DNA of 63,071 nucleotides, the filler included, from Collodictyon triciliatum (lineage: Eukaryota), in assembly GCA_043381765.1 (NCBI GenBank). It is 5 parts of 5 records of this genome, joined end to end, with 100 filler letters (N's around TTAATTAATTAA, not from the genome) between each part and the next. Parts side by side here need not be neighbours in the genome. Positions count along the whole stretch, not along the records: positions 41,377 to 55,315 come from JBHJMP010001228.1; 4 more parts are not named here. One strand, 5' to 3'. A program made the position numbers and the translations under genes. Below, one piece after another: positions 1 through 63,071 of this stretch. Numbering within the stretch: the first letter of the stretch is position 1; every line of letters begins with the position of its first letter. The notes under the pieces were generated by a model, which saw only the letters and a program-made list of their open reading frames with translations, was not told the origin of the DNA and ran no database searches.

Positions 1-119
1 ATGTATGTATGTATGTATGTATGTATGTATGTATGTATGTATGTATGTATGTATGTATGTATGTATGTATGTATGTATGTATGTATGTATGTATGTATGT
101 ATGTATGTATGTATGTATG
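1..119. repeat. (ATGT)n microsatellite
   Basis: Perfect tetranucleotide run from the window start. Confidence 0.99.
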
Positions 120-1371
120 AAAAAAGACAAAATTTCATTAATAATACCACACGACATTTTTTTTAGTAGAATCATTCACATAAATTAATCAAAAATCGAG
201 ATGGAGGTCTACTTAGCAAAAAAAAGTAAGGGGTATAGCCAGTATATTCATTCTCTATTGTAACAGTACACTGTTTGAAGAACAAAGGATTTGAGGTTCT
301 TTTGATATTTGAATTCTTTATTCTATTGAAAATTATTTGCTATACGTACATAATCAACGCCCTGTACAGATAACGAAATACTTTCGAAATGTTGTCAACA
401 CACTGAAGCGATTGTTATCACAAAAGATAATAATGCGCATTTAATAATACTGTTTAGTTATGATAAGTGAGCAATTTGTTGTTGTTTTTTCCTTCACAGT
501 GTGCTAATTCGTTCCATTATTCTATTTGATTGGTTTTCTTCAATTCTGCAGACCAAATCAGAAGACTTTATACGATTATTGTTTTTAAGTTTTCTTTTGC
601 TCTGAGCTGTCTATTCATGCGTCCTTCGATACATTCTATTTTCTCTTTTGATTGCTTGCTGATATTTTGTATTTTTGAAATAAGTAATGTATGATATATG
701 CACCCAAATGCAAATATTTTAAATTCGTTGTTTTTTCAATATTATGGAGCCAAATACACGAAAAATTAGTATACCGCAATCAATCGTTATTTTTCCTTAA
801 CATTGAATTCTGATTCATCCACTGATTGAGTGATTGATACATTTTATATTATGTGTTAAATATAGATAAAACATTCCAAAGAAAATCAGATTGAACTTTT
901 TTGATTAGCCATGTGGGAATTATATCAGTCATCTGACACAATAACTTGTTAAACCTATCACATTTTTCACAGATGATTAATTACAGTTTAATATGTAAAT
1001 TTTAAGAAAAATCGATCTCTGTATTCGTTTCAGCATCAAAATCCACGTTTCTGTCGACAATTTTAATAGGTAACAATATTTATTTGATAAAATCATAATT
1101 ACACGCGTCAATCCAAATAGGAAAAAAGGGCGTATATTAACCTAAATAAGTTCATAAACATGTCTCATTGAAAAGAGCATGATATGAATTATTACATTTA
1201 GAGCTGATGGAATTAGTTCTCCATTTAAAAGAAAATAAATTATATGGAAGCCAATATACTTTAATTTTCGTCATTATGTAATTTGAAGTTAATCCTACAA
1301 TAAAAATATATTCGAAATTTAGCTGAAAATTATAATAAATAAGCAACAGGTGATAATTGGGAGAGCATAGA

Positions 1372-4300
1372 ATGCTTAAAATAATTCTTGTGTCATTCAT
1401 TTTTGCGCTGGCTCTTCTATCTTACGTTAGCTCGATGAAAAGGTCTTTATGGCTTCTAGATTGCCGATATTTTCTATTCAAAGCTGAATTTCTCATCGAA
1501 ATTATGAAACGTATTCCTTGAAGGAAAAGATAACAAATTCATGACAAATTTTAGACCCTCGTGTCATTTTTCCAGAGAGGAGCTATTGACGATGAAAATC
1601 GATGATGCATTTCAGATTCTTTTGGAGACCTACGAAGAAATTTGCCCGCTGATGAACGACAAGCGTCAATCCTTCGATTGGAAATCTGAAATCCATCATT
1701 ATGAAAAACAAGATTATCTACGTGAGTATTTTTTTAATGGTCCATATAATAGGAAATCACTCAGTGAAAATACAAAAGGGCCGAGAAAAATGCACAAAAA
1801 AGTAACCCCAGTATTGAAATTTAATGCGCAGCGAAGAAGGATGGTGATTCTTCACCTTCAAGTCAACACGACCTGCTTGTGCAACTCTATGATATATTTC
1901 ATGGGGACTATTGGTTTTATAACTATGGATGGAAAAGCGGCAGTATACCCATATGTCAATGGCATGGAGTTTATTGCCACGAAGGATGCTCCGAAGATGA
2001 TCATAAGGTCGCATTAATTTTTCACGCTTTGATAATTAAATGCTTTATTGATGATATCTTACGGATAGAATAACCTGTGTCCGGTGACTGCATTAAGCAT
2101 GGAGTCTAATAATCTTAACGGTGACATGGAAGCTGCCTCACCAGTACTTGAGCAGTTTGAAACATTGGATTACTTGGACTTAAGTGACAGCTCCATTTAC
2201 GGAAATCTTCCAGACTTCAAACTTCCAAGTATCACATATTTCAGCATTTTTTTGAGTCAAATTACTGGAACGATTCCTGATTTTCAAGGAATGCCAAATA
2301 TCAATCATCTGGAGATTAACGGGAATCAATTGGAGGGCACTGTACCTGATTTTTCTGGAATGCCTGATTTGAGTGTTCTCTTTATTGGTGAAAGCAATGC
2401 TATAAGAGGTATTTCCAATTAACTTGCTCTTAAATATATGTCCTTTTTTTACACTTAATTGTGAAGTTTGACCGGGCTGATATTTAATTGTCATTTAAGG
2501 GTCTTTGCCAAATTTTTCGATGCTTGTCAACATCCAGTATCTCGGGATATATGAAACTTTGATGAGAGGTATAATATTTGTAAAATTCATTTGCATTTTA
2601 AGGCTATAAGGCTTATTCTAATAAATTTGTCATAGGGCCAATACCTGACTTCATTAACACTCCAAAGGCCGTTTTCTTTTATTTTCCTCAAAACCAACTT
2701 AATGGTAATGATCGAACCTTTTTTCAATATTTTAAATGTATAGCCTAAAAACATTCCATTATATCTAGGTACTGCCCCGAACTTCAAGTTCATTCACAAT
2801 ATGAAAGAGATATTTTTTTTCAATAACCAGCTTAGTGGTACGCAAATTGAAATTTAAATTATTGCATTTAATGAGATTTATCTTCTTTTTTTTTTTGCAT
2901 TTTCAAACCAAAGAATTAAGGGAAAACATATCTTTTAACTAATGAGTTGATTTTGCAGGAAGTTTTCCAGACTTTAGTGACATGCCAAACATTCAAATAA
3001 TGGATTTTAGTCGCAACAAAATTAGTGGTTCGTATTAAAAAAATATTATGGAAATTTGATGAACTGGATAAGTAAACATGATCGCATTTCAGGTACTATC
3101 CCAAACTTCACGGGACTACCAGACTTGAGATTTATTTCGATAGGAATCAATAAATTCAGCGGTTATTTTACTTACATCATTAACTTAAGCGGCTTTTTAT
3201 GCAAAAAAAAAAAAACTCAAAATTATTTAAATATCTTGTCTAGGAACTTTACCAGACTTCAAAAACATTCCGAATATCTATTTCATGGACATAAGCGACA
3301 ATCGTCTGAATGGTAAAAATGAATTATTTCTTGATGTTGATTATCCATTCTAGAATATTATAATTGATATTGCCTCTTATAGGGACAATTCCAAATTTCA
3401 TGAGTATTCTAGCGATAAATGAGCTTTACCTCGACAACAACAATGGATTATATGGTACTTTTGGTTAAAAAAAATATAATGATCAAATATTGAAATTTTA
3501 GTTTCTCTTTTTAGAATGTCATAACTTTTTTAATAGACTTTTGAAGTGTTGATTTTTTAAGGGACTGTTCCAAACTTCAGCGGCATACCATTAATTAGAA
3601 GCTGCAGTTTTGGAAGCAATATTTTAAGTGGTAAGTTTTCTTGTATCTATTGTACTTTATTATTTTCAATTTAATGCACAATTTATGAAAGGAACACTTC
3701 CGGACTTCGATAAAGTAACAATAGTCAATTATATGGACTTCTCTAACAATCGCCTAAATGGTAAGGTCCAATTATATGCATCGAGCCTAATATATAAAGT
3801 AATTAATGCGATGTATTAATATCCACAGGAACGATTCCAAATTTCAGCAAAGTTCAGAATCTAGATATTATCAGCGTTGGTGGAAATAAGCTTACTGGTC
3901 AGCTTGAATTCATTTGTGCATGAATAAAAAATTATAGGTTTAATTGAGATAGTGCTGTTTATTCGTCGATTTTAGGGACTATTCCTGACTTCGATTACCT
4001 TCCAAACTTGATTTCAATTGACGTGAGCAATAATTATGGAATGCAGGGTAGCCAATATCTCCTTTTTGAGAAATTTGAATGCTATAATTGACATGCTTTT
4101 ATTATATAAATATTCATTATAATATAATTGTAAGGAACAATACCCGATTTTAAAAATGTGGCTGCCTTAGTATATTTGGATGTTTCAAAGGGGAATTTCG
4201 AAGGTAGATGCTACTATTTTCTCAAATATTCGAGAAAGGATTCATTTTTTTTAACAGGAACAGGGGCTTAATTTGTTCATTAACTTTTAGGAACCATTCC

Positions 4301-7243
4301 ACAGTTTAAATATCTGGTCAATTTGAATACTTTAAGGGCATATGATAACAACTTATCTGGAAGAGTTCCAAGTTTTGAGTACAGCCCCCTTCTAAATGAA
4401 ATAATCTTATCCAAAAACGTGCTGGACGGCTCTTTGCCATCATTCAACATCCCTTATCTTCTGAATCTGGATCTCAGCGAAAATCAAATCAGTGGCACTA
4501 TCCCCAGCGATTGGAGGATACCATACATTCAGAAAATCGACTTTTCAAGAAACCTTATTGTTGGGAATGTACCAAAATTTGTCCAGGATTTATCTACGCT
4601 CAAATATCTCACCTTATCATACAATTCTTTTTCTGGTCCTATTCCGATATCATTTTGGAATCTCCCCAATATTGTGACTGTAGACCTAAGAAATAATTCA
4701 TTTTCTTCCGAAATCACGCAGTTTCTGATGGATTTAAATGGAAATAATGATTACTTCTATGAAAATATCTTTCTTGATAACAACCAATTTTATGGTGAGA
4801 TGGACCCGAAAATCTTTGAATATTTGGGAAGATTGAAAACCTTCAGTATCAAGAATAACAGAATTACCCGAATCGGTAAATTGAAGAATCTAATGACATG
4901 GGTATCTTTTGATGCCTCTGGAAATCCAGTTGAGGGAAACATTCCTGAATCCTATAGTCTGTTTACTAAGCTCGAATATTTGAAATTAAAAAATACATTG
5001 ATGAATCATGGAGATGCACCTTTCTTTCCTTCATTTATGAATCAGACAAACACTTATACTCTAGAAAAGATAACCGATTCATATATTTGTCCAACTATCA
5101 TCTCAAATTTAGCATCTGTTAGAATGGAAGTTGAAATCAATCCAAGCTACTACGATTACGGGCTTTGCAAATGCTTACCCGGATACTTTGGATTTGCGAA
5201 TGTATGCTTGGAGTGCCCGAGAGATTGCGATTGTAAGGATGGAGTTAAATTGGAGAAATGTTATTTTACACCGAGCATACTAAATATCGTTGACATAATT
5301 CCATGTCTGAATCCAGCGGTATGCAAATTTACCGTTGGTGATTCGATGGAAGAAAGAATGAAAATTAATAATGGCACGCACGAATTTACGTGTGAAAAGG
5401 GTTACACTGGTAGAGACTGCTCTTTGTGCGAGGACGGATATGTATTTGAAAGCGGAGAATGCAACGAATGTTCCTCTGATTACTCGATCATCAAAGTAAT
5501 TGCTTTTATTGTGCTTTTGGTTATCGGTGGAGTCTATCAGATTGGTCTGGCATGGATTGAGGAGAGCATGGATGATAATTTAGGTGATAGTGAGGATGAA
5601 GATGAGTACGAATCAGGTAATTATATTTCGCTTTGAAATAAACTCATATGACTAAAAAAAATACATTATTTCAGCCTCCTTGGATATATTTCTGTTCTAC
5701 ACCCAAATCCTTCAAGTGTTGGGGAATATTGTTTCTATACCCTTTATGGCATCTACTGGGAGGTTTGTCAGCAGCTTGTTTTCATTAAAGTTACCTTCCC
5801 TTGAGTGTATAGTTGGTAACCAACCCCATATTACATCGATTCTCAACCTCGCTCGCATTCCTTCGATTGTTTTTTTTGCTTATCTTATCTTGAAGAAAAC
5901 ACTGGTTAAGAAGGACACAAAAAATATTGGAAAGGTAGGACGACCATTAATTCCTTTGAAACACATGCAATTCCTTTTCTTCATATTATTAAAAAAAAAA
6001 AATGTAATAAAACTTTTCAGGTTGTGGCAATTACTTTTACATTTTTGGAGGCCACTTATTTTTCTGTCGTAAGAGATGTTATTGGTGCCTTTGGTTGCAC
6101 TCTTTACGACAAAGGATTGGATTCATGGTTCGTTAATTTGTATCCGTGGATTCAATGCAGTCCAGTAACCGATGAGTATTCAAAAATGCTTATGTCTGCC
6201 TTTCCTAGCTTGATTTATGTACTAACATATCCCGGTTTTCTGTGGTATGTTGTCTTGAGAGCTAGGAAAATGAGAGGGGGAAATGATATAAAGGTGAATT
6301 TTTTTATTCCCTTCAATCTATTTCTTAAATTTGCTAGATAGAATGAATTTGTTTTCTGATAACAAATTGATAAATCATTGTTGCATAGAAAACAGAGGGT
6401 GATTTTGCTATGGAAAATCTGAAGTATCTCGGTGCTGGAGAAGCATGTCAAACAACTGGTGGAAATCCGTCTGAAAAGGCTCTCGATGCGCCTGGGCCGA
6501 GTGGCTCGGAAAGAGAAAAGCCAAAAGCCCACCAAGAGCCGTCAGATAATCGTTTCGATTTGTCTATGGGCCTGTTTCAAGTAGTATGCCAGATTCAAAT
6601 GAATCGATTTGCTGCTATTTATGAGGAGGTAATAAGCACGATCATTTAATTTCGAAGCGAGAAAGACAAACTAATTTGCGTTCTCTGATAAAGAAATACG
6701 ACTGGTGGGTCTTAGTTCGAGTATTCCAATCCGTCCTTTTCAGTTTGGCAGCTTTTGTGGTTCCTTACACAAACCCTGCGATTCTCTACTTTATTTTCTT
6801 CATTTTGGTACAGGTTTGTGAGCTTCACATACTTTAAAGCATTATTCGTTCTTCAGATTGTTTTTTTCAAGGAGCTATCTCATAAGCAATCTTCCTTTGT
6901 GTAGTTCTCCTTGTCGATGCAGAATCGGTACCAGCCGTACATACTTGATGCGGATGATACTTTCTCCATTCAGTGTTGGTTGTTGCTATACATCTCTTTC
7001 TTCGCAGCTCTCGTCCAAAAGCTTGTCCCAGGAAACGATTGGATATCATATGCCATTATAGGATTCAATTCCTTATTCATCACAGCATTTGTTGTTCCTT
7101 TTGCATGGGCAATATTGAAGCCTCTATTCAGCTCTTTTTCAAAATGCAATATTGGATTAAGCAGAAGAATAGCGCGATTAAAAGAAAAAATCGAGGCTTA
7201 CAAGGAAAAGTTCAGCAACATGGTAATCAACTTCACGCAATAG
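1372..7243 (+). CDS. Multi-exon LRR receptor-like protein: signal peptide, LRR N-cap, roughly 25 plant-type LRRs, Cys-rich region, about 8-9 TM C-terminal domain
   Basis: ATG 1372 gives MLKIILVSFIFALALLSYVSS (signal peptide). Intron 1722-1831 (GTGAGT..GCAG) puts the N-cap LLVQLYDIFHGDYW..W....ICQWHGVYC in frame. GxIPxF..L..L..L.LS.N.L repeats follow, then CKCLPGYFG..CLECP..CEKGYTGRDCSLC and hydrophobic exons up to the stop at 7241-7243. Confidence 0.9.
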
Positions 7244-7457
7244 CCTTTCGATTCTTTAGTTGGAGGGGGGAAAAAAAGCACTCAAATATTACGGTTTAAG
7301 TTCCTCTAAACCTCGACACACGAGAAATGAAATAAAAACAACTAATTGAAAAGCATGAGATATCATAAAAGGTACTAAAAATCGCAATTTTAGGCTTTCC
7401 TTTTCTCTTTTTATCAACACCACATGATATCATTCGAATTGTAAGGATTGCAGGCTT

Positions 7458-9227
7458 TTATTGAACTGCCGATGGATGTGGCGGTTGTCCTGTAACCATA
7501 TCGTTCGACGCAATGCAGCCAAAAAAAAAAAATTATGTGTTTCGATATGAAATTAAATAAATATGATACATTAGAAGAAAAAATTAAGATGCATTTTTCT
7601 AGAAGTTATACGTATGTTATTTTAATCAAAATGAAAACAAAGGGAAAAGGAAAACATAAGACGGAAAAAAAACCACGAAAAAAAAAACCTTTTATATGTG
7701 ATACGACATGGCCTGAGGAGGGCTCTGCAAATGCGAAGGCCATTTTCGGTGTGTTATAGGCATATCTAGAATTCAAAATGTTTTAAAAAAATGTGAATCC
7801 ATTGTGCTTTGCGCCACGAAACAACGTATTTCGAGTGCTCGTGTGTCTCAAGTATTCGATAAAGTACCCGTAGTCACCGTTCTTGTCAATCATGATGATG
7901 CCTCCTGCATGAAATGAACTTGAGTCGCAGAAGGGGCTTCTTTCTTTACGAGGTGAAAAAAAAATGCAACAGAAAAATAAAGCCAAAAAAAAAAACAATT
8001 CATTTGAGTGAATATAAACCGAGCCCATCTACGCGTTTCTTCATATAGTTGACAACAAGAGATGCAGAATCCATGGCAGATGAATGCAAAAGATAATCTA
8101 TTTATAAATGTGCGCCTTTAATTTTCCTTTCATTTGCGAGATTGAAACATATCAATCAGGCACGCTTTAAATACGTTCCAAAGTTTCAAAATATAAGTAT
8201 TTAATCCTTTGATGAGATGAAATGATGCGTGCGATTGCGTGTAAACAGCACTTTCATGATTTAAGAGAAGCATACCACATCCTGTTTTGCAGAATACAAC
8301 ACGCATGATACACTCTCCATATCCCGTGGCAGAGGCAGCTCCAGTAAAATTGTCTGCATATACCCCGGAACCGACCACTGGCGAGTCACTGATCGACAGC
8401 ACGATAGGACGAAGAGCAAAATAAAATAAAATAAAAAAATACATGAACATTAGAAAATATTTGTTGAGATGACAAAAATGTGGGGCTGTGTATCATGTAC
8501 CCGAGTCTTCCAGGAAGTTTCCGAGGAGTTCCTCCTGTTGATGTGGCTGCTGCAAGGTTACCGTATATGTCCTATATCATATTTTAGAAAAAACTCATTC
8601 GACTATTATATTGCAAGCAGTCACAGGCATTGCAACGCATAATAAACATGGCAAGATGATATATCTGATGATTGAAAAAGATATACAGAGGCCGTGGAAA
8701 AGAAAATTAATCAAGAGATTTGTATCTTGACCATTGCAACCGCTCCGACAGTGTCACACGCCTCCGGCGGGTTTTCAAATGGCTGACGAGTTCGAAAAGT
8801 CGGGTCTGTTTTGACCTAAATATTTGGTTTGAATTCAATGACCATAATCTTTCTTTCGATTTTTTATTCGGAGTATACTTGAAAATAACGGGTATGGATG
8901 TATCCTGATGCTTTTGCTGTTTTTTTTTTTTTTTTATCTGCACCAGACTTTTCATATCTTAGTTTCAAAGAACCTTTTCAAAGAATGCGAGCTCTCTTTC
9001 GGTAAGTAGAGTCTTAGGGTCAACGATTTCAAACCCGAAGGATTCAGCTAGTCTAAAGAAATAGCAAATTATCAGGAACAGCCCCAACTAAGAGAAAAAA
9101 AAGGTCAAATACTCTGTGCAGGTTTCTTAGTTTGAAGATTTTTATATCATACATAAGCTAGATTAATTGTTTCTCGATTTTTATGCAGTCACACTTGAGG
9201 GACACTGAATTCTGACGATCGTAATCA

Positions 9228-9309
<82 letters not shown>

Positions 9310-10346
9310 TGAAAAATTACAATAAGACGATAAATGACACAAAAAAGAAAATGAATTCAAAAATGTACCAATAAATTGATATTCTTACTGATTTGCACCT
9401 TTCCCAACAATAAATCTATGTTCCGTTTTCTCCATCACAGCTCTAGCGAGGGAAACAGGATGCAAAATGTTTTGGACAGCACCAACTGCCCCAAAGTTAA
9501 GATCTTTTCCGTTCATGATAGATGCATCCTTTTTGTAAAACGAAGCAAAAAGAAAAGAAGAGGAAAAAAAAAAAAGAAGACAAACGTAAAAGATAAGAAA
9601 AAAATGAATATAACATGGAAAAGGAAGGCACACATTTTTTTTAACTGCGTATGTATACAGAACACAGGAACAGCTAAAAGAACATCCCAATTCGAATGGA
9701 AGATTAATTTGCATAATGTACCAACTCGACTTCACCGGCTGCGTTAAGAAATGCGCCGCGCCCTGAGTCAAAAGTCGGGTCCAATTCAAGTATCTTCACG
9801 GCCTCTTCCACAGCATCGAGAGCACTCATCCCTGCCTGGTGGATGCGCAAGTAAGCGATTTAAAATCATTAAGCTCACGAAGTCTTTTAAAGAGTATGTG
9901 AATCCACATTTCTTATTCTTTTATTTTTCTTCGTTGCGCAAGAGACAACGAGCTATCCCATGACTTGCCATCACAGGAACAATAAGAACGAAATAGTAGT
10001 AAGGGTTTAATGGGAGAAACAGAATACCGTGTGTTTGCGATATAAGACAAACAAAAAAAATAAAGACAAAAAGACAAAAAGACAAAAGACAAAAGAATGA
10101 CCTGGAGCTTTGGATAGATCGTCTCCACAGCACGCCGGACACCTGCTACGTGATCGGCTTCCAGCTCTTCCGGAATGTTCCATGCGCCTCCTATGAAAGT
10201 TGAAAGCCTGCTTCTGAGTGGGTTGGATAAGAGTTGGGTTTGTGGCAATGGATGTTGTGTGGAGCTCAGGTGATGCAAGACGAGAGGGAGGGCGAAGTGA
10301 TTGCCTTACCGTGCACGATGAGGCGGGGCTGAAAGTTGCTGCTCAT
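7458..10346 (-). CDS. ASRGL1: Isoaspartyl peptidase / L-asparaginase (plant-type, Ntn hydrolase), multi-exon
   Basis: Joined exons give LIVHGGAW, DASIMNG..L.FGAV, the autocleavage site CD|TVGAVA, GNLAAATSTGG..KLPGRLGDSPVVGSG.YAD and ATGYGE.I. All introns GT-AG. Confidence 0.95.
9230..9307. repeat. Poly(A) tract inside an asparaginase intron
   Basis: Uninterrupted A run of about 78 nt. Confidence 0.95.
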
Positions 10347-12023
10347 TATTCCTACAACCAAGTCGCCTGAGCGTCAAAAAGAAGGACGAAAGGAAAAGGA
10401 AAAGGAAAACGAAAAGGAAAAGGAAACAATCTGGTTTCTCGAGTGTGGTGTCACTTCGCGTGTCATGTGAAGCAAACCACCCAACCCATCGCCGAGCAAA
10501 TGTATCTAAGGAAACGTCGTGTCCGTTGGCAACAGAAATGTATGCGTATGTAATTATAGCTGAATAATTTAGCTACAAAGAGGCTGCTGTACTATATGTG
10601 ATGACTACTACGGAGATTATATGATAACTTCCAGATGTTGGCAAGAGACTATTTTGGAAAAAGGCGACCACTCCGCGTCAATGCACATGCCAAGGATATC
10701 CTATCGTGAACCCCATCTTTTTTTAAAGGAAAGCCTTGTATGATTATCATTCGAATGTCAACTCCATAGCATTACAATCGTGGAAATACTGTATCATATT
10801 TTTGTTGGAACTGTATAGAAATCCCCTTTATTCTTTTATTTCATTTATTTCCCGTGCAAAATGCCACAAGTAAGCCCCTCTTACCTAGATTTCTATGAGT
10901 ACTATTAGGGGTCTGAAGCTTTTTCCCACGAATTGGCCGAGGTAATGATAATGATTGCTGCTTTTCGTTTAACTTTGGGTCCTTGTGTATCTAAGAACTA
11001 GAATCGTAACATACTCCTCGACATTTTAATGATAGCATAGAGGCTTAGTCTAGTCGAATCGAAATTTGAAATGGACTCTTTTTGAAGTGACGCTTTCTCC
11101 ATGTCAAAGATCTTAGCCTATTTGCAACCTTCTTCTTTGATATGCTCCTCATGCTGCATCTTTTTTTCTTCTCAGGAGGCAAACACACAGAAATTATACC
11201 TTTTGCGTTTTATATTAATGTATATTATCATTTTGAACGGTCAAAAGATCGAAGAGTTACTTTTGTCCACCCCAATAATTACTCTTATGGATGAACATCT
11301 TTCAATGCATTTTGCTGGTCTCGCCTTTACATAGTACTGGACGGCTTTATTCTCATACTTACCAATACGAAGTGATTTTTTCAAAGATGCAATCAAATCG
11401 GATACTGACATCTCTCGGAAATGTCTGTCAGTTCGAAGCTCGGGTCATTTCACAGTTCTCCAATTTTCTAATCATCTCTTATTTTAACTAGTCAATTCTT
11501 TATTGGTAATTTAAAAAGTTTACATATTAGCTCCTGAATGCGTATAGGACCTGGCATATATGACTGAAAGGATATGTTAGAATGAATTTTCGACTTAATA
11601 ATCATATGCATGCTTTCATTGACACAACACTGCAGCCACTGTTCCGCAAATCTTCAATGTAAATTGAAATTGTGCTGGGAGAAAATCAGTCACATGGAAT
11701 AATTTGCATGTGGGGACTCTTTTTTTTTTCTTTCTTTTTCGTTTGTGCATCTTTCCTGATCTAAATCACGCAAACTCGAACTATAAACTCGAGACTTAAC
11801 AAACCGGTCCGTATCTCATTTGCTACCCTGGAGGCGGCGATAAACTCTTTGGTATTTTCTTTTCAACAGATATTATAATATGTTAAATCCTTACTTTTTT
11901 AAAAAGGGGATGTAGTACACTTTCACGCTCAGAATATGGTCGAAAAACTATAAGAGAGTGCTAAATCGAATGAGACTTTGGCCTTTTATCCTAGAAACAG
12001 GAGAGGATGAGCGATCACGAGCT

Positions 12024-12725
12024 TCAATGGTCGTAGAGTTGCAGCTTTCGGATGTGCTCTACATCAAGACCTTCGTTCCAGCAGGGCAGATTGGTGATTC
12101 CGCGGGGTGCTCTTTTGACACTTATGTCGCCCATGCTCTCGATGTAAAGCGCAGCAAGGTTGGTCAGTGCAGTGACTTGGGGAGGCAGCTCCTCGATCTA
12201 CCAGAAATAGACGTAAGTTTCATATCTCGAACAGAGACAACCCACCAACTGCCAAAAGTCGTTGTGTTCTGCAGATGCTAAAAACTAGTAGGACTTGTCT
12301 CAAACGCATACGCAAGTGACTGGACTAGGGGTTCTTACCGGGTTACCAGGGATATTCAACTCCATCAAACTCGAGAGGCCGGATATCTCTGGAGGCAATG
12401 AAGACAGCTGGTTACCAAAAAGACGGATTTCCAACAGATTAGTCATCCCAGTTATCTCTGGAGGGAGGGAGGTCAGTTGATTCTTGAAGGCGCTGAGCAC
12501 CGTGAGCAAAGTCAACTTGGACACTTGGGGTGGCAAGGAGGATAATTGGTTATCGTAGAGGAGGAGGACGGCGAGCTGACTCAGCTCAAAAACCCCGAGC
12601 GGCACGGACGTCAGGTTCTTTTCGCTGATGTCTAGGTACGTGCAATTCTCCAGCGTTCCGTCGCCACCCTCATAAGTCGGATACAGTTGTTCCAGCTCGG
12701 CAAGAAGACTCTCTCGGTCAGACAT
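12024..12725 (-). CDS. Small cytosolic LRR protein (about 187 aa, two exons)
   Basis: L..L.L..NQL.SLPP repeats in 12725-12339; intron GTAAG..TAG; second exon IEELPPQVTALTNLAALYI...DH* ending at 12024. Confidence 0.85.
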
Positions 12726-13403
12726 CTGCAAGCCTTCCGGTTAGTCATGCTAGCGTTTTGGTGCCTCCTTGTTCGAAGTTGCGTTGTATTTTTTATTCTT
12801 TCTCTTTTATTCGATTCAAAGTTGTTTGATGTTGCGTTAATCCCTCAAGCACAGGCACATGTCTCAAAAGATGAGACAGCACAGCTACTGGTGGCTAAGA
12901 GGGAGGATTGCCCAAATGGATAGTGAAGGTCAACATTCTGAATTTGGGCATGATGGCTGGTGCTGTGTGGACAAGTGTCTGAATGTGGGTGGTGACCGAG
13001 CGTCCTTTGGGATGGCGGGAACTGAACACTCTTGCCAGTTCCAGTGAACGAAACTCATTCGTTTATCCATTCTTTTGTGTATTCAGAACGGAAGATTGGT
13101 AAACGCGGGTTGGCAACGCTTGTTGCAAGAGAATGAATGGGTGATAAGCACACTACGTTTGTTACACGCGGTATTGCATTCGGCCGAGATACACAATTAA
13201 CTTATTCAAAATAATTAAGAGTGTGATACCAATAAAAGTGACAGGGAAAATATATAGATGCCTGCAATTTGATAAAAAAATAAATAAAAAAAAAAAGAAA
13301 AGGAAGCGATGAAGCTACACTTGGCATTGAAAGGGTCATCTCATAAGTTTTTCCTCGTCTATACATGATTGTTTTGTTGGTTGGTTTTTCCTCTTTATTC
13401 GAC

Positions 13404-15897
13404 TCAATGTGTGTTTTGCTTGTTGGTTAGTCGAATTCTATGGCTATCATCGTCAAATTGAATAATCACGCTTTTCCAAATTATTCCTATCTGTTCAATC
13501 AGGTCACTAGAAAAATATGACATTTTCGTTATAAATGAAAGTTGATTCTGAGTGAACTCCCAACGCAGCATTTTATGTATAAGTATATGTAAAAAAAAAT
13601 AAAATAATTTAACATATGACTTCGGTGGATAGTTTTTGCTAAATTCCTTATATTTCAACATTGATGTTTTACTCGTGGTATTACTTAGATACCAATGCGA
13701 TAACTGCGCATTCAAAAGTCAGAATAAAAATTAGAATGTATAATATTATGATGGGGACTTCTTTTTTAAAAGTTTTAAAATAGCAAAGCTAATTCTAATT
13801 AACAAGATTTAGGGAACAGAGGATAATTTTTGCACTATATTGTTGTTAATGCTTATCTGTCTTAGAGTGAGTTTAATGGTACAAGCCATATAAGAGTTAA
13901 AGCGCATGGTTTTATTATTCAAGAATGATATAATATTGATCAATAGGAAGTGTATAAAATTAGTACAAGATGTAATTATTTAAGATTTATTTACATTTTT
14001 ATTTTCTATTATTTGACTTAATTATTGATTTTCAAAAAAAAAAGCTCAAATAATGATTTCACATCGTTTTATCAACTTTGAGAGAATAATTGAATATTTT
14101 TATCCGGTTTAAAATTTATTTGGTAATTATTAAATGTAATTCACTCAGAGTGGGTGGAAAAAGTTCTTGTTAGCTGGCATTGCGTGTTAAAAGGTTCGAA
14201 ATCTGCTATTATGCCAGTTTCCAAGATTGGTGACGCATGAGAAGAACTAGAATATTTGATTTCATTAAATAATCTAATCAATAAGTTTGATTAAAATAGT
14301 AAGCCACACTACGTGTTTTTCCTGAGCAGAAGTGTTTTCAATTCAAACTTCCATTTTAGAAACCTAGAGTTTGGTAGTGCATGAGAGTTTATTGAAAAGT
14401 ATGTATAATTGGGTGCTTGAAAATATTTAAACCAAAATACATACTTTCCGACTTTCACAGAAACATCAAATCCAAGTATTCTCTGTTGATATTAGTTACA
14501 TTTTGTCTCCAGAAAGACTCATTAATATATCATGTAAATAGCGATTCCATGTGATTAGATAAGGCTAGCAAGATTAAAAGTACCATGATTTCACGCTCTA
14601 TCAAATTCATATCGATTATAGATTCTAGACCCAGACTCTCAAGTAAATCTACATTCCTATCATCACTCTGGTTTAATCATACAGCTACAAATAGAAAATT
14701 GAACTTTTCTTACCAAATACATAAATCAGTCCATGTTTTGACAGTAAGATTGAAGCAACCAATCAGGATACGTTTCCAGGTTCTCATGTTGACAGTTTCC
14801 GAAGTAGTGTAGATATTGTGGAAGTAAATCAGAGCAAGTACGTTAAAATCGACATTAAGAAGCTGCCAGAAATAAATTTCAGAATAAAATAGACTCGATA
14901 AAGCATTAAAATATTCCGCATATCAAAAAAGGAGTTGTTGCGTTTATATATTTTATCTAATTAATATTACATTTGTGCTGTTGTAAATATCTGTCACTAC
15001 ATCGGTTATATGATGTTCGCTGATGCATTCTGAATAAGGCCACTACATTTTTACTTATTTTAATTAAAACGACATCTTGAATAAATTGGTCTGAATAAGT
15101 AATAGCAATCCCTTATACTTTAGTTGGGTGGATGACTTCATCAAAAATATTAGTGAGCGTGGGTTCCTCCTCGAAGATGGATTGCGCCGTTATAATGTGG
15201 TGTAAAACTATGGATATACTGTACAATGTTGTAGTTTGTGCGCAGAATAAATATGTTAGAATTTAATTAATCTGAATGGTACAAGATAAAACCGAATGCC
15301 TTTTTATGCTCTCAGCTTCTTCGACGCTCTTTGTTTGCAAAATGACTGGGTGCGTGGTGGATATTGAATTGCATCTTTTTAGATTATTCGTAAAATCGAT
15401 TTTTTCTATCACTGTTAAAAAGATTGTGATGGTCATTTGACAAACGTAATTAAAGGAAAGACGATGTTTTGATTATTTTGATTAGTTATATGTCTTAGTT
15501 ATTTTAATTATTCTGATCATCATTATTTTTTAAGTTCCCTTATGTATTTAGATTTCAATTCATTCCCACTTTCTGTGTTGCAGGTCTGATTGAGCGCGTG
15601 ATAATCATCCATATTTAGAGTACGGAACAATTCATCCACCGACTGAATGTCATTCGTGATGGTTTCGCAAAATACTCCTCTGCATGCACTTAAACTGAAT
15701 TCACTAATGTTGGTAACCTCAGATTCTCCTTTAGTCCCGGAGTTGAAAAATCCGCGTGGTAAAACCTTATCGAAATCATGAATGTTACATTTGGTTGCTA
15801 GATTCTGCACCAACTTTGTGGGCAACCTAGGAGGCTCGTCAGAATGATTGCCACCAGAGGCTTCATGGTTGCCAATCCTTGAAATGATGTTTCCCAT
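13404..15897 (-). CDS. Divergent cyclin-Y-like protein, multi-exon (3' end uncertain)
   Basis: Starts MGNIIS (myristoylation-type). Exons give KRCNSIST, SIVLHHII..NIFDEVIHP, LALIYF, TWKRILIGCFNLTVKTWTDLCIW, DMNLIEREIM and RILGFDVSV, paralleling the cyclin Y motifs IFDE..HP, WKRIVLG..LASKVWDD and DMNELER. Confidence 0.7.
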
Positions 15898-16606
15898 ACT
15901 GTTCAATAGTCGACTTGGCGAGTCTAAAAAGTTATATTCATCTGCTTTTAAAATGCTTTCTATCAAGCAAAATCTCGACATTTCTCTGTATCAACTGACT
16001 TCCGGCGTGGTTGAATAAATCCAAACACACGCTCAAAGTAGAAACTGTGCGCTTGATTACTTCACACTCAATGTGCTCCGCGTGAACAGCCTTAATGATG
16101 CATCGTGTGAACGCGACCGACACATCTCACTTTTCATGAGTGCGAAGGGCAACTCCTGAATTCCAACTTTTATAGACGGAAAGAAGAAAAGAAGAAAATA
16201 AAAGACAAACGTGTCCAAACCGAAATCAGTAAACCTGACTGAGCGCAATATCCACGAACGAGTGACGTCGGTCATATCACAAAGGCAGGTGATTTTGCGC
16301 AATTAAAACACACTTGGCATCTGTGGTAGTTGAAAAGCAGGAAAAACCTTATCCACCCGAAGATGTATGCTTTCACACCAAAATATTAAAATAGAGCAAA
16401 GGCCAGTCAAGGAACGACCGGGCTTCAAACACCCTTCCGAACCAGTACACTGCGATGCTTCAAGGTAATGATTGCATTGCTTCCTTTGTTTTTTCATGGA
16501 AAGTTTATTGTATTTTTTTTTCTCTGTGTAGAAATAAAGAGCGAGAAGATAGAAAGAGCAAAGCAGATATCAGATCGGAGTCGAGTCCTGCTTTGTATTG
16601 TGTGCT

Positions 16607-19600
16607 TTAGGCAGAATACTTTTCCATCGTGCGACGGAGATGCTCCTTGTAGGAGATAATGTCCCCTTGCCAGCGCTCTACTTTCTTCTTGTCACAAATC
16701 CAGATTTCTTTTGCGACTTGGTTGATAAGACGGAAGTCATGGCTCACGAGGACCATTCCTCCTTCGAAAGCTAAAAGCGATTGGATTCCATTTCAGTATC
16801 TCTTTAAAATCAATATGCATATTTGACATGAAAAGTATGGCGGGTGTATTCCAAACCGTTAATGGCTTCGGCAAGGGAGTCGATTGTTTCCATGTCCAAG
16901 TGATTTGTCGGTTCATCGAGAAGAAGCTTTGGATTGTATGATTAGGGTTGAGCACCGAAAGAATACACTTTGGATGACGATTGCGTATTTTTCATTTATA
17001 AATGTGATATAGAATAAAATGTTGGTTTTTTTGGTTTGTTACAGTTTCATAGTTCCACCATAAAGTATAGGAGCTATTGGGAGTTTTGATAACTGTGCTT
17101 GACTTACCAAGTGAGGGTTACGCAGAACCAATGTAACAAAGACAAGTCTACTCTTCTGACCATCAGAAAGTGTGCGAATCTGCAAGGATTTACGGTGATG
17201 ATCACGATTGGGAATATTAAATTGATAAGTAAAGATAAATGCGCGAGTGAGCAAATATATAAGTAAATTCAATCCATGGTTTGATGTGCAATGACAAACA
17301 AGAGGATTGTGTAACTGATAGCTAAATTTCATACCGGAGATGTCTGTGCTGTGCCCGTAAGACCAAAGCGACCGATTTGACTTCTCCACTCTTGGTACTC
17401 ATAGAGATCGGGATATGTCTGACAATGTAAGACAGAGATGCGTGATTGTAAAACTGGAGAATACAATTATATGGCGACATATGATGTGAGTTCATACGTT
17501 CGTAAGTAATAGGTAAATAGAATGAATGCGCACTTTCATCATGTAATCCATCGGACTTAAGTCCATATCAAGGGTATCCGTCAAGTGCTGGTGGTACCGC
17601 GCGATGCGCAAATGGGTGTTCCGTTTAACCTAATTTGTGTTTTTTTTTTATTTCAGCTCTATCTTCACTCATCGAAAAAGAAAAGAGAAAAAAAAAAAAA
17701 AAGAGAAAGCTACAAAAAAACAAATAAGCATGTATCTAATGCACAGCTATCTCATACCTGCCCATCGATGGGCACAAGGTCACCAACCATAAGCTTCAAA
17801 AGAGTTGATTTTCCTGCTCCGTTGGGGCCGACCTGTCAATAGATATATTGATGATTCAACTTTGCTCTGAAGATTTGGGTGCATGACCGTGAGATGTATC
17901 ATATATTACACGAATTAATAACAATAAAAAAAAATACCAAGGCAATGCGAGAATCAAGGTCCACACCAAAGTCAAGTTTTGAGTACAGGATGCCTTTCTC
18001 GCTTTTAGGATATCCAAAAGTCACTCCTGCATTAGAGATTGGGTTTTATGATTACAGCTAATAACATACATGACTTGAAAAAAATCGTAGAGATGTGACT
18101 GCTCATTGTCTGAATGGGATAAAAGAAATTTGTCTAGGAGCCCACCAACAAATTGAAGCACGGGTGGAGGGAGTTTGCCGCAGTCATTAAAGCGGAAACT
18201 AAGAACCTTCTCCTTCGTGACTCTTTCTGTGAGTCCGGCCTTTTGAAGAATTAAATAAAATTTTTTTAGTATAATAGGACAACGATGAGAAATTAATTTG
18301 GCATCAGGGGAATTATAAGTAGTATTTTAAACATCTCACTGCTTGCATTTTAGCCAAAACTTTCTCCTTGCTTTGGGCCTGACGAGCAAGTTTTGCGGAA
18401 CCGTGGCCGAAGCGTGCGATGTAGTCCTTTATGTAAGCAAACAGAGCGAGTAAGCCCATAAAGATAATACGTCTTCTTTCGAATTGACGGATACAGATTA
18501 CATGCTCGCTAAATTTGGTCAAAGAAATATACTTTCATGTGTGTAATCTGGTCCTGCTCCCAATTGTACTTTTTCATCTGATTTTCCTCAAGCTCCTCGC
18601 GTGTGCGAACATATGTATCGTAGTCACCTATATGACACAACAGCCGTGTCAGAAACTCAATGAGAAACGAACGGCATTGATACTTTAGAAAAAAAATGAA
18701 AGATTCGTGAATTTACCCGTGAAAGTTGACAACGTCTGAAGTCTCATGAGCAGAATATTTGAACAAACGCCATTTAAAAAGTCTTGAGAATGCGAAATGA
18801 TGACCAGAATACGCTTGAAATTTTTCAAATACTCTTCAAGCCACACGCATGCCTCCAGATCTGTTTGGAAAAATACGCAGGGTGTAAAATGCCATTAGGT
18901 TTGGATGACAAAATGCTATTCGATGCATGTATTCAACAGGTGTACCCAGATGGTTGGTGGGCTCATCCAAAAGAAGCAGTGCAGGAGACACGAAGAGCGC
19001 CTTAGCCAGAGCGATACGCATTCTCCAGCCTCCAGAGAATTCCCTATTTACGGAGACAAAAAAGAAAAAAAGGATTATAATTTCAAATGAAATGGTATAG
19101 CACAGCATGCCTTTCATTTACCAAAAATAAAAATATAAAATGATATAAAATAAATGTATATGAAAAGCATGTACTTTGTGGCTTTGGCTTGCATAGCCTT
19201 CGTGAATCCGAGACCAAAAAGGATTTCGCCTGCACGCTTGGGGGCTACTTCCAAATCGAGTTCGTCCAGTCTGTCAAAAACATCCTGTAAGCGGTCTTGG
19301 ACAGAATCCTGGTCATCCACGGCAGACTACATGGAAGTGAAAATTTGGGGCAACGGGTCAAATGAGAGGGTGTTTATCGAACTGAAATATACACTTCAAC
19401 CAGTCATTTGTGGAGTGGCAACACTTGATGCCATAAAGTGAACTGAATATGTAAATGATCTTTACTAGCGATTCGGCTTCTGCCTCCAAACGGATGCGCT
19501 CAGCTTCGACATCCTCAAGAACAGCTTCCAGAGCAGTTTTTGAAGAAGCTGGTACTTCGCGATCGAGAAGATAGATGTCTACAAAGAAAAATAGTGGTAT

Positions 19601-20242
19601 CTAATTGAGTAGAGAACGCCTTGTATGATCAGATGAATCCACTACAAGAGACCAAAAACGCACCGATGTGTTTGGGAATGGGCACTTCCCGCTCAGCTAA
19701 GCACTTCAAAAAAGTTGTTTTGCCTGGAAAAAGAAAACACGTGAGTCCAACTGCGGCAGACAATACAAAGGAAAACGCCGAATTTGCGAGCAAGTATTTA
19801 CCGCATCCGTTTCGCCCAATGAGACCGTATCTTCGTCCATAGTTGAGTTCAATGATTGCATCCGTGACTAATTCCTGACCATAGCAACCGAGGGAGAAGT
19901 TGTCGATGCGAATGTCGCGTGAAAGCGGATGTGAGGCCAACACCCCTGCGCATCGAATGGGACATGAGATTGCTTAGATATAGCTCCGCGGTGTAAAGAA
20001 CCTGGCGAACCCTCGGATGACAATTGTAAAAGGAAGGAAAAAGAAAAGAAAAGAAAAATAAAAGGAGGCAAGAAAGAAAAGATAACATAAAGGCATGTTA
20101 AGAGAAAGAAAAAAAAGACACAGGAGAATTGTACCTGTGACTGAGCGAGGTGAAATCGAGGATTCTGCCACAGCTTCGGCCAGCCGCTCGACAGCAGGTG
20201 AACTTGACTCCGCAGATGGAGAAGAGGCTTCGGCTTTTCCAC
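16607..20242 (-). CDS. ABCF2: ABC-F family ATPase ABCF2/ARB1 (first exon lost in the gap)
   Basis: [101 protein letters not shown] and [13 protein letters not shown]; stop at 16607-16609. Confidence 0.97.
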
Positions 20243-20648
20243 CTGCGAGCAATTCTTTTCATGAGGGCAGGATCGGCAATTTTGTATTCCACAGTTAAGT
20301 GTACAAGGGAAGGCGCTGGTGTAACAAAGTAACTGAGAGTGTACAGCGAAGAAAAAGAAGGATATGAAAGGGGGAAAAAAACAAGGCTATTGAAGAGGCT
20401 TGNNNNNNNNNNNNNNNNNNNNNNNNNNNNNNNNNNNNNNNNNNNNNNNNNNNNNNNNNNNNNNNNNNNNNNNNNNNNNNNNNNNNNNNNNNNNNNNNNN
20501 NNNNNNNNNNNNNNNNNNNNNNAAAAAAAAAAAAAAAAAAAAAAACGGGGCAAATATTCTCAAGAGGGGGGTGTGGGACCTCTAACAGAACTTTTTTTTT
20601 TTTTNNNNNNNNNNNNNNNNNNNNNNNNNNNNNNNNNNNNNNNNNNNN

Positions 20649-20660
20649 TTAATTAATTAA
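20649..20660. other. Artificial contig-joining linker TTAATTAATTAA within N runs
   Basis: Identical palindromic six-frame-stop 12-mer embedded in N spacers at four places in the window. Confidence 0.95.
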
Positions 20661-20703
20661 NNNNNNNNNNNNNNNNNNNNNNNNNNNNNNNNNNNNNNNN
20701 NNN

Positions 20704-20704
20704 N

Positions 20705-20801
<97 letters not shown>
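20704..20801. repeat. (TAGA)n microsatellite in a Vti1 intron at the contig end
   Basis: Perfect tetranucleotide run. Confidence 0.98.
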
Positions 20802-20824
20802 GTGAATTCTGATATATGACTCAC

Positions 20825-21423
20825 ACTAATGTCAGCATTTGTAGAGTCGAAGAGATCGTTGCGCGCATTGGATGCTGAAGCGCCTGCGGCTTTGCGAATA
20901 TCACTCCGAATCTTCGCCACATCGTCTTTGTAAGCCTTCACTTTCGAGCTGCGCGAAGACTTCTTCTCTCCCGTCATCGATCGTGTCTCCAGGTCCATTT
21001 GTTGCACCTACGTTAAAAGCAGCATGTGGTGGATGCGAAGCGACTATGAGTGAGGATCGAGCGAAGTTTGCCCAGAAAGAAAATAATGAATTAGCACCCA
21101 GTTCCAAAATGATGCTTACAAGGCTTTCCAAGTCCATCAGGTCGTTTTCGGCCTTCTTGAGGGTTGCTTTGCGGCGTTCTTGCGATCGAAGGAATGAGGG
21201 ATGCATTATACGAAGAAAAAGAATAGAGTGTTTAAAAAAGAACACTTGGGATGAAAAACTAGGTTGCAGGCCAAGGAAGATATATAAAATATGGCGGTGA
21301 GAGTAGGAGCAGCAAGGAAAGAGAAATACCGCCAGTTTCGCGGTTGATCGACTCGAGGACGCGGTTAAGAGAAGTCTTTGACGCGAGAAACTCGCTTTCG
21401 TATGCGCTGAACGTGTCCGACAT
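20825..21423 (-). CDS. VTI1: Vti1-family Qb-SNARE, N-terminal Habc part (3' end truncated by the gap)
   Basis: MSDTFSAYESEF...ERRKATLKKAENDLMDLESL|VQQMDLETRSM...KVKAYKDD...R..LF matches the V-SNARE N-terminal domain; three exons with GT-AG introns. Confidence 0.88.
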
Positions 21424-22102
21424 TGCTTCGCTGCTTTGTGTTTTTGGTTACGATTGATGTTTGCTTGCAATGCGATCGGGTCTTCGGCTTTGCTTGCTTT
21501 TTCTTCGTTTTGCTTCGTCATAGTCTTTCCGGCTGTGATCAAGTCGTGGTGGTTTGTTCGATCTGCGCTGCGCAAGAGCGAAAGAGATCGATCTGATTCA
21601 CAAAACTGGAGAATGGTGGCTAAATGTTATAAGATTTATATAAAATGATGAAATAGTAGCAAGCATATGATGCACCAATCATGTTTGGGAGTAAAATAAA
21701 ATAATTGTTATATATTCCAAGTTTAAATAGTTTCACCGGATTTTCTGCTCTGGTTTTGATCAACCCGACGCCCAGGGAACAAAATCGTGCAAAACAGTCA
21801 AATCAACCAAGTTCGCTTTTCCAAGATTAAAAGCATCATTCAACTCCAACACAACAAAGCGCAAAGCGCGGCCGAAGCTCCGTTACATTGTTTTTTTACT
21901 TTTACTTTTTTTTTTTTACTGCGGCAAAAATACTCGCCAATTATTTCGACAGGAAACCCCGACCAAAGTCTCTGTGTGGAGCGAATCCGTGCGAATCCTT
22001 CCCCCAAAAAAAAACACCAAAAAAAAAACAAAAACTTCAAGGTTGCAGGAGAAAGAAAAGCCGGAATCAAAAAGGAAACGAAGAAAGAGAAGAGACGTCA
22101 CG

Positions 22103-22714
22103 ATGGCAACCACCACACCCGAGGATCTGAGTAAACTTGTGCACGCCAAACTGACACAACTTCAAGAAGAGACCACTGTTGCGATAAGCGACGAGGCCTT
22201 TGGTTAGCATATCTCTTTTGCCTTCACTTTGTTTTTCTGGTAATTTAGTCGCAAACAACACCAGTTTGTCAGACTCTCAGGCCTCCCTCTGAATAAACGC
22301 ACATTCCATAGACAAGCAGACGAAACGTGATTTGAAAGAGATCAAAACTTTCCTTCAGTCTACAAAGACACCCGAAGAGAAGATAACAGAATTGGGCCAG
22401 CGCGTCACAAATGCCGTACGCCTTTCACTCGCTTTTTTCTTCCTGAACCGACGCATTCAGATATAGCAATCTTGATATATATATTTTAAAAAGAAGATAA
22501 ACTTTGACACAAAACACAGACAAGAAACGGTAGGCTCAGGGAACTAAAATCCTCTCAAATCTTAGATCACACTTCTGAACAAAAAGCATCAGGAAATGAC
22601 GTCCACAAAGATCAAGGCAGAAAGAATCAGCAAGGAGCGTGATATACGTAATTTACTCCGTTTCACATTTTCGCAATTAAGATGTGAGATTGTATCAACA
22701 TTAGGTCTTAACCA

Positions 22715-22785
<71 letters not shown>

Positions 22786-24575
22786 TGTAATTCTCTTCTG
22801 TTTGCCCCATTATTTCCTGTCACTGGTTTCAGTTGCTGCTGAGACACTCAGAGACAAGGAGAAGATTTCTAAGCTAGAGAATCTTGCACGTGAACTTCAA
22901 AAGCACAACAAAGCAGTGATGGTAAATATAAAAAACATTAAACGAAACTAAAAAAAAAAAGCGCGCTCAGAAAAAAATTTTATTTCCAAATTATATGATG
23001 CACACTTTCCTATATACATTATAATGATGTATGAAATAACCGCCTTTAGGAAGAATCAGCAGCATTTCGCGCATCCGAACAGCAGAAAAGACAAGAAATG
23101 GGCGACCAAGTGAGCAAAACCCTCGAAGAGCTACGGGCTAAAATGGACGAGCAAGATGAGGAGAGAACCCGAGTTGCCCAGGAGAATGAGACGTATGAAA
23201 AATATGAACGAAAGATAATTTTTTTTTTAAAAAAGAAGGAAAAAAGACAAGAAATGGATTCAAATATATTTAGTTCCTGGAAATGTATGAAACATGATGA
23301 CAAAATAACAATTAAATCAAACAAGATTGCGCACGAAGCTTCGAGAGCTGATCACACAGTATGAATTGCACGAACAACAAACAGGAAAGATGATAGAAGC
23401 CAAGGTTAAGAATGATTGAAAACATTGCTCTGAGACCTTTTTTTAATCCCATGAATGATTTTCGTTACTAGAGTATCTGCTGTTATTTTATCCCACTACA
23501 TCAATAATTTGGCCAGGAAATTGTAGTATTTGGTGATGAGTTGAGAGGTTCTCCGTACCTTTTGGATACATTGAGCTATCTACATCTACTCACTCATTAT
23601 TGTTCCTTTCTTTACTGAACTAATTTAGGAACTGGAAAAGAAAATTTCAGAGATGAAAATGATGCAAGCTGAGGAGCTTGCCAGTAGGACTGCAATGAAG
23701 GTATGTTGGATCGTCTATTCAAAGTTTCAAAAAATCGAATGCCATCATCATTTTCATAATGAGATTCTGAATCCTGGAAGATGGCTAAACTTCTGAATGT
23801 CTTGTCTCTTGAAAACAACAACTTTCCTTTGTGTTTACGAGAAAGCACTCGACTTCGTTTTTTTCTGAAAGAAAATGACGAAATCAATAAATATTAGAGC
23901 GAAATGGAATTGAAGATTCATAAAGAAACCATCGAAGCATATGCAAAGCGTGAAAAGGATTTTCAGGATGTGATTGCTGAATACAAGAAGCAATTGACCA
24001 TGTATCAGGAAGCTATTCAATCAAACGCGAAGCATTTTGAAGAGATTAAAACAACCATACAATCAGTAAGTTATCAGTGGAACTACGTTTTTCCCCTTTC
24101 TCTCCATTTTTCCTTTTTGTTAATTTAAGTCGTTCTCAAAAGCTGAAGAAACACAACACGGAATTGGAAAAGGAAAACAAAGGCCTCAAGGAAAAATCAA
24201 AGCAGATGGACGTTCGTCTCGTCCAGAGCATCGCAGAGGTACATTCGTGATTTTTTTTTTAAAAAAAAACAGAAATAATAATAATAATTAAGATACAGTA
24301 AAATCAAATATAACTGAAAAATATTCTATTGATGATGAATTTTCTTTGTTGGTGATTATTTTTATGTAGACCATCAAACCACGCCTACTATCATGTCATA
24401 CTTCACACTCTGCACACTCTCACGCGTATATCATTTCGATCACTAGAATGAAACTCTCAAAAAAGAGAAGGAGAAGCTGAGCAATCTGAGCCGCGCTCTT
24501 CAAAAGAAGCTGCAGGACGCTACATCAGCATCAGCATCAGCATCACAAACTCAAACAGGTACTGCTGCTGAGTGA
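22103..24575 (+). CDS. Taxilin-family coiled-coil protein, multi-exon
   Basis: KLENLARELQKHNK, ENETLRTKLRELITQYELHE and C-terminal KLSNLSRALQ correspond to the taxilin signatures KLE.LCRELQ and KLE.LCRALQ. Confidence 0.88.
22714..22784. repeat. (AAAG)n microsatellite in a taxilin intron
   Basis: Perfect tetranucleotide run. Confidence 0.97.
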
Positions 24576-25172
24576 TAAGCAAGAAACCGACCACGGAGGA
24601 AAATAAAATAGGCCAAACAGATTGACAGAAAACCACAAATAATAAAACCGCAATATTTTTTGTTTTGTTTTTCATTTCCAACACAACGAAGAGGGGCTTT
24701 GAATACGCTTTTACGTTTTTCCTTGGCGCATTCCTCGCAAAAATGACGCCTCAATACTTTCTGTATGCGCACAACTTCTCGATGAAGCAGAACGCATGTT
24801 TCATCGTCATAACCATCGCACCCAACTGCGTTGCATGTGATGCTGAACAAAGCGTTTGCACAAAACTCAACTTTATTTGATGCTCCACATGAAAACCAAC
24901 AAAAAGAAAGGAAACAGGATTACGATTCAGTCAACGCGCGTCTAAGAAAAGTATTAAACATTCGGCCGGACAAAAAGGAAGTCAGCCATCCAAACATAAA
25001 ATAGTAGGAAACAGAGGAGATATTTTCCTGTGTGCGATAATAAAAACAGTAAAAGCAACAGAAGAAGCGAGGGGAAATTACTCAGCCACGCAGCAGCACA
25101 TAAGATGAAGTAAAAGATGGGCGGATTCGCTCGGCGTCGCATTCCTGACCGCCGCATTCCGATGCAATACGC

Positions 25173-30901
<5,729 letters not shown>

Positions 30902-31838
30902 GTTGTGTCCGTCCCTGTGATCAAGCAGTTATTGGCTGTGAGTCTGCTTCAAATCGCTTGACCGAAAGAAACGAAAAGAAACCGAAAAGAAACGAAAAGG
31001 CAGCGGAATCGATCCGCACTCTGACTCTATGATTCCTGTGTCACGGAACACAACACCAAACAAAGGCTCAAAAAATGGTGAAAGCAAATCAGCGCGCCTC
31101 TGTTGGGCGTGATAGTTTCTGCACAGAACACCAAGCGACAATAAGCCACAGGGCAAAGCGGGGAAAATGGAAAGGATATTGTTTTGCTTATCTTTGTTCT
31201 CTTTAGTTTTTCTTTGTTCCCCACCAATTCCGGTTGCTGTGTGAAGGCAGCCGATATTGCCGGGCTCTTCAAACAGCAACAGAATAAAAGACAGGGATGC
31301 GAAGGGCTTTGGGCTTGATTCGAGGATTTGTGGACTCTCGCTTACAGTGCCGCTCTTTTTTTTGGTGTTTTGTCCCTTCCGATCTGTTGGAGCGAAAATA
31401 AAACTCCAGATTGGGATGATATTCGTTTGTCCTGCTGCATTTAGGAAAGTCTTTCTCAGACATTTCCGCATTTGTAAGTGGGTTGACGATTTTCCAAGTA
31501 TGGTTAAATGACACCTCAACGGAAACACAGTGGCGTACTTTCAAAGAAAGCATCCGCATCGGGGAAAATTGACTCATTGGTGTGGTACCTTATGTGGATA
31601 AACTGCCGAGGGCGGATGCAATCCGTGGGTGTCTGTTTATTCTGCTGAATCTTGAATCAAAATATTTCTTGCAAAAAAGTGGAAAAAGTAAAAAAAAAAC
31701 GAAAAAGAAAAACGAAAAAGAAAAATGAAAAAGAAAAATGAAAAAAAATGAGGATATTGTTACTTCGGCTGCATGTTTTTTTTGGCATGATTTGCTCAAT
31801 TCTTTTTTCTTTGTACGCATGACGGTAATTTGTGACAA

Positions 31839-34336
31839 TCAGTGTCGGTCTGGGTCGGGGTCTCTTTTGTTTTCTTCGTTGTGATAAAGCGGGCCGAACA
31901 TCTGCTTTTTGTATGGCCTCCCTTTCACCTTGACCTCCCAAATGACAAAATCGTCTGTGCTGAAGACCTTGTTGAGATTTTCACGGAACCACTTGCGATT
32001 GATTTCGACGCCCTCCATGCGGGTGACACCATTTCCAATAACGACGTAATCTATCCCATGGTCCCGAAGAAGGTCCAGCGCGTTTTCCTTGCCACTGTAA
32101 ATCTGGCGGGCAACTTCTTCTCTTTCACCCCAGTTGTAGCCACGCGAGACTAGCCAGCCCTTCAAGGGTATATTGATGAAAGGGTTACAAAGAGGGAATC
32201 GACATTGAGATGAGAGGGGGTAGCTTTTGATATCATTGTTTTGAAGAGAGAGAAAGGAAGAAAGATGAAAAATAGACCCAAGCGGGATTTTTTTTTTTTG
32301 ATATTAACATCACGAGATGGAAAGAATATAAATGAGAGATAGGATATAATAAGTGTACTGATGCAATCAATAGGGAAAAAGAGAATAAAAAAACAAAGAT
32401 ATATTGCCTTGTATCCGTAGTAGACCGATTTTCCTCCGATGCACAGAACTGGATGGTTATGCCTTGACCCGATGAGAAAAACAGACTCTGGCCCGGTGTG
32501 GTCTCTGACCCATTCTCCGATGATAATGTCATTTGCTGAGAAGAGAGCATACTGCTCGCCAATCTCCTTTTTCACGACACACACCTAAATCGAGCCGCAT
32601 AGGATTATTGAAAGAGCGTAGCACTTATACGTTTTTCTTCGCCTGTGAACTAAAATTAGTGTATATATAAAAAACAAAAACAAAAACAAAAAACAAAAAA
32701 CAAATAGAAACAAATGAAAAAACAAAAAAAATATTCTCACGATGCCAGGAATCATGAAAGAGAGCAAGAGGGCTGAGGCCAAGAATGTGGCGATGTTCCC
32801 ATAGGAGCAGAGCCTGTCAAAGACGAGGGCAACGAGCATGGCGAGGCCAAAGTAAGCGATGTAGAAGAGCTTCATGTTGTCGACCTCCCAGGGCTGGAAC
32901 TTGAAGAAGCAGGAGACGGCAAAGAGGAGGCAGAAGCCGAGGGAGCAGACGCACTGGCGGCGGGTCTGGAGGAAGAGGCCTGCGGCGGCAACGTAGAGGA
33001 AGAGGCCGAGGCAGGACCAGAGCCAGGCGAGGGGCTGCTGGTGGGCGTGGGACCACATGGGCTCGTAGACGGCAAAGCCCCAGCGGGAGGCGCCGGCCAT
33101 GAAGGAGACCATCTGGGGGAGGCCGAGCAGGAGGGCGGGGGCGGCCCAGGCCATGGCGTCGAGGAGGAAGGCGAGGAGGACGGCGGGGATGTGGGGGCTG
33201 CGATTGTGGCTGTGGCTGTGGCTGTGGCTGTGGCTGTGGCTGGCAAGGGTGAGGGCGAGGTCGAGCAGCAGGGTGGCGGGCTGGACCACAAAGAGGGCGA
33301 TGAAGGCGTGGCCCTGCAGGTAGGGCAGCAGCCCGCAGAGGACGCCGGAGAGCTGCAGGTAGCGGCGGCGCTCGCGGCGCGGTTGGACGGACGATTTGGG
33401 GTGGGGGTCGTCGAGGGCCAGCCACATGGCGACGAGGGCGGCGAGGGCGAGGGTGTAGGCAAACATGGCGGAGCGCTGGGGCAGGAAGATGTCCTTGACA
33501 AAGAAGAGCCAGAAGGGCGGCTCCGTGAAGGCGTAGTTGCCGCCGCAGAAGATGGTGAGGAGGACGACGGCGGCGGCGGGGATGTGGGGGCTGCGATTGT
33601 GGCTGTGGCTGTGGCTGTGGCTGTGTGCGAGGAAGCGCAGGGCGGCGGCGTAGAGCATGCCGCAGAAGGCGAGGGCGTGTGCGGCGGAGGGCAGGAGCAG
33701 GGCCCAGCGCTGGGAGAGGCCGCCGCGCACAAGCATGGCGGAGAAGTAGTCCGGGATGAGGGGGTAGGCGAGGCGGTGGCCGTCGTAGATGACCTCGCTC
33801 ATGCGCAGCAGCGAGAAGGCGTGGGAGTTCTTGCCGTAGAGGAAGGAGTTGAGCACGGCCATGTGGAAGGGCAGGTCCGAGTAGCAGTTGCCCCCGGTCC
33901 ACCACTCGCCCCCGACCGCGTCCACCACGTGCGTCTTCATGATCAGGCACAGCACCGCCCCGGCCGCGAGGACCACGCCCTCCGCCAGACGCTGCCCGCG
34001 CGCTGCTGCTGCTGAGGGTGGTGTTGTTGCAGAAGAAGAAGAAGAAGAAGAAGAAGAAGAAGAGGCAGAAGGAGAAGAAGAAGAAGAAGGAGTCCCGCCC
34101 CGCCGCGTCCACCAGTGCAGCAACCCCCACACCGCTGCGTTTGCACACAGCAGCCCGCTCTCGCTCAGCCCCCCGCCGACGTGCGAGGCAAACAGCGTGG
34201 CCCACGACACCACCGCCGCCCCGGCCGGCACGCTCGCACACGCCCGCTCCAGTGGACTCAGCCGGGGGAACAGCAGCCCCAGCGGCGTGTGTGCGCTCGC
34301 AAAGGCCGTCCACAGCGTCCACAGCGCAAGCAGCAT
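31839..34336 (-). CDS. Polytopic membrane protein, GT-C-fold glycosyltransferase-like, three exons
   Basis: More than 10 hydrophobic segments; luminal YSDLPFH..LNSF, L.YPLIPD, LPQRS, FQPWEVDN.KLF; C-terminal EWVRDHT...VF..., GY.GWL.S.G, LL..HGIDYVVIG. Second intron appears to be GC-AG. First exon is very GC-rich. Confidence 0.7.
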
Positions 34337-34414
34337 CCGGCTCTGATCTGTGTTTTGCGTTATGTTGTGTTATGTTTTTGCTTTGTTTTTTTGTTTTTTT
34401 TTTTTTGTTTTTTT

Positions 34415-34465
<51 letters not shown>

Positions 34466-34550
34466 NTTTTTTGTTTTTTTTGTTTTTTTTTGTTTTTTTT
34501 GTATTGGGCAGGCGGCTTTATGCGCAAAGGTCGTGGTGGGTCGCGCTTGA

Positions 34551-37500
34551 CTAGTCCCAGTATTTGATGACGCCGTCCCAGCCGCAGGTGGCGATCTTGC
34601 TGGTTTCCAGTGGGTGCCACTCGGCGCCGATGCAGACGCCGTTGTGTGCTTTGAGTTGTCTGGAGGTTGTGCTTTGAGTTCCTTTTCCTTTTTTTTTTCT
34701 TTTCTTCCTTATTTTTCTTTTAACCTTTTTTTTTCTTTTTTCCTTTTTCCTTTTTTTTCTTTTTCTTTTTCTTTTTCTTCTTTTGGTGGTTGTGTTGCGG
34801 ATGAATAAGGACAGACTTGTATGACCGGCATGATTTCCAATCCCAAATCCACAGCTTTCCCTCGGCATCTCCCGAAATGAGGTATCTGGACGCGATGGTG
34901 GAAGGGAAAGGAGCAGATAAAGCAGAGTGTCAGTGAATTTCTGCTTGCTGTCATGTGCTGTGTTTGGTTGACTTGAAATGAAATGAGTTGAGTTGAGATG
35001 GAAGTGCATTGCGTCGCTTGTGTCATTCATACTTTCCGTCAGACGAGAAGTTGACTTGGCATGCGTAGCCGGAGTTCAGGTGGCCGATAAACCGCTTCTT
35101 TGAGTTGAGTTTGTACTTGGAGCCAACTTCGTAGGCAAGGATTTGATTGTCGAGTGACTGGGTGGCGATGAATTTATCTGTTGTGGTGAAAAAAAAAATC
35201 GTCGAAAATAATTTCAATAATTTCAATTTCATAAATTTATACTCTTTTTTATTTTTCTTTTTTTCTTTCTATACCCATTCTCTAAATAAGATTAGATTGG
35301 AAGTGGTGCATACTATTAGGATGGAGCGCGACCGATGGCATCGAGTGCATGTGCGGTTCGCTAATTAGTTTTACTGTGACCTTTCAATTCAACAAAAGAT
35401 TGGTTATTAGTCATATTACTCGAAAAGAAACACACCGATCACCTGAGCTATTCCGGGCAGCTAAAAAATAAAATAAAATAAAATAAAACTTTCGCATTCC
35501 CGAGTATATGGATAAGAAAAAAAAATACAGGGATGCCAAACTCCCAAACACGGAGAGCTTTGTCGTCAGACGATGATATGAAACGTCTATTCTCATCCAC
35601 AAATGTGATTGTATTAACTGCGCCCAAGTGCTCATTATATTCCTGCTCTATTTTGCCAGTTTTCACATCATACTATCAAAAACAAAAACAAGAAGGTAAA
35701 AAAAAAAATAAAGAGTTATAAAAAAACAATCCTTCCTAGTTAAGTATATTTAGGTTTTTATAGTCCATAAAATCATCTAAAATATAACATCATACGTTCA
35801 CTACATTTGTTGATTGTTTCATCATTCCGCTTATAAGATTATATATCCGTGTTGTATCTCACCTGGATGATTTTCTTGCATGAATTGCCTGTAAGGAACA
35901 CACCCTGGAGCTTTGGATCGGGATTGAACTTGACGCAGTATGGTGTGCGTTGGTTTGTATATGTAGATATGCACTGACCTGTCTCTGTGTCCCACAACCG
36001 AATCTGTAAGAGGACGAGAGGGAATGTGAAAAAAAAGGAAAAAGGAAGAAAAAAAAAAGGAATACATAGAGGATTGGTTCCAGCACATAGAATTTTGACA
36101 GGGGAAAAAAATAATAAAATCCAAACGAGGTAAGAGGAAATAATTGTGAAATTCAGCAATGAGAGAATCAGTGAATATTGCTGCGAAAAAAAAATACGAG
36201 TTTATCGTAGCCACAGCTGAGGAATTGACGACCATCATGTGTGAAACAAATATCGCGAACTGCCTTGGAATGCCCAGAATACGTTCGCATACACTTTTTG
36301 GAGTTGAAGACATCCCATATCTTTGTAGACAATGGAAGGCGAGATAGCAAGAATGATTACAAACATAATTAAAGTACCCCTTGGTTTATATGAAGCATGA
36401 ATGATTGCTTTACAAAGCATGAACATTACTAAAGGAGAAACTATTCCATTCGAAATAAAATTTAAGCATATACTTATGAATTACCTTGATTTTATTATCC
36501 ATACTAGCAGAAAGTAGCAAGTGGCCTGATTGAGGGAAGAAACGAATGGCGCTAACACCTTTGGTATGTCCGTTCCTGTAGTGATACAAAATCAATATTC
36601 AAAATCATTTACAACTCCAAAGAAGGAAATCAATCGACTCCTATCCTTCTCCATCTCCTTGCTCATTTTCTCAACAACTCCAGCTATTCTGTTGTACAAA
36701 CCATTCGTGCACAACCCTCTTTGGAAGAAAGCAGGATTCAGCGGCATCAGGTAAATCAGACGGATAGTCCACAAATGTGCGTCCCATATAATCCTTCCGA
36801 GAGGCAGCATGGAATGTCGAAGTTGGCTCCGGACCATATTGGCTTGTTCCGTTAACTTCGGGGTCATCCTCATTGTCACTGAGCTCATACCATTTCTTCC
36901 CGCTTTTCCGTCCTTCGGGATTCGGTTTCCTGTTTCGTTTCGGTGGTCGCTTGTTCTCCTCGATAAACTTTTTTTCTTCTTCCTACATCGTCAAGATATC
37001 ATTTATAGGCAGGTGTTGTTCAGATGAATTCATCATACAGTTACAACAAAGACTTTTTTTTTTGTTCTTGGTTTTGTATTTATGAAATGAGTATCCACTG
37101 TTAAGGCTGGAAGATCAGCTTCGAATTCCTCATGGTCTTCGTATGGCGCCCAGGGACCAAGATACCCACCAACATCCGATGCATCTTCCTTAACGACTCG
37201 TTTTCTTGACACAAAAGCCACGCCTTTGTTTGTTTGTTTGTTTGTTTGTTTGTTTGTTTGTTTGTTTGTTTGTTTGTTTGTTTGTTTTAAAAAAAGAAAA
37301 AAAGAACAATAAATTGATTGAAGTAACATATATGATTTATATTCCAATCTTTTGAAATGATATCATCATCTATTGATTCACTTTCATGTTGTGGTTTAAG
37401 CTTAAACCCCCATTATCATCACGAAACAAATTTTACGTAATATATGCCTTGTCGAAAGTGAAATTAAATGACTATCGGAATGGTTGAAGTTAAATAGATC

Positions 37501-38298
37501 GCCAAAGTCAGTGAAAGAAAATAAACTTTTGCTTAGGGATCCAGAGCGATCTTTTGGACAAACGATGTTCATTTTTCCATCTATGAGCGCAGGTCCAAGG
37601 GGATTTGCAGCAAACCTAGCGAATCAGAATGCACAACCATGAATTTTGTTGATTTGTTACATATATAATTGGAAATCATATGCGATAACAATAAAGGAGA
37701 TCGAAATACCCTTTGTTCGAGAAGCTATGGAACTGTTCATCAAACATAGCAGGATTGATAAAAGTCTCTGCGATGTGACCTGTCCATGTGTTCTTTTCAC
37801 TCTCTTCCAATCCCTGGTGAATGGGTTTCGATCTGAGGCCGATGAGTGCTGGTTTCTAATGAAATCGAGATTTTGAGTCATTCACAACTCAAGAAAAGAA
37901 ATTTCACAAGGCCAGTGTCATTTCGGGTGTGTATGAACAATAAGAGACACGTGGACCAGAGGATTGAATGGTGCATATTCGATTTCACACGATACCTGCG
38001 GACCAAAGACAGGTGCATAGAGCACATCAACAGGTACGTTATATTCTAGCTTCTTGGCTTCGGCTTGCAGAAAGGGTTTTTGCTCCTGTGTGTCGAGGAT
38101 GTGCAAGTTTAACTCACAGCTCAACAAGAAAACAAAAGGCAGAGATCAAAACAGAGCTATGAGTGGTATTATAATTACCTCGTGCAAGGAGACGTCTGGT
38201 GCTGGATTTATAACTTCGTGAATCGTAAGCGCCTGCGATGAAGCAGCCACCGCAGGAGACTCATCTCTGTCCTCGCTATACTCTGCGATCGAGTCCAT
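34551..38298 (-). CDS. CDC40: Pre-mRNA splicing factor Prp17/CDC40 (WD40), multi-exon
   Basis: [88 protein letters not shown] and [22 protein letters not shown]. Confidence 0.97.
37225..37285. repeat. (TTTG)n microsatellite in a CDC40 intron
   Basis: Perfect tetranucleotide run. Confidence 0.95.
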
Positions 38299-38929
38299 CT
38301 GCTTTGTGGTCGGCTGATCGGAGAAGGGCACACAAGAAATAAAAAAAAGAAAGAGTACAGAAGATGGAACTGATTGAGTCAACAACACAAGTACATGCAA
38401 TGCTCGTCCCACTTCGACCAGAGACACAGGCAAATGAAACAGAGGCAGAAGTTGTGCCTGCTAGCAGTGTGGTTCACTCGATGCGAGTTGAATCCTGGCG
38501 GTTGTTTCGGTTGTGCCTGGGTGGAAGCTTTTGCGGATCTGAAAAACTGATTATTGATATATTCCAGAAATGAGCATATTCGGTAGAATAGGGCTGGCAG
38601 GGCTTTCGTTGTTTGCCGCTGTACTTTGCTCACACCAATCTTGAACAATTCCATTCATTACTCAATCTATTATTTTTCCGCCAGTGGCCAAAGAGGGAAG
38701 ACGGACAGGTAGCGAGGCAATGCGGGAACTGAGGGGATGAAGCTGCAAACCAAAACTCATGCAAAATTGAAAAAAAAATATTCTCTGTGCCTTTATTTTA
38801 TGCTCCCTATGTTTCCGTGTTCATTCATAAATGCTCCTGTGATTATTGTGCAAGGCTAGCTTTGCTGGGATGGGGATTTTGCTGGCCATCCTAGTGGGTG
38901 AGTATCCTGGTGAAATCGAGCGGATTGGT

Positions 38930-39459
38930 CTATGCAGCTGCCCGACGCACTTGTGCGCTGATGTACAAGACTATGAAATCCAAGACTTTGTGAGCATTCT
39001 TGCGTTTTCGACGAAGCGCCTTTCGGTACGAAGCACTGAGAATAATTTATCAGAACGGATTTGCTAATCATCAGGGTATCGTGTCGTTCATCGTACCGTT
39101 ATTCCCGCGGATAAAGGTGTCTCCATATTTTGCTTTGAGCGCTCCGTTTTCGTACTCTTCTGTCTGTTCTAGCGCCACATTCATGTAGCCATCAAGGCAA
39201 GCGAGAACGCCTTTAGCACGATGAAGCGGTCAGTTTTGGGGATATATGTTAAAAGAACCTTGATTGAGCGAAAGTACAACTATTGCTAATTATTGTTTTG
39301 TTTTTTGGAAACCTCCATCCAGGGCATGAAATGGAAAGAAAAGAGAAGAGCCACAAGGTTGCCAAAGTCACCTCTGTATTCGACGCCCGAGTTTAGTTTG
39401 ACAACAACCGATCGCCCCACAATTTGCTTGAGAAACTCTGCCGGCTTCTTTCCGCTCAT
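38930..39459 (-). CDS. LSM6: U6 snRNA-associated Sm-like protein LSm6, three exons
   Basis: MSGKKPAEFLKQIVGRSVVVKLNSGVEYRG|VLACLDGYMNVALEQTEEY..YGDTFIRGNN|VLYISA. Confidence 0.96.
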
Positions 39460-39726
39460 CGTCTGCTTGGCTTGTCCTTGTGCTTGGAGAGATTGCAAAA
39501 TGATGAACTTACCAGGTTTATGGAAATGATAATTCAGAAGGCTTCCTGGCTTTCTTGCGTATTATCCAGCTTTGAGTCATGTGCTGATGCAGAGAGAGCG
39601 CGCTGATGTGATCAGGACGATCAAGGGCTGATTTGATCGGAGGCGACGTAAATAATCCGCACCCGAAAATTTATTTCATGTGCCCTTTCGTGGAATTTTA
39701 TTCTGCTTTTTCTGGACGAAGGGCTA

Positions 39727-40950
39727 TCACGGGATGAAAGGGATGTATGTTTTGACGCGTTTGCGGTAGTCCACATAGTCCGTGCCAAAGAAGTCCACCA
39801 AGAACTTTTCTTCCTCCCTGTTTTTTTCCATGCATATGAAAGTTGCTGGATTAAATTTTCGACATAGATCGCATAATGAAGCAGAGATAATAAAAATAAC
39901 CCTTTTTTCGTTGAGTAAGAAAAATGCAATATATAAACGAGGAAAATAAAGGGTTATCTTGGTGTGGAGTCATCAACTCACGGTATGCGCTCATAAAAGA
40001 AGAACCAAGATGCAGCAAAGAAGGCAACAATACAGATAGGGTTGAACAACAATACTTGGCTACCAACTGACCACCAAAAGAATCCAAAGTAGCCGGGGTG
40101 TCTCATGACACTAATTATTGTATTAAAGGTTCATATAATAAATTAACATATACAGGGAAAAAAAAACTGACACAGCATAAATCGCTTGAGGATCCGAACA
40201 GGATGACTATGATGCGGTAAAGGTGATGCAATAGTGAGAAAAATAAGACTTTTCGAATATAACAGTGTGGCAAATGGGACTAAAGTAAAGTTGTATGCAA
40301 GTTGTGTGCATTTAGGTTTGATAATTATTATGGAAGCTGTGAAATGAGAGGGACCTGTAAATCCCATCAGTCACAAGAGTGTGGTCAGCAACCTTCGACT
40401 CGGAGACAAGGTGTGTGAAGTTTTTCTTCCCATGGAACTGTCCGATGACCCGAATTAACTAATTATCATTTATTTCTCATGGTTATTGAGACATTCAGAG
40501 ATATGAATAGACCTCCGGAGAACCAAACATGATTTCGATGAGTATAAAAAAAAAAGGTATTATTTACATGGCCTCCGAACGTTAAGATTATCCCAATTAT
40601 TGTGGCTATTCCAAAGTTCTTGATTGATGGGAAGTAATGCAACTCCACGAAATACTCGATAAAAGATGACAAGAAGGCCATGGAATATGCAAACCCGTGG
40701 TTCAATAGGAAGGCTATTTAATCAGGGGAAGATATGAAACCATAAGGGAGAAACCAAGGACATATGCAAGCCTTTCGGTTTCGAGACTCCATTAAACTCC
40801 AGATCTGTATCATAAAATTGGTGACAATCTTATCGGCATCATGCTCTTACAATCAGTGGACAGCTTGTCGGGATGAAATCTTGCAACAAAGACATACTCC
40901 ATGATATGGAACCATCCAAACGCAGTCATAAAGATGCCAAATCCCTTCAG
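39727..40950 (-). CDS. ICMT: Isoprenylcysteine carboxyl methyltransferase (5' part lost in the gap)
   Basis: FHIMEY, AFLLNHG..Y, NFTHLV...HTLVTDGIY, RHPGYFGFFWWSVGSQVLLFNPIC, ERI..EEKFLVDFFG.DY..YRKRV.T.IPFIP*. Confidence 0.95.
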
Positions 40951-41150
40951 CTAGGAAAAGGCAGAGAACAAAAGGAAAAGGAAAAGGAAAAGGAAAAATG
41001 CCAACTTAAGGACTAAAAACGGTTTTTAGAAAAAGCATGTCCAAATTTGTTTCGTGGTATTTCATGACAAGGTCATGGAAATTGTTTTTTTGCTTTTTTT
41101 TGTTTTTTTTTTTTGTTTTTTGTTTGTTTTTTGTTTTTTGTTTTTTTTTT

Positions 41151-41219
<69 letters not shown>

Positions 41220-41320
41220 TTTTTTGTTTTTTGTTTTTTTTTGTTTTTTTTGTTTTTTTTGTTTTTTTTTGTTTTTNNNNNNNNNNNNNNNNNNNNNNNN
41301 NNNNNNNNNNNNNNNNNNNN

Positions 41321-41332
41321 TTAATTAATTAA
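41321..41332. other. Artificial contig-joining linker TTAATTAATTAA
   Basis: Six-frame-stop 12-mer within an N spacer. Confidence 0.95.
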
Positions 41333-41388
41333 NNNNNNNNNNNNNNNNNNNNNNNNNNNNNNNNNNNNNNNNNNNNACCTATACAATA

Positions 41389-44341
41389 ATGAATAGAATC
41401 TATGTTATTACTACCTTAAATAACCCAAAACACCCAAGGTATGAAGGTGGTTATGTAAGCAGCGGCGATGCTCACAATAAATTTACTTATGGAGTAGAAA
41501 GACAAGGAACACCAGAAATTGAAACACTCAGACGAAAGCTAATAGATAATTGGAAATACTCCAGCACAAAGCTTCCTAATGAACCAAAAGAAAACCTCCA
41601 GGCAGATGCATCAATGGCACCCTCTCATCCTTTCAGGGCTCATCATACAGAAGCTTTAAGCGAGCCTAGTACAGCAGCCCCTTCAGCAGCCGCTTCAAGA
41701 GCGCCTTTACCACCTGAACGACAAGAAGAAGATTTTGAAGACATAAACCCAGACGCACTTGATGCAGACAGACCAATACTACAAGGAGCAGCACCGAGAG
41801 ATATGGACACTGCTCAGACAGAAGCTACAGAAGAAGACGACGGTAGACCTGCAACACCTAAAGAAGAAGAAAAAGACGAGAATGCAGTTATCTTAGACGC
41901 AGATGAAGTCAGTACGCGTTACAGTCTGCTTCGAACACCTTTTCAGCCGGCACCAAATAAATTTTTGTTTTAGATTACTTACAGAAACGTAAGAAATTAA
42001 TACCGGTTAAGACACACATCCGCGCTCTGGCCAATCGCATTTTACAATTGTTGCGTGCACGAGGAGTGTTACAATACACATACTTTCCAAAGTTTCAACC
42101 CACAGGAGACTATGACGACACAGAATGGAACACAGCAGAACAACCATTAGACGAGTACCTCACCGCAGAAGAAGACAAACACTTTACAATGTCTGGTTAG
42201 ACGAAGAAATCAAAGAACTAAAAACCGCCAGACTAATTCTTCTTTAGAGACTGTCCGAAGAAGAGCTGATTGCTGAAACTATATTAGAGCGCAGACTGAA
42301 TATAGAGCGAGAAGAAAGACGAGTGGAACGAGAAGCAAGAAAAGCCAAACAAGATGAGAGAGACGCAATGATTAAAGCAACCAAAGCTGCAGGAAAATAA
42401 GCAGCATCAGTAGCCGAACAAGTATCAGGACCAAGTGTCAAACAACAAATCGTAGAACTGCGAAATCAAAAAAAAAACATTGCTTGATCAACTACCACAA
42501 TTACGGCCACAGGTACCTAGCTCACTCGACCCGTCTTTCAAATCCAGAATGATGTTGATATACATTGAGCAATTAAGAGCATAAAAACAAATACAGTTGG
42601 AAGATATTGATACTTTTGACCAACCAGTCAGAACGAACGAATTTGAAAAAGCTACCAATGAATTGTTAACAAATGTAATCCAAGCGCAACGCCTTAGACG
42701 CGCAGCAATGCAGCAAGCGTATTTAGCAGAAGTTGAAAGTGCTCTTTACCATGGAGAAGATGACATGTCACGACTTGATCAGCAGTTAGTAGAGATAGAT
42801 GGGTTACTATAACAAGATATGCCCACCGACGATGATTTTTTACGAGACATTGCCGCAATGTTTTTAGCTGCACAGGAGGAAGCCGAAAAACTTCCAGCAG
42901 AGAACAGATAACTTTTAAACGAGTCAATGAAATCTTTACAAGAGAAAGTAAGTGTCACCAAACAATGTTGAAATATCTTTTACAGAGCAACCACAAGAAA
43001 GCAACACACTTCCAGCCACCCCAGTATCTCAATCATATACGCAAAGGGTGTCTGGATTCGGAACAATTGCAACAGGTGATAATAACACCAGGAGAGAATG
43101 ATTTGTAGCTCCGCCCCAGTTTGGAGAAATATATTCGATGAGTCCCACACACCATGATGAAACTATCAGACAACTGCGACAAGAAGTAAATGAGCTGAGA
43201 GAAGAATTTGTAAGGATGCAAGCTGTAGCTGCCGAAGCCACTCAAATGTATGACAGACTATTCAATGATATGTTGAGAATAAAAGACTTTAACGAAATGG
43301 CTCGCGCAATGGACGCCAAGGCATTATCTGCCATACGCGAGAGAATCACACAGTTGACACCTCGCAGACCAGGCCAATAAAATGTAAAAATTTACACACA
43401 ACCCACCCAGATAACCCAGACTAGCACTCCACTACAAGCAATCAGACAACGACAAGACCCTGATACACCTGAGAAAAGTCAAGGTATTATGGTAGTCATT
43501 ACGCCACACAAAAAAACCACAACTGCAAGGTGGGCAACCGGCAGACGACATATCACAAGTCACAGCGGGAAAACAGCTAAAATTTGTCCTGTACTTTCAT
43601 TACCTGCCCCTGATCAACCGACGAGAACATTCCCCGACCCGGCGGTACAAGAATTAAATGAAATTTCGAAAGCCTTGACCGTCAGACTATGTCAGACAAC
43701 TAGAAATCTATCACAGGCCAAGAGGTCGACCCCCAGCAGAGCATTGACAATCACACAAGGCGATTTCGTAAATGCCAAGCAGCTGTACATTGAATAACTC
43801 AGAAACGTCATGATGATATTAAGATGACAAATAGACAGTCAACGTCTGGCTATCACGGGCAGCAGAACCCCAACACCTCCACAGAACCTAGAATTACAGA
43901 TTGCTCAAATCAAAGCAGAATACGAAGAGTACAAAGCCAAAGAGACAGAAAGAATAAAGGCTTATAAAGCTGCATTAGAAGCAAGGCAAAGACATTTAAT
44001 AAAGTAGCATAATCAATGATAAAAATGTCTTTAGTAATGTCAAAAGTAGCATCGAGCCGTTAACTATAGCTATTAAAACCGCTGCAAACGACATGATCAC
44101 ACTTGAAAAACTGAGACTACGACAGCTTGGATTCTATAAGACCCTTGATTAAGAGCGACAGGCACAGATTGTGAACTGGAAGCAAGATAAACGGGAGTCG
44201 AACCAAATGCAAAAGAAGGAGGCAAGAACATAAGACTAAAGCTGATCATCAACCGTGCCAACGATAAGCAAGCTAGAAGCGTAAAGCTATGAGAGGAAAT
44301 GGCAGAATTCTAAAACCGAATCGATATATTGATACAAGACC

Positions 44342-44439
<98 letters not shown>

Positions 44440-44885
44440 CGACAGTCAGATGCCCGAAAACAGAATTTACTTGCCCAGAAATAGACCCATATAGATGAAC
44501 TAACAAGACAATTTTGCGAGAAAGCAGATCAATTAGAAGCTCAAAATGTTGCCCCTCTACACCACAAAGAAATCCCTTGTTACCTACTGCAACTACAGCC
44601 CCACAGATTGGCCTTAGTCCGAGAGACCGAGCTTTAGAAATATTACGGGCTGAGCGCGCTGCTGATGCCGAGGCATATAACAGACTGCGAAAACAATTTG
44701 AAGCACAGGACGGTACAGTTCAGGCACTTGCCCGAGAAGGCCAAGAACGAGAGCAAGAAAAAGTATTACTTGCCCAGGAAAACATTGACCTGCGGGCCAA
44801 TATACAGAGACTGAGGGCAGAAAGAACGGAAATGGGTCAAGGCGGGGAGCAACACCACCAAGACAGAGACAACCACAAAATTTAA
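41389..44885 (+). pseudogene. Large disrupted Glu/Gln-rich coiled-coil viral gene (about 1100 codons originally)
   Basis: Successive ORF fragments of similar composition continue in frame across single stops and resume after frameshifts. Confidence 0.6.
44341..44440 (+). repeat. (CAA)n microsatellite, probably poly-Gln in the viral coiled-coil gene
   Basis: Perfect trinucleotide run; the frame ..RIDILIQD-QQQ..RQSDARKQNLL reads most protein-like. Confidence 0.9.
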
Positions 44886-44899
44886 ATCCAGGTAATAAT

Positions 44900-45610
44900 A
44901 TGGCTGCACCTTCAACACGTTATTTTACTGCCTCCCAACGCCTAGGAGGTCATAATCCTCCTACACCCTCGTTTGTTGGAGCTACACCAAGCATGGTACC
45001 AGTATTCGCACAAAACAGACCGCAAGTCATAGACTCTCGAGACACATCCAACACTAGCAGATTTGCTCAGAAAGTGTCATGGTTCTATGAAACAGCCGCC
45101 CCAGGTACAAAAAACACCACATTCGCTTTTAATTCATACGACACATTTTTGAATTCTATGGCAACTTATGGCATCGAAGCAGTTGACATGACCAGCGACA
45201 CTAGCTACCTCGAAGATATTGTAACACAGTTTTATTTTTGTTTAAAAAGACAGGACCTTAAAACAACAATTGCCAGTGCGACAGCGGCTGGAGCTTGGCC
45301 TCTCAAGTATCAACCAAAGTATGGAGAAACCAAAAATGTCAGTACTAGGTCGGTCACCTTCATGAACAGATCACTTGGGCAAGTAGTAAACTCGGACATG
45401 GGTACAATTTTTGTGGGCTCACAGCCCAGCAGTGTTATTCGCAGACAGGGCCTGAATTATGTCGTGAGTGGTCCGCGCGGTGAAAAGGCAGCCTTTGAAA
45501 CAGCTCGAAACGCTCAATATTACTCTACGGCCAAAGGCAAGAGGTATGGCCCGGTGACTGGGAGTGTCTTTGGTTATAAACCTAAAAACCTTTCACAGGC
45601 AATTTACTAA
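44900..45610 (+). CDS. Intact 236-aa viral hypothetical protein
   Basis: Uninterrupted ATG-to-TAA ORF that ends tail-to-tail with the fibre-like gene; no motif recognised. Confidence 0.7.
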   Translation: MAAPSTRYFTASQRLGGHNPPTPSFVGATPSMVPVFAQNRPQVIDSRDTSNTSRFAQKVSWFYETAAPGTKNTTFAFNSYDTFLNSMATYGIEAVDMTSDTSYLEDIVTQFYFCLKRQDLKTTIASATAAGAWPLKYQPKYGETKNVSTRSVTFMNRSLGQVVNSDMGTIFVGSQPSSVIRRQGLNYVVSGPRGEKAAFETARNAQYYSTAKGKRYGPVTGSVFGYKPKNLSQAIY

Positions 45611-45639
45611 ACAACTTTTACGATTATGATAAAAATTGT

Positions 45640-47776
45640 TTACGAGTTCCCTGATCCGAATATAACGAACTTGCCGCGAGTTTGGTCACATCTTATTTCC
45701 CATACACCTCTATTTGGGATATTTTAAAAAGTTCTTGAATTAAATGTCGGTGTAACTCCGCCATGAAATAGATTTATAGTATCTGAACAAAATTTTTTTC
45801 GGACATGAGCATTTTGAGGAGAATCATAAAGATCGTACCTAGCTACTTTGACAGTCCAACCGTCTGGAAATGCACTTACACCTGGAACATCTAGATTTAC
45901 AAACGAATTACCTATATTGGCCATGCTGGCCGTGACTAGAGGCGGTCTGGTTAAACCAATATTATGATCCACAAGAATTTCTTCATACCATACATATTTA
46001 TTGATTGGAGCTAGGGTTTCATGAATACGCCTATCAAATTCTGTTTGATCAGGTCTAAAAATCACGTTTCGACCCGAGTCGACAGTCACACATATTTCGA
46101 ATACCCCACTGACTGTCCCGCCTCGGATACAATTTGTCAACGCAGCAGTTGTACCAAACAGAATTTCATTCATTGAGGGTATCCTAATTGAATTTGGAGC
46201 AATATGACCGCCCACGGTTAGATTTTCGGTAATCGATGCGCCACCAGATGATGAAAACCCAGTAGCTGTAACTGTTCCGGGGAACGTAGCGTTTCCAGTC
46301 ACCCAACTTGTAGTAATATACCAAGTCGTTTAAATAGCATTGTATACACAGTAGTATGCTGTGTTTATGGATACAATCACATTAATACCCGCGCCGAAAG
46401 TAGATTATCCGCCGTTTTGGTAAATTCTTAAACTCACGTTAGTACCAGTTTCCCCTTGAAACCTTAATGTCGCACCGGAAAGATTTGAGTATGGCATAAT
46501 TACAAATGAAGTCCCGTTTGAAACACTTGAAAATCGAAGTGTCAGCGGAGTAAAAGACCCCATGTTAATTTTTTTTGGTTAGTGTTTAATGGGTCTAAAT
46601 CCCAGGTCTTACTGTTTGCTGTTGCTGAAATTGTATTTACCGCACTAATAAGATTTCTATTTACTGTCAATTGTTGGACACTCGACCCCGTTGCCCCAGT
46701 TACTGTGAGATCACCGGATACACTCATACCATCGTTATTGATTTCAGCTCTGAGAACTCGCGTCGGCAAAGTATTACCTGTTCCTATTTCCCCTAGAAAT
46801 CTGAAATACGTATTTCCGTGCTCAGTTACAAATATTTCATTTGGTCCCGAATCTCCTCAAAACCTACTCATCACTGTTTCAGTCGCTTGCGATTGTGTCG
46901 CGTTACCCAGCCTGTAAGTTGCTACATTGACGACTCCTGCGCGGTTGTCAGTAAACGAGAGCTGTGCAAACCCAGTAGCCCCGCCATTATTTCCCGTATA
47001 CCTTAAATTGCTAACTGGATTGCTGACATTGTTTTTGATCGTTGCTGATCCTGATAGTCTCAAATTTCCACCGACAAAACTACAAATCTGACTTCATCCG
47101 GAGACCATCCCCACACCCGAGTCAGAGCCAACAATCGTTCGGACTATAACCGCATTAATTGGACCTGTCGGGCCAGCAAAATTAATAGCTGGAATAGATA
47201 ACGTTCCATCGGGAACAGTAAGTCCTTCATTAATTATGATAACTCTCTCAACTCCGTCCGTTTCAATTCGAATAACATTATCAGATCCCCGTATTCCCAG
47301 TAGACTTAATACTGGACCGGTAGGCCTCCCACAGAACCATCTATGTTTTCACCAAACAAAAGTGTGGGTTCCAATGCCGAACCTTCTCGAGAAAGATTCA
47401 GTGTACTAGAACAAGTCACAAAAGCACCAGGCGCTCCACCAGTTGTTAAATTTTGTGTCCAACCTGAACCTTTATCGATAGCAGTTAGAACTTGCCCTGC
47501 TCTTGATGTGCCTATTTTTGGCACTTGTCTGACAGCAGCAATTGTTGTGTCCGAGCGTAAAAATGATTGTTACCTGAACCAAATGGCAGACAGCTAGCTG
47601 CTGATCCATTTGTTGTAAGAACGGCGCTGAATGTTTGAGGAAGCAATTCGGCCGGGCTCGTTGTTTCCTGGAGCTATTCTAAGTAAACCACACTTGGACT
47701 ACTTTGAGTAATTTTGTTTGCGTCTTGATTGGTAAATTCCGGTACTTCTTTTTCTTGTGTTATGAAAAACCCTATT
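45640..47776 (-). pseudogene. Fibre / receptor-binding-like beta-rich protein, disrupted
   Basis: Gly/Thr/Ser/Val-rich fragments such as GLTVPDGTLSIPAINF, VSGDLTVTG, TGNATFPGTVTATGF and ENLTVGG resemble tail-fibre shaft repeats; lies directly downstream of the penton gene. Confidence 0.55.
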
Positions 47777-47791
47777 GCCTTGACCAAGAAT

Positions 47792-48556
47792 TTATTCCTC
47801 TGTAATTAAACGCATCGTGAGACTGTAATCTTGTAGTTGATTAACTGTCCGTCTCAGTCTGTCTACCAATCGGAAATTCTAGCTGAACGGAATATACGAG
47901 CAGTCTATCAAATTCTCGAGTATATTGTCATTCACCTCATAGTAACTTGAATACCTAGCCCCAAGAATGAGCGGAATCTTTGCGATAATCCCATCGCCTT
48001 CGATGTTGCTCGCAAAACTTGATGACTGGACACTTGGGCTCACCAGGTACACATAATCAAACGGACGAACATTAACTATATTATGCAATTAAACAAATGA
48101 GATATTGAATGAGAGATTTGCTGTCAGTCCGATAAGTGATCTACATGTACTAAAATTCACAAACAGCTCATATGAAATAGAAGCACCATCACCTTTGTTT
48201 GCTACTTTTTGTTTGCTGGTCAAAAGTAAAACTGAGACAACTGCATTGGGTGACTGAGAAGCTGTCACTGCGTTCATCTTTGTTCGAATACCACTCACTA
48301 TTTATTGGATTGTTAACAGTCCAGTCTCAAGCGTAATATTGTATGAAACAGGCTCGCCACCTACAGTATAAAGAAAGGCTAATTCATTACTGGTCGATGT
48401 GACATTGTGTACGGCATTAGGTATCTGAATACTCTCTAACCCAATCTTTGCGGCACTCGACACATATCTGTTTTGTGTGGTTGCGAAATTAAAGTCTGGA
48501 ATGCTGCTGCTCTCTCGGTTGGCAGAATCAACGTAGATGTAAAACTATTTGTCCAT
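47792..48556 (-). pseudogene. Minor capsid protein (penton, single jelly roll) with four in-frame stops
   Basis: One frame reads MDK*FYIYVDSANR..F.F...IGLESIQIPNAVHNV...NE..F...ITLETG....YVYLVS....GIIAKIP...FRLVDR....DYSLTMRL*, the motif order of Polinton/PLV pentons. Confidence 0.78.
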
Positions 48557-48588
48557 ACCTTGGCAAGAAAAAATTTCTCTGCGGTTGT

Positions 48589-48956
48589 ATGAGTGACCCA
48601 GAAATCATGGATACCATTGAAAGGCCAAAAAATAAACGCGTAGCATCGGAAATGCAGAGCAAACTTAGCCAAAATCCAGCCAAAAGCCACAGAAGCAAAA
48701 AAGAAGAACAAGGAAATCGTTCAGGCCGTCAAGAAATACGAAGCTGTGATGAAGGTTGTCCCCGATTACTCGTCGATGCAAAGTGACTTGTCTCTTATCA
48801 AGCGGTACCTTACAAAGGAAGAGGCTCGCAAAATCGAGAAGCGCAGAACCAAGGAAATAGTGGACAAGGCCCAGGTGCATGAACTCTCGTACGACAGTGA
48901 ATTATTATTTCGTTAGAGATATAAAGAAAGCAAGAAGATCAGTAATGCTGTGGTGA
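48589..48956 (+). pseudogene. Small basic viral ORF, frameshifted
   Basis: MSDPEIMDTIERPK, then a shifted frame ..ANLAKIQPKATEAKKKNKE..; sits between the penton and ATPase genes. Confidence 0.4.
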
Positions 48957-49645
48957 GTCCTCTGAACACCGTCAAGAAAAACAAGCGTGAGGTGATTATA
49001 GAAATACTACCAGGCGCAAAGTCTGACAGACCATTCTGGATGCTTATAAGTGCCAAAGTCGCTTCAGGTAAAACAACTCTTATCAGCAATCTGCTGGACA
49101 AGAAAGAAGTGTATCACCAGATATTCGATAAAGTGTATTTCTGCTCGTCTAATATATCCTGGGGCGAAGTTCATTATTCCTCGTACGACGGTGTAAAGTT
49201 TCACAGGATTCGAATATATGAGGATTTCAATGAGCAGATTTTTTAACAAGTCACACAAGACATAATGAAGGACCCCGATTTCAAGCACATCGCGTATTTG
49301 CTCTTGGTGGATGACCTCGGTACTGCTTTTGAACGACCCAGTAAAACACTGCTAAAGAAGATGTTGCAGCACCGTCACTTTAGGCTCTCTATGATGGTGG
49401 TGGGGCACGCCATTCGTTTATTTAATACCAAGGTACGTCAGAACGCCTCCCATCTCGTTTCTTTCTTTACCGACAACAAACACGAACGGGAAGCCCTTAA
49501 TCAAATAACAAACCTCGATCAGAAACTGTTTGGTCAGGTCTTTGACTTTGCTATTGCTTATCCCTATTGTTTCCTCTACGTCAACTTACTGACCCCTCGC
49601 AGAATCAAAGCTTACAAGAAATTTACGGAAGAAATCCTGTTTTAA
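48950..49645 (+). pseudogene. A32-like (FtsK/HerA) genome-packaging ATPase with one internal stop
   Basis: PFWMLISAKVASGKTT (Walker A), FDKVYF.S, LLLVDD (Walker B), RH, VRQNA and Y.FLYVN; both halves share a frame across TAA 49244-49246. Confidence 0.9.
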
Positions 49646-50146
49646 TATCTAGTCTTAGGTATGCTACGACTATATACAACGGAAGGCAAATTGTTGTTCT
49701 CTAGTTTTGAAGAACTGAAAGAATATTGTGACAAGCTAGAGGCATTAAAGAAAAAAAAGGGAGGGGCAAGAAGAAGGCCACATATGTATGGAATCATAGA
49801 AGGTCCCGTCAGGGTAAATTTTGATTGACTAGTATCCTACAAATCCAGCACTTCTAGCATGGCCTTGTAGCTTAGAATTTTTCCTCTCTTGCTTTCCTCC
49901 TTACTCTTTTATATGCATATATATTCTTTCTTCAAAAAAGAAAGAAGTAATCACGACATATGTAAGATACGTAAGATATTTAAGAGTAGTATAGGGAAAG
50001 AGAAGAAAAATTTCAAGGGAACTATTCTACAAAAAAGCCAAAAACATTCTGCCGAATCTTGCACTTGCAGGATACAAAAATAGTGCTCCAAATCGTGGCT
50101 TCAAGATATTCGGACAAATACAAATAACAATCTACCGTACTACAAT

Positions 50147-52472
50147 ATGGACATAGGTGTTTTTATGACCAAGAACAAAATAAAGTATGCCTATGCGCAT
50201 TACTTGTTGGTTGAAGGAAAGAAAGAAACCGTTCTCGAACAAAAAATAAGAAAGAGAGCGAACTGGATGCCTGGAGAGAAAAATCCAAGAGATTTCCAAG
50301 GAATGCCTGTGTTCTTGCTACAAAGCGCAAACTAAGTCAAGAAGAAAGGAACAGCTGTGTACGATGTTATTCTATCTAACTGAAATATTCCGACGTGGTG
50401 GTTATTGATTGTGATGAAGCTAATATTGGCACACCAAGTCAGTTGGGACAAGCTTTGGGCATACCAGGATTTACGGATCAAATGTGCTGGACGCAAGGAA
50501 ATAACAAAGGCATACATATATGTGTCAAGAAACCGGCATCTTGGCAGCAGCGTTGGGAAGGAACAAAAGTTTTGGGTTTGGGAATGCCGTAAATTGACAT
50601 CATAAGTCACAAAAAAATGTGTGAGAGAGAAGACAAACTGATGAACAATGAAATACAAGAATTCGACTTTGCACCTCTACTGGAAATGTACAAGAAAAAA
50701 AAAGAAAGGAATCAGAGAATGTAACTGTGGTTGAGAAAGAAGGTGAGACGGAGAACATATTCAGAGCTCCTCTTGATACATACCCTGTTTACGATACCCG
50801 GGCGACATGTGAATATCTGGTAAAGTCCGCTTTGATCTTGGGCTCTTTATACTTCTCGATGGGGATATGACTGCTGAGTCAAAGTATGTTATATTCTATT
50901 GTACAATGGCATTTTTGATCTGTCAAAATATTGGTTAGCAATCTGTGCGCAGATGCCTGACACAGGAAACTATACTACTGAACAGAGAATGGACAAGTTG
51001 AAGCTCGTGATTGACAATGTGCAGAAAGGCACCCCTACAAAAAAAGTTGGACTGGGGACCTTGTTTGGTATGCTTGCCAGAGACCTTGAAGATGAAAATT
51101 ATAAGCAGTTAGTGGAGCAAGTGAATGATGAGCATGGTCTGTTTGCTTACCGATACATGAAAGCGGATTTTGAAGTCGATCATTTTATCATGAGCGGAAA
51201 GATAACCCGCGCTAATGAAGAGAAGAGTTTGCATGTATATTACCATGCAGATGCTAGATATCAGTACAGACATCTCGGGTGGTGGGCCTAAGTAAACAGG
51301 GTTGAGTTTGTTGATGCTCTGAGACAAGACCCAGAAAAAAGAGTGATAAGTTAACTCGTGATGCGCCCAGACTTGCCCAAAGAATTGGATAGTAATTATC
51401 CAAAGACATACAACATATTTCAAGGATATGAAATACAAAAGCACGGCGACGTACACGAAAAAACTAGAAGTGACGAAGACGTCGAGTTTTGCGACCAAAT
51501 TATCTTAAAAGTGATTTGGATGCAACTTTGTAATGCGGAAATAGATGCATATAGATATGTGCTGCAGTGGTTTGCCCATTTGATATTCGCTCCCCACGAA
51601 ATGGACAGATTTCACACTTGCTTAGTTTTCTATTCCGAAACAGGAGTTGGAAAGTCGTTTATTCTTCAAGACCTTATATTGAATGCTGTAATTGAGACAC
51701 AGTACGGGGTCAAGACCAGCAAAATTACAGAGCTGTTTGGCAAATTAAACGATTGATTGAGAACAAAACGTACATAGTTTGGGAAGAGGGTCGCCGCAGT
51801 GACGCAGTGCCATTGTTTGATGTCATGAAAGACACTCTAGTTTCAAGAGACATTGTGATTCACAAGAAAGGAATAAAAAAGTATACAACAAACAATTACG
51901 TACACATGGCGTGTGCGACAAAAAACGACTATGTAGTGTATTTGAGTGAAAACAACCGACACATTTGTGTAATTCAATGTAACGAGGAAAAACTATATGA
52001 AAACGACCAAACATCGTTAAAAGCGGCATTGAGAGACCCAAAACAAGTTTTGTTATTCTGCAGATACTTGAAAGGTTATTATGACCCAACCTGGAATAGT
52101 GAAGAGTATGTCATTAATTACCAAAGCAAAAAAGAGCACTAAAAGTCTCAGAGACTCCTGCAGATTAATCCGCTGGACCATTTCTTGATGCTGAACTATG
52201 AAGATTATGCTTCTGGTGCATGAGAAAGCAGATTTGACGCCTGGGCCGCTCCCTATATGAAACCCCATACACCAATTGAGTTTTTTGCGCTGTTTAGGAC
52301 TGTCATGGACAGAGCTGGTCGCAGAACTAAGAATTACACACTTTAATTATTTGGTCGAGAATTAAGCAAGGCAGGAATCAAAAAAGAATGCCACAGATAA
52401 TTCTTCGACGACAAATATATCAAGGAATGTCTGGACAAGAAGCAGCTGATCGACGCAGCAGATGAAGAATAA
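50147..52472 (+). pseudogene. Primase-helicase (Prim-Pol-like N-terminus, PriCT-2-like region, SF3/D5-type helicase), disrupted
   Basis: VVVIDCD and KGIHI (primase motifs), VGLGTLF, YNIFQG, YVLQWFAHL..P, YSETGVGKS (Walker A), IVWEE (Walker B), MKD...I.IHKKG...Y...N; several stops and frameshifts. Confidence 0.82.
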
Positions 52473-52504
52473 ACAACACACAGAATAAAGTGAAGAGACT
52501 TTTA

Positions 52505-52873
52505 TTATTCTTCCATGGGGCAGTAGTTAGGTGGGCTTGGTGGAAAGTAGAGGGCAGAGTAAGGAGGTATCAGGGCTTTGCGAACACGTTCAGCTGCTTC
52601 ACGCGAGGAGCCAGAGGACGAGCTGGACGACGATGCAGAGGTGCCAGAGTAATCAAATAGGGACGTCATTGCAAGTGGCTCGACGAAAACAAAATTTGAG
52701 GTTGCTGCTTTTCTTTTACCGTCGCGGCGGTTTATGTACACACGGTGATTTCGACGTGCTCTACTTCATGAGCTTGCAACCATTTGGCAAATACTGTCAA
52801 GATTATCGCCCCATTAAATGAAACACAAGTATTTGAGTCTTGCTTGTTCTTCTCCTGGCAAAGTGCGTGCCAT
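52505..52873 (-). pseudogene. Small viral ORF with an internal stop
   Basis: MARTLPGEEQ...*...VYINRRDGKRK...CPMEE*; convergent with the helicase gene end. Confidence 0.35.
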
Positions 52874-52956
52874 TAAGCCTTTAAGTAATTAGATAATTAA
52901 ACTTTCTATTTTGTTTTCAAGCTGCGTTTTTTACACAAAAAAGTATAGTAAAGGTA

Positions 52957-54410
52957 ATGAGTAATTTAAGTACCAGTGATTACAACAACAAAAGTCATAG
53001 AAAAGGTTTAATGACCCAGAGCAAGTAAATAGTGTCGATGTGCTGTATAAACATCACAACAAGGAGATACCTCGCAGCTACATAGAGACACGAATGAAAA
53101 AGAATCCATACCATCAGATCAGCAAGCCAGCGTATGAGAGCAAGGACGTGAATCCATTTAATGTAACTGATCCGAGTTATGCACAGATAGATTTGGTATA
53201 CACCAAGGGATTGTATCCAGAAAATCATACTGGATTAAGGTAAACTTATTTAATGACCTGCGTGGTGCTTTTAAACCGCAAGGTTTTTCTGTACCCGCTG
53301 ACCGACAAGACTCTGGCCGAAAGCAAGAAGGCTGTGCTTGAGTTCAAGAAAGATTACCCTGCGTTGAAAGTTATTCAAAGCGACAATGGCACAGAGTTCA
53401 AGTACGAGAAAGCGTGGTTACAAGACCACGGCCTCAAGCAAGTCAAGTCGAGTCCGTACAACCCTACGAGCCAGGCCTATGTGGAGCGCATGAATTCTGT
53501 GGTGAAGAATAGTCTGTACAAGTACCACCAAAAGACGGGATCCACCTTAACGAAAGAACTCCTAGAGAAGACTGCAGACAGCATCAACGATCAGCCAAAC
53601 CGTGACACTGGAGTGATACCCAACAACGCGGCCACCAAAGAAAATCTGACAAAGTTAATAGAAGCTAACCAGAAAAAATTAGACCGAGCCACCACATCAG
53701 TCAAAGACGACTTACTAGAGGTCGGGCAACTAGTGCGTGTGAACCTGAAGAAAACAAATTTGACAACGCAAGAGCGTAATAAATTCAAGACCAATAAAAA
53801 CTGGATCCCAAAATTTTCTGTTGCGTTGTTTAAAATTATAAGCCGCGAAGTCTCAAAGGACGGATTCAAAGCACCCACATATAAACTAAAGGCGCTGAAT
53901 GAAAGTGACTCGAGTGTATTGAAGGGGAAGAAATTTCTGCGCAGGGACCTGCAGCCTGTGGACAAAGACACAGACAAAGACTTTACGCCAAAGGTTGATT
54001 TGCTGAAGCGAGACGCTGCAAGTGTAAAAAAAAAGAGGGGGCCGTATTTGGCTTCGAACGTGCAGGATGCCCGCGCCGACTTTGATAAGAACGTGTGGAC
54101 ACCAGACACAAAAAATTTTACAAACCGCACTGGTAAGAATGCATTGAGCAAGCCAGGACGACAAGCCGAGCTCGATAAATTAGAACCGAAAGTAAAGAAA
54201 GCATATGATGCGTTTGTCGCTAAGCACGGAGATTCCCCTAAAATGACTACGCTACAAACTAAAAACTTTAATAAGTTGAAAAGAGTTTTAGGCGTTTTAT
54301 TGCAGGTACAGCCTACGGAAGAGGTTGCTGTAAGTAAGCCGATAACTGTGGAGCAAATTAAACCTATTAAGCGTCGGAAGATGACCGTGGTTTCTTCGCA
54401 GGCCTCTTAG
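52957..54410 (+). pseudogene. Retroviral-type (rve, DDE) integrase of Polinton type; N-terminus disrupted, 385-codon core open
   Basis: QIDL (D1), IQSDNGTEF (D2), VERMN (E), N...R.TG..P, EVGQLVRV and FS..LFKI; in-frame TAA at 53241 separates D1 from D2/E. Confidence 0.92.
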
Positions 54411-54948
54411 ATTTTTTTATCTCAGTACTGATCTCCTTGGCCAGGGCTACAAGCTCGTCTGGCTTTTTCTCTCTTTTCTGCGCTTCATCCTTGTCTTCTT
54501 CTTGAAGCATTTTTTCGACCTTGGCTACAACCTTGCGTTTCTCTGCACGAGCAGGGGCGTTCTCCATATGTTTTTTCAATCCTTTTTCTCGCTTGGCTTT
54601 GTTGGCTTCTTCACTCTGTCGATAAATGTCGCCGATGTCTTTGGTGTTGTTGGTCCATGACTTGCCATAGTTTGTCATGCCGAGGACCTTGCCCTCTTGG
54701 TCTTTCCAGAGAGCGTCTCCGATTTCATTCTGAATCAGAGACACAAACCCTTGATTGACCTTGGCTGGGTATTCCTTGCCTTGATAAGTTCTAGCTCTTA
54801 CTTCATACATAATGTAGTCACCTTTCTTGAGGTCACTGTATTGAACCTTTGTGTAGTCCTTGTCGTCGGTAGGCAAGGCGGTCTTGGTCTTGGGTTTTTT
54901 GGCGTCGTCTTCGCTGGGGGTTTTGCGGACATACTTGCGGGGCGGCAT
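54367..54948 (-). CDS. Basic viral hypothetical protein (193 aa)
   Basis: Intact ORF from MPPRKYVRK; LKKGDYIMY could start an SH3/KOW-like barrel; Lys/Glu-rich tail. Confidence 0.65.
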   Translation of the reverse strand: MPPRKYVRKTPSEDDAKKPKTKTALPTDDKDYTKVQYSDLKKGDYIMYEVRARTYQGKEYPAKVNQGFVSLIQNEIGDALWKDQEGKVLGMTNYGKSWTNNTKDIGDIYRQSEEANKAKREKGLKKHMENAPARAEKRKVVAKVEKMLQEEDKDEAQKREKKPDELVALAKEISTEIKKSKRPAKKPRSSSDA

Positions 54949-55038
54949 ATCAAATTGAAAGATTAGTTTTATACAAATCAAACGCAAAGGTTTTAAGTAT
55001 GTAATTAACGTAGTACTAACCATATCAAATAGATTACA

Positions 55039-55284
55039 ATGAACAGCCGTTCTTTCTATCGCCATCAAAATAAGGGTTTCAACCCGGTGGCCGAAACGTG
55101 CGTGACTGATCTGAATGTAGAGAACGTAATCGAGCATCAGCATCCACAACTGCAAAACAAAGATGCCGTGATAAAAGACGGAGACAAGGCTGCGCGTCGA
55201 GAATTGCTCAAGATAGCATTGGAAAAGAAGAAGATGGCAGAAGGGCAGAGACTGATTGTTGCCGCGTACAAGCTGAAGAAATAA
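55039..55284 (+). CDS. Small viral hypothetical protein (81 aa)
   Basis: Intact ORF divergent from 54367-54948, with protein-like composition. Confidence 0.5.
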   Translation: MNSRSFYRHQNKGFNPVAETCVTDLNVENVIEHQHPQLQNKDAVIKDGDKAARRELLKIALEKKKMAEGQRLIVAAYKLKK

Positions 55285-55359
55285 ACCGACCACACATACC
55301 ATATATGGAAGGTGTNNNNNNNNNNNNNNNNNNNNNNNNNNNNNNNNNNNNNNNNNNNN

Positions 55360-55371
55360 TTAATTAATTAA
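55360..55371. other. Artificial contig-joining linker TTAATTAATTAA
   Basis: Six-frame-stop 12-mer within an N spacer. Confidence 0.95.
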
Positions 55372-55415
55372 NNNNNNNNNNNNNNNNNNNNNNNNNNNNN
55401 NNNNNNNNNNNNNNN

Positions 55416-55449
<34 letters not shown>

Positions 55450-57923
55450 AAAAAAAAAAAAAAAAAAAAAAAGGAACAGTGCCGGGAAATGACGGGTCGC
55501 AATAGTCAGGGATACTTGTGAAAGAGGGCCACATTTTGTGTCGTTTACGGTCTTGTACGGGAGGAAAGGGAAAGTGAAGTGAAGTGAAGTGACTTTGACA
55601 GCCAGCAGAAGTGCCTTTGGCCCGCTCAAATTGCATTCTTATCAGGGCTCGTGGCTCATGTCTCATTTCCAACATTCCTTCTTTTCCTTTGTCTTAATCG
55701 ATAGTCGCACACAGACTTTGATTGATATTGTGCAAACCCCCCCCCCCCCCCCCCCAACCCAAAGAGGGGATAAGTAAGGCGAAGTAAAATTATTTTGTTT
55801 GGTAAAATGAGAAGATTTTCTTTTTCTTTTTCTTTTTCTTTTTCTTTTTCTTGGTTGCCGCTGGGCTGTGGTACTCTTTTTAACTCCCCAAGAGAGAAGC
55901 CCATGCGCCTAACTTGCAGCGCCTATGAGCGCAAGAATCAGAGCTGGACCCCAGCAGTCAACTCACGGCCTTGAGTTGGGTGAAGGCAAAAAAAAAAAAA
56001 AGGTTGTGAAAGAATAGCACAAAACAAACAGAAAAAACAGTGGAGGCCCCCACAGAAGGAACATAGAACAGCAGGAAGAAGGTGCGTGCTGCAAGACACT
56101 CATTGGTCAGTTTGTCAGAAGCCCATCCAAATCCAAAATAATACAAAGACATATGTCCTGAATGAAACAAACCACGACAAATACATAGAGACATGCCTAA
56201 ACCAAAACAAAATAAAAACAAATTCGCAGGCAAAACAACACCAAAAAATAACTGTCGAAATTTTGGACGAATCAGGATGATTTTCACGAATAAAATTTTG
56301 TGGACGCCTGTATAATGGGAAAAAAAGGCTTTGCTTGAGCGCCAGGCGGAGGATTCATCTAAGAAAACCAAAACCTAGCCCAAAGCGGGCCCGTCCATAT
56401 TTTACCATAATCGCTGAAAATAGATAAAATGTGCGAATTTTCGGTGGTTTGGAAACATTCAGCCTTCTCGACCAAGCTGGAATTCTTGGGAATCCGTTGC
56501 GATTTACGCTTTTGGTGATTAGTAACCGCCGACGGATTATTTGCAAGGCCTTGCCCATTTAGAATTTCCACCGCTAACTACACAAATGGCTGTCTCGACA
56601 ACAGAACAATTAAGGATGATTCATACGTCACTTGAATCACCCGTGATTCAGCGGTGGGGCGTATATTTTTTTTTAATATTCCACATTTTTATGATCCAAA
56701 AAGACATGCGGGACTTAATGCACTAATATATTATTTTTATAAGTAATTATATTATTTCCCACTTTTAGAAAAGGCAAAAAGGCACAAGGAAAGCGTGATT
56801 CAACCATTGTTGCCCACACAGCCACCAAACGAGCAGAATCACTCCGGCCGACTCGCCACTACTACCCTCTATCTTATGGCACTACCCCCTTGATTCACGC
56901 TTAAACCCACATCTACCCCCTGTCATGAGGAATTTCCTGACCCCACCATGTCGGAGTGAAATATAAAATGTTAATGAGGTTAATAGAAAGCCTTTTATTT
57001 TCTACTTCAATCACCACAAGGAGAGGCCTTTATCAATATAGTTTCACTTGGTGTTGATGCCTTTACGACCTTTCCTTTACATACTTTCACCACTGACATC
57101 TAGATATCGTTGCCGTTCGACACCTATGTGTTAATCAGTCCACAGCCTTTTTTTTTTTTTTTTTTTTTGCCCACAGTCCAAAAAAAAAAAAGTGAAGTCG
57201 TACAAGGGGTGAACGAAATCCACATGTTAGAAAGCAAATGCGAGCAGAAGACAGTACCGTGAAGGAGCTACCACCAGAAATGAGTCAGTGGTGGTGAGTC
57301 GGTCAGGTGGGTGAGCTGGCCGATTGATTAGCTGCATGGTGATGAAGGGTTGTGTATGTAATAGGTGATATCTTGTGACACATATCCCACATATCTCCCT
57401 CCGCCTGGGGTTGGCGTTGCAGCGAAGGCAAGGGTCTTTCCAGACAGCCTTCACCAGTACACAATCTTTGTGAAAAAAGTGGTGAGACTTTGAATACTAG
57501 TGCACCAGGTTTACCAATCGAAAGATTGATATACCCCTTCTAGCCCTTAAAAAAAAAAGAACATAATCACGCCGTATTGCCCTTATCACGCTTGCACCGA
57601 AGTTGTTTGTGGGGCCGCGGATTTTTCGACCGAAATTCGTGCAATCCAATTGTGGAAACTATAATCCCGATGGGAGCAGATGAATCAGAATCTTCGGGCG
57701 GTTTGGTTCTCGCTGTACCTCAAAGTTGATCAACAGCCACACAATTGATTTCAATCACAGGGAGAGGAAACGGCCAAAGCCCGACTGACTATTCTTTTTG
57801 TACTCAAATGTATCATCCCATGTGAAGATATTTTTTCACCACCTTCTTCTTGCACAGCCTCTTCTGTAATATGTTTTCGTTTTTTTTTTTTTCCTTTCCT
57901 AACGCAAAAGCTTTCTTCATCCT

Positions 57924-59305
57924 ATGCTAAGCGCCATGACGAGCAAAGCCGAGCTTCAAAAGTTCAAGGTTCCCGAATTAAAGCAAAAACTGATTTCCCT
58001 CGGGCTTTCAGACAAAGGAAACAAAGCAGACTTGGTCGATCGTCTTGATAAATACTACACTACGCAAAGCGACTCGGTTTTTTTTTTTTTAATCCTTCTC
58101 TTAGTTCTTTAGATCGAATAAAGGAAAAAAAAAACTTCTCTTAGTTCCCTCCTCCTTTTTCTTACAACGATAAAATATTGATTTTTTTCTTGGTCAAATA
58201 ATGAATAGCACTTTTGAAATTTATGGAAAACAAATGTTGGGGACTGGCCGTTCTCTTCGCGTTTTCCTTTGATCGAACTTCGCTAATTATTAATAGACAA
58301 ACACCCTTTGATCAAACGTAATATTTCACTATCTAGGGTAATCCCATCCCTGATGAAAGCACCGATGAAACAATCGAGATTGTCCCTGAAGTCAGGATCG
58401 AGGCAGAGACAGCTGTGAACGACTCTGTACGTATTATTTTTTTATTATCATTTTCTCAATGCAAAACAGACATGCTTTATGGAGCATATCTGACAAGATT
58501 ATATTGGGAACCTCGTTTGCAGGAGAATCCCCAGAGCCCGACAAAGGTTGAAATTTTGACGGCTATGGAGGATGTGGAAACTCATGAACCAAAAAGTGAA
58601 GTAATCGAAGGCAAGACGCAAGACTCGACAACGGAGGAAGTACTGCCCGTAATCGAGAGCATTGACGTGGAGGAACCCATGAACATTGAGAAACACATCG
58701 CCGAGTCCCACAACCAGACGAAAGAGTCTCCATCTGAAGTGGTGCCAAATGCCACCGAAACCGAAAAGACAACAGAGGCACCAAACACCGAAGCTTTGGC
58801 CAAGCCTATTGAACCAGAAGAGACAAAGGTGGGAACGAATTGTCTAATTCAACTAAATGCTATATGTACTGAATACTAACATAAATCACGAAGACTCTAT
58901 CAATTAAACGATTCACTGTATAAGGAGTCAGTTTAATTAGCCAATAGATATTTGTATAACAATCTTCCAACCCCCCCCCCCCCCCCCCCCCTCCCCTACT
59001 TCTCTCTCTGTCCTCTTCTTTATATTAGTTATTTGTTGTTAATTTTTTATTTTCTGTTAATTGTTCATGATTTTTTGTTTTCTGTTTTCTGCTTTGCTAT
59101 CTTGTTGCTTGTTGCTTGTTTTTGATTCGAAGCTGACTGCGTTTAGTACCAATATATTAGAGGAATACCTTTTATGAAGGTGACGTTGACATAACCCACA
59201 AATTATTGTAAAAATGAAAGGGTGCAAAGCGAGCCTCGGTTGCTGGAGCAGAAACTTCAGGCTCAGCAAAGAAATCTAGAAGATGGGGTGGTACATCTTC
59301 CAAGG
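57924..59305 (+). CDS. SAP-domain protein with an acidic low-complexity region (3' truncated)
   Basis: LQKFKVPELKQKLISLGLSDKGNKADLVDRL matches the SAP consensus; further exons at about 58338-58427 and 58523-58828. Confidence 0.85.
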
Positions 59306-59407
59306 TAATAAAGTATTATTGATTTTTTTTCTACCCATCGATTCTCTTAAACCTGGGAGCACTGCGGATGCGAGGGTTGGAAATTTCATGTACTTCATAA
59401 TGCCAAG

Positions 59408-59444
<37 letters not shown>

Positions 59445-59523
59445 TACTTAATTATTTGTTTATGTTTTTGTTTTATAGCNNNNNNNNNNNNNNNNNNNNN
59501 NNNNNNNNNNNNNNNNNNNNNNN

Positions 59524-59535
59524 TTAATTAATTAA
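59524..59535. other. Artificial contig-joining linker TTAATTAATTAA
   Basis: Six-frame-stop 12-mer within an N spacer. Confidence 0.95.
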
Positions 59536-59579
59536 NNNNNNNNNNNNNNNNNNNNNNNNNNNNNNNNNNNNNNNNNNNN

Positions 59580-62317
59580 GCCCAAATACTTATCCTTTCA
59601 GCTATGGGCCATCTGCAAATAGCGTAAAGGACCGATAAACCGTTCAACGGAGGCGGCAAGGACGACTCTTTCATAAAATATACTGTTTCGAAAAAAACTT
59701 TCTTTTGTGCGTCTTCTGCTCTTTTTTCAAAGGTTGAATATGTCGAGCTCAGCATAGCTATGAAAAAATTCACCAGTAAAACCATAATGATAATAATGAA
59801 AAAAATACCATCGAATCCAGAGTAAAATGACTGACTCGATGTAAAGTCAGTAAGGTTGAAGTTACCAAACATGGAGCCGATGACAGTCGAGGCCGATATT
59901 TGCAAATGGGCATACTTGGAATTAAGTCCGCCATATGCCAACAGAAAATGCAAAGAAAACGCAACCAGGAAAACAGACAAGAATATTATAAATTGAAACA
60001 AATCTTTCAGCATATTTATAACAATAATTTGCATCAACCCTAAGATGGGTAATACGCCGGTGTAGAAAAGTAGGCGAGAAAAAGACATAAGTACGGTAAG
60101 TCCGAGAATATTTGTCGAGACTTCCCAAAGATAGCCTATGGCCATCATATTCATGTGGGCTTGAATGGAGTCCATGGATGCATGATGACTATTCAATTTT
60201 ATGATACTCTCTTCAGAATACATAATGAATATGTAAAATCCACATAGTACGGTATCATACAGTATCCATCTATCAATAAACCATTTTTTACGACAAGAAG
60301 CTAGTCTGTGGAGGACATGACAAATAAAACTAAAACCCCAAAAGCCAAGGATAACGCGGATTAGTTGAAAGGATTTTACTGATTTAGTAATCCATGGCCT
60401 CGGAATTGTAGTTACTTTGGCCCACGAGTTTGCTGAGCCAGTAGGAAGAAACTCAAAGAATAACGAGACACACGAAAAAGCGTTTAAGTTGTCAATCGAA
60501 ACAACAAAATCAATCGAAATAAATCGAGTTTGGGGATCGAACCAATGGCTCCTGTATAGGAAATATAAAGCGTTGTAGGAAGTGTGGTAATCCGATGACA
60601 GTTGATAGGGATATCCTTTGGAATTGTATAGAGCACCCGATGGTCCTTGTACGTCCAATGAAAAAGCAGGCTCCTGGTTTGAATAAACAAATGTATTATT
60701 TGGCCCGTATGAATTCATTTCGATGTTTTTCATGGAAAATACGCCAGAGCAATTATATCGATTCCCGAGTGCATAGTCAACTTTCCGGTCGATATAGCTC
60801 AGCAAGCTACAATGTTCTAATTTGACTCTGTGCTGACGGATTCTAAGCAAGTCGGTTACTTTATAGTAAGATATCTGGGTAACTGATTCTCCTGGGGGAG
60901 TTAACAAGGTAAAGTTAAAGGGTCCGTCGAGGAGATTTGTAAAGAAAGGGTTTGCTATAAATGGCCAGAATCTATCCATGCTTGTGACTTGACTTGGATC
61001 GAATGTGTCGGTAACAAGTTGGGTTACAGCATAGCAAGTAACACCATTCGTCGTAGTCCGTAGATAAACGAAGTACGTGAGACATGCCAAGTACAATAAG
61101 TACAGGGTCAGACTCAGCAAGAATTTAGCTTTCATAGAGTGTATGAATCGAGGAAGGAGGTCCTTGACATGGAGCTTTACCCAAAAGATAAGAGAAGACA
61201 CGTTCCATCTCGAAGGTATCTGTGGGAATACATGCTCCATGAAATATGAATCTGGAGATGAATTGGAATGCCACAATGAATCCCCTCTTTTTTGAACCAG
61301 CGGATGCTCAAGATAAATGTAGGCGCTGTGTAATAAAACGAATTTTATGATTGTGTCTATATATTCATCGTCCACTTGGGAGTTCTCATATCTTTGAGTC
61401 AGTCGTGTGGCTCCAAACTTTTGGTATTCCTCCAACAGTTTTTCATGAACTCCAGGAATTTCTTTTATTTTCCCAAAAATTTCGAGAGAACGGATGATAG
61501 GGTCAGGTTGCGCTGCGAAAAGCTTTGAAATTCTTTGGAATGTATGAAAAGGAAGCTCAGAATTTCCATAGATCTCCAGCTTGATTTTGGGTAAAAGGCA
61601 AATTTGAGGTGGAAAGCCTATTTTTTTTTTAAATGATTTAGTGGTTGGCTAGATTTCAAGAGATTTAGAATAAAAAAATAATTATTCTTTTGAAAAGTAG
61701 GGTTTGCATACATAGACTTGTGACTTAATTATTATTATTATTTGGAAAAGAAGGTTACTATATTGGATTTCGTCAGGGTCCGATAGCATCAAATTGAACA
61801 TTCCTTCTTTCTGATTATGACCGAGAGATTTTGTCGATGATAATAGATGCCCGTTAAGTATAACCTTGCATAGACTGATTTGATTGTGAGAAACATCCAG
61901 CCTCCGCAGCCGACTAAGCTGGCCAATAGAGGACGGTAAGGAGGATATTTGGTTATGTGAAACATCAAGGAAAACCATCTCTTTGAGATCTCCAAGGTTG
62001 TTGGGGAGTGAGCGTATCCCACAATCTTCCATGATCAGTTCCTTCAGATTCGTACATGCCATCAAGACAGGAGGGACTTGTCCAAAGATGACCTTTTCGA
62101 CACATATCTTTGTAAGGTTGGAAAGCAGGCTAAGAGAGTCTGGGAGGTGGTAATGACCTTCTGCATCTTGTGTTAAGCTTAGATAAAGTTCCTTGAGCCG
62201 GGTCAGCTGGGAGATTTCTTCTGGGAGAGTGTGAGGGCGCACAAGGCGAAGGTCAAGAGTCTCGCTGTCGAGGAGCTGAGCTAGTGTTAGTCGGAGGCTG
62301 TTTGCAAGCTCTTCCAT
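59580..62317 (-). CDS. LRR + polycystin-2 (TRPP/PKD2)-like cation channel (3' truncated)
   Basis: N-terminal LRRs (LPEEISQLTRLKEL, LDVSHNQISSLPSSIG). After an intron the frame continues to S1, the TOP domain (RIRQHRV...GY...WFDPQTRFISIDF..N.F....FEFLPTG), S2-S6 with a pore region (MFGNFN) and LVNFFIAMLSSTY. Confidence 0.85.
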
Positions 62318-62942
62318 CGCAGGCTTCACCTTGAGAATGGGCAGCACCGAGTCGGCCAAACTTTTATTATCGGCTGCCCCGATGAGAAAAGGAAAGGGAA
62401 AGGAAAAATTATTATTATGATTATTATTTTTTTAAAAAAAAAGAATTAGTGTTTGTAAACCCGGGCGTAATAACGAGTTTATGGGGATGTGTGTAGCGTG
62501 CGTAAGTCCCTTCGGAGGGGTATGACCTTATGTTTTTTGTGTGTCTTGTTGCTGGGTTGCACTGAGACGAGGCGGATCAACTGAGATTAGGCGCTTTTAT
62601 GGGAATAAGGGTATTTTGCACAATGGAAAAGGAGACAAAGTAGGCTGTGTTTTTTCTTTTCTCTTTGTTTTTTGGGAAAAATATGAGCAAACAAAAAAAT
62701 AATTATAAAATACTGAAAGAAAACGGTAAAAGGAAACACCAACAGGCACAAATGTGGAATCATTTTTTCATCAGAAGGGGCAAGATTCTCGGCAAGCCTC
62801 TGAGTCTCTGGGTGAATGGGGTGTGAATGCGCTTACTGCCTGCTCCTCCACCACCAGCCCCATGGGGTGTTTTTTCATTTATGGTGCGGTTGGATGAGGG
62901 GGATTGACGGGTCGAGCGGATGGAAGGTGGCGGGTGGCAAGT

Positions 62943-63071
62943 TTAGGCAGAGACAAGGCTGGCCGTGAGTTCCTTGTAGATGTCGTGGAGCTCCTTCTCG
63001 GTCTCGGGGGTGATGGCGCCCTTTGTGCGGATGGACTCGAGGATGTGGGGTCTGGAGTCCTTGACGAAGGC
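62943..63071 (-). CDS. 3' end of a gene resembling the F1 ATP synthase alpha C-terminus
   Basis: AFVKDSRPHILESIRTKGAITPETEKELHDIYKELTASLVSA*, similar to alpha-subunit ends (..ILETIRTKG.IS.E.E.KL); strong C/G-ending codon bias. Only 42 codons are visible. Confidence 0.55.
   Translation of the reverse strand, partial: AFVKDSRPHILESIRTKGAITPETEKELHDIYKELTASLVSA

Follow-up and report, generated by a model that had tools for sequence, protein, structure and literature searches.

Introduction

Polinton-like viruses are small icosahedral dsDNA viruses of protists and are common in freshwater. From what is known of the family, the capsid and penton proteins of a live virus would form the shell, the ATPase would pack the DNA, the replicase would copy it and a DDE integrase would insert it into host chromosomes. 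Endogenous copies in protists are described, in an excerpted account, as insertions of 15–30 kb that combine capsid genes with either a primase-helicase or pPolB and with an integrase of the rve or tyrosine type (PMC10120064); by the same account, many copies carry premature stops and were assembled as separate contigs (Bellas et al. 2023, PMC10120064). For freshwater Polinton-like viruses of cryptophytes and chrysophytes, the excerpted report gives an rve integrase for integration, AEP-S3H replicase fusions and bacteriophage-like fibres (PMC12220804). The same excerpts attribute an rve integrase to mavirus, as in the element described here (PMC12220804). Polintons/Mavericks (Polintoviricetes; PMC11161782, in excerpt) have an rve integrase, an A32-type ATPase and a jelly-roll capsid module in common with this element; their defining pPolB and Ulp1-type protease are absent here, and a fusion with an SF3 helicase serves as replicase instead.

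The element occupies one contig in a window of 63,071 nucleotides, by which we mean the whole stretch of DNA analysed. We read it, with a probability of roughly 0.68, as a broken, partial Polinton-like virus copy, about 85% of a genome, on an unplaced contig, which integrated into the sequenced eukaryote and then decayed. Unlike the endogenous copies outlined in PMC10120064, as far as that excerpt goes, the contig has no capsid gene, terminal inverted repeat or host flank, and its integration is inferred. Compared by description only, the cryptophyte and chrysophyte viruses share its gene types and freshwater setting, whereas the excerpts of PMC12220804 describe no counterpart for the 1188-aa coiled-coil, proline-rich protein of this family.

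Results

A stand-alone contig between linkers

The block at 41377–55315 is a stand-alone contig within a string of unplaced contigs, and both of its ends abut 100-bp linkers. Linkers identical to the one at its left edge also lie at 20605–20704, 55316–55415 and 59480–59579. The features are as follows, with protein lengths taken from metagenomic relatives, chiefly the contig L003.

41277–41376, no strand: contig linker N44-TTAATTAATTAA-N44, a spacer with stops in all six frames placed between unrelated contigs; marks the block's left edge
41377–55315, no strand: single whole unplaced contig of 13,939 bp that holds part of the decayed genome of a Polinton-like virus
41389–41973, plus: open 194-codon frame of unknown origin, acidic and of low complexity, at the contig's left end
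41974–44788, plus: coding remnants spread over several frames, A-rich and coiled-coil-like; position alone assigns them to the large structural gene, as its fast-evolving N-terminal part
44789–45610, plus: open frame for the large protein's conserved C-terminal domain (full length 1188 aa in L003), homologous over 45134–45607; no stops
45655–47775, minus: remnant of a fibre-like gene (737 aa in L003) adjoining the penton gene; four in-frame stops, at least three frame changes
47798–48556, minus: penton (single jelly-roll minor capsid) gene; four in-frame stops (TAG, TAA, TAA, TAG)
48589–48913, plus: gene for a conserved small basic protein (109–118 aa in relatives); 2-nt deletion near 48655
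48923–49645, plus: A32/FtsK-type genome-packaging ATPase with Walker A and B motifs; in-frame TAA at 49244
50144–52451, plus: replicase in three frames with 13 in-frame stops; SF3 (D5/DUF5906-like) helicase joined to a probable primase domain
53004–54410, plus: rve (retroviral-type, DDE) integrase; one in-frame TAA at 53241
54418–54876, minus: conserved gene of unknown function (174–196 aa in relatives), no stops
55316–55415, no strand: contig linker N44-TTAATTAATTAA-N44; right edge of the block

The original prediction had taken 41377 and 55315 as the borders of the element, but each abuts a linker and neither is biological. It had also set an intronless block against intron-rich host genes; because both block edges are linkers, what this compares is individual contigs placed in arbitrary order. 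In this assembly, the ‘host’ sequence next to the block consists of unplaced contigs strung together arbitrarily, and arguments from context across the TTAATTAATTAA linkers therefore do not hold. The contig ends lie in non-repetitive sequence and, since they are assembly breaks, the true ends of the element are not visible. No virus-host junction or target-site duplication is visible on the contig, and a repeat search found no terminal inverted repeat of at least 20 nt in it or in L003; the sole inverted pair from that search (29 nt, 76%) is CAA-repeat noise. Comparison at the protein and DNA levels revealed no similarity between the contig and the rest of the window, and no sibling copy of the element within it. 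Neither Rfam families nor tRNA genes were found in the window.

Structural and packaging genes

The penton gene product is 78% identical to that of L001, the nearest relative, and 31–36% identical to that of L003. Searched against the PDB, the penton family profile matched PBCV-1 P1 (4.6e-19 and 8.6e-11) and the EhV-201 penton (2.5e-7). An AF2 model made from the 78%-identical relative achieved a pLDDT of 93.4, and its best Foldseek matches were mavirus 6g42_C (7.1e-10), Sputnik 3j26_N (2.6e-8) and adenovirus penton bases. The gene at 47798–48556 thus supplies the single jelly-roll penton characteristic of Polinton-like viruses.

Read through its stop, the ATPase frame (48593–49828) scored 30.8 bits against Pox_A32 (Pfam cut-off 22.8), placing it with the A32/FtsK-type ATPases found in Polinton-like viruses. 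The original prediction had staked itself on the penton and the ATPase matching jelly-roll and A32 profiles, and both do. Thirteen of 437 candidates were homologues of the ATPase, all of about 240 aa and the best about 81–82% identical; identity is 82% to L001 and 56% to L003. The alignment shows no variation in its Walker A and B columns, and the relatives’ ATPases terminate at the position of the window’s TAA terminator. The start codon is gone: AAA stands where relatives have ATG, which needs two changes.

Beside the penton lies the fibre-like gene, whose product matches L003 at 43% identity over the C-terminal 300 residues (E 3e-64). Its Atlas feature neighbours are phage tail and tail-fibre clusters (0.91–0.93), and the fibre label for 45655–47775 is a lead taken from these neighbours. 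The protein has no significant match in Pfam or PHROGs, and the L003 sequence has none in the PDB. The small proteins of the element likewise have no significant Pfam or PHROGs match.

In its conserved C-terminal domain, the large protein is 28% identical to L004, a further relative (E 2e-14), and 37% identical to L003; nothing significant was found for the protein in Pfam or PHROGs. The region at 41974–44788 showed no significant similarity to the 1188-aa protein of L003 in an unfiltered tblastn, with a reversed-query control scoring equally. It contains a (CAA)35 microsatellite at 44341–44444, and AT skew is +0.30 to +0.39 across 42–45 kb. For the 194-aa ORF, a protein search returned none of 279 candidates at E ≤ 0.001, and there was no PHROG or Pfam match. 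Taken together, the left 3.7 kb (41377–45130) has no detectable relative by tblastn against all loci, BLASTP against the L003 N-terminus, or PHROGs.

Replicase and integrase

The replicase is 42% identical to L003 over 769 codons and carries a 1-nt deletion near 51765. DUF5906 scored 21.6 bits in the window’s helicase piece, below the cut-off, and 50.2 bits in the L003 protein; the L003 sequence found no match in the PDB. A primase domain is probably present, as suggested by motifs identified by eye and a sub-threshold PriCT_2 match (17.3 bits, L004). The element would therefore replicate by a helicase fusion instead of pPolB, as Polinton-like viruses do, the primase part of that comparison having sub-threshold support.

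The integrase frame (52980–54431) scored 30.5 bits against rve, slightly below the cut-off of 32.6. It is 51% identical to the intact integrase of L004, which is above the cut-off (36.5 bits) and matches retroviral integrase cores in the PDB (E 1e-7), and 33% identical to that of L003. Homology ends at 54014, and a lysine-rich C-terminal tail remains open to 54410. A Pfam search of 10 window frames and 10 L003 ORFs detected no pPolB or protease families, Ulp1/adenain-type cysteine proteases among them. The L003 integrase contains a sub-threshold Peptidase_C15 match, the only peptidase line obtained.

Integrase, packaging ATPase, penton and SF3 helicase are thus all matched, bearing out the earlier proposal of a Polinton-like-virus-type element. 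As to the gene set it had listed, these four stand, whereas the fibre is a lead and the primase domain is proposed from motifs and the sub-threshold PriCT_2 match.

Metagenomic relatives and the missing capsid gene

L003 is an intact metagenome contig of 16,409 bp, bounded by terminal genes and within the genome size of Polinton-like viruses (about 14–40 kb); the window contig, at 13,939 bp, is partial. The two are collinear over 45.3–54.9 kb, from the large protein through the small conserved gene. The shared order is large structural protein, fibre-like protein, penton, small basic protein, A32-type ATPase, primase-SF3 replicase, rve integrase and small conserved protein.

In addition, L003 encodes a 533-aa protein with a predicted double jelly-roll capsid fold (AF2, pLDDT 77, pTM 0.81). 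Foldseek aligned this model with the SGIV capsid (4e-15), Sputnik (1.8e-13) and mavirus (5.6e-12), with a best BFVD match of 1.7e-21; proteins of NCLDVs, virophages and adintoviruses all match the predicted fold, and the sequence had no match in the PDB. The window contig, in contrast to L003, lacks this gene: no homologue of the major capsid gene was found on it or elsewhere in the window, and the contig stops where the L003 capsid gene would be. Capsid homologues were found on contigs of up to 17.2 kb.

Intact metagenome relatives have ATPases 70–82% identical to that of the window, and the named relatives are all annotated ‘hypothetical protein’. Modules are mosaic across them: the L001 replicase is just 28% identical, over a part, despite the close L001 penton and ATPase. 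IMG/VR scans found no related stretch with a single ATPase (0/19) or with a capsid alignment (0/75), and 14 of 215 stretches with an ATPase alignment, all at 20–24% identity.

Among the sequencing runs searched, only two freshwater-metagenome DNA runs shared the contig’s sampled words (7% and 5%), and no RNA run did. Comparison with contigs from these runs spanned the window contig right of 44441, with several bins uncovered; 69 of 95 run contigs (X1) and 60 of 74 (X2) were less than 90% alike to it. Both freshwater metagenomes also contain short pieces at least 99% identical (6/95 and 2/74 contigs). Metagenomic relatives still cover the contig up to about 55.18 kb.

Decay of the copy

The 2,429 homology-aligned codons contain 23 in-frame stops (16 TAA, 3 TAG and 4 TGA), and the copy has at least five frameshifts, upholding the earlier claim of accumulated stops. 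Five genes have stops and/or frameshifts, and a sixth has a frameshift only. Base substitutions to TAA make up most of the lesions, at positions where relatives have E, K, W, Y, H or other residues. Two indels were inspected, the 2-nt one near 48655 and the 1-nt one near 51765, and neither lies in a homopolymer. The ORFs of L003, L001 and L004, by contrast, are intact under the standard code.

Divergence from L001 (77.3% nucleotide identity over 2,051 nt) is mostly synonymous: 77 synonymous against 55 non-synonymous codon differences in the penton gene, and 90 against 44 in the ATPase gene. Selection thus acted on the lineage before it acquired the lesions. With its stops, frameshifts, lost ATPase start and no capsid gene on the contig, the copy is inactivated and incapable of virus functions, as the original prediction of a decayed copy had it. 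Such mutations are incompatible with autonomous replication, subject to the caveat of possible assembly artefacts.

Discussion

Origin of the contig

Insertion into the host genome is likely rather than established, because the block sits on an unplaced contig; the evidence for endogeny is the decay. We infer a history in which the element would have integrated into the genome of the sequenced eukaryote via its rve integrase and then undergone neutral, AT-biased decay, the contig being left unplaced, perhaps through an assembly break caused by sibling copies or repeats. The earlier statement that integration took place in this protist goes beyond a stand-alone contig between linkers, with no host flank, terminal inverted repeat or target-site duplication. 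Its use of the stops as an argument for an endogenous copy holds in part: the lesions are there, but premature stops can be assembly artefacts, as the excerpts of PMC10120064 indicate.

It is unlikely, though worth weighing, that the contig is foreign to the nuclear genome of the sequenced organism and comes from another eukaryote, present as a contaminant or in co-culture, or else from defective viral DNA that was in the sample. The contig has no link to host sequence, and the short pieces at least 99% identical in two freshwater metagenomes imply that the sequence is in circulation in nature quite apart from this assembly. Against this reading, 23 nonsense codons and at least five frameshifts bar autonomous replication, so some cellular genome must carry the element. 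Its GC content (0.418) and dinucleotide profile are also similar to those of neighbouring contigs. Base composition nevertheless does not discriminate as a sign of residence: CpG o/e is 0.83 for the contig, 0.79–0.95 for the host contigs and 0.84 for the free relative L001, making the contig inseparable from either. The (CAA)35 array is near-perfect, and perfect microsatellites fill the neighbouring contigs; this shared style hints at residence in this genome.

We assign a similarly low probability to an endogenous multi-copy element in which near-identical siblings gave rise to the stops and frameshifts as assembly or consensus artefacts, the real copies being intact and possibly reactivatable. 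There is precedent in the excerpted account of Bellas et al. 2023 (PMC10120064), where the apparent premature stops of one protist element, from Hydrurus, vanished after polishing, and where such elements tend to assemble as separate short contigs. An unplaced contig with non-repetitive ends is also what is expected at an assembly-graph branch. Substitutions to TAA, which predominate here, are not readily made by consensus errors, however, the two indels inspected (of at least five frame changes) fall outside homopolymers, and the ATPase start requires two changes. Furthermore, the window holds no sibling copy, and its host contigs carry long intact ORFs (450 and 594 aa), a slight indication that the assembly is not generally error-ridden. 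An Atlas search with the 594-aa frame matched bacterial membrane-protein clusters only.

Class assignment and genetic code

Judged by its genes, the block is a Polinton-like virus of the Aquintoviricetes type and not a Polinton or a virophage, because it has no protein-primed polymerase and no protease. A Polinton/Maverick or virophage in the strict sense is very improbable. In its favour, an rve integrase is present, and the best PDB matches of the penton model are the mavirus and Sputnik pentons (PDB 6g41/6g42, 3j26). These virophages share the penton fold with the window element and the predicted double jelly-roll capsid fold with L003, but at sequence identities of only 8–16%, and such penton and capsid fold matches are common to the whole virus supergroup. 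Neither pPolB nor a cysteine protease occurs in the window frames or in the 10 ORFs of the collinear L003, and the replicase is a helicase fusion. Polinton integration is recognised by an rve integrase, inverted repeats at the element's termini and target duplications of 6 bp. Virophages are marked by a cysteine protease, a capsid protein of virophage type and reliance on a giant virus.

We give next to no credence to intact frames under a variant code with TAA/TAG as sense (ciliate-type Q or peritrich-type E): although TAA and TAG account for 19 of the 23 in-frame stops, several frames become longer under Table 6 and three of five penton and ATPase stops face E in L001, there are four in-frame TGA codons too, the frameshifts persist whatever the code, and recoding is excluded because the stops face no consistent residue in relatives (A, E, E, W, E, F, D, I, L, W, K, H, L, W, H, K, Y, V, K and W, with three more opposite gaps), so that no single meaning fits. 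Table 6 recoding was dropped after the stop census and the position of the ATPase stop in relatives.

Significance

We judge the block, read as a decayed Polinton-like virus copy, to be an ordinary addition to a known kind of virus, every module having already been described for these viruses. The earlier description of a divergent, possibly undescribed lineage was overstated, given ATPases 70–82% identical and a collinear 16.4-kb element in metagenomes. Endogenous Polinton-like viruses already pervade protist genomes, so one further decayed copy changes little. It is chiefly host links that are missing for these metagenome-only freshwater viruses. If the contig is nuclear, such viruses (ATPase at most 82% identical, collinear 16.4-kb relative) would gain a link to a host that is named and sequenced.

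A more speculative and rather doubtful reading is that the contig provides the first cellular-host link for a so far unclassified freshwater clade of Polinton-like viruses, whose hallmark would be a structural protein of about 1,200 residues, coiled-coil and proline-rich, with a conserved C-terminal domain. The clade may count as unclassified given the ‘hypothetical protein’ annotation of its relatives and the distant ATPases that were the only IMG/VR matches. Were this so, the phage-tail-fibre-like protein beside the penton would suggest a fibre-decorated capsid with a giant internal or cement protein, and the near-identical fragments in two lake metagenomes would mark the host in nature.

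The viral contig within the window

The block at 41377-55315 is a real, decayed, partial and ordinary copy of a Polinton-like virus (PLV) on an orphan contig. An N-run scan and reading of the edges revealed that it is flanked on both sides by a 100-bp spacer, 44 N, TTAATTAATTAA and 44 N, which we take to be a six-frame-stop linker, a type inserted when unplaced contigs are strung into a pseudomolecule. As the identical spacer stands at both edges, the block is one whole contig of 13,939 bp, and its neighbours are unrelated contigs in arbitrary order.

Identical copies of the spacer N44-TTAATTAATTAA-N44 (N-run scan)
20605-20704, spacer
41277-41376, spacer
55316-55415, spacer
59480-59579, spacer

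At least five separate contigs are strung together in the window, which has additional gaps at 20403-20522 and 30163-30784; synteny arguments across the spacers and gaps are void. The contrast with ‘intron-rich host genes’ drawn in the original prediction holds as a description, but 41377 and 55315 are assembly breaks and not insertion borders. Elsewhere in the window, no similarity to the viral contig was found at the protein level (0 matches outside the contig) or at the DNA level. Such elements often assemble separately, as reported by Bellas et al. (2023, PMC10120064).

Metagenomic relatives and gene order

Scanning metagenomes gave 380 pattern matches, from which 17 loci were obtained. 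Local tblastn of the ORFs of these loci showed that L003, a 16,409-bp element with intact ORFs, is collinear with the viral contig from 45.3 to 54.9 kb.

Gene order shared with L003 (tblastn of L003 ORFs where coordinates are given; otherwise order in L003)
45296-45559, 1188-aa protein, C-terminal domain match
47775-45655, 737-aa protein
48544-47798, 267-aa protein (penton)
between the 267-aa protein and the ATPase, 112-aa protein
between the 112-aa protein and the replicase, 240-aa ATPase
50144-52451, 786-aa replicase
between the replicase and the 174-aa protein, 655-aa integrase
54864-54436, 174-aa protein

By sequence comparison, relatedness among the modules follows a mosaic pattern, the metagenomic locus L001 having the nearest penton (78%) and ATPase (82%) and another, L004, the nearest integrase (51%). 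The current framework, which places such viruses in Aquintoviricetes, stresses replication-module swapping (10.64898/2026.06.19.733378). Three pattern scans of IMG/VR found no close relatives, only ATPases at 20-24% identity, and the metagenomic relatives are called ‘hypothetical protein’ where the source gives a name; the clade may thus be unnamed.

For the left 3.7 kb (41377-45130), sequence comparisons detected no relative. Its A-rich skew is continuous and, together with its position, suggests that it holds the coiled-coil, rapidly evolving portion of the large gene, along with a single 194-codon ORF. In L003 this gene (2174-5740) is the largest of the family, encoding 1,188 residues arranged as a Q-rich coiled coil (~500), proline/alanine repeats (~450) and a conserved globular C-terminal domain (~180). 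The L003 protein matched no family; it may sit inside the capsid or act as a cement protein.

Replication, packaging and integration genes

Frames of the viral contig are short throughout under the standard code. When read through, the ATPase frame (48593-49828) matched Pox_A32 at 30.8 bits (cut-off 22.8), bearing out the predicted A32 ATPase. A protein search, with X placed at the break in the query, gave 13 homologues out of 437 candidates, all of ~240 aa and the best 81% identical. The predicted rve integrase fell slightly short in the window itself (52980-54431; 30.5 bits, cut-off 32.6) and gained its support from the intact L004 integrase, which scored 36.5 bits, above the cut-off, and in the PDB matched the cores of retroviral integrases (E 1e-7). 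Similarly, the helicase frame (51696-52223) reached a sub-threshold 21.6 bits for DUF5906, and the intact L003 replicase 50.2 bits, above the cut-off. The helicase half of the proposed primase-helicase is therefore upheld through L003; for the primase half, the sole profile hint is PriCT_2 in L004 (17.3 bits, below cut-off), the other basis being D-x-D and G-x-H-like motifs seen by eye in the replicase alignment, which we presume to be primase motifs. Directly upstream of the replicase gene, the gap at 10886-11085 of L003 holds a 65-nt inverted repeat (89% complementary, 70-nt spacer) with an adjoining palindrome, which could be a candidate origin or promoter element.

Penton, capsid and fibre-like proteins

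A penton profile built from four sequences matched 2,702 proteins of a representative library at E ≤ 0.001, 244 at 1e-10 and 8 at 1e-30. An alignment of 91 sequences was then assembled from 87 of 150 listed rows and the four locus proteins; the 63 rows not used comprised fragments, matches that were partial or in two stretches, and long multi-stretch proteins. Against the PDB, this larger profile retrieved five sequences at E ≤ 1, led by two matches to PBCV-1 penton P1 (4.6e-19, 8.6e-11) and one to the EhV-201 penton (2.5e-7). Modelled with AF2 (pLDDT 93.4, pTM 0.84), the intact L001 penton had as its best PDB folds the pentons of mavirus (7.1e-10) and Sputnik (2.6e-8) and adenovirus penton bases. 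The two proteins on which the original prediction had staked its reading thus both find their families, the penton by profile and fold and the ATPase by Pox_A32.

The four-sequence penton profile also matches many very long proteins of 778-5,374 aa (P0075-P0082 and ~40 other rows) over profile positions ~37-170 only, in 3 to 23 tandem repeats; these look like arrays of the penton insertion (‘crown’) domain.

The major capsid gene is absent from the viral contig. L003 carries this gene to the left of the large one; the 533-aa product has 39 homologues, 36 of which were aligned with the L003 protein after one 96% near-duplicate and two partial rows were dropped. The model of this protein (pLDDT 77, pTM 0.81) matches the double jelly-roll capsid proteins of SGIV (4e-15), Sputnik (1.8e-13) and mavirus (5.6e-12), and its top BFVD match reaches 1.7e-21, the top three rows there being nameless.

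No pPolB or protease family was matched among 10 L003 ORFs or 10 window frames, which distinguishes both elements from Polintons/Mavericks (definition in PMC11161782). On these findings the family is a PLV in the current sense, and a Polinton/Maverick or virophage identity is very unlikely.

The 737-aa protein, predicted to be a fibre, finds no sequence match in Pfam, PHROGs or the PDB, and its structural TM scores are below 0.3. Its nearest clusters by Atlas features are from phages (Uroviricota, 0.91-0.93), and include a tail-fibre C-terminal family and T4 gp9/10-like clusters. Given these neighbours, the adjoining penton and the phage-like fibres reported in PLVs (PMC12220804), we retain ‘fibre-like’ as a lead. 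The freshwater cryptophyte and chrysophyte PLVs described there carry rve-INT and AEP-S3H, and the rve integrase is common to them and the viral contig.

Decay and residence of the copy

The 2,429 homology-aligned codons include 23 in-frame stops: 13 in the replicase gene, 4 each in the penton and fibre-like genes, and 1 each in the genes for the ATPase and integrase. Of the 23, 16 are TAA, 3 TAG and 4 TGA. A variant genetic code was considered since table 6, which reads TAA/TAG as sense, lengthens the frames; it is ruled out by the TGA stops, by the mixed residues opposite the stops in relatives (A, E, E, W, E, F, D, I, L, W, K, H, L, W, H, K, Y, V, K, W; three others face gaps) and by the end of the relatives’ ATPase at the exact position of the window’s terminal TAA. 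With a stop about once in every 100 codons, the two stop-free stretches (158 and 153 codons) are unremarkable.

The replicase is split over three frames, while the fibre-like gene is broken into three pieces or more and the small basic gene into two. Two frameshifts, deletions of 2 nt (~48655) and 1 nt (~51765), are not in homopolymers, and the ATPase start codon, ATG in L001 and L003, reads AAA here. Alignment with L001 DNA over 2,051 nt gives 77.3% identity and 7 gap openings, and synonymous codon differences outnumber non-synonymous ones in the penton (77 vs 55) and ATPase (90 vs 44). Most divergence thus arose under selection, the lesions forming a later layer.

This decay argues for carriage by a cellular genome. 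The stops may instead be assembly artefacts in an element that is really intact, as in one protist element whose apparent stops were gone after polishing (PMC10120064); the intact host frames of 450 and 594 aa, however, argue against a generally error-ridden assembly. The predicted endogenous copy is weakly favoured by a near-perfect (CAA)35 array on the viral contig, similar to the perfect microsatellites seen on the other contigs. No host junction, TIR or TSD is visible at the contig, and base composition does not discriminate residence. The contig may also be of contaminant origin. Two freshwater-metagenome runs contain 7% and 5% of sampled words; their contigs are mostly <90% alike to it, with short pieces ≥99% alike in 6 of 95 and 2 of 74. 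Overall, a host link of the decayed copy is plausible. PMC10120064 documents endogenous PLVs across protists that have TIRs, primase-helicases and either rve or tyrosine integrases and that often look degraded; an rve integrase, a helicase and apparent degradation recur here, whereas TIRs were not seen.

Features of the host contigs

Long, perfect microsatellites or homopolymers lie at host contig starts or ends, which is probably why those contigs are unplaced. The ends of the viral contig are non-repetitive.

Repeats at host contig ends
1-119, (ATGT)30
9229-9307, A79
20705-20801, (TAGA)24
27971-28074, (AAT)35
41085-41276, T-rich, 192 nt
55416-55472, A57

A 594-codon open frame at 32585-34369 (-) has ~70% GC in a contig of 30-45% GC. 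Its product is polytopic and membrane-like, with poly-Ser and (His-Ser)n runs, and in the Atlas it neighbours only bacterial DUF2298-like clusters.
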